DNA of 64,000 nucleotides from Octopus sinensis. Lineage: Eukaryota. The stretch lies in contig NC_043024.1 of NCBI RefSeq assembly GCF_006345805.1, forward strand, positions 2,232,001-2,296,000, written 5' to 3'. Below, one piece after another: positions 1-64,000 of this stretch; the first letter of the stretch is position 1, and every line of letters begins with the position of its first letter. The notes below the pieces were generated by a model, which was not told the DNA's origin, searched no databases, and saw nothing but the letters and a program-made list of their open reading frames with translations. A program made the translations under genes and the position numbers.

Positions 1-34
1 GTCAAATGGTTCTTCTGTGAATCATATGTCACAA
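1..34 (+). CDS. FBXL18: Putative 3' end of an upstream FBXL18-like exon (SNGSSVNHMSQ)
   Basis: Open frame 2-34 ends at CAA|GTATGT (phase 0) and joins the 12552 exon to give HMSQLSLQAC, an LRR-like LxxLxLxxC. It resembles the recalled vertebrate NGSSLLQHM segment. The exon is cut by the window edge. Confidence 0.45.
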
Positions 35-544
35 GTATGTGCTATGCATATTTATCTGTGTAGGTAGGGAATCCAGTATAAGTTCAGGGGAGTATATATC
101 TTTGATGCATAATATACATCATCATCATCATCGTTTAACGTCCGCTTTCCATGCTAGCATGGGTTGGACGGTTTAACTGGGGTCTGGGAAGCCCGAAGGC
201 TACACCAGGCTCCAGTCTGATCTGGCAGTGTTTCTACAGCTGGATGCCCTTCCTAACGCCAACCACTCCACAAGTGTAGTGGGTGCTTTTTATGTTCCAC
301 CGACACAGGTGCCAGACGAGGCTGGCGAACAGCCACGCTCGGATGGTGTTTTTTACGTGCCACCGGCATGGAGGCCAGGCGAGGCTGGTACGGCCACGCT
401 CGGATGGTGTTTGTTATGTGCCACCAGCACGAAGGCCAGTCGATGCGGTACTGGCTACGGCCACGTTCGGATGGTTATCTTATGCGCCACCGGCACTGGT
501 ATCACAAAACTACAAATTCCATTGATGTTCATCCAAAACCTTGT

Positions 545-1160
545 CCCAAGTATGAATTGTTGCTTGTACATGCATGGGGAGAAGGTTTCCTCCCTAATAT
601 TTAAAACATTTTCTATTTATGTTATATTCAATTTTTCGATGATAGAGAATTTGCATTTACTGTTCCGTCTCCTATATTTGTTTCCTTTACTATGATTCTC
701 CAGTTTGTATGGGGGTGGGGTTTGTTCATGTTCCTATCTTTAAGTGTTCATACAATTTCGATAAAGATGTGTTCCTTTTGTTTGGTCTTTGAATGAAGTT
801 AAATGTTATATATATCTCTCCTTAAAGGTGTTTCCTGTCATTCCAGTGTAAGTTTTTGTTACTGGCCTTGTACACTAGTTCTTTTTTCTAGGAACCTGTA
901 TGTAGTTCAGGGGACAGTTGATGGAGATCTACAATTACAGGATCCTTTGTGGGTATTCCTAATGTTGTTATTCTCATTGTAACTGAAAAAAATCATCGAT
1001 CCTCTGTTGGGGAGGCAACTATAGCTAACTTTAACTGTATTTCTATTGAAGATCTTGCAGTATTTATGTGAATGTGGGGAGTGAGTACCTCTGATCTTCA
1101 GAAATTTTCTAGCTATATTTGTAAGCACAGTCGTGTTGTATGGAGGATTATCCATACAGC
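545..1160 (-). mobile_element. Degenerate Penelope-like retroelement 3' ORF (linker plus GIY-YIG endonuclease)
   Basis: NPPYNTTVLTNIARKFL..KIFNRNTVKVSYSCLPN followed by KTYTGMTGNTFKERY, with stops and frameshifts. Confidence 0.8.
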
Positions 1161-1993
1161 AAAGATACACACAGACACACACACTCTGATGATGGGCTTC
1201 TTCAGTTTCCATCTCTCAGATTCATTCACAGTGGAGGCACATGGCCTAGTGGTTAGAGCAGAGGACTCGCGGTCGAGGGGTCATGGGTTCGAATCTCAGA
1301 CCGGGCGACGTGTGTGTTTATGAGCAAAACACCTAAGCTCCACGCGGCTCCGGCAGAAGGTAATGGCGAACTTCTGTTGACTCTTTCACCACAACTTTCT
1401 CTCACTCTTTCCTCCTCCTGCATCATGCAGCTCACCTGCGAGGGACCGGCGTTCCGTCCAGCTGGGGGAACCTATACGCCAAGGAAACCGGGAAACCGGC
1501 CCTTATGAACCAGGCATGGCTCAAGAAGGAATAAATTCATTCAGAGGGCATTGTCTTTCTCTGGGCTGTAGTTGAAGACAATTGCTCAAGATGCTGCTCA
1601 GTGGGGACTGAGCCATGCTTGAGCTTATAAATATAAAATATTTTATGAATTTGTTTGTCAGCCTTGTATAGTCCCCACCCCCCACTGCCATTGCACAATT
1701 CTTCTTTGTATTATTCTAGTTTTTAACCCCCACCCCCTATATTGCCAGCCCTCCCTCCCTTCCACTACATACTAACTGACTCATGTCACACACTGCTTCT
1801 CACACAAATTCTCTCCTCCCTCTCTCTCTCTCCTTCTCTTTCCCCCCCTCAATCACAGCCCCCCTCACCTCATTCTTCTTCACCTCTTCTACTTCCTGTT
1901 TTTTGTAATCTTTATAATGGATTGATGTCAGTGTAAAACTCTGTGTGTGTGTGTGTATATATATATACACACACCACACACACATATATATAT

Positions 1994-2028
<35 letters not shown>

Positions 2029-2634
2029 CACACACACGCAAATATATATACACACACACACACGTATATATACACACACACATGTGTGTGTGTATTTGCT
2101 GAACCACTGTGGTCAGCCCTCCAAGCCTTAAAGCAAGGGATCCCATTGTAATGGTCTGACTCTCCCATTAGAATTACAAACACCACAAACAGCAGGACTG
2201 CCAGAAGCTGTTGGTCAAAGATCAGCTTACACTGCCACATGAGAATATGCTGCCCATCCTCTTCAGCTCTGCACATGAAGGACTGGCCTCATCATCATCA
2301 TCATCATCATATATATATATAAATATATATATATATACTCTTTTACTTGTTTCAGTCATTTGACTGTGGCCATGCTGGAGCACCGCCTTTTAGTTGAGCA
2401 AATCGACCCCAGGACTTATTCTTTGTAAGCCCAGTACTTATTTTATCGATCTATTTTGCCGAACCGCTAAGTTACGGGGACGCAAACACACCAGCATCGG
2501 TTGTCAAGCGATGTTGGGGGGACAGACACAGACACACAAATATAATCACACACACACACATACATATATATATACATATATATCTGTATATATATACCAC
2601 ACACACATATATATACACACATATATATACACAC

Positions 2635-2710
<76 letters not shown>

Positions 2711-2909
2711 CATATATATAATATATACACATACATATATATATATATGACGGGCTTCTTTCAGTTTCCATCTACCAAATCCACTCACAAGGCTTTGGTC
2801 GGCCCGAGGCCATAGTAGAAGACACTCTCCACAGGTGCCACGCAGTGGAACTGAACCCGGAATCATGTGGTTCGTAAGCAAGCTACTTACCACACAGCCA
2901 CTCCTACGC

Positions 2910-2944
<35 letters not shown>

Positions 2945-3599
2945 ATATATATATATACATAATATATACAGACAGATATAAAATAGTGTTGTGTCTTCGT
3001 TAATTTATTTATTAAGCTAAGGTTATTTTCGGAATATTTTTGCCTGTGCATTCAATTAATATAAACATACGATACTGCTGCAGTTGTAAGAGAAATGTAT
3101 GGTAGGCAATAAGGCCCAAAATATTGCTGACGATGAACACTGCGTAAATAAATATTATAAATATTCCCCGTATTGCACACAGGTGCTGGTGTGGCTGTGT
3201 GGTAAGAAGCTGGCTGGTTCTGGGTTCAATCCCACTGCGTGGTACCTTGAGCAAGTGTCTCTTTGAGCTGACCAAAGCCTTGTGAGTGGATCTGGTAGAT
3301 GGAAATTGAAAGAAGCCTGTCGTGTATATATGTGTGTATGTGTCATTGTGTTTGTATTTGTCCCCCACAATTGCTTTATAACCAGTGTTGGTGTGTTTAC
3401 ATCCCCATGACGTAGCAGTTTGGCAAAAGAACCCAATAGAATAAGTTACCAAAAAACAAAATCCTGGGGTTGATTTGTTCTATCAGAACCCCTTTGAGGT
3501 GGTGCCCCAGCATGGCCACAGTCTGACTGAAACAAGATGTGTGTGTTTGTGTTGTGATAACAATCAGAATCTCAATCAAATGGAAATCAAAATGGAAAT

Positions 3600-4292
3600 T
3601 GTAGTTGTGGCCGAGGCCAGTGCCACCTGACTGGCTCCCCATACCGCTGGCACATAAAAAGCACCATCCAAGAGTGGTTGATGCCAAGCCAACCCCCTGT
3701 GCCAACTGGCTCCTGTGTTGGTGGCACATAAAAAGCACCATCCGAATGTGGCCAATGCCAGTGCCGCCTGACTGGCTCCTGTGCTGGTGGCATGCTATAA
3801 GCACCATTCATGCATGGGTCAATGCCAGAGCCACCTGACTGGCTCCCCGTGCCGTTGGCACCATCCAAATGTGATCAATGCCAAACCCCTGCCCTGACTG
3901 GCTCCTGTGCTGGTGGCACATAAAAAGCACCATCGGAACATGGCTGATGCCAGTACCACCTGACTGGCTCCCTGTGTCGTTGGCACATAAAAAGCACCAT
4001 CTGAATGTGGTCGATGCCAGCCCCCTGCTCTGACTTGCTCCTGTGCTGGGGGCACATAAAAAGCATCATACAAACGAGGCCGATGCCAGTGTCACCTGAC
4101 TGGTTCCCATACCGGTGACACGTAAAAGCACCCACTACACTCATGGAGTGGTTGGCGTTAGGAAGGGCATCCAGCTGTAGAAACATTGCCAGATCAGACT
4201 GGAGCCTAGTGCAGCCTCCTGGCTTCCCAGACCCTGGTCGAACCGTCCAACCCATGCTAGCATGGAAAAACGGACGTTAAACGATGATGATG
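3600..4292 (+). mobile_element. SINE-like family D with internal ~66-bp repeats and (GAT)n tail
   Basis: Core AGGAAGGGCATCCAGCTGTAGAA and 3' end CATGCTAGCATGGAAA..TTAAACGATGATGATG. Other copies: 118-530, 6620-6890, 12815-13015, 14370-14700, 31165-31560, 32816-33150, 33930-34250, 38010-38300, 43330-43625, 45255-45520, 50163-50575, 52000-52170, 61880-62135. Confidence 0.8.
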
Positions 4293-5072
4293 GCTGTCAT
4301 AAGTAGGGTGTTGCATTTCTAGTCTTCCAGATGTATCTGGTTATGGGAAATATTATCTTGCATAGCAACAGGTGGAGGTTGGCAACAGGAAGAGCACCCA
4401 GACGTAGGAAATGAGTGTCAGAAAATTCTGTTGACTCATGTGACCATGGAGAAGGAGACATTAAAGCGATGATGATGATGATGATGATATGCATCTCTGT
4501 ATGTTTGTGTGTGTCTATATGTGTATGTGTGTATGTACATGCGTGTGTTTGTGCTTGTATATGTGTTGCTTTGTCTGTGTGCATCCGTGTATGTGTGTGT
4601 GTATGTATATATGTATGTATGTATGTATAAGTATGTGTGAATCAGTGTGTGTGAGTACATATATATGCATTTCTATAAATGTGTGTGTATCTACATGTTG
4701 GTTGTGTGTGTCTGTATATATATATATACAGCAGGAGTGGGTGTGTGGTAAGTAGCTTGCTAACCAGCCACATGGTTCCGGGCTAACCAATGCCTTGTGA
4801 GTGGATTTGGTAGACAGAAACTGAAAGAAGCCCGTCGTATATATGTGTGTGTATATATATATATATATGTGTGTGTCTGTATTTGTACCCCTAGCATTGC
4901 TTGACAACCGATGCTGGTGTGTTTACGTCCCCGTCACCTAGCGGTTCGGCAAAAGAGACCGATAGAATAAGTACTGGGCTTACAAAGAATAAGTCCCAGG
5001 GTTGATTTGCTCGACTAAAGGCGGTGCTCCAGCATGGCCGCAGTCAAATGACTGAAACGAGTAACAGAGTAA

Positions 5073-5105
<33 letters not shown>

Positions 5106-5241
5106 AACATACACACACACACACATATATACATTCATTGGGTGTGTATATATGTGTGCATAGATATGCATTTAAATGTGTATATGTGTGTGCTTGTATA
5201 TGTGCATGTATGTGTTCGTGTGTAGCTGTCTCTCTCTTCCC

Positions 5242-5334
<93 letters not shown>

Positions 5335-5819
5335 GTATGTATATCTGTGTTTGCAAATATGTGTTCACCTGTGTGTGTGTGTGTATGTATGTACATATAC
5401 GGAATGTGTTGTGTGTATTGACTGTGTTTTCATGTATGTGAGTGTGTATATGTATATATGTATATACGTATATTGAATGTGTGTGTGTGCAAGTGTATAT
5501 ATTTCCATATATATATATACATTTTTGAGTAAGAATTGATTTCCTTCTTCCGTACTCTTCCTCCCCTGTGACTTTAATTTTCCAAACTATTTGTGACATT
5601 CCAAGAGAAATGCCTCTATTAATAAACCAGTTAAAACTGGTGTTGATGACTACAAAACCAGTTTGAACCGGTGTGGTTTTACATTACAAAACCAGTGTAA
5701 ACTGGTATTTGTTGACTGTGAAACTGGCTTAAAAAACACTTCCAATCTTTAAATTCTTTCGTCACCAATTTTCTCCACAACTAATGAATATTTACAATTA
5801 ATTCTTTTTAGATGTGCAT

Positions 5820-6290
5820 TCACTCACTACTACCACCACTACTACTACTACTACTACCATCATTACTACTACCACTACTACTAACTACTACTACTACTAC
5901 TACTACGACTACTACTACCATTACTACTACTACGACTACTACTACTACTACCACTACTACTACTACCACCACTACCACTACCACCACTCTACCACTACCA
6001 CTACTACTACCACAACCACTACTACTACCACTACTACTACCACCACCACTACCACTTCTACTACCACCACTACTACTGCTACTGCCACCACCACTACTAC
6101 TACTACCCCCCCACCACCACTTAATCTTCCTAGCCTCCTCTTTCTTTTCCCTTTCTTTCTTCCTTGCTGTCTTCTTTCTTTTTGTCTTTTCCTTTTTCTT
6201 TTTCCTTCTTTTTCCTCTTTCTCTTTCTCCTCCTCCTCCCCCTTCCTCTCTTTCTCTGTTCCTCCGTCTACCCCCGCCCCCCACCCCTCT
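5820..6290. repeat. (CTA/CCA)n triplet tract plus polypyrimidine tract
   Basis: Direct inspection; similar tracts at 10600-11330 (CAT/CAC), 15650-16090 (GGT), 16620-16800 and 26080-26450 (CT). Confidence 0.95.
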
Positions 6291-6887
6291 TCCTTATTCA
6301 GTGATCCCTCCCATTGTCCCTGGCACCTACAGACCTGCTTCTTTTCTTGTCATGGACCTCTGTCTCTCTCTCATTAGGTTTCTCTGAACAACAACTCTTT
6401 TACCTTTTTACTTGTTTCAGTCATTTGACTGCGGCCATGCTGGAGCACCGCCTTTTAGTCGAGCGAATCGACCCCCAGGACTTGTTCTTTGTAAGCCTAG
6501 TACTTATCCTATCGGTCTCTTTTGCCGAACCGCTAAGTAACGGGGGACATAAACACACCAGCATCGGTTGTGAAGCGATGTTGGTGGGGACAAACACAGA
6601 CACACAAACATATACACATCATCATCGTTTAATGTCCGTTTTCCGCGCTAGCACGGGTTGGATGGTTCGACCGGGGTCTGGGGAGCCAGGAGGCTGCACC
6701 AGGCTGCAGTCTGATCTGGCAGTGTTTCTACAGCTGGATGCCCTTCCTAACGCCAACCACTCCGCGAGTGCAGTGGGTGCTTTTTACGTGCCACCTGCAC
6801 AGGTGCCAGGGGAGTCTGGCAGCGGCCACGATCGGTGCTTTTAACGTGCCATCGGCATGGAAACCAGCCAAGGCGGGGCTGGCATAT

Positions 6888-6920
<33 letters not shown>

Positions 6921-7529
6921 CGACGGGCTTCTTTCAGTTTCCGTCTACCAAATCCACTCACAGGGCTTTGGTCAGCCCAAGGCTATAGCAGAAGACACTT
7001 GCCCAAGGTTCCACGCAGTGGGACTGAACCCGGAACCATGTGGTCGATAAGCAAGCTACTTACCACACAGCCACTCCTGTGCCTATAATCTTTATTAACT
7101 ACAATATATCTCAGAGCAAGTGCCTTCATAAACAATATGGTGCTTACCAAACTCCCTTTTAATTATGGTCCCTTTTTCTTTTACAAATACATTTTCAGTT
7201 CCCACTTTCATTGCTATGATTGAAAACCCCACTCCCGTCCTTGGTTCAGTCCCACTGCATGGCACCTGGGACGTGTGTGTTTTCTGGGGCCACTGGTCAA
7301 TCAGTTCCTTGTGAGTCAATTTGTTAGGTGGAAACTGTGTGGAAGCCTGTAATAGTCTTCTATTCTTTTTTTTACTTGCTTCAGTCATTTGACTGCGGCC
7401 ATGTTGGAGCACCGCCTTAAAGGGTTCTTTTAAGTCGAACAAACCAACCGTGGGACTGAACCCAGAAGCATGTGGTTCGTAAGAAAGCTACTTACCACAC
7501 AGCCACTCCTATGCTTACTGGTATATTGT

Positions 7530-8640
7530 CCAGCTTTACGTTCTGAGTTCAAATTCTGCCATGGTCGACCTTGCTGTTCGTCCTTTCGGGGGTTGGTAAA
7601 TTAAGTACCAGTTACACACTGGGGTCGGTGTAATCAACTATTCCCCCTCCCCTCATATTTGAGGCCTTGTGCTTTTAGTTGAAACGATTATTGCAATTAA
7701 GGCAGCGACCTGGCAGAATCGTTAGCACGCCCGGCAAAATGCTCAGCAGCGTTTCATCCAGTTTTTCCATTCTGAATTCAAATTCCGCCGAGGTCAACTT
7801 TGCCTTTCATCCTTTCGGGGTCAATAAATTAAGTACCAGTTACACACTGGGGTTGATGTAATCGTCTAGTCCCCTTCTCCACCAAATTTCAGGCCTTATG
7901 CCTATAGTAGAAAGGATTGTTGTTGTTGCTGTTGTTATTCTTCTTCTTCTTATTATTATTATTATTGTTTTTATTATTATTATTATTATTATTGTTATTA
8001 TTATTATTATTATTAAGACACTGAGATAATATTTAATGGCATTTTTTTCCGGATTTTTGTTCTGAGTTCAAATTCCACCAAGATCAACTTCACCTTTCAT
8101 CCTTTTTGAGGTTGATAAAATAATTACAAGACGAGAATTGGGGTCGGTGTAATCAACAGTCCCCTACTCCCGTTCCCCAAAATGTCTGCCCTTGTGCCTA
8201 TCGCAGAAAGAACTGTTATTATTATTATGGCAGTGAGTTGGCAGAATCAGTAGCAAGGTCAGATGAAGTGCTTCACAGCATTTCTTCTAATTGTATGTTC
8301 TGAGTTCAAATACAGCCAGGGTTGACTTTGCCTTTCGTCCTTTCAGGGTTGGTAAAATCAGTTCCAGTCGAGCACTTGCTTCGATGTAATCGACTTGCCC
8401 CACCTTCTCATGAAATTACTGGCCTTGTGCCAGAATTTGAAACCAATTTTGAGGTGGTGAGCTGGCGGAATGCTTAGTGGCATTTTGTCTGCCTTTACAT
8501 TCTGAGTTCAAATTCCGCTGAGGTCAGTTTTGCTTTTCATCCAATCGAGATCAGTAAAATAAGTACCAATTGAGCACTGGTAATCAACTTACCCACTCTC
8601 ATGAAACGGCCAGCCTTGGGCCAAAATTTGAAACTGTCAT
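7530..8640 (+). mobile_element. Head-to-tail cluster of SINE family A' (same head/core, different tail ending in (ATT)n)
   Basis: Several decayed copies of ..GAGTTCAAATTCC..GGGGTCGATGTAATC..GGCCTTGTGCCTATAGTAGAAAGGATTATT; similar copies at 9230-9440, 28170-28990 and 30270-30500. Confidence 0.75.
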
Positions 8641-8669
8641 TATTATTATGTTTATTATTGAGTGACACT

Positions 8670-9170
8670 GGGGTAAAATATACGAAACCCATTATACCCA
8701 CCATGACTTCCCGCCTGATAAAGGTACACTGGGTTACATACATCACAACCATATGCACGCGACATGGTGATCTCCTATCAAGATAAACAGCACATGACCT
8801 TGCAGGTGGGGCCCAGTTAGAATTTTCTTCAGGTCGGGTAACCCATCCCGCTCAAAAGGTCCCCAAATAAGGGTTGTTTAAGAATGTTGAACAAAACACC
8901 TAGGTTTCCAAAAGTGAATTATCCAAATCTCCAAGAATCTCTCTCAACACATGGCTATGATGCACCCCCACTACTTCTGCTCGTGATCAGAGATGAACAT
9001 ATCTTCAGCCACTAAGGGACATGCTCAACTGGTTACGGTCAAACAACTGACAAGCAAATCTGTGGTATTGAGTAGAATATTTGCTGTAACCCATCTTTTA
9101 TACCAAGACAAAACAATGTACATGATAACACTCACAATCAATACCACTGCCTGATATTGCATCAGGGCAC

Positions 9171-9175
<5 letters not shown>
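8670..9175 (+). mobile_element. ~500-bp dispersed retroposon-like repeat ending in (TTA)n
   Basis: Near-identical copies at 29040-29482, 34330-34540 and, interrupted and on the minus strand, 59860-60360. Confidence 0.7.
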
Positions 9176-9217
<42 letters not shown>

Positions 9218-11929
9218 AAGGCAGGGAACTGGCAGAACCATGAGCATGCCAGACAAAATGCTTTGCGGCATTTCGCCCGTCTTTACGTTCTGAGTTCAAA
9301 TTCCACCGAGGTCGACTTTGCCTTTCATCCTTTCAGGGTTGATAAATTAAGTACCAGTGAAACACTGGGGTCGAGGTAATCGACTAGTCCCCTCCCCTCA
9401 AATTTTAGGTCTTGTGCCTATAGTAGAAAGGATTATTATTATGACGATGATGATGAAGGAGGCAAGCTATTAGAATCATTAGCATGCTGGGTGATTAGCG
9501 GTATTTTGTTTGCCGCTACGTATTTCTTTACTACTAAACTTAGGGGCTAAACACAGAGAAGACAAACAAGGACAGACAAAGGGATTAAGTCGATTACATC
9601 GACCCCAGTACGTAACTGGTACTTAATTTACCGACCCCGAAAGGATGGAAGGCAAAGTCGACCTTAGTGGAATTTGAACTCAGAACTTAACGGCAGACGA
9701 AATACGGTTACGCATTTCGCCCGGCTTGTTAACGTTTCTGCCAGCTCACCGCCTTGTAGAATATATACAATCACATCTTCCAAATCTTGAAGCGATAAAA
9801 TAATGAATGATTAATTCAAAATGTGGAGGTGCCATGGTCCAGTGGTTAAGACAGTGGACTCGCTGTTGTAGGATTGCGGTTTCGATTCCTAGACCGGGCG
9901 ATGTGAGTCTTTATTGAGCAAAAACACCTAGAGCTCCATGAGGCTCCAGCAGGGGATGGTAAGTGCCTAATAAGTACCAGTTACGCTCTAGGGTCGATGT
10001 AATCGACTTAATCCCTTCCCCCAAATTGAGGGGCCTTGTGCCACCTGTAGAAAGAATTATGATGATGATGATGATGATGATGAATGGGGTTGTGGATTAG
10101 AAGAATTGTTGTTTTGCAGAATTTGTTCTTACTCTTTACATTCCTAGTTCAAATCTCACTGAAGTCGCAAGTTAAGATAAAATACCAGTAAGATACTGGG
10201 GGCCAGTATAAAAACACTGTTGTGTCACTACTTGTGCCACAAGACCTGATTTCTCATCATCCGTAATTGATTATGAGCTAACGAGAGAGCTCGTGTGTAG
10301 TCGGTTTGTCTGCTAGAAACAGCAGTCGGATCTCCCTCGAATCACTCTGCACTGTGAAGGGACACACTGGATGTGTACCTCTAGATAAACTATGCCTTCC
10401 TCTCTCTCCCTGCACGGAAGGAAATAAACATTGGAAAAGTACTGGATGGTCACAACTGGAGTGCCTTTGATCATGTATTTGCTTCAGCGGGGTGGGGGGT
10501 GGGGTGACCCGTGACTATGAAATAACTACTTCTTCGTTATCATCGTGATAGTTAACGATAATTATTGGCATTGTCAGCGTCTCTATTGACATCATTCATC
10601 ATTACCACTTCCGTCATCACTACTACCACCATCACCACCACCACTATCACTGCCATCATCACCATCACCATCATTACCACTACTGTCATCACCATCATCA
10701 TCGTCGTCGTCATCATTGCGCACACACCCACCACCACTCCTAATCATCATCACCATCACTACTATCATTGTTGTCACTAGCATCATCATCATCATTTTTG
10801 TTGTCATCATTCAACATCTTTGGTGTCATCATCCTCATCTTTGTCATCATCATTATCGTACATACACCCACCATCACTACCATCATCATCATCATCACCA
10901 CAACTGTCATCACCATTGTGATCATCATCATCGTCATCATCATCATCACTACATCATCATTGTTGTCGCTAGCATCATCATCTTTGCTGTCATCATCATC
11001 TTTGTCATCATCGTTATCACACATACACCCACCATCACCACCATCATCATCATCCCACCACCACCACCATCACCACCACCATCATCATCATCCCACCACC
11101 ATCACCACCACCACCATCACCACCACTACCATCACCACCATCATCATCATTGCTGTCATCATGACCATCATCACCACCACCACCATCATCATCATACCAC
11201 CACCATCACCACCACCATCATCATCATCCCATCACCATCATCACCACCACCATCACCACCACCACTACCACCACCACCATCATCTCACCACCACCACCAC
11301 CACCACCATCATCCCACCACCACCATCATATGATATTTTCCAGCAGAATATGGCAAAAAAAAGGGGCCTTATTGCAAGTGATAGATGTCAGCTGTCCCTA
11401 AACGACCAACAATTGATTTTTATCTCCAAAACATTATTATTTAAATGTAATCCTGCTTATTATCTTACAGACAAATGTAACACTCTGCGTGCGTGCGTGC
11501 ATATATGCGTGTGCATGCGTGCATCTGTGTGTGCGTGTGTCCCTCGCACCCCCCCTTCCCCTGCCATCTCTGTTTTCTAATCTCTAAGTGTCTTTGTATT
11601 CCTCCGAGATCTCCGTAGCTTGGTGCAGTTACGGAAAAAATCAATAGAATTATGTTCAGACTGCTATGACTCACGCATGCACACATACACACGGGCACAC
11701 TGACACACACACACATACACGGACACACTGACACACGCGGGCGTGCACACACACACTGATATGTACGAAAACTCGTAAGTGACATGTGCAGAATCACACA
11801 TTTGTCTAGCACACACATACGTCAATACACACGTACACACTTCTTAAATGTACAGTCACATGCATACGTGCATATATATATATTGATACATATACACACA
11901 TACACATCTGTACATGTATGTATACACAC

Positions 11930-12300
11930 ACACACACACTCTCACAAACACACACACACTCACATACACATACACACACACTCACATACACACACTCACA
12001 TACACACACTCACATACACACACACTCACATACACACACACTCACATACACACACACTCACATACACACACACTCACATGCACACACACTCACACACACA
12101 CACACTCACATACATACACACACACTCACATACGTACACACACACACATACATACACACACACTCACATACACACACACACACTCACATACACACACACT
12201 CACATACACACACACATTCACATACACACACATGTCTATATATTATATATATAACAGAAAGAGATTGAGATGCATGCACACACACACACACACACACACA
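11930..12300. repeat. (CACACACACTCACATA)n compound microsatellite
   Basis: Direct inspection; other compound TA/CA tracts at 1940-2095, 2540-2750, 18425-18545, 36600-36845, 56300-56830 and 57505-57770, and (CTAT)n at 63820-64000. Confidence 0.95.
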
Positions 12301-12551
12301 CTAATATGCAATGGGCTTCTTTCAGTTTCCATTTACTAAATCCACTCGCAAGGCTTCAGTGGTCCTGGGGCTGCAGAAGATATTTATTTACCAAAGGTGC
12401 CAAGCCATGGGATTGAAGACAAAACTGTAAGGTCACTGACCCATTCACACACACACATGCATGCATACATACACACACACACACACACACATACAGTATG
12501 TGCATACATGTAGCTGCACACACATGCACATTACTGACATAATCTCTACAG

Positions 12552-12727
12552 CTGTCATTGCAAGCATGTGCTGTGCTTTTTGCCGATTGCTTTTGCTGCC
12601 TCGGAGTCTTAAGCAGATGTAAACACCATCTTAGCTCTTTCACCTTTGACCCAGTGAAACATCCGAGTATGTGGCAACTGGAGGGAGGGAGGGAGATAGG
12701 GACGGAACTGCATGATATGAACTTTAG
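12552..12727 (+). CDS. FBXL18: FBXL18-like exon (LSLQACAVLF...ELHDMNF)
   Basis: Acceptor ctgacataatctctacag|, donor TTTAG|gtcagt, unique non-repeat sequence, open frame (track ORF 12558-12758); phase 0 in, phase 2 out. Confidence 0.6.
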
Positions 12728-13112
12728 GTCAGTCAAAATATTTTGTGACATATTCTAACTTCTTCTAAAGGCAAATTCACTACGGTTACCATGGAGAAAG
12801 AAATTCTTGTTTATGGCACATAAAAAGCACCCACTACGCTCATGGAGTGGTTGGCGTTAGGAAGGGCATCCAGCTGTAGAAACACTGCCAGATCAGACTA
12901 GAGCCTGGTGCAGCCTCCTGGCTTCCCAGACCCCAGTCGAACTGTCCAACCCATGCTAGCATGGAAAATGAATGTTAAACGATGATGAGGAGGAGGAGGA
13001 TGATGATGATGATGATCGTTAAAGGTGTAAATAAAAAAAAAAGCCTTTTTTTGCTCAGTGTCTTCCCCTAGCGGACTCCTGGATGTTTTTCTGACTCCTT
13101 AACCTTCTTCAG

Positions 13113-13137
13113 TAGAAGATACCAAAGAGAGACAACT
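13113..13137 (+). CDS. FBXL18: Inferred 25-nt FBXL18-like micro-exon ((S)RRYQRETT)
   Basis: ctgactccttaaccttcttcag|TAGAAGATACCAAAGAGAGACAACT|gtgagc. Phase 2 in and phase 0 out bridge the 12727 donor to the 19397 acceptor without a stop. Confidence 0.45.
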
Positions 13138-13152
13138 GTGAGCAGATTTTAA

Positions 13153-13371
13153 CCCGTTAGTGTTCCAATTATTTTATCAAACATAATGCTTATTGATTCC
13201 CATTGATTTGAATTAATCATGCATTATCTCATATCTTCAAGATCTTGATGGTGTAATTACTTAATGTAGAATAACATTGTAGGGTAGGTGTGAGAGCCTG
13301 GATCTGGTCAGTTTGAACATAAAACAGATTAAATATTTTGGCCGGATATGGCCGGTTTAAATACTAAAGGG
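13153..13371. mobile_element. piggyBac-type MITE
   Basis: TTAA|CCC..GGG|TTAA. Related fragments at 45815-45900, 46370-46800, 47660-47760 and 60900-61070; a different TTAA family occurs at 34602-34823. Confidence 0.7.
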
Positions 13372-14984
13372 TTAAAGCCATAGCTTTATTTTGGAACAGT
13401 CAATATCATTGAGTGATTGATTGTGCTTGCAGACCACTTAGAATAGATACAGCATTATTGGTGCCAAGCAGTAATGAAGAATGAACGAGATTTAGGTTAG
13501 TTAAAATATGTTAGTGACATATTTCACTCTGGGATAGAGAAAAAGGAGGCGTTGGGAGGAAGGCAGTGGATTGGGGTACGCTATGAATTTATTATATTAT
13601 TATAGTATTGTATACAAATTATATAATATTATATTGAACATCAAATGATTCATAGTATATATAAATTAGTAGAATATAAAATATTTATTTATGCATAAAA
13701 ATAGGGGTGGGGCGCTGAGGGTGTTATTTGGCCATGAGGTGGGGTTAAGAAGTTTGAGAACCTCTGCTGTTGATGAATGTTTCTCGTTTAAGGTCAAGAT
13801 TACTACCCAGTCCAGAAGTTGAACTGACTATCTCATGATTATAATTGTAGCCCAATGCATTAACCACTAGGCCATATACCTTCACACACACACACACACA
13901 CACACACACAGTGGTAAATACACTCCTCTTATATAAAGGGAAAAACTTCATCCATGGCTGTGTAGTTAGAAGTTTGCTTCCCAACCACATGGTTCTGGGT
14001 TCAGTCCCATTGCGTGGCAGCTTAGGTAAGTGTCTTCTGCTATAGCCTCGGACCGACCAAAGCATTGAAAGTGGATTTGGTAGATAGAAACTGATAAGAG
14101 CTTGTTGTGTATATACATACACAAGGTCGTATCAAAAAGTTCCCAGACTAGTTATGTTTAATAAAAAATAACTTATTTACCTAAGATAATCAAGATATAG
14201 GCATAGGAGTGACTGTGTGGTAAGTAGCTTGCTTACCAACCACATGATTCCGGGTTCAGTGCCACTATATGGCACCTTGGGCAAGTGTCTTCTACTATAG
14301 CCTCGGACCGACCAAAGCCTTGGAGTGGATTTGGTAGACGGAAACTGAAAGAAGCCTGTTGTATATATGTATCATCATCATCATCGTTTAACTTCTGTTC
14401 TCCATGCTGGCATGGGATGGACGGTTCGACTGGGGTCTGGGAAGCCAGGAGGCTGGACCAGGCTCCTGTCTGATCTGGCAATGTTTCTATGGCTGGATGC
14501 CCTTCCTAACGCCAACCACTCCGTGAGTGTAGTGGGTGTTTTTTACGTGCCAGGTAAGGCTGGCAACGGCCGCGATCGGTTGGTGCTTTTTACGGGCCAC
14601 CGGCATGGACGCCACATGGGGCGGCACTGGCAACGGCCACGTTCAGATGGTTCTTTATGTGCCACCGGCACTGGTATCACAACTGCAAATTCCATTGATT
14701 TTTTTAGTGATTTCCATTCTGATTTCACTTGCTTCAACAGGTCTTATGTATATATATATGTATGTGTGTCTGTGTTTGTCCCCCCAACATCGCTTGACAA
14801 TCGATGCTGGTGTGTTTACGTCCCCGTAACTTAGCGGTTCGGCAAAGAGACCGATAGAATAAAATACTAGGCTTACAAAGAATAAGTCCTGGGGTCGATA
14901 TGCTTGACTTAAGGCGGTGCTCCAGCATGGCCACAGTCAAATGACTGAAACAAATATAAGAAGACCAATATATGTTGGGGGGGG

Positions 14985-15033
<49 letters not shown>

Positions 15034-18000
15034 CATATACATATATACAACAGGCTTCTTTCAGTTTCCGTCTACCAAATCCACTCACAAGGCATTGGTC
15101 GGCCCAAGGCTATAGCAGAAGACACTTGCCCAAGGTGCCATGCAGTGGGACTGAACCCGGAACCATGTGGTTGGTTAGCAAGCTACTTACCACACAGCCA
15201 CTCCTGCGCCTATATGTATAAATGTGTGTTTTTGTATACATGTCAGGGAGTGGATGTATATGCATATTAGTGTGTCTGTGTATATGTATATTTATGAGTA
15301 TGTATGTACATATGTATGGGGGGGGGTATATATGTCAGGAAGTGGATGCATATGTTTATTAGTACGTGTGTGTGTGTGTGTGTGTGTGTCAGCACATTTG
15401 AGTGTGTGTGTATACATAACTGTCAGTGAATATGTCAGTGTGGGGGGGGTGTCTCTGTGGGGGAGATGCATACAAGATATAAGTGTCAATGACTCTGTGT
15501 GTATTTCTCTCTCTCACTCTCACTCACTTAACTTATACTCCTATGCACACACTCACTCACACTCACACTCATTAAGCTGGTGTCCCTTCCCTCTGCCCCC
15601 CCCCCTTGCAGCTGACTGACTGAGTTCACAACAATAGGGTGTTGATTAGCTGATGATGATGATGATGATGATGATGGTGATGGTGTGGGCATGAAGTGGG
15701 AACAATGGGTGTGTCATGTTGATGACAAAGCTGGTGGTGGAGGTGGTGGCAGCGGTGGGGAGGCCGGGGTGAGGGGGAGGAGATATTGTTAATGATGCTT
15801 ATGGTAGTGGTGGTGGTGGTAGTGGAGGTTATTGTCCTGGTTGGTGGTGGTGGTGGTGGTGGTGACGGTGGTGTAGGTGACGGTGGTGGTGGTGGTGGTG
15901 GTGGAGGTTATTGTCACTGTTGGTGGGTGGTGGCGGCGGTGATGGTGGTGGTGGTGTGGTGTGGTGGCGGTGGTCATGGTCATGGTGGGAGCAGGTTGTA
16001 GCTAAGGATATTGTTAGTGGTGCTTGTGGTGGTGACTGGAGGATGGTGGTGGTGGTAGTGGTGGCGAAGATGGTGAGGTGTGGGGGGGAAGCGTTGGGCC
16101 TGAGTGTTGGTTGGGAGGAGGAGGGGGGGGCGAATGTACAGGGGAGTTTCCTGATGTAGAAGGAATCTATGACTTGACCTAACTACCAGATATAAACAAC
16201 ACAGCCATTGTATATATGTGTGTATATATATGTGTGTGTGTGTGTGTGTGCTCATGTGATTAGAACAAGATGTGGTAGATTTATACAGTGTTCCCACTCT
16301 CTCACTCTCTCTCTCTTTTCTCCAGGGAGGTTTGGGTTGGTAGGGTGGGGGCCACAGGAACCTGTCATAAATTGCTAGAAAGTCTCTAACCTGGTTGTTG
16401 CCTCGCCAGCTGGAAATAGCAGCTAAGTCTTCTTCCTTTTAAAGGAAAAAGATAAAAAAAAAAGGAAGGATTCTTTTTGGATAATGCATTTCGTTTGAAA
16501 TGTTCCATGTTTGATTAAAAGACCTGGGTGGATGGTTGGGTGGGTGGGTGAAGATTTGGATCATAGGTCAACTGGATCAAGACTGACCTAGGGTTAAATA
16601 GCAACAATCCTCACTCTCTCTCTTTCACCTTCTCTCCCTCTCTTTCACCTTCCCTCCCTCTTTCTTCCCCTCACTTTCTCCCCCTCTCTCCTCCCTCTCT
16701 CTTTCTCCCCCATCTCTCTTTCTCCTCCCATCTCTCCTCCCTCATCTCTCATCCCCTCTCTCTTTCTCCCTCCCTCTCCTTCTCACCGCTCTTTTATTCT
16801 TTTAAAAAAAAATTAAGATCAGGGAGTATTTTGGAGTTAAAAAGAACTTCTTCATTGCCACTGAAGTTGCTAGAAATAGCAGCCATACCCCTCTCCACCA
16901 TCCATACTCTATCTCAAAATACAAAAAGCAACAAACAATACTGTCATGGTCATCATCCTCATCATCATAACAATCTCTTTTCCATCCTTGCAAATATCAG
17001 ACGCAATTTGTTGAGCAAGATCTTCTACAGCCCCATAATGCCTTCCCAGTTGCCAACTCTCACCTATTTCCAAATAAGGTCATATTTCCCCACGACCTGA
17101 CATGTTTTTATGGAATGACTGGAAATGAAGGACACCGTTTATATCATCATCATCATCATCATCATACTCTTTACTCTTTTACTTGTTTCAGTCATTTGAC
17201 TGCGGCCATGCTGGAGTACCACCTTTAGTCGAGCAAATCGACCCCGGGACTTATTCTTTGTAAGCCCAGTACTTATTCTATCGGTCTCTTTTTGCCGAAT
17301 CGCTAAGTGGCGGGAACGTAAACACACCAGCATCGGTTGTCAAGCGATGCTAGGGAGACAAACATACAAACACATACACACACACACATATATATATATA
17401 TACGACGGGCTTCTTTCAGTTTCCGTCTACCAAATTCACTCACAAGGCATTGGTCGGCCCAAGGCTATAGCAGAAGACACTTGCCCAAGGTGCCACGCAG
17501 TGGGACTGAACCCGGAACCATGTGGTTGGTAAACAAGCTACTTACCACACAGCCACTCCTGCACCTATTCATCATTTAATGTCCTCCTTTTGTGTTGCCA
17601 TGGATCGGGTGGTTCGACAGTGTCTCCGGGAGGTTATAGAAGAGATGAATCCAAACTACATGCAGTGGGATTGAACTTAGAATATTTCGGTTGTAAAATG
17701 GACTTCTTAACTCCAGATGTAGCTCTGTGGTTTCAGGTTCTGTCCCTCTGCTTGGCACCTTAGGCAAGTGTTGTCTATTATACTCCTGGACTGACTCATG
17801 CCTTGGGAGTGAATTCGTTAGACAGAAACTGTATGAAAGGCAGTGAGCTGGCAGACACCTTAGCGCGCCGGGTGAAATGCTTAGCGGTATTTTGTCTGCC
17901 GTTACGTTCTGAGTTCAAATTCCGCTGAGGTCGACTTTGCCTTTCATCCTTTTGGGGTCGATAATATAAAGTACCAGTTACGCACTGGGGTCGATATAAT

Positions 18001-18747
18001 CGACTTAATCCGTTTGTCTGTCCTTGTTTGTCCCCTCTGTGTTTAGCCCCTTGTGGGTAGTAAAGAAATAGGTATTTCGTCTGTCGCTACGTTCTGAGTT
18101 CAAATTCTGCCGAGGTCAACTTTGCACTAGGGTTGATGTAATCAACTTAATCCCTTTGTCTGTCCTTGTTTATCCCGTCTATGTTTAGCCCCTTTTGGGC
18201 AGTAAAGAAATAAGAAACTGTATGAAAGCCGATCATGTGTGTGAGCGCACACGTGTGTGTATGTGTGTGTGTGTTTAAACCTGGTACTTATTTTATTGGT
18301 CTCTGTTGTTGAACTGCTAAGTTACGGAGACATAAATGAACTAACACTGATTGTCAAGTGCTGGTCAACGACAAACAGAACCCAATCTCAAACACACTTA
18401 TGTTTCTGCATGGAATATGATACGCAGATTGCTGTATGTGTGTGTGTGTGTATCAGTGTGTGTGTGTATCAGTGTGTGTGTGTATCAGTGTGTGTGTGTA
18501 TCAGTGTGTGTGTGTATCAGTGTGTGTGTGTATCAGTGTGTGTATGTTCTTGTCTCCTTGTCCTGACATTGCGTCATGTTGTAAATGAACGTCATTTATT
18601 TCCAATATTCTGCTAAAATGTTTCTGGCCATGAGAGGAAACATTACCTTGCTTGGAAACCAGGAAGGGTTGGCGACAGGAAAGGCATCCGGCCGTAGAAA
18701 AACTGCTTCTATAAACTCTGGATGACTGATGCAAAGATGGAAAACTG

Positions 18748-19147
18748 GGATCTCTCTGGTTTGAACGGCAGTTTTTTCTAGTGGTGTCATATGAAATTGT
18801 CACCCATAATTATGACCCTAGTATCGATCTATTGCATTTCAATCTGTTTTAGGGTTAGAGTTAGGGGTGGGGGGAAGGGTATCTTTTTTTCTTCAGAAAT
18901 GTAAATAAACCCAATCTGTTTCTTAAACGAGGGACATATTCATACGGCACAGAATGTTTTCACCTCAATAGACGTCATTGATTGGTTGAAATTGCAGAAA
19001 TTGAAGAAAAAAAAACAACAAATATCTTACAAACTATTGAATTTTCTCAATAAAGCCAAGAGAAAAATATGTTTTATAAACATATTCTACCAGTATACGA
19101 AGTTTAAAAGTGTTTTTAAAAAACTGCCGGTCAAACCAAAAAGATCC
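18748..19147. mobile_element. MITE with GGATC.. TIRs and 8-bp TSD
   Basis: TIR GGATCTTTTCGGTTTGAACGGCAGTTTT consensus; flanks GAAAACTG/GAAAAGTG. Confidence 0.8.
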
Positions 19148-19396
19148 GAAAAGTGGACCTCAAAATGATGATAGTGATAAGATGGAAGGACTGAATTATT
19201 TAAGGATTAATTATCAGTTCATATCCACAGATAAATCTTTAAAAATGTCTTAGCCCGAAGGCCGCGGCCATGCTGGGGCACAACCGCTGATATTTGTTTT
19301 TTTTTTAGTTTTTAATTTTCACTTTTCCGTTTCTTTTTTATTTTATCTCCAAGCTGTAAAATCATAATTAATTATCTAAATTTTCCTTCGTTACAG

Positions 19397-19553
19397 GGCA
19401 AAAATAATTATCCATTACAAGAAGATTTGAAAGGTTTACAAGCATTAATCTCTTCATGTCGGCATTTGACACACTTAAATCTGAGCGGCATCCACTCACA
19501 TTATCTTCGTCACAATGAAACCACAATTTGCGATGCGCTTGCCGAGCTTCCTG
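19397..19553 (+). CDS. FBXL18: FBXL18-like exon (GKNNYP...LQALISSCRHLTHLNLSGIHSH...LAELP)
   Basis: ttacag| and G|gtaaga boundaries; LRR matching the recalled FBXL18 segment LETLVASCCNLRHLNLSAAHHH. Confidence 0.88.
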
Positions 19554-20434
19554 GTAAGAGTTATCTCCTCTTATATTGCCTCAAGTCTCCCAGAGTTGTC
19601 TTCTCTTCTCCTGTCCTTGTGCTTCTCTTCCAGAAATCAGTTTTTATTCTTCGTCTGTTCGTTGTATCTTACTTTTCGCTTGTTTCAGTCATTAGACTGT
19701 GGCCATGCTGGGGCACCGCCACGAAGAATTTTTAGTTGAATAAATTAACCCCAGTCTCTTTTGCTGGATGGATTAGGACGAGATTTTCAGGGCCTGAACT
19801 GACTAGATTTTGGAGTTAATCCAGATCAACCCCAAAATACCGGATAAGGGATTCTGGATTATTTTTCCTGTTTATTGGTCTCTTTGCCAAACTGCTAAGT
19901 ACACCAACAATGGCGGGATGAGGGGGTCAAGCAGTGAGGAGGCGGGGCGCAAACAAACCCACACACACAAAACAAACGAACTTCTTTCAGTTTCTGTTTA
20001 CCAAATCCACTGACTTTGATCAGCCCAGGGCTACAGTAGAAGACCTTTACCCCAAGTGCCACTTGAGAAGCAAACTTCTCACCACTTAGCCATGCCTGTG
20101 CCTGTGATATACCACGGGATAAACCTATTATTTTTCAGGCAGCATTGCATGACTTTTATCTTTAACTTGTTTTAGGCATTGGACTATGGCCATGCTGGAG
20201 CATAGTCAAATAAATCAATTCCAAATTAGAATCATTACTGTGCCAGGTAAAAAAGAATGGTTAATAGCATTTCTACTGGTGTTACATTCTGAGTTCAAAT
20301 GCTGGTGAGGTCAGCATTGCCATTCATATTTTCGGGGTTGATAAAATAAATACTGATTGAGTACTCCTTCTCCCTAAAATTGCTGGACTTTGAAACTAAT
20401 AATCAGATGTCCCCTTTTTTTTCTCTTTGTGTAG

Positions 20435-20574
20435 GTTTGAAGTCCCTGGCTCTCTCATCCTGTGCTGTTGTCCATAAACATTCTGATGCCAGAGAACATA
20501 CGTTCAATATCAAATTAGATGAAGTACCAGCCAAGAAACGCCGCATGTCATGGATGGAACCAAATAGTCCCTTC
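20435..20574 (+). CDS. FBXL18: FBXL18-like exon (LKSLALSSC...KKRRMSWMEPNSPF)
   Basis: gtgtag| and TTC|gtaagt; phase 1 in, phase 0 out, consistent with both neighbours. Confidence 0.88.
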
Positions 20575-21334
20575 GTAAGTGGGCCTTTTTTCTCATCATT
20601 GTATGTAACACTCTCTTAGGGGACTGAGAAAACCTAATTAATTTGATGGCAGGTCAAGTCCAGTGCGGCGAGCTGGCAGAAACGTTAGCACGCCGGGCGA
20701 AATGTGTAGCCATATTTCGTCTGAACCCAAGACCATATGCTTAGGAAGCCAGCTTCTTAACCACACAGCGATGCCTGAACCTAAACAGCAAGTCAACCAC
20801 GATGAAACACGAACTTGCAGTCTTCTTCTTCAAAGTTAGATGCCTTATCTATTAGAATATTTTTTTTTTTATTCAATTATGCATTTCAACTGAAAAGCTA
20901 TGGCCCAGGAAATAGTGCCAGGAATCAAACCTTAGACTACCTGGGTGAAAGCCAGGAATCCTTATTATTTTCCCCCGGAAAAACTGGCAGAAACGTTAGC
21001 ACACCGGGCAAGATGCTTAGCGGTATTTCATCTGCCGTTACTGGGGTCGATGTAATCGACTCAATTCCTTTGTCTGTCCTTGTTCGACCTCTCTGTGTTT
21101 AGCCCCTTGTGGATAGTAAAGAAATAGGTATTTCATCTGCCGTTACGTTCTGAGTTCAAATTCTGCCGAGGTCAACTTTACCTTTCATCCTTTTGGGGTC
21201 AATAAAATAAATACTAGTTGCGCACTGGGGTCGATGTAATTGACTCAATTCCTTTGTCCTTGTTTATCCCCTCTATGTTTAGCCGCTTGTGGGCAATAAG
21301 GAATAAAATTATTTTCCCCTTCTTTCTTTTGCAG

Positions 21335-21537
21335 TCAGAGCTTTCCTCTGATGTGAACCTCTACTCCACTGATTCACTCTCATCTGGTGCAACAACCAAC
21401 TCCAGCTGCCAAGATTTGGAAACTTTGGTGAAGGGCTGCCCCAACATGGAACATTTTGAACTCATTACACCCAACTTCTATTCAGTTTTCCATAAAGTTC
21501 TTGGAATGTGTACGAGGGAACAGAATTTCTATGCTTG
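21335..21537 (+). CDS. FBXL18: FBXL18-like exon (SELSS...LVKGCPNMEHFELITPNF...FYA)
   Basis: ttgcag| and TG|gtatgt; matches the recalled LLKNLPFLEHLELIGSNF segment. Confidence 0.88.
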
Positions 21538-21611
21538 GTATGTATTGCCTTTTTATATTTCTGTTTTAAAATATTTTAAACCCTTTTGTTATCATATAGT
21601 AGAAGACACCT

Positions 21612-21863
21612 TGTGAAAGGTAGGAGAGTCCAGTTTGCTGGACATTGTTGTAGAGCTGAAAAAGAGGTAATTTCTACTCTCCTCCTCTGGAAGCCATCTA
21701 CTCGCGATACCAGAGGGCACACACTCTCCTACCCTGATGTAATCTCCAGGGTTACAGGCATCCAGCAACAGGACCTCTGTAATGCTATGATGGACCGTGA
21801 AGTCTGGCGTAGCATGGTAAATTCCATTGTCTCGACCACGGTCGAACAATGATGATGATGATG
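21612..21863 (+). mobile_element. 5'-truncated RTE-clade LINE 3' end
   Basis: RRVQFAGHCCRAE..MDREVWRSMV followed by a (GAT)n tail; 11-bp TSD AGAAGACACCT (21601-21611, 21864-21874) inside a family C SINE. Confidence 0.85.
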
Positions 21864-22374
21864 AGAAGACACCTGCCCAAGGTGCCATGCAGTGCGTCTG
21901 AACCCAGAACCATAATGCTAAGCCGATGTTTGAGACATAAAATTAATGCGAAATTTTGAAGGAAAGTTTTACTTCAGATCCTCTTAAAAGTTTGTAGTAT
22001 AGAATCAGGGATGTCTCAGGTGGATTGATATCAAAAGGGCTCAACACTTGGTTGAGGCTGTTGACCAAGAGGGGCACCTCATTCTTTGAATGTCTTGTGA
22101 GGGTATATATACATGATCGGTCAACCTGCAGGAACTTGTTCCTTCAGGATGGTCATAACTGGAATATGTACATGTTTGATGATAGGCCTACGGGATCAGA
22201 GCTGGCATGATAGCCACTACGTGGTCTTTTGACCTGCTAGAAATAGCCACCATACTATTAAACCACACTCTCCAACCCATGCACGTATGGGAAAGTGGAC
22301 GTTGAATGATGATGATAATGATTAAACCATGTCTATATATGTTGTTATATGAGTACCTCCCTTTGTTGTTGTAC

Positions 22375-22550
22375 GAGTACCCTTTTGTTGTTTAGAAGTA
22401 CCTTTCCATTGCTACATGAGTACCCTTTTGTTGTTTACAAGTACCTTTCCATTGCTACATGAGTACCTTTTGTTGTTTACAAGTACCTTTCCATTGCTAC
22501 ATAAGTACCTTTTGTTGTTTACAAGTACCTTTCCATTGCTACATGTGTAC
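22375..22550. repeat. 42-43-bp minisatellite x4
   Basis: GAGTACCTTTTGTTGTTTACAAGTACCTTTCCATTGCTACAT units ending about 20 bp before the 22570 exon. Confidence 0.9.
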
Positions 22551-22569
22551 CCTTCTATTATACCTTCAG

Positions 22570-22658
22570 TGAACCCTCTCGCCAGTTACATGAAAGTCAG
22601 TTAATGTGGATTGGTCACTGGAGAAACCTTCGTTATCTTCAATTAACTGGAATTCCAG
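22570..22658 (+). CDS. FBXL18: FBXL18-like exon (EPSRQLHESQLMWIGHWRNLRYLQLTGIP)
   Basis: ccttcag| and CAG|gttcgt; phase 2 in, phase 1 out fits both neighbours; LRR similar to the recalled AIGQLAFLRHLTLAQLP. Absent from the ORF track in this frame. Confidence 0.88.
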
Positions 22659-23617
22659 GTTCGTTAAATTTCTGTTCCACTGGTTTTTGTGTTATTCTTC
22701 ATCATTTTCACAAGAAAATTTTCATTCTTTAAACGGTAGGTGGTCAGTTCATTCCATGTTTTGCAGTGGAATGTGGTCAGTTACATTCATTTTTCTTTTA
22801 TGTGGGGAATCAGTTGATTCCCTATTTTTCATGAGGGCTGGTCAGTAAAGGGCAGCCGAAACTAAACTGAGTCTCGTTATCTCAATGGGATAGAAGCACT
22901 TCGTCGGTTACAACGACGAGGGTTCCGGTTGATTCGAATCAACAGAACAGCCTGCTCGTGAAATTAACGTGTAAGTGGCTGAGCACTCCACAGACATGTG
23001 TACCCTTAACGTAGTTCTCGGGGATATTCAGCGTGACACAGAGAGTGACAAGGCCGGCTCTTTGAAATACGGGTACAACAGAAACAGGAAGTAAGAGTGA
23101 GAGAAAGTTGTGGTGAAAGAGTACAGCAGGGATCACCACCATCCCCTGCCGGAGCCTCGTGGAGCTTTTAGGGGTTTTCGCTCAATAAACACTCTCAACG
23201 CCTGGTCTGGGAATCAAAACCGCGATCCTACGACCGCGAGTCCGCTGCCCTAACCACTGGGCCATTGCGCCTCCGTTATCTCAACAAGACTCAGCTTAGC
23301 TAAACACCATATGGAAAAGCAGCTTCATTAGTTTTCCAACAAGAATCAGAGTATACGAGTCCCTGGTGACTTCAATCCTTCTGTTGATTTTGAGAGTTGA
23401 ACTCTTACAGCTGACTAGGAGCAAAGAATCCAGCCGTTTGAACACAAGTGCTTCAGAAGGCTGCTACACATCCTATACACAGAGCACAAAACAAACAGCT
23501 TTTTCAGGCAACAAGTCAACTTGTGTTAGTAAAAGGACAAAAGCTTGCATAGCGCAGTTACATATCCTGCCTCAACTCCTTGTCAAAAACCATTTTTTTT
23601 TTTGTTTCTTCTTTCAG

Positions 23618-23771
23618 AAATTCGTCTTGGAACCAGCCTGGTCTCAATCTGTAAACACTGCATCCACTTAGAAAGACTTCACCTGGCTCAGCTAGGCTTA
23701 CCTGGTCACATTACATACCATTCTAACCTATGTAAAGCATTAACCCACTGCAAACAGCTGAAAGATTTCAG
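23618..23771 (+). CDS. FBXL18: FBXL18-like exon (IRLGTSLVSICKHC...HCKQLKDF)
   Basis: ctttcag| and AG|gtaaaa; resembles the recalled LKHCKRLRDLR segment. Confidence 0.9.
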
Positions 23772-24081
23772 GTAAAAGATATTGGCAATTAAAATAATAA
23801 TGATCTTTGTGTATGTGTGTGTGTGAGAGAGAGAGAGGAATATATAAAAGCATAAAGTCAGGAGGTGTGAGGAGTGGATGCATATTTATCTAACCATGTG
23901 ACTTCCATAGGGTTACAGCTGTTTCACAACCTTCATGTAGTGTTGATTTCAGTATGGAAGTTATTATTTATACATGTTTGCATTAATATGTGCAAATGGT
24001 TGAATAAATATATACTCGCTTCTCATACCTCCTAACATTACTCATGTATATGAAATATATGAAACATAGTGTGTGTGTGTG

Positions 24082-24120
<39 letters not shown>

Positions 24121-24188
24121 TGGGTGTGTGTGTTTATATACATGGGTGTCTGTTATATATATATATATATATGCATAGGTGTGTGTTT

Positions 24189-24228
<40 letters not shown>

Positions 24229-24465
24229 ATTTAGGGTAGAAATTGATATTTATCAATTAGAACCAGTGGTCTAGCATATTAAAGAATCCGAAGATTAAAA
24301 TATTTATATGTACCAATTAAGGACTGAACACGAAAAGTGGACAGTCAACATGCTAGATATAGACGTCAAATCGCCATTCTCCACAAAAAAGTTTATGTTC
24401 TCAGATCAAACTCAACACAAAACCAAAGCAATAAACAAGTGAAAATATACGAAATAAATATTTAC

Positions 24466-24531
24466 CCATGTACTAAATTTAGTTTCGGCTGTTATTTTCC
24501 GCAAGGAAAAGTGCAGCCATCATCAGCATGG
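24466..24531 (-). ncRNA. Type I hammerhead ribozyme motif (Penelope pLTR-like)
   Basis: CCATG-CTGATGA-T-GGCTG..CAGCC-GAAA-CTAAATTTAG-TA-CATGG: stems I, II and III pair, and the core and GUA triplet are intact. Confidence 0.8.
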
Positions 24532-25010
24532 TCCCATATAAAATGCAATTTGCTGGACTAGATGCCAACACAATACCGAAATATCGCGTGCATGGAGTAC
24601 GGCCTATTATATTTGAAATATATATTTCAAATGTCTTTACTTTTGGCGCTATGAGACCCGAGAAAATGGTTGAATAAATATATTGACTGTCCACTTTTCG
24701 TGTTCAGTCCTTAATTGGTATATATAAATATTTTAATCTTCGGATTCTTTCTTTAATATGCTAGACCACTGGTTCTAATTGATAAATATCAATTTCTACC
24801 CTAAATTTAATTTTATATAAATATTTGTTCTCTAACCGATAAATTAACTGCTGCTAACTATTAGCTGCAGGCTAGTTTTCTCGAGTCTCATAGCGCCAAA
24901 AGTAAAGACATTTGAAATATACATTTCAAATGTAATAGGCCATACTCCATGCACGCGATATTTCGGTATCGTGTTGGCATCTAGTCCAGCAAATTGCATT
25001 TTATATGGGA

Positions 25011-25076
25011 CCATGCTGATGATGGCTGCACTTTTCCTTGCGGAAAATAACAGCCGAAACTGAATTTAGTACATGG
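25011..25076 (+). ncRNA. Type I hammerhead ribozyme motif (second, inverted copy)
   Basis: CCATG CTGATGA T GGCTG(22 nt)CAGCC GAAA CTGAATTTAG TA CATGG; predicted cleavage after A25071. Confidence 0.8.
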
Positions 25077-25226
25077 GTAAATATTTATTTCGTATATTTT
25101 CACTTGTTTATTGTTTTGGTTTTGTGTTGAGTTTGATCTGAGAACATAGACTTTTTGTGGAGAATGGCGATTTGACGTCTATATCTAGCATGTTGACTGT
25201 CCACTTTTCGTGTTCAGTCCTTAATT

Positions 25227-25278
<52 letters not shown>

Positions 25279-25522
25279 TAGATGTGTGTACTTATATATA
25301 TATGCATGGATGTGTGTGTTTATATATATATATGCATACGTGTGTGTACTTATGTATATGCATGGATGTGTGTGTTTATATACGTGTGTGTATATATTTG
25401 TGAGTTTCTATATGAGTGTGTGTGTGTATATATATATAATATATATACATATACAGATACATGTATAATGTGTATATATGTGTGTGTGTGTGTGTGTATA
25501 AACATGTTTTTGTATATACATA

Positions 25523-25628
25523 CCATCACACTCCTCCACCTCCATCACACTCCTCCACCTCCATCACACTCCTCCACCTCCATCACACTCCTCCACCTCC
25601 ATCACACTCCTCCACCTCCATCACACCA
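25523..25628. repeat. 19-bp minisatellite x5
   Basis: CCATCACACTCCTCCACCT units. Confidence 0.9.
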
Positions 25629-25685
25629 CTCCTTATTGTATCTTTGTATCCTTTAATTCTTTTTTTTTTTTCTTGTCCTCCACAG

Positions 25686-25821
25686 AATAGAACAACCCAA
25701 CATGAAACTCAATGAAACCTTTTTCCGTTCCTTGTGGAGTTGTCCGGAACTGGAGAGAGTCTGTGTGGCCAGTAACAGGAGTACCTACGATTCCGTCTTG
25801 ATCGACCAGTTACTGTCTATG
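25686..25821 (+). CDS. FBXL18: FBXL18-like exon (IEQPNMKLNETFFRSLWSCPELERVCV...LLSM)
   Basis: ccacag| and ATG|gtgagt; resembles the recalled LEQPYFSANAQFFQALSQCPSLQRLCL. Confidence 0.9.
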
Positions 25822-26452
25822 GTGAGTACAACACACAGCTACAGATTTATAGCCCCGGGACGATCCCGATCCAGTTGAGAGATGGTCAAAGCATGTGCCA
25901 GCTGCGACCATCATCTCTTTTGTCGTTTTTCTTCAGAGACACAATGTGGTTGTGTAGTAAGAAGACTATTTGGAAACAGGGGAGGGTTTTTGACAGGGAG
26001 AGCACCTGGCAATGGTTGGAAATCCGCCACAACATTTTCTGTCTGGAAAAGTGGACAGAAACACAATAATAACACCTCTCTCTTCTCTCTCTCTCTTTCT
26101 TTGTCTCCCTCCTTCTCTGTCTCTCTCTCCCTCCCTCCCTCTCCTTCTCTCTCTCTCTCCCTCCTCTCTCTTTCTCTCTCTCCCTCCCTCTCTTTTTTCT
26201 CTTCCTCCCTCCCTCTCTTTCTCTCCCCTCTCTTTCTTTCTCTTCCTCCCTCCCTCTTTCTCTCCCCTTTCTTTCTTTCTCTCCCCTTTCTTTCTTTCTC
26301 TCCCTCTCTTTCTTTCTTTCTCTCCCTCCCTCCCTCTCATCTTTCTCTCCCCTCCATCTCTTCTCTTCTCTCCTCTCCCCCCCCAGCTACTCTCTCCTCC
26401 TCTCCTCTATCTCTTCTCTCCTCCTAACGTCTCTCTCTCTTTCTCTCCCCAG

Positions 26453-26535
26453 GCTTCCAAGATGATTGTACTCATGGTGTTTTCCGGAATGTCTCAAGAA
26501 AACTGCAAACATTTGCAAAGTTATTTAACAAAGAA
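26453..26535 (+). CDS. FBXL18: FBXL18-like exon (ASKMIVLMVFSGMSQENCKHLQSYLTK)
   Basis: ccccag| after a long CT tract and AA|gtaagc; phases consistent. Confidence 0.88.
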
Positions 26536-27356
26536 GTAAGCACATCTTCACCATTCTCCTTTTCTCTTCCATTTCTATCTTCACCATACATTCATTCGTT
26601 CATTCGTTCGTTCATTCAAGTATAAAGTGGAGTGTGGTCAAATATGATGATTACTATCATCATCATCATCGTTTAACGTCCGCTTTCCATGCTAGCATGG
26701 GTTGGACGGTTCAACTGGGGTCTGTGAAGCTGCCAGTTGAACCGCCCAACCCATGCTAGCATGGAAAGCGGACTATAAAATACGAATTCCTTTTCTCCGC
26801 CTGAACAAACAAGGGAGGCAAATCTCAACATTGTCGTTCTTTAGGCCATCATCAATGAAAGTATAGGCCTCCAAAAATATATTGTTTCCAGTGTATATTA
26901 TATAAATTGATATATTTGAGAAGTTTCCCAGTTGCCAAGTTTTTGATCAGATCCACAAAATTTAATCTTGTGTAGCACATCTGCTTCTTTACTTAGGAGA
27001 CAAAGTCATCCTGAATATTTTGAGCTGTAAATCCTCATCGTTTAGCATCCGTTGTCCATGCTGGCATGGGTTGAGTGGTTGCTGGGAAGCTGGAAGGCTG
27101 CACCAGACCCCAGTCTGATTTGACACGGTTTCTGTGGCTGGATTCCATCATGTCTGTAGAATTTAGAAAAAGTATTAAGAAAATGGAATCCATGGGACAC
27201 AAGAGGTAATTTTTGGAAAGTCACTTGAGGAGGCGCTTTTGCACCTATAATGCATCATAATTGTTTGTACAGCATCTCACCTGTAAGGTACCAGTGCATG
27301 ATATGTCAGTTCAACAGAATTTTGGTAGGCTGTTATTTCCAGCGGTAGCAGCAGTG

Positions 27357-27720
27357 GTGGAGGCGCAATGGCCCAGTGGTTAGGGCAGCGGACTCGCGGT
27401 CGGAGGATCGCGGTTTCGATTCACAGACCGGGCGTTGTGAGTGTTTATTGAGCGAAAACACCTAAAGCTCCACGAGGCTCCAGCAGGGGGTGGTGTCGAC
27501 CCCTGTTGTACTCTTTCACCCCAGCTTTCTCTCACTCTTTCTTCCTGTTTCTTGTCCCCCGACTTCCTACGCAACCGCCGAGCCTGGATGCGCATTCATC
27601 CATCCATCAATGCTCTCGGTGTCGGGGAGGGCTGACCCGCTTTCTCTTCTGCGGGTCTTACGAATAGCAAAGGACCACGTTTCTGACTTCTTCCATCTTG
27701 CGAGCTCTGGGACGAAGACC
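27357..27720 (+). mobile_element. tRNA-derived SINE family B
   Basis: Head GGAGGCGCAATGGCCCAGTGGTTAGGGCAGCGGACTCGCGGTC..GGTTTCGATTC. Other copies: 1232-1535, 9826-9960, 22890-23275(-), 30540-30780, 35300-35610(-), 42533-42815, 49845-49940(-). Confidence 0.8.
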
Positions 27721-27860
27721 GCTTCGCTCAACAAACAAACAAACAAACAAACAATCAGCAGCACTGAACACATAGTTTGTGGATCACATGTATGTTTGCG
27801 AGTTCATTTCCTGGGTTCTTCGTGTCTTTCTGATTTTCTTCTCCATTTTTACCTTTTCAG

Positions 27861-28011
27861 ATACAAACCAAGCCGCCCTGCCTTGTGGATCAACCTTTTC
27901 CCTTTACAACACATTGACCTTAAAGACGAGTTGAATTCTATACCAACCAAACACTATGAGGAACTGATGTTACTCAGATCTCGAGTCAGTGTCAAACCAG
28001 TCGACTGGTGA
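27861..28011 (+). CDS. FBXL18: FBXL18-like terminal coding exon (YKPSRPALWINLFPL...RSRVSVKPVDW*)
   Basis: ttttcag| acceptor, TGA stop; matches the recalled FBXL18 C-terminus RPALNVVIFPL...KSRVAEEPPNLWW. Confidence 0.9.
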
Positions 28012-29480
28012 AGTCATTTCAACAGAAACCATCATCATCATCTCCATAACCATGATTATTAATATTAATATTATTATTATTATTATTTATTACTATTTTT
28101 TATATTATTATTTTATTATTTATAGCATTATTATTATTATTATTGATATCATATATTATCTGTTATTATCGTTAAGGTGGCTAGCTGACAGAATCATTAA
28201 CAGACCAGGTGAAATGCTTAGTGGTATTTCATGTCTTTGCATTCTGAGTTCAAATGCCGCTGGGGTTGACTTTGCCTTTCATCCTTTCGCGGTCGATAAT
28301 TTAAGTACCAGTTATGCACTGGTCCCTTCTCCCAAAATTCCAAGCCTTGTACCTATAGCAGAAAGGATCATTATTATTATTATTTAGGTAGTAAGCTGGC
28401 AGAATCGTTAGCATGCCACTTTGCAGTTTGCTCGACTTTACGTTCTGAGTTCAAATCCTGCTGAGGTCGACTTTGCCTTTCATCCTTTCGGGGTTGATAA
28501 AATAAGTACCAGTTGAGCACTGGGGTTGATGAAATCGACTGCCCCATCCCCACAAATTCCAGGCCTTGTGTCTATAGTAGAAAGGATTATTGTTATTATC
28601 AGTATTTTTATTATTTAAGGCGGCGAGCTGGCAGAATTGTGAGCATGCCAGGCAAAATGCTTTGCGGCATTTCGTCCTTAAATTCCATCAGGGTTGATAA
28701 ATTAAGTACCTGTGAAAAACTGGGGTCAATGTAATTGACTAGTCACCTACCCCAAAATTTCATGCCTTGTGCCTATAGTAGAAAGGACTATTATTATTAT
28801 TATTATTATTATTAAAGTAGGGAGCTGGACAATGCCTAGCAACATTTTGTCTGTTTTTTTCTTTGTGGGATTTGGTTGACTTTGTTCTTCCTTTCAGGGT
28901 CAATAAATTAAGTACCACTGAAACTCTGGGGTCGATATAATCGACTCGTCCCCTTCCCACAAATTTCAGGCCTTGTGCCTTTAGTAGAAAGGACTATTAT
29001 TATTATTATTATTATTATTGTGTGAGTGAGAGAGCAGTGCATGCCATCAAAGTGACACTGGGGTAAAATATACGAAGCTCAATATACCCATCATGACTAC
29101 CCGTCTGATAAGGGTACACTTGGCATATGCATCACAACCCAGTGTGCGCGACATGGTGATCTCACATCAAGATAAACAGTGCATGACCTTGCAGTTGGGG
29201 CCCAGTTAGAACTTTCTTCTGGTCGAGTAGCCCATCCCACTCAAAAGGTCCCTGAATAAGGATTGTTTAAGGATGTTGAACAAAACACTCATGTTTCCAA
29301 AGGTGAATTATGCTAATCCCAAAGTGTCCCTCTCAACACACGGCTATGATGCTCCCCCACTACTTCTGCTCGTGATCAGAGATGCACATATCGTCAGCCA
29401 CTAAGGGACATGCTCAACTGGTTAAGGTCAAACAACTGACAAGCAAATCTGTGGTATTGAGCAGAATATTTGCTGTAGCC

Positions 29481-29513
<33 letters not shown>

Positions 29514-31803
29514 TACTATTACTATTATTTACGTTCTGAGTTCAAATTCCGCCGAGGTCGACTTTGCCTTTCATCCTTTCGGGGTCGATAAATTAAGTAC
29601 CAGTTACGCACTGGGGTCGATGTTATCGACTTAATCCCTTTGTCTGTCCTGGTTTGTCCCCTCTATGTTTAGCCCCTTGTGGGTAGTAAAGAAATATAAT
29701 TATTATTATTATTATTATTATTTTTAGTATTATTATTGTTATTATTTTTAATTATTATCATTGTTTTTATTAATATTATTACTTTTATTATTTAAAAAGT
29801 ATATAAAAACAAAAACAATCATCAGCATCATCATCATCAACAACAACAACAACCACATCAAAAACAAACCCCCTTTTTCCCCCTGCCAAACCTTGAATTC
29901 TTGCTTCATGTGAAATTTTTTTTGGTCAAGCTTCCGCTGGAGACAAACCCTTCTCTTCGTTTCTCGGTATCCACCCCACCCCACCCCACCCCACCCCACC
30001 CCCCCACTAATTTGTCATAACATCCATTGTCACCTCTCACTGGTCTGGTCAGACTCTGGACAAAGACAAAAAAAAAAAAAAACCACAATAAACAACACCA
30101 AAAATACCCCCACCCCCACCCCACCCACCCATCCACCCAAAGAAAACCAAAACAGAAAATAAAATTTTTTTTTTTTAATTTCGTCCAAATGGTTCCATAA
30201 AGACTTGTATTATTATTATTATCATCATTATTATCATTATTATTATTATCATCATTATTATTATTATTATTTTTAAGGCGGCAAGCTAGCAGAATTGTTA
30301 GCACACCAGGCGAAATGTTCAGTGGCATTTTGTCTGCCTTTATGTTTTGAGTTCAAATGCTGCTGAGGTCGACTTTGCCTTTCATCCAATGGGAGTCGAT
30401 AAAATAAGTACCAGTTACACACTGGGGGTCGATGTGTCGACTGCCCCCCTCCCCCAAATTTCAGGCCTTGTGCCTATAGTCGAAAGGATTATTATTATTA
30501 TTAATATCAAGGCAGTGAGCTGGCAGAATAATTTACGTGGTTTCAATTCCCAGACCGGGCGTTGTGAGTGTTTATTGAGCGAAAACCCTAAAAGCTCCGC
30601 GAGGCTCCGGCAGGGGGTGGTGGCGATCCCTGCTGTACTCTTTCACCACAACTTTCTCTCACTCTTTCTTCTGTTGGCCTGCTCACTTAGCCAGCGGGGT
30701 GGCGTCATTCGAAGGCTAAAACAATGCGAAGCGCATTGTGACCAGCGATGTGTAGCAACATCTGATAGCCTGGTCTGTCACGGTCGAAATCTAAACCCGC
30801 TGGGCCTTGAGATATCTGCCCTTTATGCTCTTGTTTTATGATGCCGCTAAATGTCTGCTGAAACTGAAATTGCATTGAGGACAAGTCCTTTTAGCCATTT
30901 AAAAACCAGGCATAAAACAGTTGCATTCACTTTTGGTTCCGAACCACATGATTTCAGGTTCAATCCCACCATGAGGCTCCTTGGCCAAGTGTTTTCTACT
31001 ATAGCGCTGGGTTGGCCCCAGTGCTAAACTGGTATTTATTGTATTGACCCTGAAAGGATAAAAGTGAACTTTAGTGATATTTGAACTCAGGACGTGAAGC
31101 TGGAAGAATTGTTGTCAAGCATTTTATCTACCATGCCAATGATTCTGCTAGCTTGCAGCCTTCATCATCATCATCGTTTAGTGTCTGCTTTCCATGCTAG
31201 CATGGGTTGGACAGTTCAACTGGGGTCTGGGAAGCCAGAAGGCTGCACCAGGCCCTGTCTGATCTGGCAGTGTTTCTACAGCTGGATGCCCTTCCTAACA
31301 CCAACCACTCCGTGAGTGTAGTGGGTGCTTTTTACGTGCCACCTGCACAGGTGCCAGACGAGGCTGGCAAAGGGCCACGATCGGATGGTGCTTCTTACGT
31401 GCCACCTCACAGGTGCCAGACGAGGCTGGCAAACAGCCACGATCAGATGGTGCTTTTTACGTGCCACCGGCACAGGTGCCAGTCGGGGCGGCGCTGGCAA
31501 CGGCCACGTTTGGATGATTCTCTTACGTACCACCAGCACTGGTATCACAGCTGCAAAGCTGTGATACCAGTACGCAGCCTTCTTAATAATAATAATAATA
31601 ATAATAATAATCCTTTCTACTAAAGGCACAAGGCCTGAAATCTTAAGAAATTGAGCCCAGTATTCAACTGGTACATATTTCGTTGACTGATAGGATGAAT
31701 GGCAAAGTCTACCTTGGTGCCACTTAAAGTCAGAACATAAAACTGGAAAAAAATTTTTAAGCACTTTTCGTCTGGTATGTAAACAATTCAACCAGCTTAC
31801 CAC

Positions 31804-31835
<32 letters not shown>

Positions 31836-33441
31836 CAATAATAATAATAATAATTCTCACCCTCACCCCACTATCTATTTTTCTTCCCCTCCACATCAAA
31901 AGAAAATAAAAAAAAAAACTAAATATATATATATACCAAATTATTTTTCTGCTAATAATCTGGGTTTTGTTGTACAAAAAGGGCTTCTTCAGACAAAGAA
32001 ATAAAATTAAAATAAAATAAAATAAATATATAAATATAAATATTTCTGTAATTGTGAACATTACAAATGTTAAGTCCCCCATCCCCAGCTCCCCCCCCCT
32101 CCACATTTCATGTCTAAAAAGAAAAAAAAGACAATTTTCACTGCTCAACCCTCAAGACAGACAGACAGAAAGACAGACTGACAAACAGACAGACTATCAA
32201 GAGATATTTGTAAATAGAAATATTAAAGAAATAAAAACCTAAATTTTCTGTTTTTTCTTTCTTTTTTGTTTGAGATGAAGAATTGTTCTATATTTCGTTT
32301 TTGTGTTTGATTCGACCTTTTTGATACCATTCTTATTTCTTTATTGCCCACAAGGGGCTAAACACAGAGGGGACAAACAAGGACAGACAGACAGACAGAC
32401 GGATTAAGTCGATTACATCGACCCCCGATGTAATCGACTTAATCCGTCTGTCTGTCTGTCCTTGTTTGTCCCCTCTGTGTTTAGCCCCTTGTGGGCAATA
32501 AAGAAATAAGAATGGTAACAAAAGAATGGTACTTAATTTATCGACCCCAAAAGGATGAAAGGCAATGTCGACCATGGCAGAATTTGAACTCGGAACGTAG
32601 CGGCAGACGAAATACTGCTAAGCATTTCGTCCGCCGTGCTAACGATTCTGCCAGCTCACCGCCTTTTTGATACCATTCTGTCCGGAATTGTTCTTGGTCC
32701 CGTGATACAAGCTTCCTGTTTTTAAAAACGATCTACAGGGTGTTTGGTAGAAATGCTTGGGTGTCATTCCATCTATTGTGACTCTGTTCAGAAGGCTGTA
32801 ATTTGGTTGGCAGTAATCATCATCGTTTAACGTCCGTTTTCCGCGCTAGCACGGGTTGGACGGTTCGACCGGGGTCTGGGAAGCCAGAAGGCTGCACCAG
32901 GCTCCAGTCTGATCTGGCAATGTTTCTATGGCTGGATGCCCTTCCTAACACCAACCACTCCGCGAGTGTAGTGGGTGCTTTTTATGTGCCACCTGCACAG
33001 GTGCCAGGGGGGAGCCCGGCATCGGCCACGATCGGTTGGAGCTTTTAACGTGTCAGCGGCACGGAAGCCAGCCAAGGCGGCGCTGGCAACGTTCGGATGG
33101 TGCTTTTTATGTGCCACTGGCACAGAAGCCAGTCGGAGCGGCGCTGGCATAATCCCGGACGGAAATCACATACGGGCATGGTTGTCTTCAACCCTTTTAT
33201 TTGTGGCCCCACTTGTACGTCCAAAGGAATGACAAACAGAACGGTTGGTGTTTGAGGGGCCATGGTCTTCTGTGCTTTGCTCCTGAGGCCTAAGATTAGA
33301 ACCAGTCGAGTTGCGTCCTCATAGCTTGCGTGTCCATGCAGAAAAGAGGAAGAGATGAGGTCACGTGTCCAAACCTCAATGTTGTATAGCGCCCTCTCTC
33401 TGTATAGCCAGCTTCTTTACCCCTGTCAAGGGGGTAATATG

Positions 33442-33601
33442 ACGGGAAGCTTTACGAAAATAAACAAAAGACGAAGGCAGGTGGAGTACAAACAAACAAT
33501 TGTATTAGTATGGCGCTCAGGAATAGAAATAAAACAAGTCTTTTACGTTTCGAGCCTAAGCTCTTCGTCAGAAAGGAACACAGAAAAGAAGCACAGAGAA
33601 A
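33442..33601 (-). mobile_element. 160-bp non-autonomous hammerhead-containing retroelement
   Basis: Flanked by the 15-bp duplication CAAGGGGGTAATATG (33427-33441, 33602-33616); related tandem copies at about 52301-52425 and 52488-52612. Confidence 0.75.
33540..33575 (-). ncRNA. Minimal hammerhead ribozyme motif
   Basis: CTTT-CTGACGA-A-GAGC-TTAG-GCTC-GAAA-CGTA-AAAG; stem III is reduced to a palindromic ACGT, as in dimer-type Penelope hammerheads. Confidence 0.7.
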
Positions 33602-34999
33602 CAAGGGGGTAATATGCCTACACATGCAACTATAAAAGGAAGAAAATAAAAACCTTTCGGTTTGGAGATATCAGCACAGAGCAAGGTTTCTTAGACTGGG
33701 GTACACGTATCCCTAGGGATATCCAAGAGAAATTGCTGGGGCGTGTAAGGTTTGTAAAAACACTGGAATTTTGAAGTAATCACCACCAACGAGACACAAC
33801 TTGTCTATCGAGTAACGTTGGAGAACATTTTGGTGTTCCCATCTACTTATTGTGGGTTTTTCAGTATCGTTTATAAATAGAAACAAATTTCAGACAAGAA
33901 TTTGAGCGTGATCCTTACCTGTGTCGCCTTACTAACACCTGTGTTGGTGGCACGTGAAAAACATTCAAAGCGAGGTCGTTGCCAGTACTGCCTCACTGGC
34001 CCTTGTGCCGGTGGCACGTAAAAAGCACCAACCGATCGTGGCCACTGCCAGACTCCCCTGGCACCTGTGCCAGTGGCACATAAAAGCATCCACTACACTC
34101 TTGGAGTGGTTGGCATTAGGAAGGGCATCCAGCTGTAGAAACTCTGCCAGATCAGATTGGAGCCTGGTGCATCCATCTGGTTCACTAGTCCTCAGTCAAA
34201 ATCGTCCAACCCATGCTAGCATGGAAAGCAGACGTTAAACGATGATGATGATGAATTACACAGTGTAACACGATTTTTGCCCTAGGATAGCAACTATTAT
34301 TTCCTATGAGCTTACCCATAGAAAGTATGAAGAATGGCTAATATCACCTTCGAACTTTGCTTTCGTTACAATTATTCAAACCCAAAATGTCCCTCTCAAC
34401 ACATTGCTATGATCCTTTCCCACTATTCCTGCTCATCATCAGAGATGCACATCTCGTCAGCCACTAAGGGACATGCTCAACTGGTTAAGGTCAAGCAACT
34501 GACAAGCAAGTCTATAGTATTGAGCAGAATATTTTATTTCATAGAAATTTGCCATAAAGGCATTACACAGAAGTAGCTTACAGGCTAGACATAAACATTA
34601 ACCCTTTCGTTATCGTATTTATTTCGAGATGCTCTGTGTTTCATTCAATTAATTTTAAATATAACAAAGAATTTAGTAAAATAACTTAGTTAGCATTAAG
34701 CTAGTGTTAGGAACATAAATTGTGACTAAGGTTTGGTGGAAGATTTTAATTCAATACTTATGGAAGTAACACATCTGTACTACAGAGCAAGAGGTGGTTT
34801 CAGCCGGGTTGGTATCAAAAGGGTTAATGAAGCAGATGATTATGATGAAAAATGATAAAGATGGGAGAAGGTAGAAGGTGCCCGCCGACCCTCTGCTTCT
34901 CTAGAACATTTTTCTTTTCCAAAAATGCATAAACTGAGGTAATGACCATCTTACAAAAAATACAATTTCTTTGGACCAAAAGTCCATACAATCAAAATA

Positions 35000-35139
35000 T
35001 TAGGTTGTCCCAAAAGTTCGTAAACACTTGCGAAAATTGAATTTTTCTCGCCAAATACTAACAAAAACAGCAAAAATTATTCCTCAAAATAAAGACCATT
35101 ATTTTCCAAGACTTTCTACGAACTTTTGGGACAACCTTA
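35000..35139. mobile_element. mariner-type MITE
   Basis: TA|TTAGGTTGTCCCAAAAGTTCGTA..TACGAACTTTTGGGACAACCTTA|TA. Confidence 0.8.
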
Positions 35140-35839
35140 TACAGTCTACACACCAATTAGAGGCAATAAACCTCTACACTTCCTTCCCCCAGCAAATCTC
35201 GTGCAAATTGCAGGCATTGTTTCCACCGAATATTTGCCATCACATTTCTGCTTCAGTGACTCAGGACTGAATCCTTGTGAAATGTAATGGAAAATATATA
35301 GGAGCACTCCGTCGGTTACGACGGCGAGGGGTCCCAGCTGATACGATCAACGGAACAGCTTGCTCGTGAAATTAACGTGCAAGTGGCTGAATACTCCACA
35401 GACACGTGTACCCCTAACGTAGTTAGCAAGGAGATCCAGCGTGACACAAAGTGTGACAAGGCTGGCCCTTTGAAATACAGGTACAACTCATTTTTGCCAG
35501 CTGAGTGGACTGGAGTAATGTGAAATAAAGTGTCTTGCTCAAGGACACAACGCGTCACTGGGAATTGAGCTCACGACCTCACAATCGTAAGCCGAATGCC
35601 CCTAACCACTAAGCCACGCGCCTTCACCAATAGAAAATAGGTCAGTTTCAAAACACTATTGTCCAGATGACAAAAGTAAAGTTTGACGGGAATAGTAGTC
35701 ATTTTCTTAGATTTCTAGATCGAAGCAGATAGGAAATAAGACTTACTGACCAAAGATAAATAAACAAGAATTTTGTTACTCAGTGTTATGAATGATACAC
35801 GGGCCTTCCTCGCCGAAAATGTTTCTAGAATTGAGTTAC

Positions 35840-36252
35840 TGGTTACAAACAGTTACCTAGAAATTATGTTAAAAAACTGCCGTTCAAACCCCCAAAAAGA
35901 TCCCTTGAAGAAATCGACGAGTGGTCTTTAATAAACCTTAATCCTTCGCCTCTGAGCTTGGCGGACATTTCTAAGGATGGTTGCAAACAGTTACCTAGAA
36001 TTCATGTCAAAAACTGCCGTTCAAACCCCAAAAAAGATCCCTTGAAGAAATCGACGAGTGGCCTTTAATAAACCTTAATCCTTCGCCTCTGAGCTTGGCG
36101 GACATTTCTAAGGATGGTTGCTAACAGTTACCTAGAAATTATGTTAAAAACTGCCGTTCAATCCCTCAAAAAGATCCATTGAAGAAATCGACGAGTGGCC
36201 TTTAATAAACCTTAATCCTTGGCCTCTGAGCTTGGCGGACATTTCTAAGGAC
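35840..36252. repeat. ~137-bp tandem repeat x3 containing a MITE TIR
   Basis: Units recur at 35847, 35985 and 36122; each includes GTTACCTAGAAATTAT..CTGCCGTTCAAACC..AAAGATCC. Confidence 0.9.
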
Positions 36253-36888
36253 CACTTTTTATCACAATGACAAAATGACGTCATACAATGAATTATTTAT
36301 TTTTGCCTCCAAAAAACAAATTCTGGTCAGTGTACCTCTAAGAAGCGTATACCGTAAATCCATGATTGACGGGGGAGAAAAATGATTGTAGGTTCCCCGT
36401 GGTATATATCGATAGCAATAATGGTGAATGCCGTCTAGCTACAACAACGACAACAACATCAACAACAAATGAAGAAAAGGGCAAGAAAATAACCGGTCCG
36501 GATGACATTATACACCATTCAATGACTTCGTGTATATAAACCGAACAACCCTTTCGGTCATAGGACATATTTATAAAGGTACGCACACACACGAGCACAC
36601 ATACATGCATATATACATACATACGTACGTACGTACATACATACATATATACGTACGTACGTACGTACATATGTACATACGTACGTACATACATACATAC
36701 ATACATACGTACATATGTACTTACGTACGTACATGCGTACATATGTACTTACGTACGTACGTACATACATACATGCACACACACACATACATACAAATAC
36801 ACATACATACATACATACATACATACATACATACATACATACATACGCTCACATCAGGTTGGAGTAGGACCCATGGAGGCCCCTAAAC

Positions 36889-37565
36889 CAGGGCTGGCCA
36901 ACTCGCAGACTTTTATCTTGCGGCCTGCTTGATACTTTCTGGAAGTATTGTCTTTAATTTCAAAATAAAACTAGCTGTATCACCTGATGTTGCTCGGAAT
37001 TTTTGAAAAGTAAAAATTGTGCAGTATGTAGCTTGTTATTCTCTTTAAGTGAACATTTTTCTGGTTGAAATACACCGAAAAATGGCGACACAGCAGTCAA
37101 AAAATCGTAAAAAATAGGGATTTTCATAGAAAAAAAGCACCTTTTTGATGTAAATAATTTATGGTGTTAACATGGTCCGATTTGAGTTTTTTCTTCTACG
37201 GAAGGAAGAGCAAACCTTCTTCTATCATACTATCAATTTTGGTCAACTTGTGCCGCAGGGTCTTGGAGGAGATAGTGTTAGTTGAAGGCTACCAAACTTG
37301 CCACACGCAGACAACTTCAGCTTTATATAGAGAGAGATTGTTTATGTAAATCATTTGTTTTAAAATAATTTTAAAATTTATAATTGGCAATAAAACGATA
37401 GCCCACAATTTTATAATTTTAAACAAACAAACGAAAAACAATTGAAAAATTCTTGATTCTGTAATTTGATTATTTGACTATCTGTGCATAAATTATACAA
37501 GCGGCTCTCAAAAAACTTTCTTTAATTAAAGTGGTTCGCAATATAATTCGAGTTGGCCAGGCCTG
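36889..37565. mobile_element. hAT-type MITE
   Basis: TIRs CAGGGCTGGCCAACTCG / CGAGTTGGCCAGGCCTG; 8-bp flanks CCCTAAAC/CCCAAAAC. Confidence 0.75.
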
Positions 37566-38302
37566 CCCAAAACACGTAAAAGATGTTGGTGTCCCCATAT
37601 AAATGTAATTGAAACTATAAACAATAATAAACCATAATATAATTAATTTGGCAAAATGAACGAAACGAAAATAACAGTAAGAAAATAATGCTTATTTTTG
37701 CATACGCCCACTTTATTTATATTTGAAAAAGTTTTCGCTTTCTTTTAATTGCAAAGTCTTTCTTTTATTCTTTTATTTGTTTCGGTCATTTGACTATGGC
37801 CATGCTGGAGCACTGCCTTTAGTCGAGCAAATCGACCCCAGGACTTATTCTTTGTAAGCCTAGTACTTATCCTATCGGTCACTCTTGCCGAACCGCTAGG
37901 TTACGGGGACGTAAACACACCAGCATCGGTTGTCAAGCGATGTTGGGGGGACTAACACAGACACACAAACATATACATACATACATACATACATATATAA
38001 TATAATATATCATCATCGTTTAACGTCCGCTTTCCATGCTAGCATGGGTTGGATGGTTCGACCGGGGTCTGGGAAGCCTTGAGGCTGCACCAGACTCCAG
38101 TCTGATCTGGCAGTGTTTTTACAGCTGGATCCCCTTCCTAACGCCAACCACTCCGTGAGTGTAGCAGGTGCTTTTTACGTGCCAGGGGATGCTGGCAACG
38201 GCCACGATCGGTTGGTGATTTTTACGTGCCACCACCACGGAAGTCAGTCAAGGTGGTGCTGGCATCGACCAAGTACGGATGGTGCTTTTACATGCCACCG
38301 TA

Positions 38303-38334
<32 letters not shown>

Positions 38335-38344
38335 TATATATATA

Positions 38345-38416
<72 letters not shown>

Positions 38417-39603
38417 GACGGGCTTCTTTCAGTTTCTGTCTACCAAATCCACTCACCAGGCTTTGGTCGGCCCGAGGCTATAGTAGAAGACACTTGCCCA
38501 AGGTGTCACACAGTGAAGCAAGGCAAATTTTCTATCATGGGGACACTGACTGAACATCTCGCTTTCTGAATTTAAGAAACCCCTGAATCAAGCGAATCCT
38601 TAGTCTCTTAACTCTGTGAGCCAAGCAAGGTTTGCATCATCTGCTTCCATTGAGGTAAGGGCCAGGCTGTTCCCGGGGGTTTCCATTTAATCCTGTATGG
38701 CATTCTCTCTTCTTTTAAATGCAATATATATTTAGCCAAAGATGTTACGTTGCATCTCTCTGGGTTCCTAAAAGAGTACCTGTGGTTATTTAGTCGAAGC
38801 TTAAAAGGGTCCTCCGTTGCCCTAACATGTTTCCACCTCCATTAAGAAAGAGGTTATGTGTTTCAAGCCAGCGTGTCTGGTGAGTCACCTCCATCACTAA
38901 GAGTAGTAATAGACTTGTAACCAATGGCAACTTTCTGACTAACCACATCCAACGACTACATGATATGTATGTATACGCATGTATATATGTAAGTATGTAT
39001 TTAGGTGTCTCAGTATGTATAAAGATAAGGCGGCAAACTGGCAGAATCGTTAGCACGCCGGGCCAAATACATAGCCGTATTTCGTCTGCTGTTACGTTCT
39101 GAGTTCAAATTCCATCGAGGTTGACTTTGCCTTTCATCCTTTCGGGGTCGATTAAATAAGTACCAGTTACGCACTTGGGTCGATATAATCGACTTAACCC
39201 ATTTGTCTGTCTTTGTCCTCTCTGCGTTTAGCCCCTTGTGGGTAGTAAAGAAATAGGTATTTCGTCTGCTGCTATGTTCTGAGTTTAAATTCTGCCGAGG
39301 TCGACTTTGCCTTTCATCCTTTCGGGGTTGATAAATTAAGTACCAGTTACGCACTGGGATAGATGTAATCGACTTAATCCGTTTGTTTGTCCTTGTTTGT
39401 CCTCTCTGTGTTTAGCCCCTTGTGGGTAGTAAAGAAATAGGTATGTATGAAGACGTAAACAAATATCTTTATTTTTGCAGGTATATTGATAAAGCTATTG
39501 TGTGCCATTGGGAACTTTGAAGAAAAATAGAAAAAAGAAAAAAAAGGAAAAAATCCTGCTTTGGGAATTATTTCAGAGGAACGCATCATAAAAGCTAAAA
39601 GAA

Positions 39604-40572
39604 ATGTCTGACAAGGAACCTAGTGAAGAGGTGGAATCAGAATCAGAATCTAATGAAAATCTTGAATCAGAATCTGCGGATGGTCAGGGATTAAAGATCA
39701 CTGAAAATGCAGAATCTAGATCGAACCAAAAACCCGAAACACAACCAGAAGAGGACCTTGATACGGAGTTTGAAACAACGCTAGAAACGTTAGAAGAAGA
39801 AACCGAAACTGAAGAGGAAGCAAAACAAAAACCAAAAAAAGGGACAAAAAAAGCAAAAAATGGAGCGAAAATGGAAGCAAAACGAAATGGGAGGACAAAG
39901 GCAAAACCACAAGACACGGAAACGGATTCAAAATCAGGTTCGGAAACGGAATCAAAATCAGAAATGGGAACAGAATCAAAATCAGAAATGGAAACAGAAT
40001 CAAAATCAGAAGTGGAAACAAAGGCAAAGCCAAAAGTGGAAAAGGAATTGAAAACCGAACCAAAACCTCAAAAGGAATCCAAAAAAGACACAAAAGCCGT
40101 AACTTCTAAACGTTACTTGGTATCCGGCATAAACCACCCGTACTGTGATATTATATACCACCGGAAGACTAATGATTGCCTCCCGTGCAATTACTCACCT
40201 CACTGTCACTTCCAGCATTCTCATCGCTTCATGTTCACCGACTGTCCCCACTATGACAATTTCCACTGTTCGTGGTTGCCCCACGATTGCTTCCCTTGTT
40301 ACGATGTCATATACGAACGGTTCTCCCACGATTGTCTCCCCTGTCACGACGCCCTGCACAACCTAATCACCAAATATCATCACCCGTGCCATGACCTACC
40401 CTGCGATTACTCATACTGCTGCCACCACCACAACCCCCCCAAGCACCACCACCATCACCACCACCACCACCACCACGACCACCACTGCCACGACCACCAC
40501 TGCCACAACCACCACCATCATCATCATCATCATCCACATCACCATCACCACTGCTATTGCCATCATTGGTGA
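39604..40572 (+). CDS. Uncharacterised 322-aa protein: Glu/Lys/Ser-rich N-terminal half, His/Cys-rich repeat C-terminal half
   Basis: 969-nt ORF that is mostly not simple repeat. There is an upstream acceptor (tttatttttgcag| at 39480), an in-frame stop upstream, A at -3 of the ATG, and a candidate 5'-UTR exon donor TCTG|gtgagt at 38879/38880. Confidence 0.7.
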   Translation: MSDKEPSEEVESESESNENLESESADGQGLKITENAESRSNQKPETQPEEDLDTEFETTLETLEEETETEEEAKQKPKKGTKKAKNGAKMEAKRNGRTKAKPQDTETDSKSGSETESKSEMGTESKSEMETESKSEVETKAKPKVEKELKTEPKPQKESKKDTKAVTSKRYLVSGINHPYCDIIYHRKTNDCLPCNYSPHCHFQHSHRFMFTDCPHYDNFHCSWLPHDCFPCYDVIYERFSHDCLPCHDALHNLITKYHHPCHDLPCDYSYCCHHHNPPKHHHHHHHHHHHDHHCHDHHCHNHHHHHHHHPHHHHHCYCHHW

Positions 40573-40742
40573 CAATCTTACAAGAAGATGTCAAACAACT
40601 TCAAAACCAAATCCCCAACCGTTTTTACCACCACAGGTTAATATCCCTTCAATAACACGAAGTATATGATATGCAATATATACATATATTCAATAACAAG
40701 CAGTTGATAATGGTTTATATGTGTGTATGTGTGTATAAATAT

Positions 40743-40790
<48 letters not shown>

Positions 40791-40840
40791 TCAATATCAA
40801 AGATATACATTTACACACACACACATACTCATATAATATA

Positions 40841-41400
40841 CTAGCAGAAATACCCGGCATGGCCCGGGTTAAAGAGAATAATGGAATTTAAAAACGTCGT
40901 CTAGATTACGCAGTTCTTGACTGCTAGTAGCAGAGAAACCAACTTTCTACATGAATAACTCTTCAATCCATGCCAGCATGGAACATAGATGTTAAGTGAA
41001 ATGTTAAAAGAAAGTTTTCAACTCATATATGTATATATAAAGTAAACGCACGTATTTCAAAAACACATTTTGTCTAGTTTATTTCGTAACCAAAAAACAG
41101 GTACAGATTATCAACAATGAAAGGCCAATTTTGGTGATTCATTTGACAGAGGTAGTAAAGAACCAATTAAATGATAAATCTGCCTTGGATCTTGAAAGTT
41201 TACATGAATCCTGGCTTAGTTAAATCTCTAATTTAATGAAGTGCACGGATTGAAGTGAAATTTATGAAGTTGCTTCTGTCAGCAAATTATGTATGGAATT
41301 ACTTTCATCAGTAATTGTGAACTTCTTTCTGTCAGTAATTTGTCGTTGTTGTTTGTAAATAGTGCTTGAAAACTTACAGTGAAAACAATAGCGATTGAAA
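40841..41400 (-). mobile_element. Helitron remnant with intact 3' terminus
   Basis: Minus strand ends CCCGG-GCCATG-CCGGG hairpin..CTAG|T; frameshifted RepHel motif GFMxTFKIQG/QIYHLIGSLLP at about 41130-41215. Confidence 0.7.
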
Positions 41401-41899
41401 AATAAAAGTAAAAAACAATAGAGAGGGAGAGAGAGAGAGTTAGTTAGTTAGACAAATTAGATATAGATAGATAAGATATAAAGAGATAGATAGATATAAA
41501 GAAGGAGATAGATGAATAGAGAGATATAGATGTTACTGATGCTAGAAAACTGGAAGTAAATATTTTTTAAAAATTTCAAAGAAGTGAATCTAATATAAAA
41601 AGCAATATTTTATATTTTTTATATTGACCAATGGAGACAATCAATTTCTGAAAGTTACTTCATAAAGAGTTACCTCCTTTCTCCACTTACCCCAGGAATG
41701 GGTATTTTCTGCCCCCTGAGGTCCTGTTATTTATCCTGTGAAAAATTTTGAACAGTTGTGGACCCTTGAAACCCAAGCTGTTACAGTACTGGGTCCTTTT
41801 TCTAGATGAAGAAGATAGGATCTTTGGTGCTATGCAGTGCTGTCCAATTTGTACGATGATAATATTTATTTACAGCAATCATGTGATGTCTAGATGATG

Positions 41900-42200
41900 A
41901 TGTTCCTTCAGGAACATTGTGCGCTCTAGGACTAACTTATATTTTGCATTTGCGGCTCCGTTGGTGGCTAATGAGCCCTGCTCTTGACAAGCATACACGA
42001 CTGCAAACATTGCAGACCAAGCTTTCCCCATTCACTATACGAGCCGTGCGCTTTCGCGCAGCTCGCTTAAGTTCTTCATGCTGGATACGTGCTCTCTCAA
42101 AAGTGTCGATCCCCTCCTTAACCTGATTCCTCCATCTGTGGCGATGACAGGCATTGTTCTCCCAGTCAGTGTCCTGCATATCAAAGGCCTTTAATGTCTA
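41900..42200 (-). mobile_element. RTE-type LINE 3' fragment with terminal zinc-knuckle-like motif
   Basis: FERARIQHEELKRAARK..CNVCSRVCLSRAGLISHQR followed by a short (GAT)n tail. Confidence 0.7.
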
Positions 42201-44109
42201 GATAAGTGCATGTATACATACATGCACACACATGTAGTCTGTGTGTGTGAATATGCATGAATGTTGATTTCCTAGTTTTCCTTGTTACCTGAGCACAGGT
42301 GAAATCTCGTTTATATTACTTGTTGACATGATGAGCAATCCCTCTGTACTTTTGAAAACCTGTAGAATCCAACCCATGCAAGCACATACACACACAAAAG
42401 AAAGAAAGAAGAATGTTAAGCAAACAGATGAACATTTAATTACATTTTCACAAGAATAATTATAATTTAACTTTTTAGCTTTCAGTTTAAAAATGTAATG
42501 CTTATTTATTCACATTGTTTTGACTTAATTTGTGGAGGCACATGGCCTAGTGGTTAAAGCAGCGGATTTGCAGTTGAGGGATTGTGGGTTCGAATCTCAG
42601 ACTGGGCGATGTGTGTGCTTATGAGCGAAACACCTAAGCTCCACGCGGCTCCGGCAGAAGTTAATGGCGAACTTCTGCTGACTCTTTCACCACAATTTTC
42701 TCTCACTCTTTCCTCCTGCATCTTGCAGCTCACCTGCGTCCCGTCCAGGTGGGGAACCAATACGCCAAGGAAACCGGGAAACCGGCCCTAATGAGCCAGG
42801 CATGGCTTGAGAAAGAACAAACAAATCATGTATTATCATCTCGTAGCTTTAGATTTCAAAGATATCATCAGCATCATCATCATCATTTAGCATCCATTTT
42901 CCATGTGTTGGATGGTTTGACTGGAATTGGTAAGCTGGAGAGCTGCACCAGGCTCCAGTCTACCTTGGCTCGGTTTCTACAGCCAACGACTTCACAAAGT
43001 GTACCAAGGGTCTTTAATGTGTCACCAGCACACATTGCAGGGTGAGTATGAGATGCCAGATCTGGCTGGTTTAAGTACCAAAGGATCGAACTGTAGGAGT
43101 ATTTCTACAAGCTGAGTATTCCTACGATAAATTCATCATTGTTTATCATCCATTTTCCATGCTGGCATGGGTTGGACGGTTTGACAGGAGCTGGCCAGGC
43201 TCCAATTGTCTGTTTTGGCATGGTTTCTATGGCTGGATGCCCTTTTTAATGCCAACCACTTTACAGAGCGTGCTCTGGTGCTTATTACGTGCCACTGGCA
43301 CGGGTGCATTCACACAGCACCAGAGCACATCATCGTTTAACGTCCGTTTTCCATGCTTGCATGGGTTGGACGGTTCAACTGGGGTCTGGGAAGCCAGGAG
43401 GCTGCACCAGGCTCCAATCTGATCTGGCAATGTTTCTATGGCTGGATGCCCTTCCTAACGCCAACCACTCCGTGAGTGTAGTGGGTGCTTTTTACGTGCC
43501 ACCAGCACAGGTACCAGGCGAGGCTGGCAACGGCCACGATCAGATGGTGCTTTTTACGTGCCACCGGCACGGAAGTCAGTCTAGGCGGTGCTGGCAACGG
43601 CCACGTTCGGATGGTGCTTGTGGTGCTGGGACCTGTAAAAGACAAGCCTTTATGTATGGATGACAGCGATTTTATTTAGATTGACCTGTCTTTTCAAGTA
43701 CAGCAAATCATAACTCCTGGTCCCTAGTTATTTCCTTAATGAGGCCTAGTGTCCAAAGACCCTACAATAAATTCATGTTAAGTTTCTTTCTTTTAATAAA
43801 AGGAACACACAGTGCAATCATATATTTTATTGAAATGTAGAATTTTAAGTACAAAGTATATAGAAATTTTATAATTGGATAAAAATGACGTCTCTTGAAT
43901 TTTTTATAATAAATTTAAAAAACTCAGTCAATTAGCGAATTTATAAAAAAAAACAACTAAGGGAGTTAACTTGCATGCGAGTTACGTCCCTTTCGAATCT
44001 ATTCATTTGTGACACATTTTGTACAAAGGTGTATATATATGAATTTGGTTTTGGGATTTGGTTTGCAAGATTCTTTATGTGAGTTCGTGTGTTGAAGTTC
44101 TGTTGAGAT

Positions 44110-44391
44110 ATTCTCTTTTGGTGCCTTATAATTTGACACACTCACCGGTAAAATTTCCATTTCTTTCTTTCTTATTTTTTTTTTTTTACTAAAATTTTCG
44201 TTGCGTCTTGCAAACCTTTTCAATAAAACTATTGAAAAGGTTGGAAGACACAACGAAGATTTCAGAAAAATAAATAAATAAATAAATAATTTTTTAAAAT
44301 TATTCAAATTATAAAAAAAATTTTAATAAAAAAGAAATAAATGGAAATTTTACTGGTGATTGTGTTAAATTATAAGGCACCAAAAGAGAAT
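44110..44391. mobile_element. MITE-like element with ~55-bp TIRs
   Basis: ATTCTCTTTTGGTGCCTTATAATTT.. / ..AAATTATAAGGCACCAAAAGAGAAT. Confidence 0.6.
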
Positions 44392-44666
44392 GACTCTCTC
44401 CAGACACAACAGTACATATATATGTGTATATATATATATTATTATATATATATATATATGTATATGTGTGTGTGTGTGTGGATGTGTGTGTGACTGTGTG
44501 AAACATTTAAATATTCTTGGGTTATAGAAGAATTATCGAAGGCAGCTTGTAAAAGGTTGTATAAATTATACATATAAAATATTTTGGAAGATTTCATCTC
44601 ATCGATAAATTTTGAAAAGTATACACAAATATATAGATTTACTTTAAATATACATCCATTCATATA

Positions 44667-44975
44667 CAAGGTGCAATGGGTAAATTGTCACCATTGTATA
44701 ATTTTTATTATGCGCATGTGTAGTGTTTGTATTTGATTTGTCGACTATACAGGATTGGAGTGAGAAAAACAGCACCGTGATGCAATTTGCTCTGCCAGAA
44801 ATTTGGAATCGTCATGTTGTACTGCTTGGCATTCACGTCGGAAGCAAACACATTTCAGAATGTTTGGGTGTCGTTCTGAGGACAATGCAGAGAATTCAGA
44901 AAGAGTTGGATGAGTCTAATGGTGATTGCGAAGGTATGGCAGCTCGGAAAACTCACTCTGATTGGTCTGATAAGA
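44667..44975 (+). mobile_element. Tc1/mariner-family left end and transposase N-terminal remnant
   Basis: TA|CAAGGTG start; HTH-like ISECLGVVLRTMQRIQKEL..RKTHSDWSD. Confidence 0.55.
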
Positions 44976-46874
44976 ACTCCTGCAAACCAATCAGGTACGT
45001 TATTTTACTGACCCCCGAAAAGATGAAAGGCAAAGTTGACCTTGGTGGGATTTGAACTCAGAATGCTGCTAAGTATTTTGTCCAACATGCTAACAACTCT
45101 GCCAGCTCACCGTCTTCACTTAATATTTGACTCTCAAATTGTGTTATGTTACCATTTAATGATTAAACAAGGTTTACAGTCGATAGTTTTTGATAGGGCT
45201 GATTATCTTTTCAGATGGATGTTAGAAGTCAAGATGCTGAGGAATTCATCATCATCATCATTATCGTTTAACGTCCGCTTTCCATGCTAGCATGGGTTGG
45301 ACGATTTGACTGAGGACTGGTGAACCAGATGGCTGCACCAGGCTCCAATCTTGATCTCACAGAGTTTCTACAGCTGGATGCCCTTCCTAACGCCAACCAC
45401 TCCGAGAGTGTAGTGGGTGCTTTTACGTGCCACTGGCATAAGGGCCAGTCAGGCGGTACTGGCAACGGCCACACTCAAATGGTGTTTTTTACGTGCCACC
45501 TGCACAGGAGCCGGTACTGGCAAAATCTATTCTTAGACTTCCAACAGTGATTTTCAACCATTTTTAATCCATGGGCCCTTTTGATCATTGCTTTATACTG
45601 GTAGACCTCCCCCCCCCCAGCCATTTCATGTCTGAAAACTTGTTTTCTAGATACCTCTTCCAAAATTCCTATTTTGCTTTTCACACATTCTCTTGCATAG
45701 GTTTGGAATAGAACTCTTTGAGAGAAAGTGTTTCGGTGGCTGGAGACATGTTGATCTTTGTAGAATGTTAGAGAAAGAATTTCACAGCTTGAAGAGTGTG
45801 GAAAGTATTGCCTTAACCCTTTAGAATTCACAATATTCCATCAAATGTAATCTTTATTTATTCACATTGTTTCAAATTAATTATGCATTATCTCATAGCT
45901 TTGAGATTTTGATGAGGCAACTGTTAAATTTTAAAATACTTATTTCTTTATTACCCACAAGGGGCTAAACATAGAGGAGGACAAATAAGGACAGACAAAG
46001 GGGTTAAGTCGATTACAAAATATAATTGTAAAGTAGGGATGTGGCTTACGTGAAAGCACATCTTCTGTACAGGCAAATATGGCAATTGACTTGTTTTAAT
46101 GAAGTGAATTCAGTCTAGTTTTGTCTCTATTGATGGTTGAAGGCACCAAATGTCTAATATTTTTTAAACGGCAGAGCTAATCCACTGACCGGCACTACAG
46201 GGCCTTTGTGTACCTTTAGTGGAGTCCACTTTGTTGCTAGTATTAAGACCAGGTCTCAGAGCTGGTATTTGCTTATCTCTGCCTATCTGAAAAACCTTGA
46301 AAATATGTCATGGCCACGGCCCTAGTTATTCTAAAACATAAAACTACTGAAATACAAATACAAAAAATTTTAACCCTTCAGTATTCAGATCGCTCCATCA
46401 CATTGTTTTGAATTAATCATGCTTTATCTCAGAGCTGTGAGATTTTGAGGATTTGTTGTTGTTGTTAAGGGTGATTGGGTGATGGTCTAAGGCTTAGGGG
46501 CGGGAGATCCCAAACTTTGGAAGAAAAAAAAAATGGTCGTCTTGTTGTAGTCGAGGGCTCTTCGTTAATGCCCGACACCACTGGGAGGTGGCCCTTGAAG
46601 TCGCTGGAAATGGAGATCTCCAGGTCCAAATCCTTGAACGGCAGATTTTGAGGATGATGTAATTGTTTATTATTAGAATGACATTGTAGGGAAGGTGTGA
46701 CAGGCCAGAACTGGCCAGTTTGAACACAAAACTGGCAGAGTATTTGGGCTGGAAATGGCCTGTTTTATCCTTTAGCATTCAGATTCCTCTGTCCAAACCT
46801 AATGTCTATTTATTCACATTGTTTTGATTTAACCATGCATTATCCATTAGTTTCAATATTTCAATGATGTGATC

Positions 46875-47659
46875 TGTTTCTTTACTACCCACAAGGGGCT
46901 AAACACAGAGGGGACAAACAAGGACAGAGAAAGGGATTAAGTCGATTACATCGACCACAGTGCGTAACAGGTACTTAATTTATCAACCCTGAAAGGATGA
47001 AAGGCAAAGTCGAACTCGGCGGAATTTGAACTCAGAACGTAACGGCAGACGAAATACCTATTTCTTTACTACCGACAAGGGGCTAAATACAGAGGGGACA
47101 AACAAGGACAGACAAACGGATTAAGTCGGTTACATCGAACCCAGTGCGTAACTGGTACTTAATTTATCGACCCCGAAAAGATGAAAGGCAAAGTCGACCT
47201 CGGCAGAATTTGAACTCAGAACATAACGGCAGACAAAATACCTATTTCTTTACTACCCACAAGGGGCTAAACACTGAGGGGACAAACAAGGACAGACAAA
47301 CGGATTAAGTCGATTACATCGACCCCAGTGCGTAACTGGTACTTAATTTATCGACCCTGAAGGGATGAAAGGCAAAGTCGACCTCGGCGGAATTTGAACT
47401 CAGAACGTAACGGCAGACGAAATACCTATTTCTTTACTACCCACAAGGGGCTAAACACAGAGGGGACAAACAAGGACAGACAAACGGATTAAGTCGATTA
47501 CATCGACCCCAGTGCGTAACTGGTACTTAATTTATCGACCCCGAAAGTATGAAAGGCAAAGTTGACCTCGGCGGAATTTGAACTCAGAACGTAACGGCAG
47601 ACGAAATACGGCTACGCATTTCGCCCGGCGTGCTAACGGTTCTGCCAGCTCGCTGCCTA
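46875..47659 (-). mobile_element. tRNA-derived SINE family A, head plus 4 tandem ~184-bp bodies
   Basis: Head GGCAGCGAGCTGGCAGAA (A-box-like) and GAGTTCAAATTCC (B-box); 17-bp TSD ATTTCAATGATGTGATC (46858-46874, 47660-47676). Other copies: 9525-9755, 17840-18212, 20985-21305, 29530-29695, 32334-32661, 39027-39439, 54300-55075, 59986-60205. Confidence 0.85.
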
Positions 47660-47768
47660 ATTTCAATGATGTGATCGCTTATTATTAGAATGACATTGTC
47701 GGACAAATGTGAAAGGCCAGGTTGGCTGGACGTGGCTGGTTTCAATATTAAAGGGTTGACCGGAACTT

Positions 47769-49028
47769 TTACCAGCACAATACAAAACTAACCAATAAAT
47801 ACAACTGTAAGCTAAGAATTAACCAAAAAGTCCAATTTCCATTTTCATTAAAATTCTCATAAACACCCGTAAGAAAAGCAAAAAGGATCATGAACCGCAA
47901 GAATATTTTAACGAGTCCAACCTTTTTCTTTCTCTTTTTCATTCTTGGAAATATTTCAACTTTTTCAGTTTCAAAATAAGGATAACCAAAAAAGGCACCA
48001 AAAAATGGTTGAAATTTAAAACGCCATGTTTGGTGGAATTTAATTTTCTTAACCTTAAACGACCGACGATGAAGACTTTCCTGTTCCGCTTCGATTCGGC
48101 TGAAGAATTTTGAAAATTCATGCATCGTTGGAAAATTCGTTTCTTCATCTTTCATTTGCTCAAAGACTTTGCTTCCTCGTTCGATACTTTTGTAACAGTT
48201 CTGCAATTTGGAATGATGTCGGTCAAGCTCGTGTATAAGCTGACTCTGCCACAGATTCACCTTTTTCACCTGTTCGTTGACGGACGCCTGCACCTCGTAG
48301 AGAAACTGGTCGCGACTGTCGTAGATTTTACTTAGAACTTCATCACGAGAAGTCGTTATCTGGTTTTTCACCAGGTCAAGCTTCAAAAGCTGTAACTCAA
48401 TTTGGTCCTTAATAACTTCGAGATACTCAAACTCTTTTTCGGTAAGTTCTTTGAATGTACTCAGCATTTCTTTGAGCGGTTTAGTCTTGTGCCGATAATG
48501 AGATTTGTAATAACACTGTAGGCAAATATCCTTAGTACAGGTGACACAGAACACCTGTAGATATTCCCCGCTATGCAAGGGGCATTCTGCTTCAGGTGGT
48601 TCCTTAGGATCAGGATAATTAACTTGAATAGGTATGAGTATGTTCTCAATGGAATCCATGTGTAAAGTCAGGTTGTGCTTGGTCGCACACCAGCTGCACA
48701 AATCCATGTCGCACTTGCTGCAGTTGTACTTGGCTAAACGGCTGTCTTTCGTGCAGGAGTCACAGAGCTTCTGTTCAAAAGATGTGGTGATTTCTTCTTT
48801 GAGAGAATTAATTAGAAAATTGGCGGGAAAGTCTTGAGATGTCGAAATATTTGCCCGACACTGCGGACACTGTATCAAGCGCATGGACGAAGCATTTTTC
48901 AGCTGTTGCAGGCACTCATAGCAAATAGAATGTAGACAGGGCAGCAGCCTGGGGTCTTCATACTCGTCAAGGCAGACGGGGCAACTCAGGAGACGCTCTC
49001 GAACCCGGCGCAGTTTCAGATTTTCCAT
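47769..49028 (-). CDS. TRIM/RBCC E3 ligase (RING, two B-boxes, coiled coil, C-terminal hydrophobic segments), 419 aa, single coding exon
   Basis: C3HC4 RING CPVC..CLHSICYEC..CPQC; B-box1 CDSC..CSKC..CSWC..H; B-box2 CPLH..FCVTC..ICLQC..H..H; coiled coil; tail KKRKKK followed by two hydrophobic stretches. An acceptor ttttttacag|A sits directly before the ATG at 49028, so the track's first 8 residues are intronic. Confidence 0.92.
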   Translation of the reverse strand: MENLKLRRVRERLLSCPVCLDEYEDPRLLPCLHSICYECLQQLKNASSMRLIQCPQCRANISTSQDFPANFLINSLKEEITTSFEQKLCDSCTKDSRLAKYNCSKCDMDLCSWCATKHNLTLHMDSIENILIPIQVNYPDPKEPPEAECPLHSGEYLQVFCVTCTKDICLQCYYKSHYRHKTKPLKEMLSTFKELTEKEFEYLEVIKDQIELQLLKLDLVKNQITTSRDEVLSKIYDSRDQFLYEVQASVNEQVKKVNLWQSQLIHELDRHHSKLQNCYKSIERGSKVFEQMKDEETNFPTMHEFSKFFSRIEAEQESLHRRSFKVKKIKFHQTWRFKFQPFFGAFFGYPYFETEKVEIFPRMKKRKKKVGLVKIFLRFMILFAFLTGVYENFNENGNWTFWLILSLQLYLLVSFVLCW

Positions 49029-49118
49029 TCTGTAAAAAATAATCAAAGACAAAACGAAATATTAATCAATCTCATAAGAATTTATAAACTTTTCAGAGAA
49101 TATGACATAATTCTTTGG

Positions 49119-49553
49119 GGATCTTTTCGGTTTGAACAGCAGTTTTTTCTAGCGGTGTCATATGGAATTGTCACCCATAATTATGACCCTAGTATCGATC
49201 TATTGTATTTCAATCTGTTTTAGGGTTGGGGTTAGTTAGGGTTAGGGGTGGGGGGAAGGGTATCTTCTTTTCTTCACAAATGTAAATAAACACGATCCGT
49301 TTCTTAAACGAGGGACATATTCATAAGGCACAGAATGTTTTTTTTTTTACCTCAATAGACGTCATTGATTGGTTGAAATTGCAGAAATTGAAGAAAAAAA
49401 AAGCAACAAATATCTTACAAACTATAGAATTTTCTCAAGAAATCCAAGAGAAAAAGATGTTTTATAAACACATTCTACCAGTATACGAAGTTTAAAAGTG
49501 TTTAGTTACCTAGAAATTATTTTTAAAAACTGCCGTTCAAACCGAAAAGATCC
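49119..49553. mobile_element. Second copy of the GGATC-TIR MITE
   Basis: Same internal sequence; flanks TTCTTTGG/TTCTTTTG; about 90 bp upstream of the TRIM acceptor. Confidence 0.8.
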
Positions 49554-50029
49554 TTCTTTTGTGCAATACTGTTTCTAAAAGCCCATCACATAAGGCTATA
49601 AATATTGGTATCAAATTTTGGCAACAATTACAGTGGAGGGGTCAAGATGATTATATGGTCCCCAGTGCTCAACAGGTACTTATATTATTGACCCTGAAGG
49701 GACGAAAGGCAAAGTCGACCTCAATGGAATTTGAACTCTAATCGTTGAGAGGACGTTGGTATCATCATCGTCTTCTTCTTCTTCTCATTATTATTATTAT
49801 TATTATATTATTATTATCATTATTATTATTATTATGTGTTTTTACTCAATAAACACTCACAATGCCCAGTCTGGGTATCGAAACCGCGTTCTTACGACCG
49901 TGAGTCTGCTGCCCTAACCACTGGGCCATTGTGCCTCCAAGGACGTTATTATATAATAATAATAATACTTTCTATTATGGGCACAAGGCCTAAATTTGGG
50001 AGGAGGGGGATAGTTGATTACATTATATA

Positions 50030-50074
<45 letters not shown>

Positions 50075-50601
50075 CCAGTGCGTAACTGGTACTAATTTTA
50101 TCAATCCCGAAAGGATGAAAGGCAAAGTCGATCTCGGCGAAATCAATAATAATATTAATAATCATCATCATCATCGTTTAACGTCCGTTTTCCATGCTAG
50201 CCTGGGTTGGACGGTTCAACTGGGGTCTGGGAAGCCAGGAGGCTTCGTCAGGCCCCAGTCTGATCTGGCAGTGTTTCTACAGCTGGATGCCCTTCCTAAT
50301 GCCAACCACTCCGTGAGTGTAGTGGGTGCTTTTTATGTGCCACCTGCACAATTGCCAGACGAGGCTGGCAGATGGCCACGGCCAGATGGTGCTTTTTATG
50401 TGCCACCTGCACAGGTGCCAGACGAGGCTGGCAGACGGCCACGGCCGGATGGTGCTTTTTAGATGCAACCGGCACGGGGGCCAGTTGGGACGGCGCTGGC
50501 AACGGCCTCGCTCGGTTGGTTCTCTTACGTGCCACCGGCACTGGTATCACAGCTACAATTTCCATTGATGTTGATCGATTTTATTTCATTTTCATTTTTT
50601 C

Positions 50602-50632
<31 letters not shown>

Positions 50633-51495
50633 GGGGTACATGAGATTTTATTTTTTGCGTTTCAAAAAAATTCCTTATCTGATTGTCACCCGAAGGAAGA
50701 AAGCTGGTTGGCATGGAAACCAAAAAGCAAGAGAGTGAATCATCAGAGATACTCTGGAGGCGGTTGAAGGGGGGAGAGGGTTATTTGATAATCCTCATTG
50801 TTCTTTTGTGCATGTATGAAGGGATATAGTGGGAGCCGCTTATTGTAATCATGGTTTATGCTGTTATCAAGCAGTTACTGTTGTCAAAATTTCTGTCTTC
50901 CAAACACAAAAAGATTATTGTTACAACCGCACGCTTAATATTAACACCTAGTAGTGTTCCTGTGGATTAGCGTCGGAAATTACCTGGCGTGCCAACAATT
51001 GTAATTGCTTCAGATCTGCATCGTTGAAGATTAATATAGTCTTTTACTCTTTTACTTGTTTCATTCATTTGACTGCGGCCATGCTGGAGCACCACCTTTT
51101 TAGTCGAGCAAATCGACCCCATGACTTATTCTTTGTAAGCCTAGTACTTATTCTATCGATATATTTTTGCTGAACTGCTAAGTTACGGGGACGTAAACAC
51201 ACCAGCATCGGTTGTCAAGCGATGTTGGGGGGACAAACACAGACACACACATTAATACATATACATATATACGACGGGCTTCTTTCAGTTTCCATCTACC
51301 AAATCCACTCACAAGGCTTTAGTCGATCCGAGGCTATAGTAGAAGACACTTGCCCAAGGTGTCACGCAGTGGGACTGAACCCGGAACCATGTGGTTCGTA
51401 AGCAAGCTACTTACCACACAGCCACTCCTACGCCTATATGTTGATTTTTTTTTATAAGGGAGGAGTTATTTTTATTTCCTGTAATTTTATAATCA

Positions 51496-51941
51496 ACGAA
51501 TGCTGCCATTGATTAGCTCCAAGAGGCCATCACCTCTAGTTAGCTATGTGACACACGGACCTGTGTCCATTATAACCTTCGAACAGGAGAGGTCAGCTGC
51601 TTCCCCTTGCTGGTCAGACATCTGCAGACAGCACCACTGCCGTAGTCTCCTTTAGAGAGAGTTAAAAAGAATAATATTTCTATTTTTGAAAACCAGTGGA
51701 TGTATTCCACTGAATTTAGGTAAATAATCCTTCGAACAGACGGCCAGTAGCGACACCTGCCTGGTTCAGCTGCTCTGCATTGATAAGGGGCAAATAGCCT
51801 GAAACATGTCTGCAGACGCCTGACCAGCAAGGGGAAGCGGCTGACCTCCCCTGTTCGAAGGTTATAATGGACGCAGGTTTGTGTGTCACATAGCTAGCTA
51901 GAGGCGATGGCCTCTTGGAGCTAATCAACGGCAGCTTTCGT
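51496..51941. mobile_element. Foldback element with ~135-bp terminal inverted repeats
   Basis: 51496-51630 is the reverse complement of about 51807-51941; mismatches are almost all transitions; no clear TSD. Confidence 0.7.
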
Positions 51942-52173
51942 CCTATATTTCTGGACTGCCATATTAGCTTGGGGATAATTATTAATATATATATATATAA
52001 AAAGCACCCACTACACTCACGGAGTGGTTGGCGTTAGGAAGGGCATCCAGCTGTAGAAACATTGCCAGATCAGACTGGAGCCTGGTGCAGCCTTCGGGCT
52101 TGCCAGACCCCAGTTGAACCGTCCAACCCATGCTAGCATGGAAAGCGGACGCTAAATGATGATGATGATGTAT

Positions 52174-52204
<31 letters not shown>

Positions 52205-52430
52205 CACATACATACATATATATATACATATATATACACACATACACACCACACACACATATGTGTGTGTGTGTGCACGTGTATATATATATATATATAT
52301 AATATATTTAACGCTCAGGAATAGAAAAAGTCGTTTACGTTTCGAGCCTACGCTCTTCGACAGAAAGGAACAACGGAAATAAACAAGGAGAGAAAATCGA
52401 AAACAGTTTAGTGGCAAACGATATATATTA

Positions 52431-52483
<53 letters not shown>

Positions 52484-52605
52484 TATATATATATTTAACG
52501 CTCAGGAATAGAAAAGTCGTTTACGTTTCGAGCCTACGCTCTTCGACAGAAAGGAACACGGAAATAAACAAGGAGAGAAAATCGAAAACAGTTTAGTGGC
52601 AAACG

Positions 52606-52667
<62 letters not shown>

Positions 52668-52909
52668 ACACAGGCTACGCACAAGCCAGTAAAATCAATA
52701 AGGTAGTGAGATAATGTGAATTAAGGTCAAAGGTCAGTTTGCACCATTCTAGGTTTAATGTAACCAGAGAGATTAACACTGTTGTTGATATAACACACAC
52801 ACACACACACACACGTGAAGGCATAGATGCAAAACAATATGGAGGGGATAATACTTGAATGCCAAAGACAGAATAGTATTTTATTGAAGCTGTAAAAACT
52901 TCAGGAGGT

Positions 52910-53083
52910 GTAGGAGTGGCTGTGTGGTAAGTAGCTTGCTTACGAACCACATGGTCCCGGGTTCAGTCCCACTGCGTAGTACCTTGGGCAAGTGTCTTCT
53001 GCTATAGCCTCGGGATGACCAAAGCCTTGTGAGTGGATTTGGTAGACGGAAACTGTAAGAAGCACGTCGTATATATGTATATG

Positions 53084-53123
<40 letters not shown>

Positions 53124-53328
53124 TGTGTGTCTGTTTGTCCCCCCAACATCGCTTGGCAACAAATGCTGGTGTGTTTTACGTCCCCGTAACTTAGCGATGC
53201 GGCAAAAGTGACCGATAGAATAAGTACTAGGCTTACAAAGAATAAGTCCCGGGGTCGATTTGCTCGACTAAAGGCGGTGCTCCAGCATGGCCGCAGTCAA
53301 ATGACCGAAACAAGTAGAAGAGTAAAGA

Positions 53329-53330
<2 letters not shown>
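52910..53330 (+). mobile_element. tRNA-derived SINE family C with internal microsatellite
   Basis: GGAGTGGCTGTGTGGTAAG..GGTTCAGTCCC head, central (TA/TG)n, (AAAGAGT)n tail. Other copies: 2330-2910, 4730-5090, 6400-7085, 14750-15210, 17165-17562, 37770-38510, 51043-51435, 59002-59325, 60520-60895, 61262-61682. Confidence 0.85.
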
Positions 53331-53390
<60 letters not shown>

Positions 53391-56087
53391 TGTATATATA
53401 TATATACACAAACATTTAAAAAATGGTTCAATATTGAATGTGTAACTATAAACAATATCAAACCATTCTTTAATTACACAAGAATCGCTAAATAACAAAA
53501 TGTTTATACATACATGTTTTCCAACGATCTACCAACACAATATATGAATCACCCAAATAAAGCTCTCTCCACAAATACTAACGGTTTTAGTATTTCAAAA
53601 ATAAACATACTACTACTACTAATAATAATAACAATTATACTAACAATAGACCGTTACAAAAAGCAACTGATTCCGACTGCTGGTTTTATTCTGCTAAGGC
53701 GAACGGACCCACCCACACAAACGTTCATCTAAATTGAAATGATAATCGGGTATATATATTGTTCTTTTATATTTAAAAAGAAATCCGATATTAAGGTAAA
53801 CCAGTTATTTTTAAATTTAGCTTTAAAGCCACAGCCAAAAAGTTGATAAACAGGCGAGGTTTCTGCATTTGAGAACCGGTCTTCAGGAAAGAAATAAAAA
53901 TTCTATGAGGCTATAATGTATTTTAGCGGCGTAAAATCTCAAATGTCGCCGTTGAAGTTTTTCTTTCTCTGTTTTCGAAAGAACTTCGATGTTTTTCATA
54001 TACAACAAAGATATTGCTTTGTTATTTTGTCTGTTGCTTTTTTGCATAAGGCCAGCTAATTTCATGGGAATGGGTAAATCGATTATAGTGTTCAACAGGT
54101 ACTTATTTTATCGACCACGAAAGGATGGAAAATTTCAAATTTTGGCGCTAGGCCAGCAAGCTCGGGGAGGGGGTACGCCGATTATATATCGACCCCCAGT
54201 ACTCAAACTGATACTTACTTTATCAACCCCAAAAGGATGAAAGGCAAAATCGATTCTGACAGCATTTGAACACAGAACTTAAAAACGGACGAAATACCTA
54301 TCTCTTTACTACCCACAAGGGGCTAAACGCACAAGGGACAAACAAGGACAGACAAACAGATTAAGTAGATTATATCAACCCCATGCGTAACTGGTACTTA
54401 ATTTATCGACCCCGAAAGGATGAAAGGCAAAGTCGACCTCGGCGGAGTTTGAACTCAGAACGTAACGCAGACGAAATACCTATTTCTTTACTACCCACAA
54501 GGGGCTAAACATAGAGAGGACAAACAAGGACAAACAAACAGATTAAGTAGATTATATCAACCCCAGTGCGTAACTGGTACTTTATTTATCGACCCCGAAA
54601 GGATGAAAGGCAAAGTCGACCTCGGCGGAGTTTGAACTCAGAACGTAACGCAGACGAAATACCTATTTCTTTACTACCCAAAAGGGGCTAAACATAGAGA
54701 GGACAAACAAGGACAGACAAACAGATTAAGTAGATTATATCAACCCCAGTGCGTAACTGGTACTTAATTTATCGACCCCGAAAGGATGAAAGGCAAAGTC
54801 GACCTCGGCGGAATTTGAACTCACAACGTAACGCAGACGAAATACCTATTTCTTTACTACCCACAAGGGGCTAAACATAGAGGGGGACAAACAAGGACAG
54901 ACATAGGTATTAAGTCGATTATATCGACCCCAGTGCGTAACTGATACTTTATTTATCGACCCCGAAAGGATGAAAGGCAAAGTCGACCTCGGCGGAATTT
55001 GAACTTCAGAACGTAACGGCAGACGAAATACGGCAACGCATTTCGCCCGGCGTGCTAACCATTCTGCCAGCTCTCCATCCTGCGGCCTTCACTCTCTTTT
55101 CAATCGCAACAATCACAAATGCAAAGATGATGTTTATGTCTCTAACATAGCGATTCGACAAAAAGGTACCGATAGAATAAGTCCCAGATTTAAAAAAATA
55201 GTTCAAGGTGGTGCCCCAGCATGGCCGCAGGGCAAGCGATACAAAGACTTTATAGGAAACAGGTAGCTACAGACATGTGATGCACGTAAAGACGAATGGA
55301 ATGTGATCATGGATGGGCTGCTATTGAACATAGGCATGTTCATTCAGGACTGACCTGTGGTTAAACAACTACAACGATAAACAATGGAGACCAGTCAACC
55401 TGGTTGTTGAACTTGCTAGAAATAACAGCCAAATCCGTCTCAGATCGCATTTTATTGTATTAAAACAGCGCAAGGACACACTGGGAATTAAAGATTGCTG
55501 AGTTAAATATTATTTTAGAAAATATAAATGGTTTAAATTTGCTTCCTTCGCCGGACTAAAATCTATGATAATTTTTTATTAATTCCATCCTGCTAATTAG
55601 CTCGATATTATAATTGGATGCGTAGAACATAGAATAAAAGAAACTTACTCGAATATTGTGTGTGGACAAACCACAATGGCTCGGCTAATTAATCAGAATA
55701 ATGAATGAATCATAACTTTGGTCTGTGTCCGAACAGTTATAGAAACTCCTTGTAATGTTAGACATAAAACAGACATTGCGTGAATGATAGTTAAAATAAT
55801 TATACGGATGCACAGAAGCAACAAATTCGTTGCAATGTATTTATTTCTAGGTTTCCAAATGAAAACCGATGTTGATGTGTTTACGTCCCCCGTACCTTAG
55901 CGGTTCGACAAAAAAAAAATGTGTCTGTTAGTATAAATCTCTGGCCTTCAAAAATTAAATGCTGAGATCGTTTTGTTCGACTAAAACTCTTCACGGCGGT
56001 GCCCCAGTATGGCCATAGTCCAACTACTGAAACAAGTAGAATGTGTGTGCGTGTATATACATCTATCTATCTCTCTATCTCTCTCTC

Positions 56088-56131
<44 letters not shown>

Positions 56132-56140
56132 TATATATAC

Positions 56141-56174
<34 letters not shown>

Positions 56175-56326
56175 ACATATTAGAAAATTGAGGTAATCAG
56201 ATCAGATGGTTCATATTTGTAGATATTTATTTTATATTACATTTTTTACATATATATCATATCATTCGGATTAGCGCTTGCTCCCATTCTAGTGGGTTTT
56301 ATATACATATATATATATATATATAC

Positions 56327-56367
<41 letters not shown>

Positions 56368-56392
56368 TATACATATATATATATATATATAC

Positions 56393-56447
<55 letters not shown>

Positions 56448-56593
56448 CATATATATACATATATATATACACACATATATACATTTATATATATATACAT
56501 ATATATATACACATATATACATATATTATATACACATTTATATATATATATACTTTATTTTATATACTTTATTTAAAGCAGCAGAAAATTCAA

Positions 56594-56645
56594 CAAAATC
56601 TGTTACTCTGAGTTTCTCGTTGCCGTTCATCAGACAGTTTTTGCT
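56594..56645 (-). ncRNA. Hammerhead ribozyme motif with weak stem II
   Basis: AAAAACTGT-CTGATGA-ACGGCAACGA-GAAA-CTCAGAG-TA-ACAGATTTT: stem I about 10 bp with one mismatch, stem III 3 bp, GUA triplet; stem II is closed by an A.A mismatch. Confidence 0.55.
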
Positions 56646-56695
56646 AGAATGGAACTGATATATCAATTCAATCCAAATATATATACATATATGTG

Positions 56696-56759
<64 letters not shown>

Positions 56760-56859
56760 CATATATGTGTATGTGTATTATAAATATACACACACACATA
56801 TATATACATATATATATACATATATGAGTATGTGTATATATAAAACTCTAAAAAAAGGA

Positions 56860-57091
56860 AAGAAAACCGCAATTCTTCCGACGGCTACGCGAATCAATCA
56901 TTATAGCGCTTAGCATCTGCCATACTTGCCTCCGCCCTTTAATTGCTTCAGCGCATGCCTCTCTCTCTCTCTCTCTCTCTCTTAACCTGCTCCTTCTTAT
57001 TAAAGCCAACCTCTTTTGGTGGTTGTTCATTTCTCTTTCCCTGGTCACTTTCAGGCTTTTGATTAATTAATCCATTCATTCATCATCCACG
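56860..57091. promoter_or_regulatory. Probable TOMM7 promoter/5' region, possibly bidirectional with the TRIM gene
   Basis: Unique CpG-containing sequence immediately 5' of the TOMM7 ATG; partial NRF1-like GCGCATGC at 56951-56958; candidate minus-strand donor (CAA|GTATGG) near 56925. Confidence 0.35.
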
Positions 57092-57194
57092 ATGGTACAC
57101 ATGAGTCCAGAAATGAAATCCCGTGTCAGCAGTGTGCTGTGGGTAGCTAAGACAATTTTCCACGTAGGATTTATTCCTTCTGTGCTTTACTTAG
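57092..57194 (+). CDS. TOMM7: TOM7 exon 1 (MVHMSPEMKSRVSSVLWVAKTIFHVGFIPSVLYL)
   Basis: Matches the Tom7 motif GFIPxVxYLG; perfect donor TTAG|gtgagt, phase 1. Too short for the ORF track. Confidence 0.9.
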
Positions 57195-58004
57195 GTGAGT
57201 CCTTGTCACTAATTAAACTAATTATTAATTAATTTCCCGTTTGATGTTCGTAAAAATCCAATTCGTTTTATTCTCAATTTCACTTCAATGTTTCATGGAC
57301 ACCCTTGATGTTCCTTGTTTTATTATAAATCCCAACTAAATCCTTAAAGATCAGGATGCAATTATAACTTTATAATTGCTTCATGTGCCCGTCGTGGATT
57401 ATTGAAGATTATTGAAGAATTCCCACATGTCCCGGGGCGAATCTCTCTATTATATAAAAACAAAGTCTAACATTTTCCCCCCTCTACTGTTTGCAGTGTG
57501 TATCTACTTATTATATATATATATATTATATATACACACACATATATATATATATATTATATATACACACACACACATATATATATTATATATACACACA
57601 CACACATATATATATTATACACACACACACACACATATATATATTATATATACACACATATATATATATATATATACAAACATACACACATATATATATA
57701 TTATATATACAAACACACACACACATATATATATTATATATACACACACACACACACACATATATATCTATATGAAATGGTTTTATTGAAACAAACTTTG
57801 TGGATCACTGATTTTTATGAACATCAAAATAGGAAACGACTCTGTTGTGGCTGTCCGTTTCCTTTAAATCTGTTTCACGTCTCATTCATTTAACCTTGAA
57901 GAATTATTGGGGGTCTCCGACTCCAGACTCCTTGTTTGGAGCCGATTTGTTTAGAAAGAAATCTTTGTTCATGATTAACGTTAAAGTACTATTATATATA
58001 CCCC

Positions 58005-58054
<50 letters not shown>

Positions 58055-58509
58055 ATATTATCATGTATGTGTGTGTTACGTATAAGCAAGTATATACACG
58101 TGTGTGTATTAAATATTAGCATGTGTGTGTATGTATATATATATATATATACACACACATGCTAATATTTAATATCAGGGCTTCCTGATGATTTCTTTTG
58201 AATGAAACAATTCTTGTCCTGTAGAAGCTCCTTCTATAAAATAAATTACTTTACTCTATGTATTGAGTACCTTATTTACTGTGGTTAACCCCGACTCAAC
58301 CCGGTACCTACATATATACATATATATATATATATATGGTCTTTCCTATATATACACACTAGCGTATCTATCAATAAATGCTAGCATATCTATCTGTATG
58401 TCTATGTCTATCTATCTGTCTATGTATGTCAGTCTGTGTATATATTATTTGGGAAAGACTTCCGCCTGCCAGTCTTGCCATTATTTGCATGTATATATAT
58501 TTGAATGTT

Positions 58510-58548
<39 letters not shown>

Positions 58549-59151
58549 TGTTTCAGTCATTGGACAGCGGCCGTGCTGGGACGCCGGTCCCCGTGTTGAC
58601 TTTCTAAAAGTCTGGTCCTTATTCTGTCGCTTCCTTTTTGCCGAACCGCTAGTTTTGCATCCCCCATAAACTGGCATCGGTTGTCCAAGTGATGGAACAC
58701 TTACATACATATACACACACACGACGGACTTATTCACTGAAAAGGCATTGGTCAGCCTGAGGCTGTAGTAGAAGACACTTTTTCAACATGCCATGCAATG
58801 GGATCGAACCTTAAACCATGTGGTTGCAAACCGAACACCGTAACCCTTATATTATACGTTTGCTTCCTATACAGTTATGTGCGAGTGTGGTACATTATTT
58901 ATTTCCTTCTACATATATTTATTTAGCTATTATTTTGTAATATATACTTGCATGTACGTACATTTGTGTGTGTTCATATATATATATATATATGTATATA
59001 TAGGCGCAGGAGTGGTTGTGTGGTATGTAGCTTGCTTCGAACCACATGGTTCCGGGTTCATTCCCACTGTGTGCACCTTGGGCAAGTGTCTTCTACTATA
59101 ACCTCGGGCCGACCGAAGCCTTGTGAGTGGATTTGGTAGAATCCCGTCGTA

Positions 59152-59196
<45 letters not shown>

Positions 59197-59347
59197 TTGT
59201 GTGTCTGTGTTTGTCCCCCCAACATCGCTTGACAACCGATGCTGGTTTGTTTACGTCCCCATAACTTAGCGGTTCGGCAAAAGAGACCGATAGAATAAGT
59301 ACTAAGCTTACAAAGAATAAGTCCTTTAGTTGTTTTTTTTTTATATA

Positions 59348-59581
59348 CAGTGTTGGCCAAAAGTCCCCTGACAATAAACCAAAATTCCGTAAATACTATC
59401 TGTAATTCCGTATTGACTCGAATGGGAAAATGTGTCACTCAAGAAGGACTTCAGTTTGAACCTTTTTCATCGTGTTTCATATTTAGTTGCTTTTATTAAA
59501 TTCATTAAGTTGGGGAAACATAAATAAATCTTGCAATTAAATCGTTTTGATTTACTGTCAGCTGACTTTTGGCCACCCCTA
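59348..59581. mobile_element. Degenerate Tc1-type MITE
   Basis: TA|CAGTGTTGGCCAAAAGTC..GACTTTTGGCCACCCCTA|TA. Confidence 0.5.
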
Positions 59582-59821
59582 TATATATAAAAAACATTAT
59601 TTTGTTATTTTGTTGGAATGTAACAACATTAAACTATATTGTAATATATTTTATTGTAATAAGCTTACATTGAACTTGTAAAAAAACCCATAATAAGTGC
59701 TTTTCTATTTATCCTCAACAAATATCTATAAATTGTTCATTAAAAAATATTTGTTTTTGTATCCATGTGACATTGCTAGCACCAGTTTAATTGTATTTCC
59801 CAACACAAAGAATTCTTTATT

Positions 59822-59860
<39 letters not shown>

Positions 59861-60205
59861 GCCCTGATGCAGTTCCAGGCAGTGACTCTCATGGCTTCTG
59901 ATCTTAACTGATTGGAAGTGATATCATGTACATTGTTTTATCTTGGTATAAAAGATGGCCTATAGCAAATATTCTGCTCAATACCTATTTCTTTACTACC
60001 TACAGAAGGGACAAACAAAGACAGACAAACGGATTAAGTCGATTACATCAACCCCAGTGCGTAACTGGTACTTATTTAATCGACCCCGAAAGGATGAAAG
60101 GCAAAGTCGACCTCAGCGGAATTTGAACTCAGAATGTAACGGCAGACGAAATGCTGCTAAGCATTTTGCCCGGCGTGCTAATGATTCTGCCAGCTGGCCG
60201 CCTTC

Positions 60206-60312
60206 AAAAAGTATGGAACGCTTCATGAATTTGCGTGTCATCCTTGCGCAGGGGCTGTGCTAATCTTCTCTGTATCGTACCAATTTTAGAATATGTACCG
60301 CTGTAGCTAGTA
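60206..60312 (-). pseudogene. U6: Full-length U6 snRNA retrocopy
   Basis: Minus strand reads ..GTACATATTCTAAAATTGGTACGATACAGAGAAGATTAGCACAGCCCCTGCGCAAGGATGACACGCAAATTCATGAAGCGTTCCATACTTTTT. The ACAGAGA box is intact, there are several substitutions, and no upstream PSE/TATA is visible. Confidence 0.93.
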
Positions 60313-61225
60313 TTCTGCTCAATACCACAGATTTGCTTGTCAGTTGTTTGACGAAGGCCAGCTTGTTGCTCTGGCAACGATCTCACTTGTACGGTACTCT
60401 TAGCGCTCCACTAGCAACTGATGCCAGTCACCGAGGTTGATTTCGACTTCGATTTCACTTCCCTCAACAGGTCTTCGCAAGCAGAGTTTAGTGTCCAATG
60501 AAGGAAAGGCACGCATAACTCTTTTACTTGTTTCAGTCATTTCACTGCGGCCATGCTGGAGCACCGCCTTTAACCGAGCAACTCGACCCTGGAACTTATT
60601 CTTTTGTAAGCCCAGTACTTATTCCATCGGTCTCTTTTGCCGAACCGCTAAGTGACGGGGACATAAACACACCAGCATCGGTTGTCAAGCAATGCTAGGG
60701 GGACAAACAAACAAACACACACACACATACATATATATATATACGACGGGCTTCTTTCAGTTTCCGTCTACCAAATCCACTCACAAGGTATTGGTCGGCC
60801 CGAGGCTATAGTAGAAGACACTTGCCCAAGGTACCACGCAGTGGGACTGAACCTGGAACCATGTGGTTGGTAAACAAGCTACTTACCACACACCCACTCT
60901 GGACTGAATCATGGATTATTTCATAGCTTTGGGATTTCAACGATATGATTGTTTATGATTTGAATGACATTGTCAGATAGGTGTGAGAGACCAGATCTGG
61001 TCAGTTTGAACATAAAACAGGGAAAACATTCTGGGCCCAAGATATAGCTGGTTTATATGCTAAAGGGCTAAAGCTGCCCCCACCCCTAAGCAAATTAATG
61101 CCCTGGGCTTTATAGTATTTATTGATAGCAAACCACTGCATGCATTGAATAGAATTAGACCCCTTGACTCGTGGGGCCCCTTGGCAACTGTCGAGTGTGT
61201 TTATGCCTTAAGATAGCATTGATCA

Positions 61226-61263
<38 letters not shown>

Positions 61264-61477
61264 TCTTTACTCTTTTACTTGTTTCAGTCATTTGACTGCG
61301 GCCATGCTGGAGCACCGCCTTTAGTCGATCAAACCGACTCCGAGACTTATTCTTTTGTAAGCCCAGTACTTACTCCATCAGTCTCTTTTGCCGAACCGCT
61401 AAGTGACGGGTACGTAAACACACCAGCATCAGTTGTCAAGCAATGCTAGGGGGACAAACACACACACACAAACATAT

Positions 61478-61510
<33 letters not shown>

Positions 61511-61726
61511 CATATATACGACGGGCTTCTTTCAGTTTCTATCTACCAAATCCACTCACAAGGCTTTGGTCGGCCTGAGGCTATAGTAGAAGGCACTTGC
61601 CCATGGTGCCACGCAGTGGGACTGAACCCGGAACCATGTGGTTGGTTAGCAAGTTACTTACCACACAGCCACTCCTGCACCTATATATATATTTTTTTTA
61701 TTTACTGAATGTGTTTTTTATTGCAG

Positions 61727-61775
61727 GTTTCAAGAAAGGTGCCGATGAAGGAATGCCAGAATTAACAATGATGAG
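61727..61775 (+). CDS. TOMM7: TOM7 exon 2 (GFKKGADEGMPELTMMS)
   Basis: ttattgcag| and GAG|gtcaga; matches the recalled GFKRGADPGMPEPTVLS. The last exon (LLW-type ending) was not found and is probably beyond the window. Confidence 0.9.
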
Positions 61776-62469
61776 GTCAGATATTTCAGCATTATCATTA
61801 CCTTGTACCTGTACTGTAGTTTGCAATTTCCTTTTTCCTTTTTTTTTTTTTTTCAATTAGTGTACTTGATTTTTACTGGCACCTGTGCTGGTGGCATGTG
61901 TAAAAAGAGTCGAGCAAGGTCGCTGCCAGTACCGCCTGACTGGCCCCCATGCCGGTGGCACGTAAAAAGCACCCACTACACTCTCAGAGTGGTTGGCATT
62001 AGGAAGGGCATCCAGCTGTAGAAACTCTTCCAAATCTAGATTGGAGCCTGGTGCAGCCATCTGGTTTGCCAGCCCTCAGTCAAAATCGTCCAACCCATGA
62101 TAGCATGGAAAGCGGACGTTAAACGATGATGAGGATGATTTCCTTTTCCATTCTTGCTTTCATTGGACAGAGTTCTTCAAGGCTGGTTTTTCTATGGCTT
62201 CTTACCACACAGCCATGCCTGCACCTATAAATGCAGCATTTCCAATCAGACTTGCTCACACATGCAAGCACGATGCACTTCCATGAAATTTCTGTCTACC
62301 AACTTCACCCCCAAGGCATCGGTGAGACTGTATTATAGCTCTGGGTTGACCAAAGTGAAATTAGCAAACAGAACCTGAAAGAAGCCTGATTTTATAATTA
62401 TTTGTATGTGTGGGGGCATGTGCATCCATATTTTGTATCTTTGTGTCATTATGTTGTAAATGATTGTCA

Positions 62470-62885
62470 CTATTATACAATCATCATTGTTCGACCGTGG
62501 TCGAGACAATGGAATTTACCATGCTCCGCCAGACTTCACGGTCCATCATAGCATTACGGAGGTCCTGTTGCTGGATGCCTGTAACCCTGGAGATTACATC
62601 AGGGTAGGAGAGTGTGCGCCCTCTGGTATCGCGAGCAGATGGCTTCCAGAGGAGAAGAGTAGAAATTGCCTCGTTTTCAGCTCTACAACAATGTCCAGCA
62701 AACTGGACTCTTCTACCTTTCACAAGAGATGACACAGGTGGTAGTTTCCCATATATTTGTACTTTGATTGGATGGCGCTTCCACAAGAGATTTTGAGCTC
62801 TCATAAGGAGGCGAGTGTAATGTCCAGGTTTCTGAGCCATATAGTAGAATTGGTTCTACTATATGGCTGTTATACGAGCAGCGTC
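62470..62885 (-). mobile_element. Longer fragment of the same RTE-clade LINE
   Basis: Track ORF 62484-62840 is nearly identical to 21612-21852; lies in TOMM7 intron 2. Confidence 0.85.
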
Positions 62886-64000
62886 ATTCATTTCCAATAT
62901 TCTGTGAGAACATGGGAAAATATTACCTTGCTTGGAAACAGGTGGTAAGAAGGGTATCTGGTCTTGCAAACTTTGCTTCAATAAACCCTGTCTGACTTAT
63001 ATAAGCCTGGAAAAGTTAATGTTAAAATGATGATGGTGGTATAGTATGTGCCATGTGTACAGTTAGATATATGACTGCTCCTAGTGTGGTCAGAACTCCA
63101 TGTAGAATATCATCATCCATTCTGCTTCAAGAATCTGTCCAGCATCAGCTCTTTGACCAGTGTAATATAATGCAATATTGCATTCTCCTAATGAACTGTC
63201 ATGGTTCAACTGTCTCCACTACAGAAGTTACAAATAACCACAAGGTCGAAACGCATGTAGGGAGCAAAGATAGAAACAACATCTTGTGATTGTCATTGGT
63301 TTTCTTCCTCCTCTCTTAGGCCCTCATCTCTCCTACCTTCTTCTTGGACATTTAGTACCTCTCCTTATCCACCTTACCATCAGTCCATCTGGATTGTTGT
63401 TGGAACTTTACACTTCTTGGATTCTACCATCCTGGACCTTACTGTACACTGTTGTTGATCAGTTCTCCTATATATTTATAAGTATCTGTCTCTATCTATC
63501 CCTGTTTGACTATCTATATCTACCTATCTGTTTGTCTGTTTATCTATATATGTATCTATATTTGACAATTGCAGCGTGGAAGGTGTTTATAAGCCATTTA
63601 AGAAACACACAAAAACCGTTCGATTCACTTCAACATTTAAATTTATTTGCCAAAATATTTTCGCCGCTTTGAGACCGTGACCTCTTCACTGACAAAACAT
63701 CATTCTGCATCTCTTCGTGTGTTTCTTAAATGGCTTATAAACACCTTCCGTGCTGCAATTGTTTTCGTTCCAGCACACGATCTCAGATCAGGTCACTTGC
63801 TATGCAAGTACATCTCCGTAATATCTATATTTGTCTATCTATCTATCTCTATTTGTGTCTATCTACTTCTATTTGTCTGTGTTTTATCTATTTATCTGTC
63901 TATTATCTATCTCTGTTTGCCTATCTCTGTCATTTTTTTCTAGCTATCTGTCTCAGTCAATTGATCAATGTATCTCTATCTATCTATCTATCTTTCTTTT

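What the first reader, a model, noticed from the sequence alone, without database searches (positions are those of the whole stretch)
39604..40572. Unrecognised bipartite protein with 15-residue His/Cys repeats and a poly-His tail
Residues 1-177 contain no His or Cys and are Glu/Lys/Ser/Thr-rich with 8-aa repeats (ETESKSEM). The last 145 residues contain about 50 His and 18 Cys, with 15-aa units (TDCPHYDNFHCSWLP, HDCFPCYDVIYERFS, HDCLPCHDALHNLIT, KYHHPCHDLPCDYSY) sharing a D-C-x-P-C-x-D pattern. There is no signal peptide. It is a candidate lineage-specific metal-binding or cross-linking structural protein (for example Zn/Cu storage, or sperm/cytoskeletal), unlike the Gly/His-rich beak proteins or metallothioneins as I recall them (inference).
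Basis: partly seen in the sequence, partly recalled or inferred. Interest (0 to 1): 0.75.

Follow-up and report, generated by a model that had tools for sequence, protein, structure and literature searches.

The report
Orphan octopod His/Cys-rich protein gene candidate
A 322-codon open reading frame in an octopus-like genome encodes a protein with no known relatives whose back half is one-third histidine plus cysteine; it is probably a fast-evolving, octopod-only, metal-binding protein, but expression is unproven and it could still be a repeat-built pseudo-ORF.

Summary
Window 39604-40572 (+) is an uninterrupted ATG-to-stop ORF of 322 codons. Residues 1-177 contain no His or Cys and are rich in E, K, S and T. 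Residues 178-322 contain 50 His and 18 Cys.

The ORF is open well beyond chance: the two non-repetitive segments are open in the same frame at P about 0.008 and 0.004. It is not a transposon, and an in-frame stop lies five codons before the ATG.

It matches no Pfam family, no PDB sequence, and nothing real among 1.84 billion representative proteins.

The one comparative lead comes from Argonauta hians. There, at the same place and orientation relative to the neighbouring TRIM56-like gene, a 106-aa ORF has the same layout. Its similarity exceeds composition alone (shuffle p about 0.001-0.01), although BLASTP gives only E = 0.4.

Best reading, at about 0.45: a real, rapidly evolving, Octopoda-restricted intracellular protein. 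A disordered acidic/basic N-half precedes a C-half that chelates Zn, Cu or Ni through H-x-C-x-P-C-H units and a poly-His tail.

Main rival, at about 0.3: a non-functional ORF assembled from a 24-bp minisatellite and a decayed (CAY)n microsatellite.

The parts
39604..40572 (+). Complete ORF, ATG to TGA, 322 codons. An in-frame TAA lies five codons upstream of the ATG, so no upstream coding exon can join in this frame through the 39481 acceptor.
39604..40134 (+). N-terminal half (residues 1-177). It has no His or Cys and a pI of 4.8. Acidic Ser/Thr/Glu blocks alternate with Lys-rich blocks (residues 76-102, net +10), and there are 17 S/T-x-x-D/E sites. Predicted disordered.
39918..40042 (+). In-frame 24-bp (8-codon) tandem repeat encoding (T/M)E T E S K S E-type units.
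40135..40425 (+). Non-repetitive His/Cys/Tyr/Pro/Asp-rich core (residues 178-274). It carries three C-x-P-C motifs (192, 229, 244), five P-C dipeptides, and the HPYCDIIYH and CSWLPHDC motifs that are shared with the Argonauta ORF.
40422..40551 (+). (CAC/CAT)n-derived tract. It encodes the poly-His tail (residues 275-322: 34 His and 4 Cys in 48 residues).
39481..39603 (+). Putative 5' UTR segment between a strong splice-acceptor consensus (T-rich tract followed by CAG|G at 39478-39481) and the ATG. It contains no upstream ATG. The base at -3 of the start codon is G.
   Evidence: consensus only, no transcript
38880..39480 (+). Putative 5' UTR intron, from GTGAGT at 38880 to CAG at 39480. It is filled by one tRNA-derived SINE copy plus a partial tandem duplicate (39030-39444).
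   Evidence: inferred, not verified

Best explanation
This is a genuine, fast-evolving, single-coding-exon gene restricted to octopods, and it encodes an intracellular bipartite protein.

The N-half is an intrinsically disordered polyampholyte. Acidic Ser/Thr clusters that look like CK2 substrates alternate with Lys-rich stretches that look like a nuclear localisation signal.

The C-half is a dense array of soft and borderline metal ligands: three H/N-D-C-x-P-C(-H-D) units, further P-C and H-x-C sites, and a roughly 48-residue poly-His tail interrupted by Cys. It would chelate several Zn2+, Cu+/2+ or Ni2+ ions per chain, so the protein would act as a metal buffer, store or chaperone.

The C-half probably grew out of, and still expands and contracts through, the (CAY)n tract and 15-codon unit duplications.

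Shown: the ORF itself, its composition, its excess openness, its uniqueness, the absence of known relatives, and a positional counterpart in Argonauta.

Inferred: expression, splicing, cellular location, metal binding and biological role.
For: ORF integrity:
- There are 0 stops in frame, against 7 and 17 in the other forward frames and 11-23 on the reverse strand.
- Two independent non-repetitive segments are open in the same frame, P = 0.008 and 0.004 by dinucleotide shuffle.
- Under a position-specific null, the whole ORF gives P about 5e-10.

Start context:
- An in-frame stop lies five codons before the ATG. There is a purine at -3 and no upstream ATG after the acceptor.
- The acceptor consensus sits 123 nt upstream, while only 21 such sites occur on this strand in 64 kb.

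Coding-type divergence between internal units:
- Residues 178-195 and 230-247 share 10 of 18 residues, 4 of them through synonymous codon differences.
- Differences by codon position are 6/4/11.

Not a repeat or transposon: the ORF DNA is unique in the window and in the fetched loci apart from the (CAC)n tail, and it has no Pfam hit.

Positional counterpart in Argonauta hians:
- L001 16660-16977 (-) lies 5.7 kb beyond the 3' end of the TRIM56-like orthologue, on the opposite strand. In the window the gap is 7.2 kb in the same convergent arrangement.
- The layout and motif order match: an S/E/K-rich N-part, then HPYx[DE]IIY[HQ] exactly at the junction, then CSWxxHxC, P-C dipeptides, a His run and a Cys/Tyr end.
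- The similarity exceeds composition-preserving shuffles: z = 3.5-4.4 and p = 0.0007-0.004 for Argonauta residues 28-64, and p = 0.006-0.01 with the His run removed.
- Everything else between the two loci has diverged beyond alignment except transposons and the TRIM gene.

Ligand density: 50 His and 18 Cys in 145 residues, with C-x-x-C flanked by His. It is established chemistry that such clusters bind Zn, Cu and Ni.
Against: - No transcript, peptide or annotation evidence was obtainable.
- No relative was found among proteins of 75-563 aa in the 5.8-billion collection. This is despite a species whose TRIM neighbour is 92% identical being represented there.
- The Argonauta match is not significant by BLAST (E = 0.4), was not reported by tblastn, is three times shorter, and is not an annotated gene in that assembly. 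I chose the sub-regions used in the shuffle test after seeing the match.
- About 27% of the ORF is tandem repeat that stays open in all frames.
- The His/Cys core is NNY-codon rich: 50% of its codons are within one change of CAY, against 34% expected. Under a composition-aware null its openness is therefore only P about 0.02.
- Poly-His mechanical ORFs are common in these genomes, for example window 10716-11580 and several in L001.
- AlphaFold gives no confident fold (mean pLDDT 41.8).
Confidence: 0.45

Rival explanations
1. This is not a functional gene. It is a long ORF that arose and persists passively, because the locus is a patchwork of an A/G-rich 24-bp minisatellite, purine-rich low-complexity DNA and an old, partly decayed (CAY)n microsatellite. 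In all of these, stop codons are rare in this frame. It may at most be a proto-gene.
For: - The repeat segments are open in all three frames.
- The His/Cys core has pyrimidine-dominated third positions and an excess of CAY-neighbour codons, so it is open with P of only about 0.02 under a composition-aware null.
- The window and the Argonauta locus hold several other 60-270-aa His-rich ORFs that are plainly microsatellite artefacts.
- There is no homologue in any database searched and no confident fold.
- At a per-kilobase chance of about 1e-4, a genome of gigabase size would hold many such ORFs.
Against: - Two compositionally different non-repeat segments are both open in the same frame, while the other five frames are closed.
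- In the C-terminal half, 28 TAY/TGY codons (and 2 TGG) sit one change from a stop, and none has become one.
- Synonymous differences occur at conserved motif residues.
- There is a clean start context and a nearby acceptor.
- An ATG-initiated ORF with the same layout and motif order survives at the syntenic site in Argonauta, where neutral DNA is no longer alignable.
Confidence: 0.3
2. This is a real gene, but its product is a structural protein hardened by cross-links rather than a metal buffer. It would be an intracellular matrix protein whose Pro-Cys, Tyr and His residues form disulfide (and possibly metal-bridged) networks. The analogy is with keratin-associated proteins of hair and with the Cys/Pro-rich sperm-tail and mitochondrial-capsule proteins of animals. 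Such a gene would probably be germline-expressed and fast-evolving.
For: - Recurrent x-P-C dipeptides: five in octopus and four in Argonauta.
- High Tyr, Trp and Pro alongside Cys in both species.
- No signal peptide.
- A single coding exon, strong length variation between lineages and no relatives elsewhere. From general knowledge, these features are typical of male-germline structural genes.
Against: - No Pfam hit to keratin-associated or sperm Cys-rich families.
- Cys is only 12% of the C-half, while His is 34%. That composition is more typical of metal chelation than of disulfide matrices.
- No expression data of any kind.
Confidence: 0.15
3. This is part of something already known: a transposon-encoded protein, a terminal exon of a larger conventional gene, or a degenerate zinc-finger gene.
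For: The region is packed with SINEs and LINE fragments, including a LINE-type C2H2 tail at 41940-42179 (-). Octopus genomes are known for large zinc-finger expansions (general knowledge).
Against: - The ORF DNA and protein are single-copy in the window and absent from the other loci.
- No Pfam domain is found at E up to 10, zinc fingers included.
- In-frame stops lie between the acceptor at 39481 and the ATG, so no upstream coding exon can join this frame there.
- No terminal repeats bound the ORF, apart from simple (TA)n tracts.
Confidence: 0.04

Closest known systems
Molluscan/cephalopod metallothioneins (alpha-beta1 bidomain MTs, e.g. NpoMT1, ObiMT1)
   Same: They are cytosolic, have no signal peptide, are rich in metal ligands and are presumed to buffer d10 metals. 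Cephalopods accumulate Cd, Cu and Zn (PMC9781358).
   Different: MTs are about 72 aa and about 29% Cys, arranged in CxC motifs, with essentially no His or aromatic residues. Here the C-half is 12% Cys and 34% His with 10 Tyr, has only one CxC and three C-x-P-C motifs, and carries a 177-aa acidic/basic N-half. There is no sequence relation.
Squid histidine-rich beak proteins and suckerins
   Same: They are cephalopod-restricted, low-complexity and His-rich.
   Different: Those proteins are secreted, Gly/Ala/His-rich and Cys-poor, lie in tandem gene clusters, and are reported only from decapodiforms, not from O. bimaculoides (PMC9068888). This ORF has no signal peptide, little Gly, many Cys, and no paralogue in 64 kb.
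Bacterial His-rich metal-storage proteins (Hpn/Hpn-like type) and His-rich tails of metallochaperones
   Same: The working principle I propose is the same: long His runs interspersed with Cys pairs bind several Ni or Zn ions per chain. This comparison rests on recall, not on a test.
   Different: They are unrelated in sequence and origin. Nothing was retrieved from 1.84 billion mostly microbial representatives, nor from the genome or metagenome scans. Those proteins are short and lack an acidic/basic N-domain.
Keratin-associated proteins and sperm Cys/Pro-rich structural proteins (SMCP, ODF1, Drosophila Mst84D/87F type)
   Same: They are intracellular, have no signal peptide, carry repeated short Pro-Cys units, evolve fast and vary in length. 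This comparison also rests on recall.
   Different: There is no Pfam match. Those families are far richer in Cys and poor in His, and they have no poly-His tail.
Argonauta hians unannotated ORF, GCA_054771915.1 BAAFZT010000043.1 (L001 16660-16977, minus strand)
   Same: It has the same convergent position next to the TRIM56-like gene and the same order of parts: an S/E/K-rich N-part, the HPYx[DE]IIY[HQ] junction motif, CSWxxHxC, P-C dipeptides, a His run and a Cys/Tyr-rich end.
   Different: It is 106 aa rather than 322. It has an (EK)n tract in place of the long acidic/basic half, one unit where octopus has several, and a His run of 10. BLASTP gives E = 0.4 and there is no DNA-level alignment.

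Membership tests
Protein-coding gene (generic criteria) | The reading frame is open beyond what composition allows, and it is the only open frame. | tested here: met
   0 stops in frame, against 7 and 17 in the other forward frames and 11-23 on the reverse strand. Shuffle P = 0.008 and 0.004 for the two non-repeat segments, and the whole ORF gives 5e-10 under a position-specific null. The core alone gives only 0.02.
Protein-coding gene (generic criteria) | The ORF is conserved in related species. | tested here: inconclusive
   The syntenic Argonauta ORF shares the layout and motifs, with shuffle p of 0.0007-0.01. However, BLASTP gives E = 0.4. No counterpart was found for the species whose TRIM is 92% identical.
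Protein-coding gene (generic criteria) | The locus is transcribed, spliced and translated. | not testable with these tools
   Only consensus signals are available: GTGAGT at 38880, a T-rich tract with CAG|G at 39481, G at -3, and ATTAAA/AATAAA at 41166 and 41401.
Metallothionein | Small size (60-75 aa), about 30% Cys in CxC/CxxC arrays, and His and aromatic residues rare. | tested here: not met
   The protein has 322 aa. Its C-half is 12% Cys and 34% His with 10 Tyr, one CxC and three CxxC. No Pfam MT family matches. Reference values are from PMC9781358.
Squid His-rich beak proteins / suckerins | A secretory signal peptide, Gly/Ala/His-rich modules, and clustered paralogues. | tested here: not met
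   There is no hydrophobic N-terminus, the whole protein has only 8 Gly, and no paralogue lies in the window. The family is reported absent from octopus (PMC9068888).
Known zinc-finger or other Cys/His domains (C2H2, RING, CHORD, CHY, zf-HIT and others in Pfam) | A match to the family profile. | tested here: not met
   There were 0 Pfam families at E up to 10 for the whole protein and for either half, and 0 PDB sequences at E up to 10.
Keratin-associated / sperm Cys-Pro-rich structural proteins | A match to the family profile, with high Cys in CCxP-type pentapeptides. | tested here: not met
   There is no Pfam hit, only one CC pair, and five P-C dipeptides.
Transposable-element protein | Multiple genomic copies, terminal repeats, or transposase, RT or Gag domains. 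| tested here: not met
   The sequence is single-copy apart from the (CAC)n tail. No domains were found. The only flanking inverted repeats are (TA)n tracts.
Metal-binding protein (functional class, not a homology family) | Stoichiometric binding of Zn, Cu or Ni by the C-half. | not testable with these tools
   This is inferred from ligand density only: 50 His and 18 Cys in 145 aa, with H-x-C-x-x-C-H units.

The most novel reading that the evidence does not exclude
An Octopoda-specific metal-buffering protein family, unrelated to metallothioneins. Its ligand-rich domain would have been born de novo from a (CAY)n microsatellite and enlarged by 15-codon unit duplication. It would have been kept by selection for over 100 million years at a fixed locus next to a TRIM56-like gene, while its sequence and length turned over almost completely. 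This would be a traceable example of gene birth from simple-sequence DNA. It would also be a candidate for the unidentified 'metallothionein-like' metal-binding fraction of cephalopod tissues.
Probability: 0.2. Interest if true: 0.65.

Novelty: new variant of a known kind. Interest (0 to 1): 0.4.

Why it matters
Cephalopods concentrate Cu, Zn, Cd and Ag to unusual levels, and part of that metal is bound by poorly defined 'metallothionein-like' proteins. If this ORF is real, it would be a cytosolic protein with about 68 His/Cys ligands per chain and no relation to metallothionein, which would make it a concrete and testable candidate for that role.

The octopus-Argonauta pair would also show a gene keeping its place, orientation and architecture while its sequence turns over through micro- and minisatellite dynamics. 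That bears on how lineage-specific genes arise.

If it is not real, it is a useful warning. Repeat-rich octopod DNA can generate 300-codon ORFs with protein-like motifs.

Tried and rejected
- Pfam on the whole protein and each half returned nothing at E up to 10.
- A PDB sequence search of the core returned nothing.
- The word-indexed search of 5.8 billion proteins was run twice, on the full protein scored over residues 165-285 and on a stand-alone 136-aa piece. Both returned nothing.
- The exhaustive HMMER search against 1.84 billion representatives gave one hit, P0001. It is a GLNRPYCEA repeat protein that matches only 'GINHPYCD', so I rejected it as spurious.
- The exact sequence is absent from the 15-billion collection. 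So is the neighbouring TRIM protein: it was looked up only as the TTG-start reading, and the homology search with the ATG-start version found nothing above 92% identity. The species itself is therefore not represented and this negative is uninformative.
- Scans of metagenome and prokaryotic genome contigs produced pattern hits only, with no relatives.
- Rfam returned only low-complexity miRNA-like noise in microsatellites.
- No tRNA was called in the SINE.
- AlphaFold from the single sequence gave pLDDT 41.8, so I did not run a fold search.
- A raw Smith-Waterman ranking of Argonauta ORFs placed the syntenic ORF first, but a poly-His/Tyr microsatellite ORF scored nearly as high. I therefore rejected raw scores and replaced them with composition-preserving shuffles.
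- The locus L005 around a 39%-identical TRIM paralogue holds no His/Cys ORF and is uninformative.
- tblastx and blastn between the window and the Argonauta locus align only SINEs, other repeats and the TRIM gene.
- A degenerate C2H2 finger reading (C244-x2-C247-x12-H260) was considered and dropped, because the spacing fits one unit only and Pfam finds nothing.
- A literature search found no description of such a protein. The SRR accessions of the related species appear in no paper.

Full report
**What is there**

The window is repeat-rich animal DNA of octopod type.
- A tRNA-derived SINE head occurs 9 times where 0 are expected.
- Microsatellites are abundant.
- The one clear conventional gene is a RING plus B-box TRIM56-like gene at 47772-49028 (-). 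Its product is 92% identical to proteins on Logan contigs from SRR11869385/90/91 and 70% identical to an Argonauta hians protein.

- Residues 1-177 have no His or Cys and are E/K/S/T-rich, with a pI of 4.8. Acidic Ser/Thr blocks alternate with a Lys-rich block at residues 76-102.
- Residues 178-322 hold 50 His and 18 Cys.
- The 8-residue repeats are an in-frame 24-bp minisatellite at 39918-40042, and the His tail is a (CAC/CAT)n tract at 40422-40551.
- Between them, residues 178-274 are non-repetitive at the DNA level. They carry three C-x-P-C motifs, five P-C dipeptides and loosely 15-residue units.
- There is no signal peptide or hydrophobic segment.

**Is it more than chance?**

The ORF is the second-longest open frame in the window, after the TRIM gene. 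The other five frames are closed, with 7-23 stops.

Dinucleotide-preserving shuffles leave the non-repetitive N segment open with P = 0.008 and the complex middle segment with P = 0.004, in the same frame. The two tandem-repeat segments are open in every frame and say nothing.

A harsher null keeps codon-position composition.
- It gives 5e-10 for the whole ORF.
- It gives only about 0.02 for the His/Cys core. That core is built mostly of NNY codons, and half of them lie within one change of CAY.

Other observations point the same way.
- The C-terminal half has 28 TAY/TGY codons (plus 2 TGG) one step from a stop, and none has become one.
- The two best-matching internal units share 10 of 18 residues, four of them through synonymous codons. 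Their differences fall 6/4/11 over codon positions 1/2/3, which is a coding-type pattern, though on small numbers.
- An in-frame stop lies five codons before the ATG, so the CDS is self-contained.
- A strong acceptor consensus, one of only 21 on this strand in 64 kb, lies 123 nt upstream with no intervening ATG. These are consensus matches, not evidence of splicing.

**What it is not**

- It has no Pfam family at E up to 10 and no PDB sequence match.
- It has no relative in two word-indexed searches of 5.8 billion proteins.
- The exhaustive HMMER search of 1.84 billion representatives returned only one spurious repeat-protein hit.
- Nothing turned up in metagenome or prokaryotic genome contigs.
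- The DNA is single-copy in the window and in the fetched loci apart from the (CAC)n tail, and no terminal repeats bound it, so it is not a transposon.
- It is not a metallothionein. Cephalopod MTs are about 72 aa and about 29% Cys, arranged in CxC arrays (PMC9781358), whereas this protein has one CxC and is dominated by His.
- It is not a His-rich beak protein or suckerin. Those are secreted, Gly-rich, clustered, and reported absent from octopus (PMC9068888).

**Limits of the negatives**

The neighbouring TRIM protein of this species is also absent from the collection. The source species and the annotated Octopus proteomes are therefore evidently not searchable here. I cannot exclude that the ORF is already catalogued somewhere as an uncharacterised protein.

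A species with a 92%-identical TRIM is represented by short Logan contigs. No counterpart of the target was found there, which is a weak negative. Repeats would break such assemblies, and expression may be tissue-specific.

**The comparative lead**

I fetched the Argonauta hians locus around the TRIM orthologue (L001). The intergenic DNA no longer aligns with the window except for SINEs and other repeats.

At 16660-16977 on the strand opposite to TRIM, 5.7 kb beyond its 3' end, lies an ATG-initiated 106-aa ORF. In the window the corresponding gap is 7.2 kb, in the same convergent arrangement. The Argonauta ORF reads MSSTSTSSSKAVEKKKEKEKEKEKEKEEEISKPSHPYREIIYQHYAPPCCSWGCHGCYWPCGWYHHHHHHHHHHRHCCHRTHFLLPCVPYYHYHYCDPCCTGCYYC.

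Its order of parts matches the octopus ORF:
- an S/E/K-rich low-complexity start;
- HPYx[DE]IIY[HQ] exactly where His and Cys begin (octopus HPYCDIIYH);
- CSWxxHxC (octopus CSWLPHDC);
- P-C dipeptides, a His run, and a Cys/Tyr-rich end.

How strong is the similarity?
- BLASTP scores it E = 0.4 and tblastn did not list it.
- Raw alignment scores are inflated by composition.
- Composition-preserving shuffles of the Argonauta sequence give z = 3.5-4.4 (p = 0.0007-0.004) for the stretch before the His run, and p = 0.006-0.01 with the His run removed. I chose those sub-regions after seeing the match.

Taken together with position, strand and motif order, I regard orthology as likely but unproven. 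If it holds, an ORF has been kept at this site since the Argonauta-Octopus split while neutral DNA was randomised, which argues for function. The three-fold length difference would reflect gain and loss of repeat units.

**How it most likely works (inferred)**

The C-half offers about 68 His/Cys side chains in 145 residues, including H/N-D-C-x-P-C(-H-D) units that place up to four ligands within seven residues, plus a Cys-interrupted poly-His tail. This is the chemistry of multi-ion Zn, Cu or Ni chelation.

AlphaFold predicts no stable fold (pLDDT 41.8). That is expected for a metal-dependent or disordered protein, but it is also uninformative.

The N-half looks like a phospho-regulated polyampholyte with an NLS-like Lys block. 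This resemblance is recalled, not tested.

I therefore put the alternatives as follows.
- An intracellular metal buffer or chaperone: 0.45.
- A disulfide or metal cross-linked intracellular structural protein, with the Pro-Cys motifs and fast evolution as in germline structural proteins: 0.15.
- A non-functional repeat-derived ORF: 0.30.
- A transposon, a known family or part of a larger gene: 0.04.

**Novelty and verdict**

Lineage-restricted low-complexity genes are common in cephalopods; 1,597 D. pealeii genes have similarity only to cephalopod genes (PMC9068888). His/Cys-rich metal binders are also a known kind of protein.

This one has no detectable family and an unusual bipartite design, and it may illustrate the growth of a coding domain out of a (CAY)n tract. 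It deserves a cheap follow-up: RNA-seq mapping, tBLASTn and synteny across octopods, and metal-binding assays.

I rate interest as moderate at 0.4. Expression and function remain untested, and the pseudo-ORF reading is still alive.

Noticed in passing
window 47772-49028 (-); the mechanical ORF runs to 49052: A single-exon TRIM56-like gene with RING, B-box and coiled-coil regions and a hydrophobic C-terminal tail. Its product is 92% identical to proteins on Logan contigs from SRR11869385/90/91 and 70% identical to an Argonauta hians protein. It lies convergent with the His/Cys ORF.
   Followed up: yes
L001 9699-9986 (+), upstream of the annotated Argonauta TRIM56-like gene at 10001-10933: The NCBI Argonauta model (310 aa, B-box only) appears truncated. 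The RING-encoding part matches the window gene at 76% over 96 aa just upstream of the annotated start.
   Followed up: partly
window 39030-39444, with further copies at 7710, 9719, 20673, 20984, 32629, 47623, 55045 and 60168: A tRNA-derived SINE whose head is CTGGCAGAAYCGTTAGCACGCCGGGC. There are 9 copies in 64 kb where 0 are expected. One full copy plus a partial tandem duplicate sit in the putative 5' UTR intron of the ORF, and another copy lies just 3' of the TRIM gene, where the related species' contig has none.
   Followed up: partly
window 228-695, 3875-4255, 6314-6844, 14367-14834, 31207-31623, 38011-38553, 43289-43663 and 49836-50462; also many sites in L001: A second abundant interspersed repeat. 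Its mechanical translation reads ...FLQLDALPNANHS.SVVGAFYVPP.... It is shared between the window and Argonauta at 70-90% DNA identity. It produces 110-200-aa ORFs that are not genes.
   Followed up: no
window 10716-11580 (+), and L001 9076-9769 and 11433-12074: (CAC/CAT/ATC)n microsatellite blocks that give 200-270-aa poly-His, poly-Thr or poly-Ile ORFs open in several frames. They are a useful negative control, showing that poly-His ORFs alone are common artefacts in these genomes.
   Followed up: partly
window 41937-42179 (-) and 62484-62840 (-): Fragments that look like C-terminal parts of LINE-type retrotransposon ORFs. The first has a C2H2 zf-met hit at E = 9e-4. The second has no Pfam hit, and I recognised it only by eye.
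   Followed up: partly
window 21218-21616 (+): A 132-aa ORF with a weak, sub-threshold match to the FBXL18 leucine-rich-repeat region (E = 0.0014, 17.6 bits against a cutoff of 27). It may be an exon of an F-box/LRR gene.
   Followed up: no
L001 16978-17800 (upstream of the Argonauta ORF, minus strand): A minisatellite of roughly 30-60-nt units (actagccaccggataccaaaatatatag...) runs right up to about 40 nt before the ATG of the Argonauta His/Cys ORF. Its meaning for that ORF's promoter or 5' UTR is unknown.
   Followed up: no
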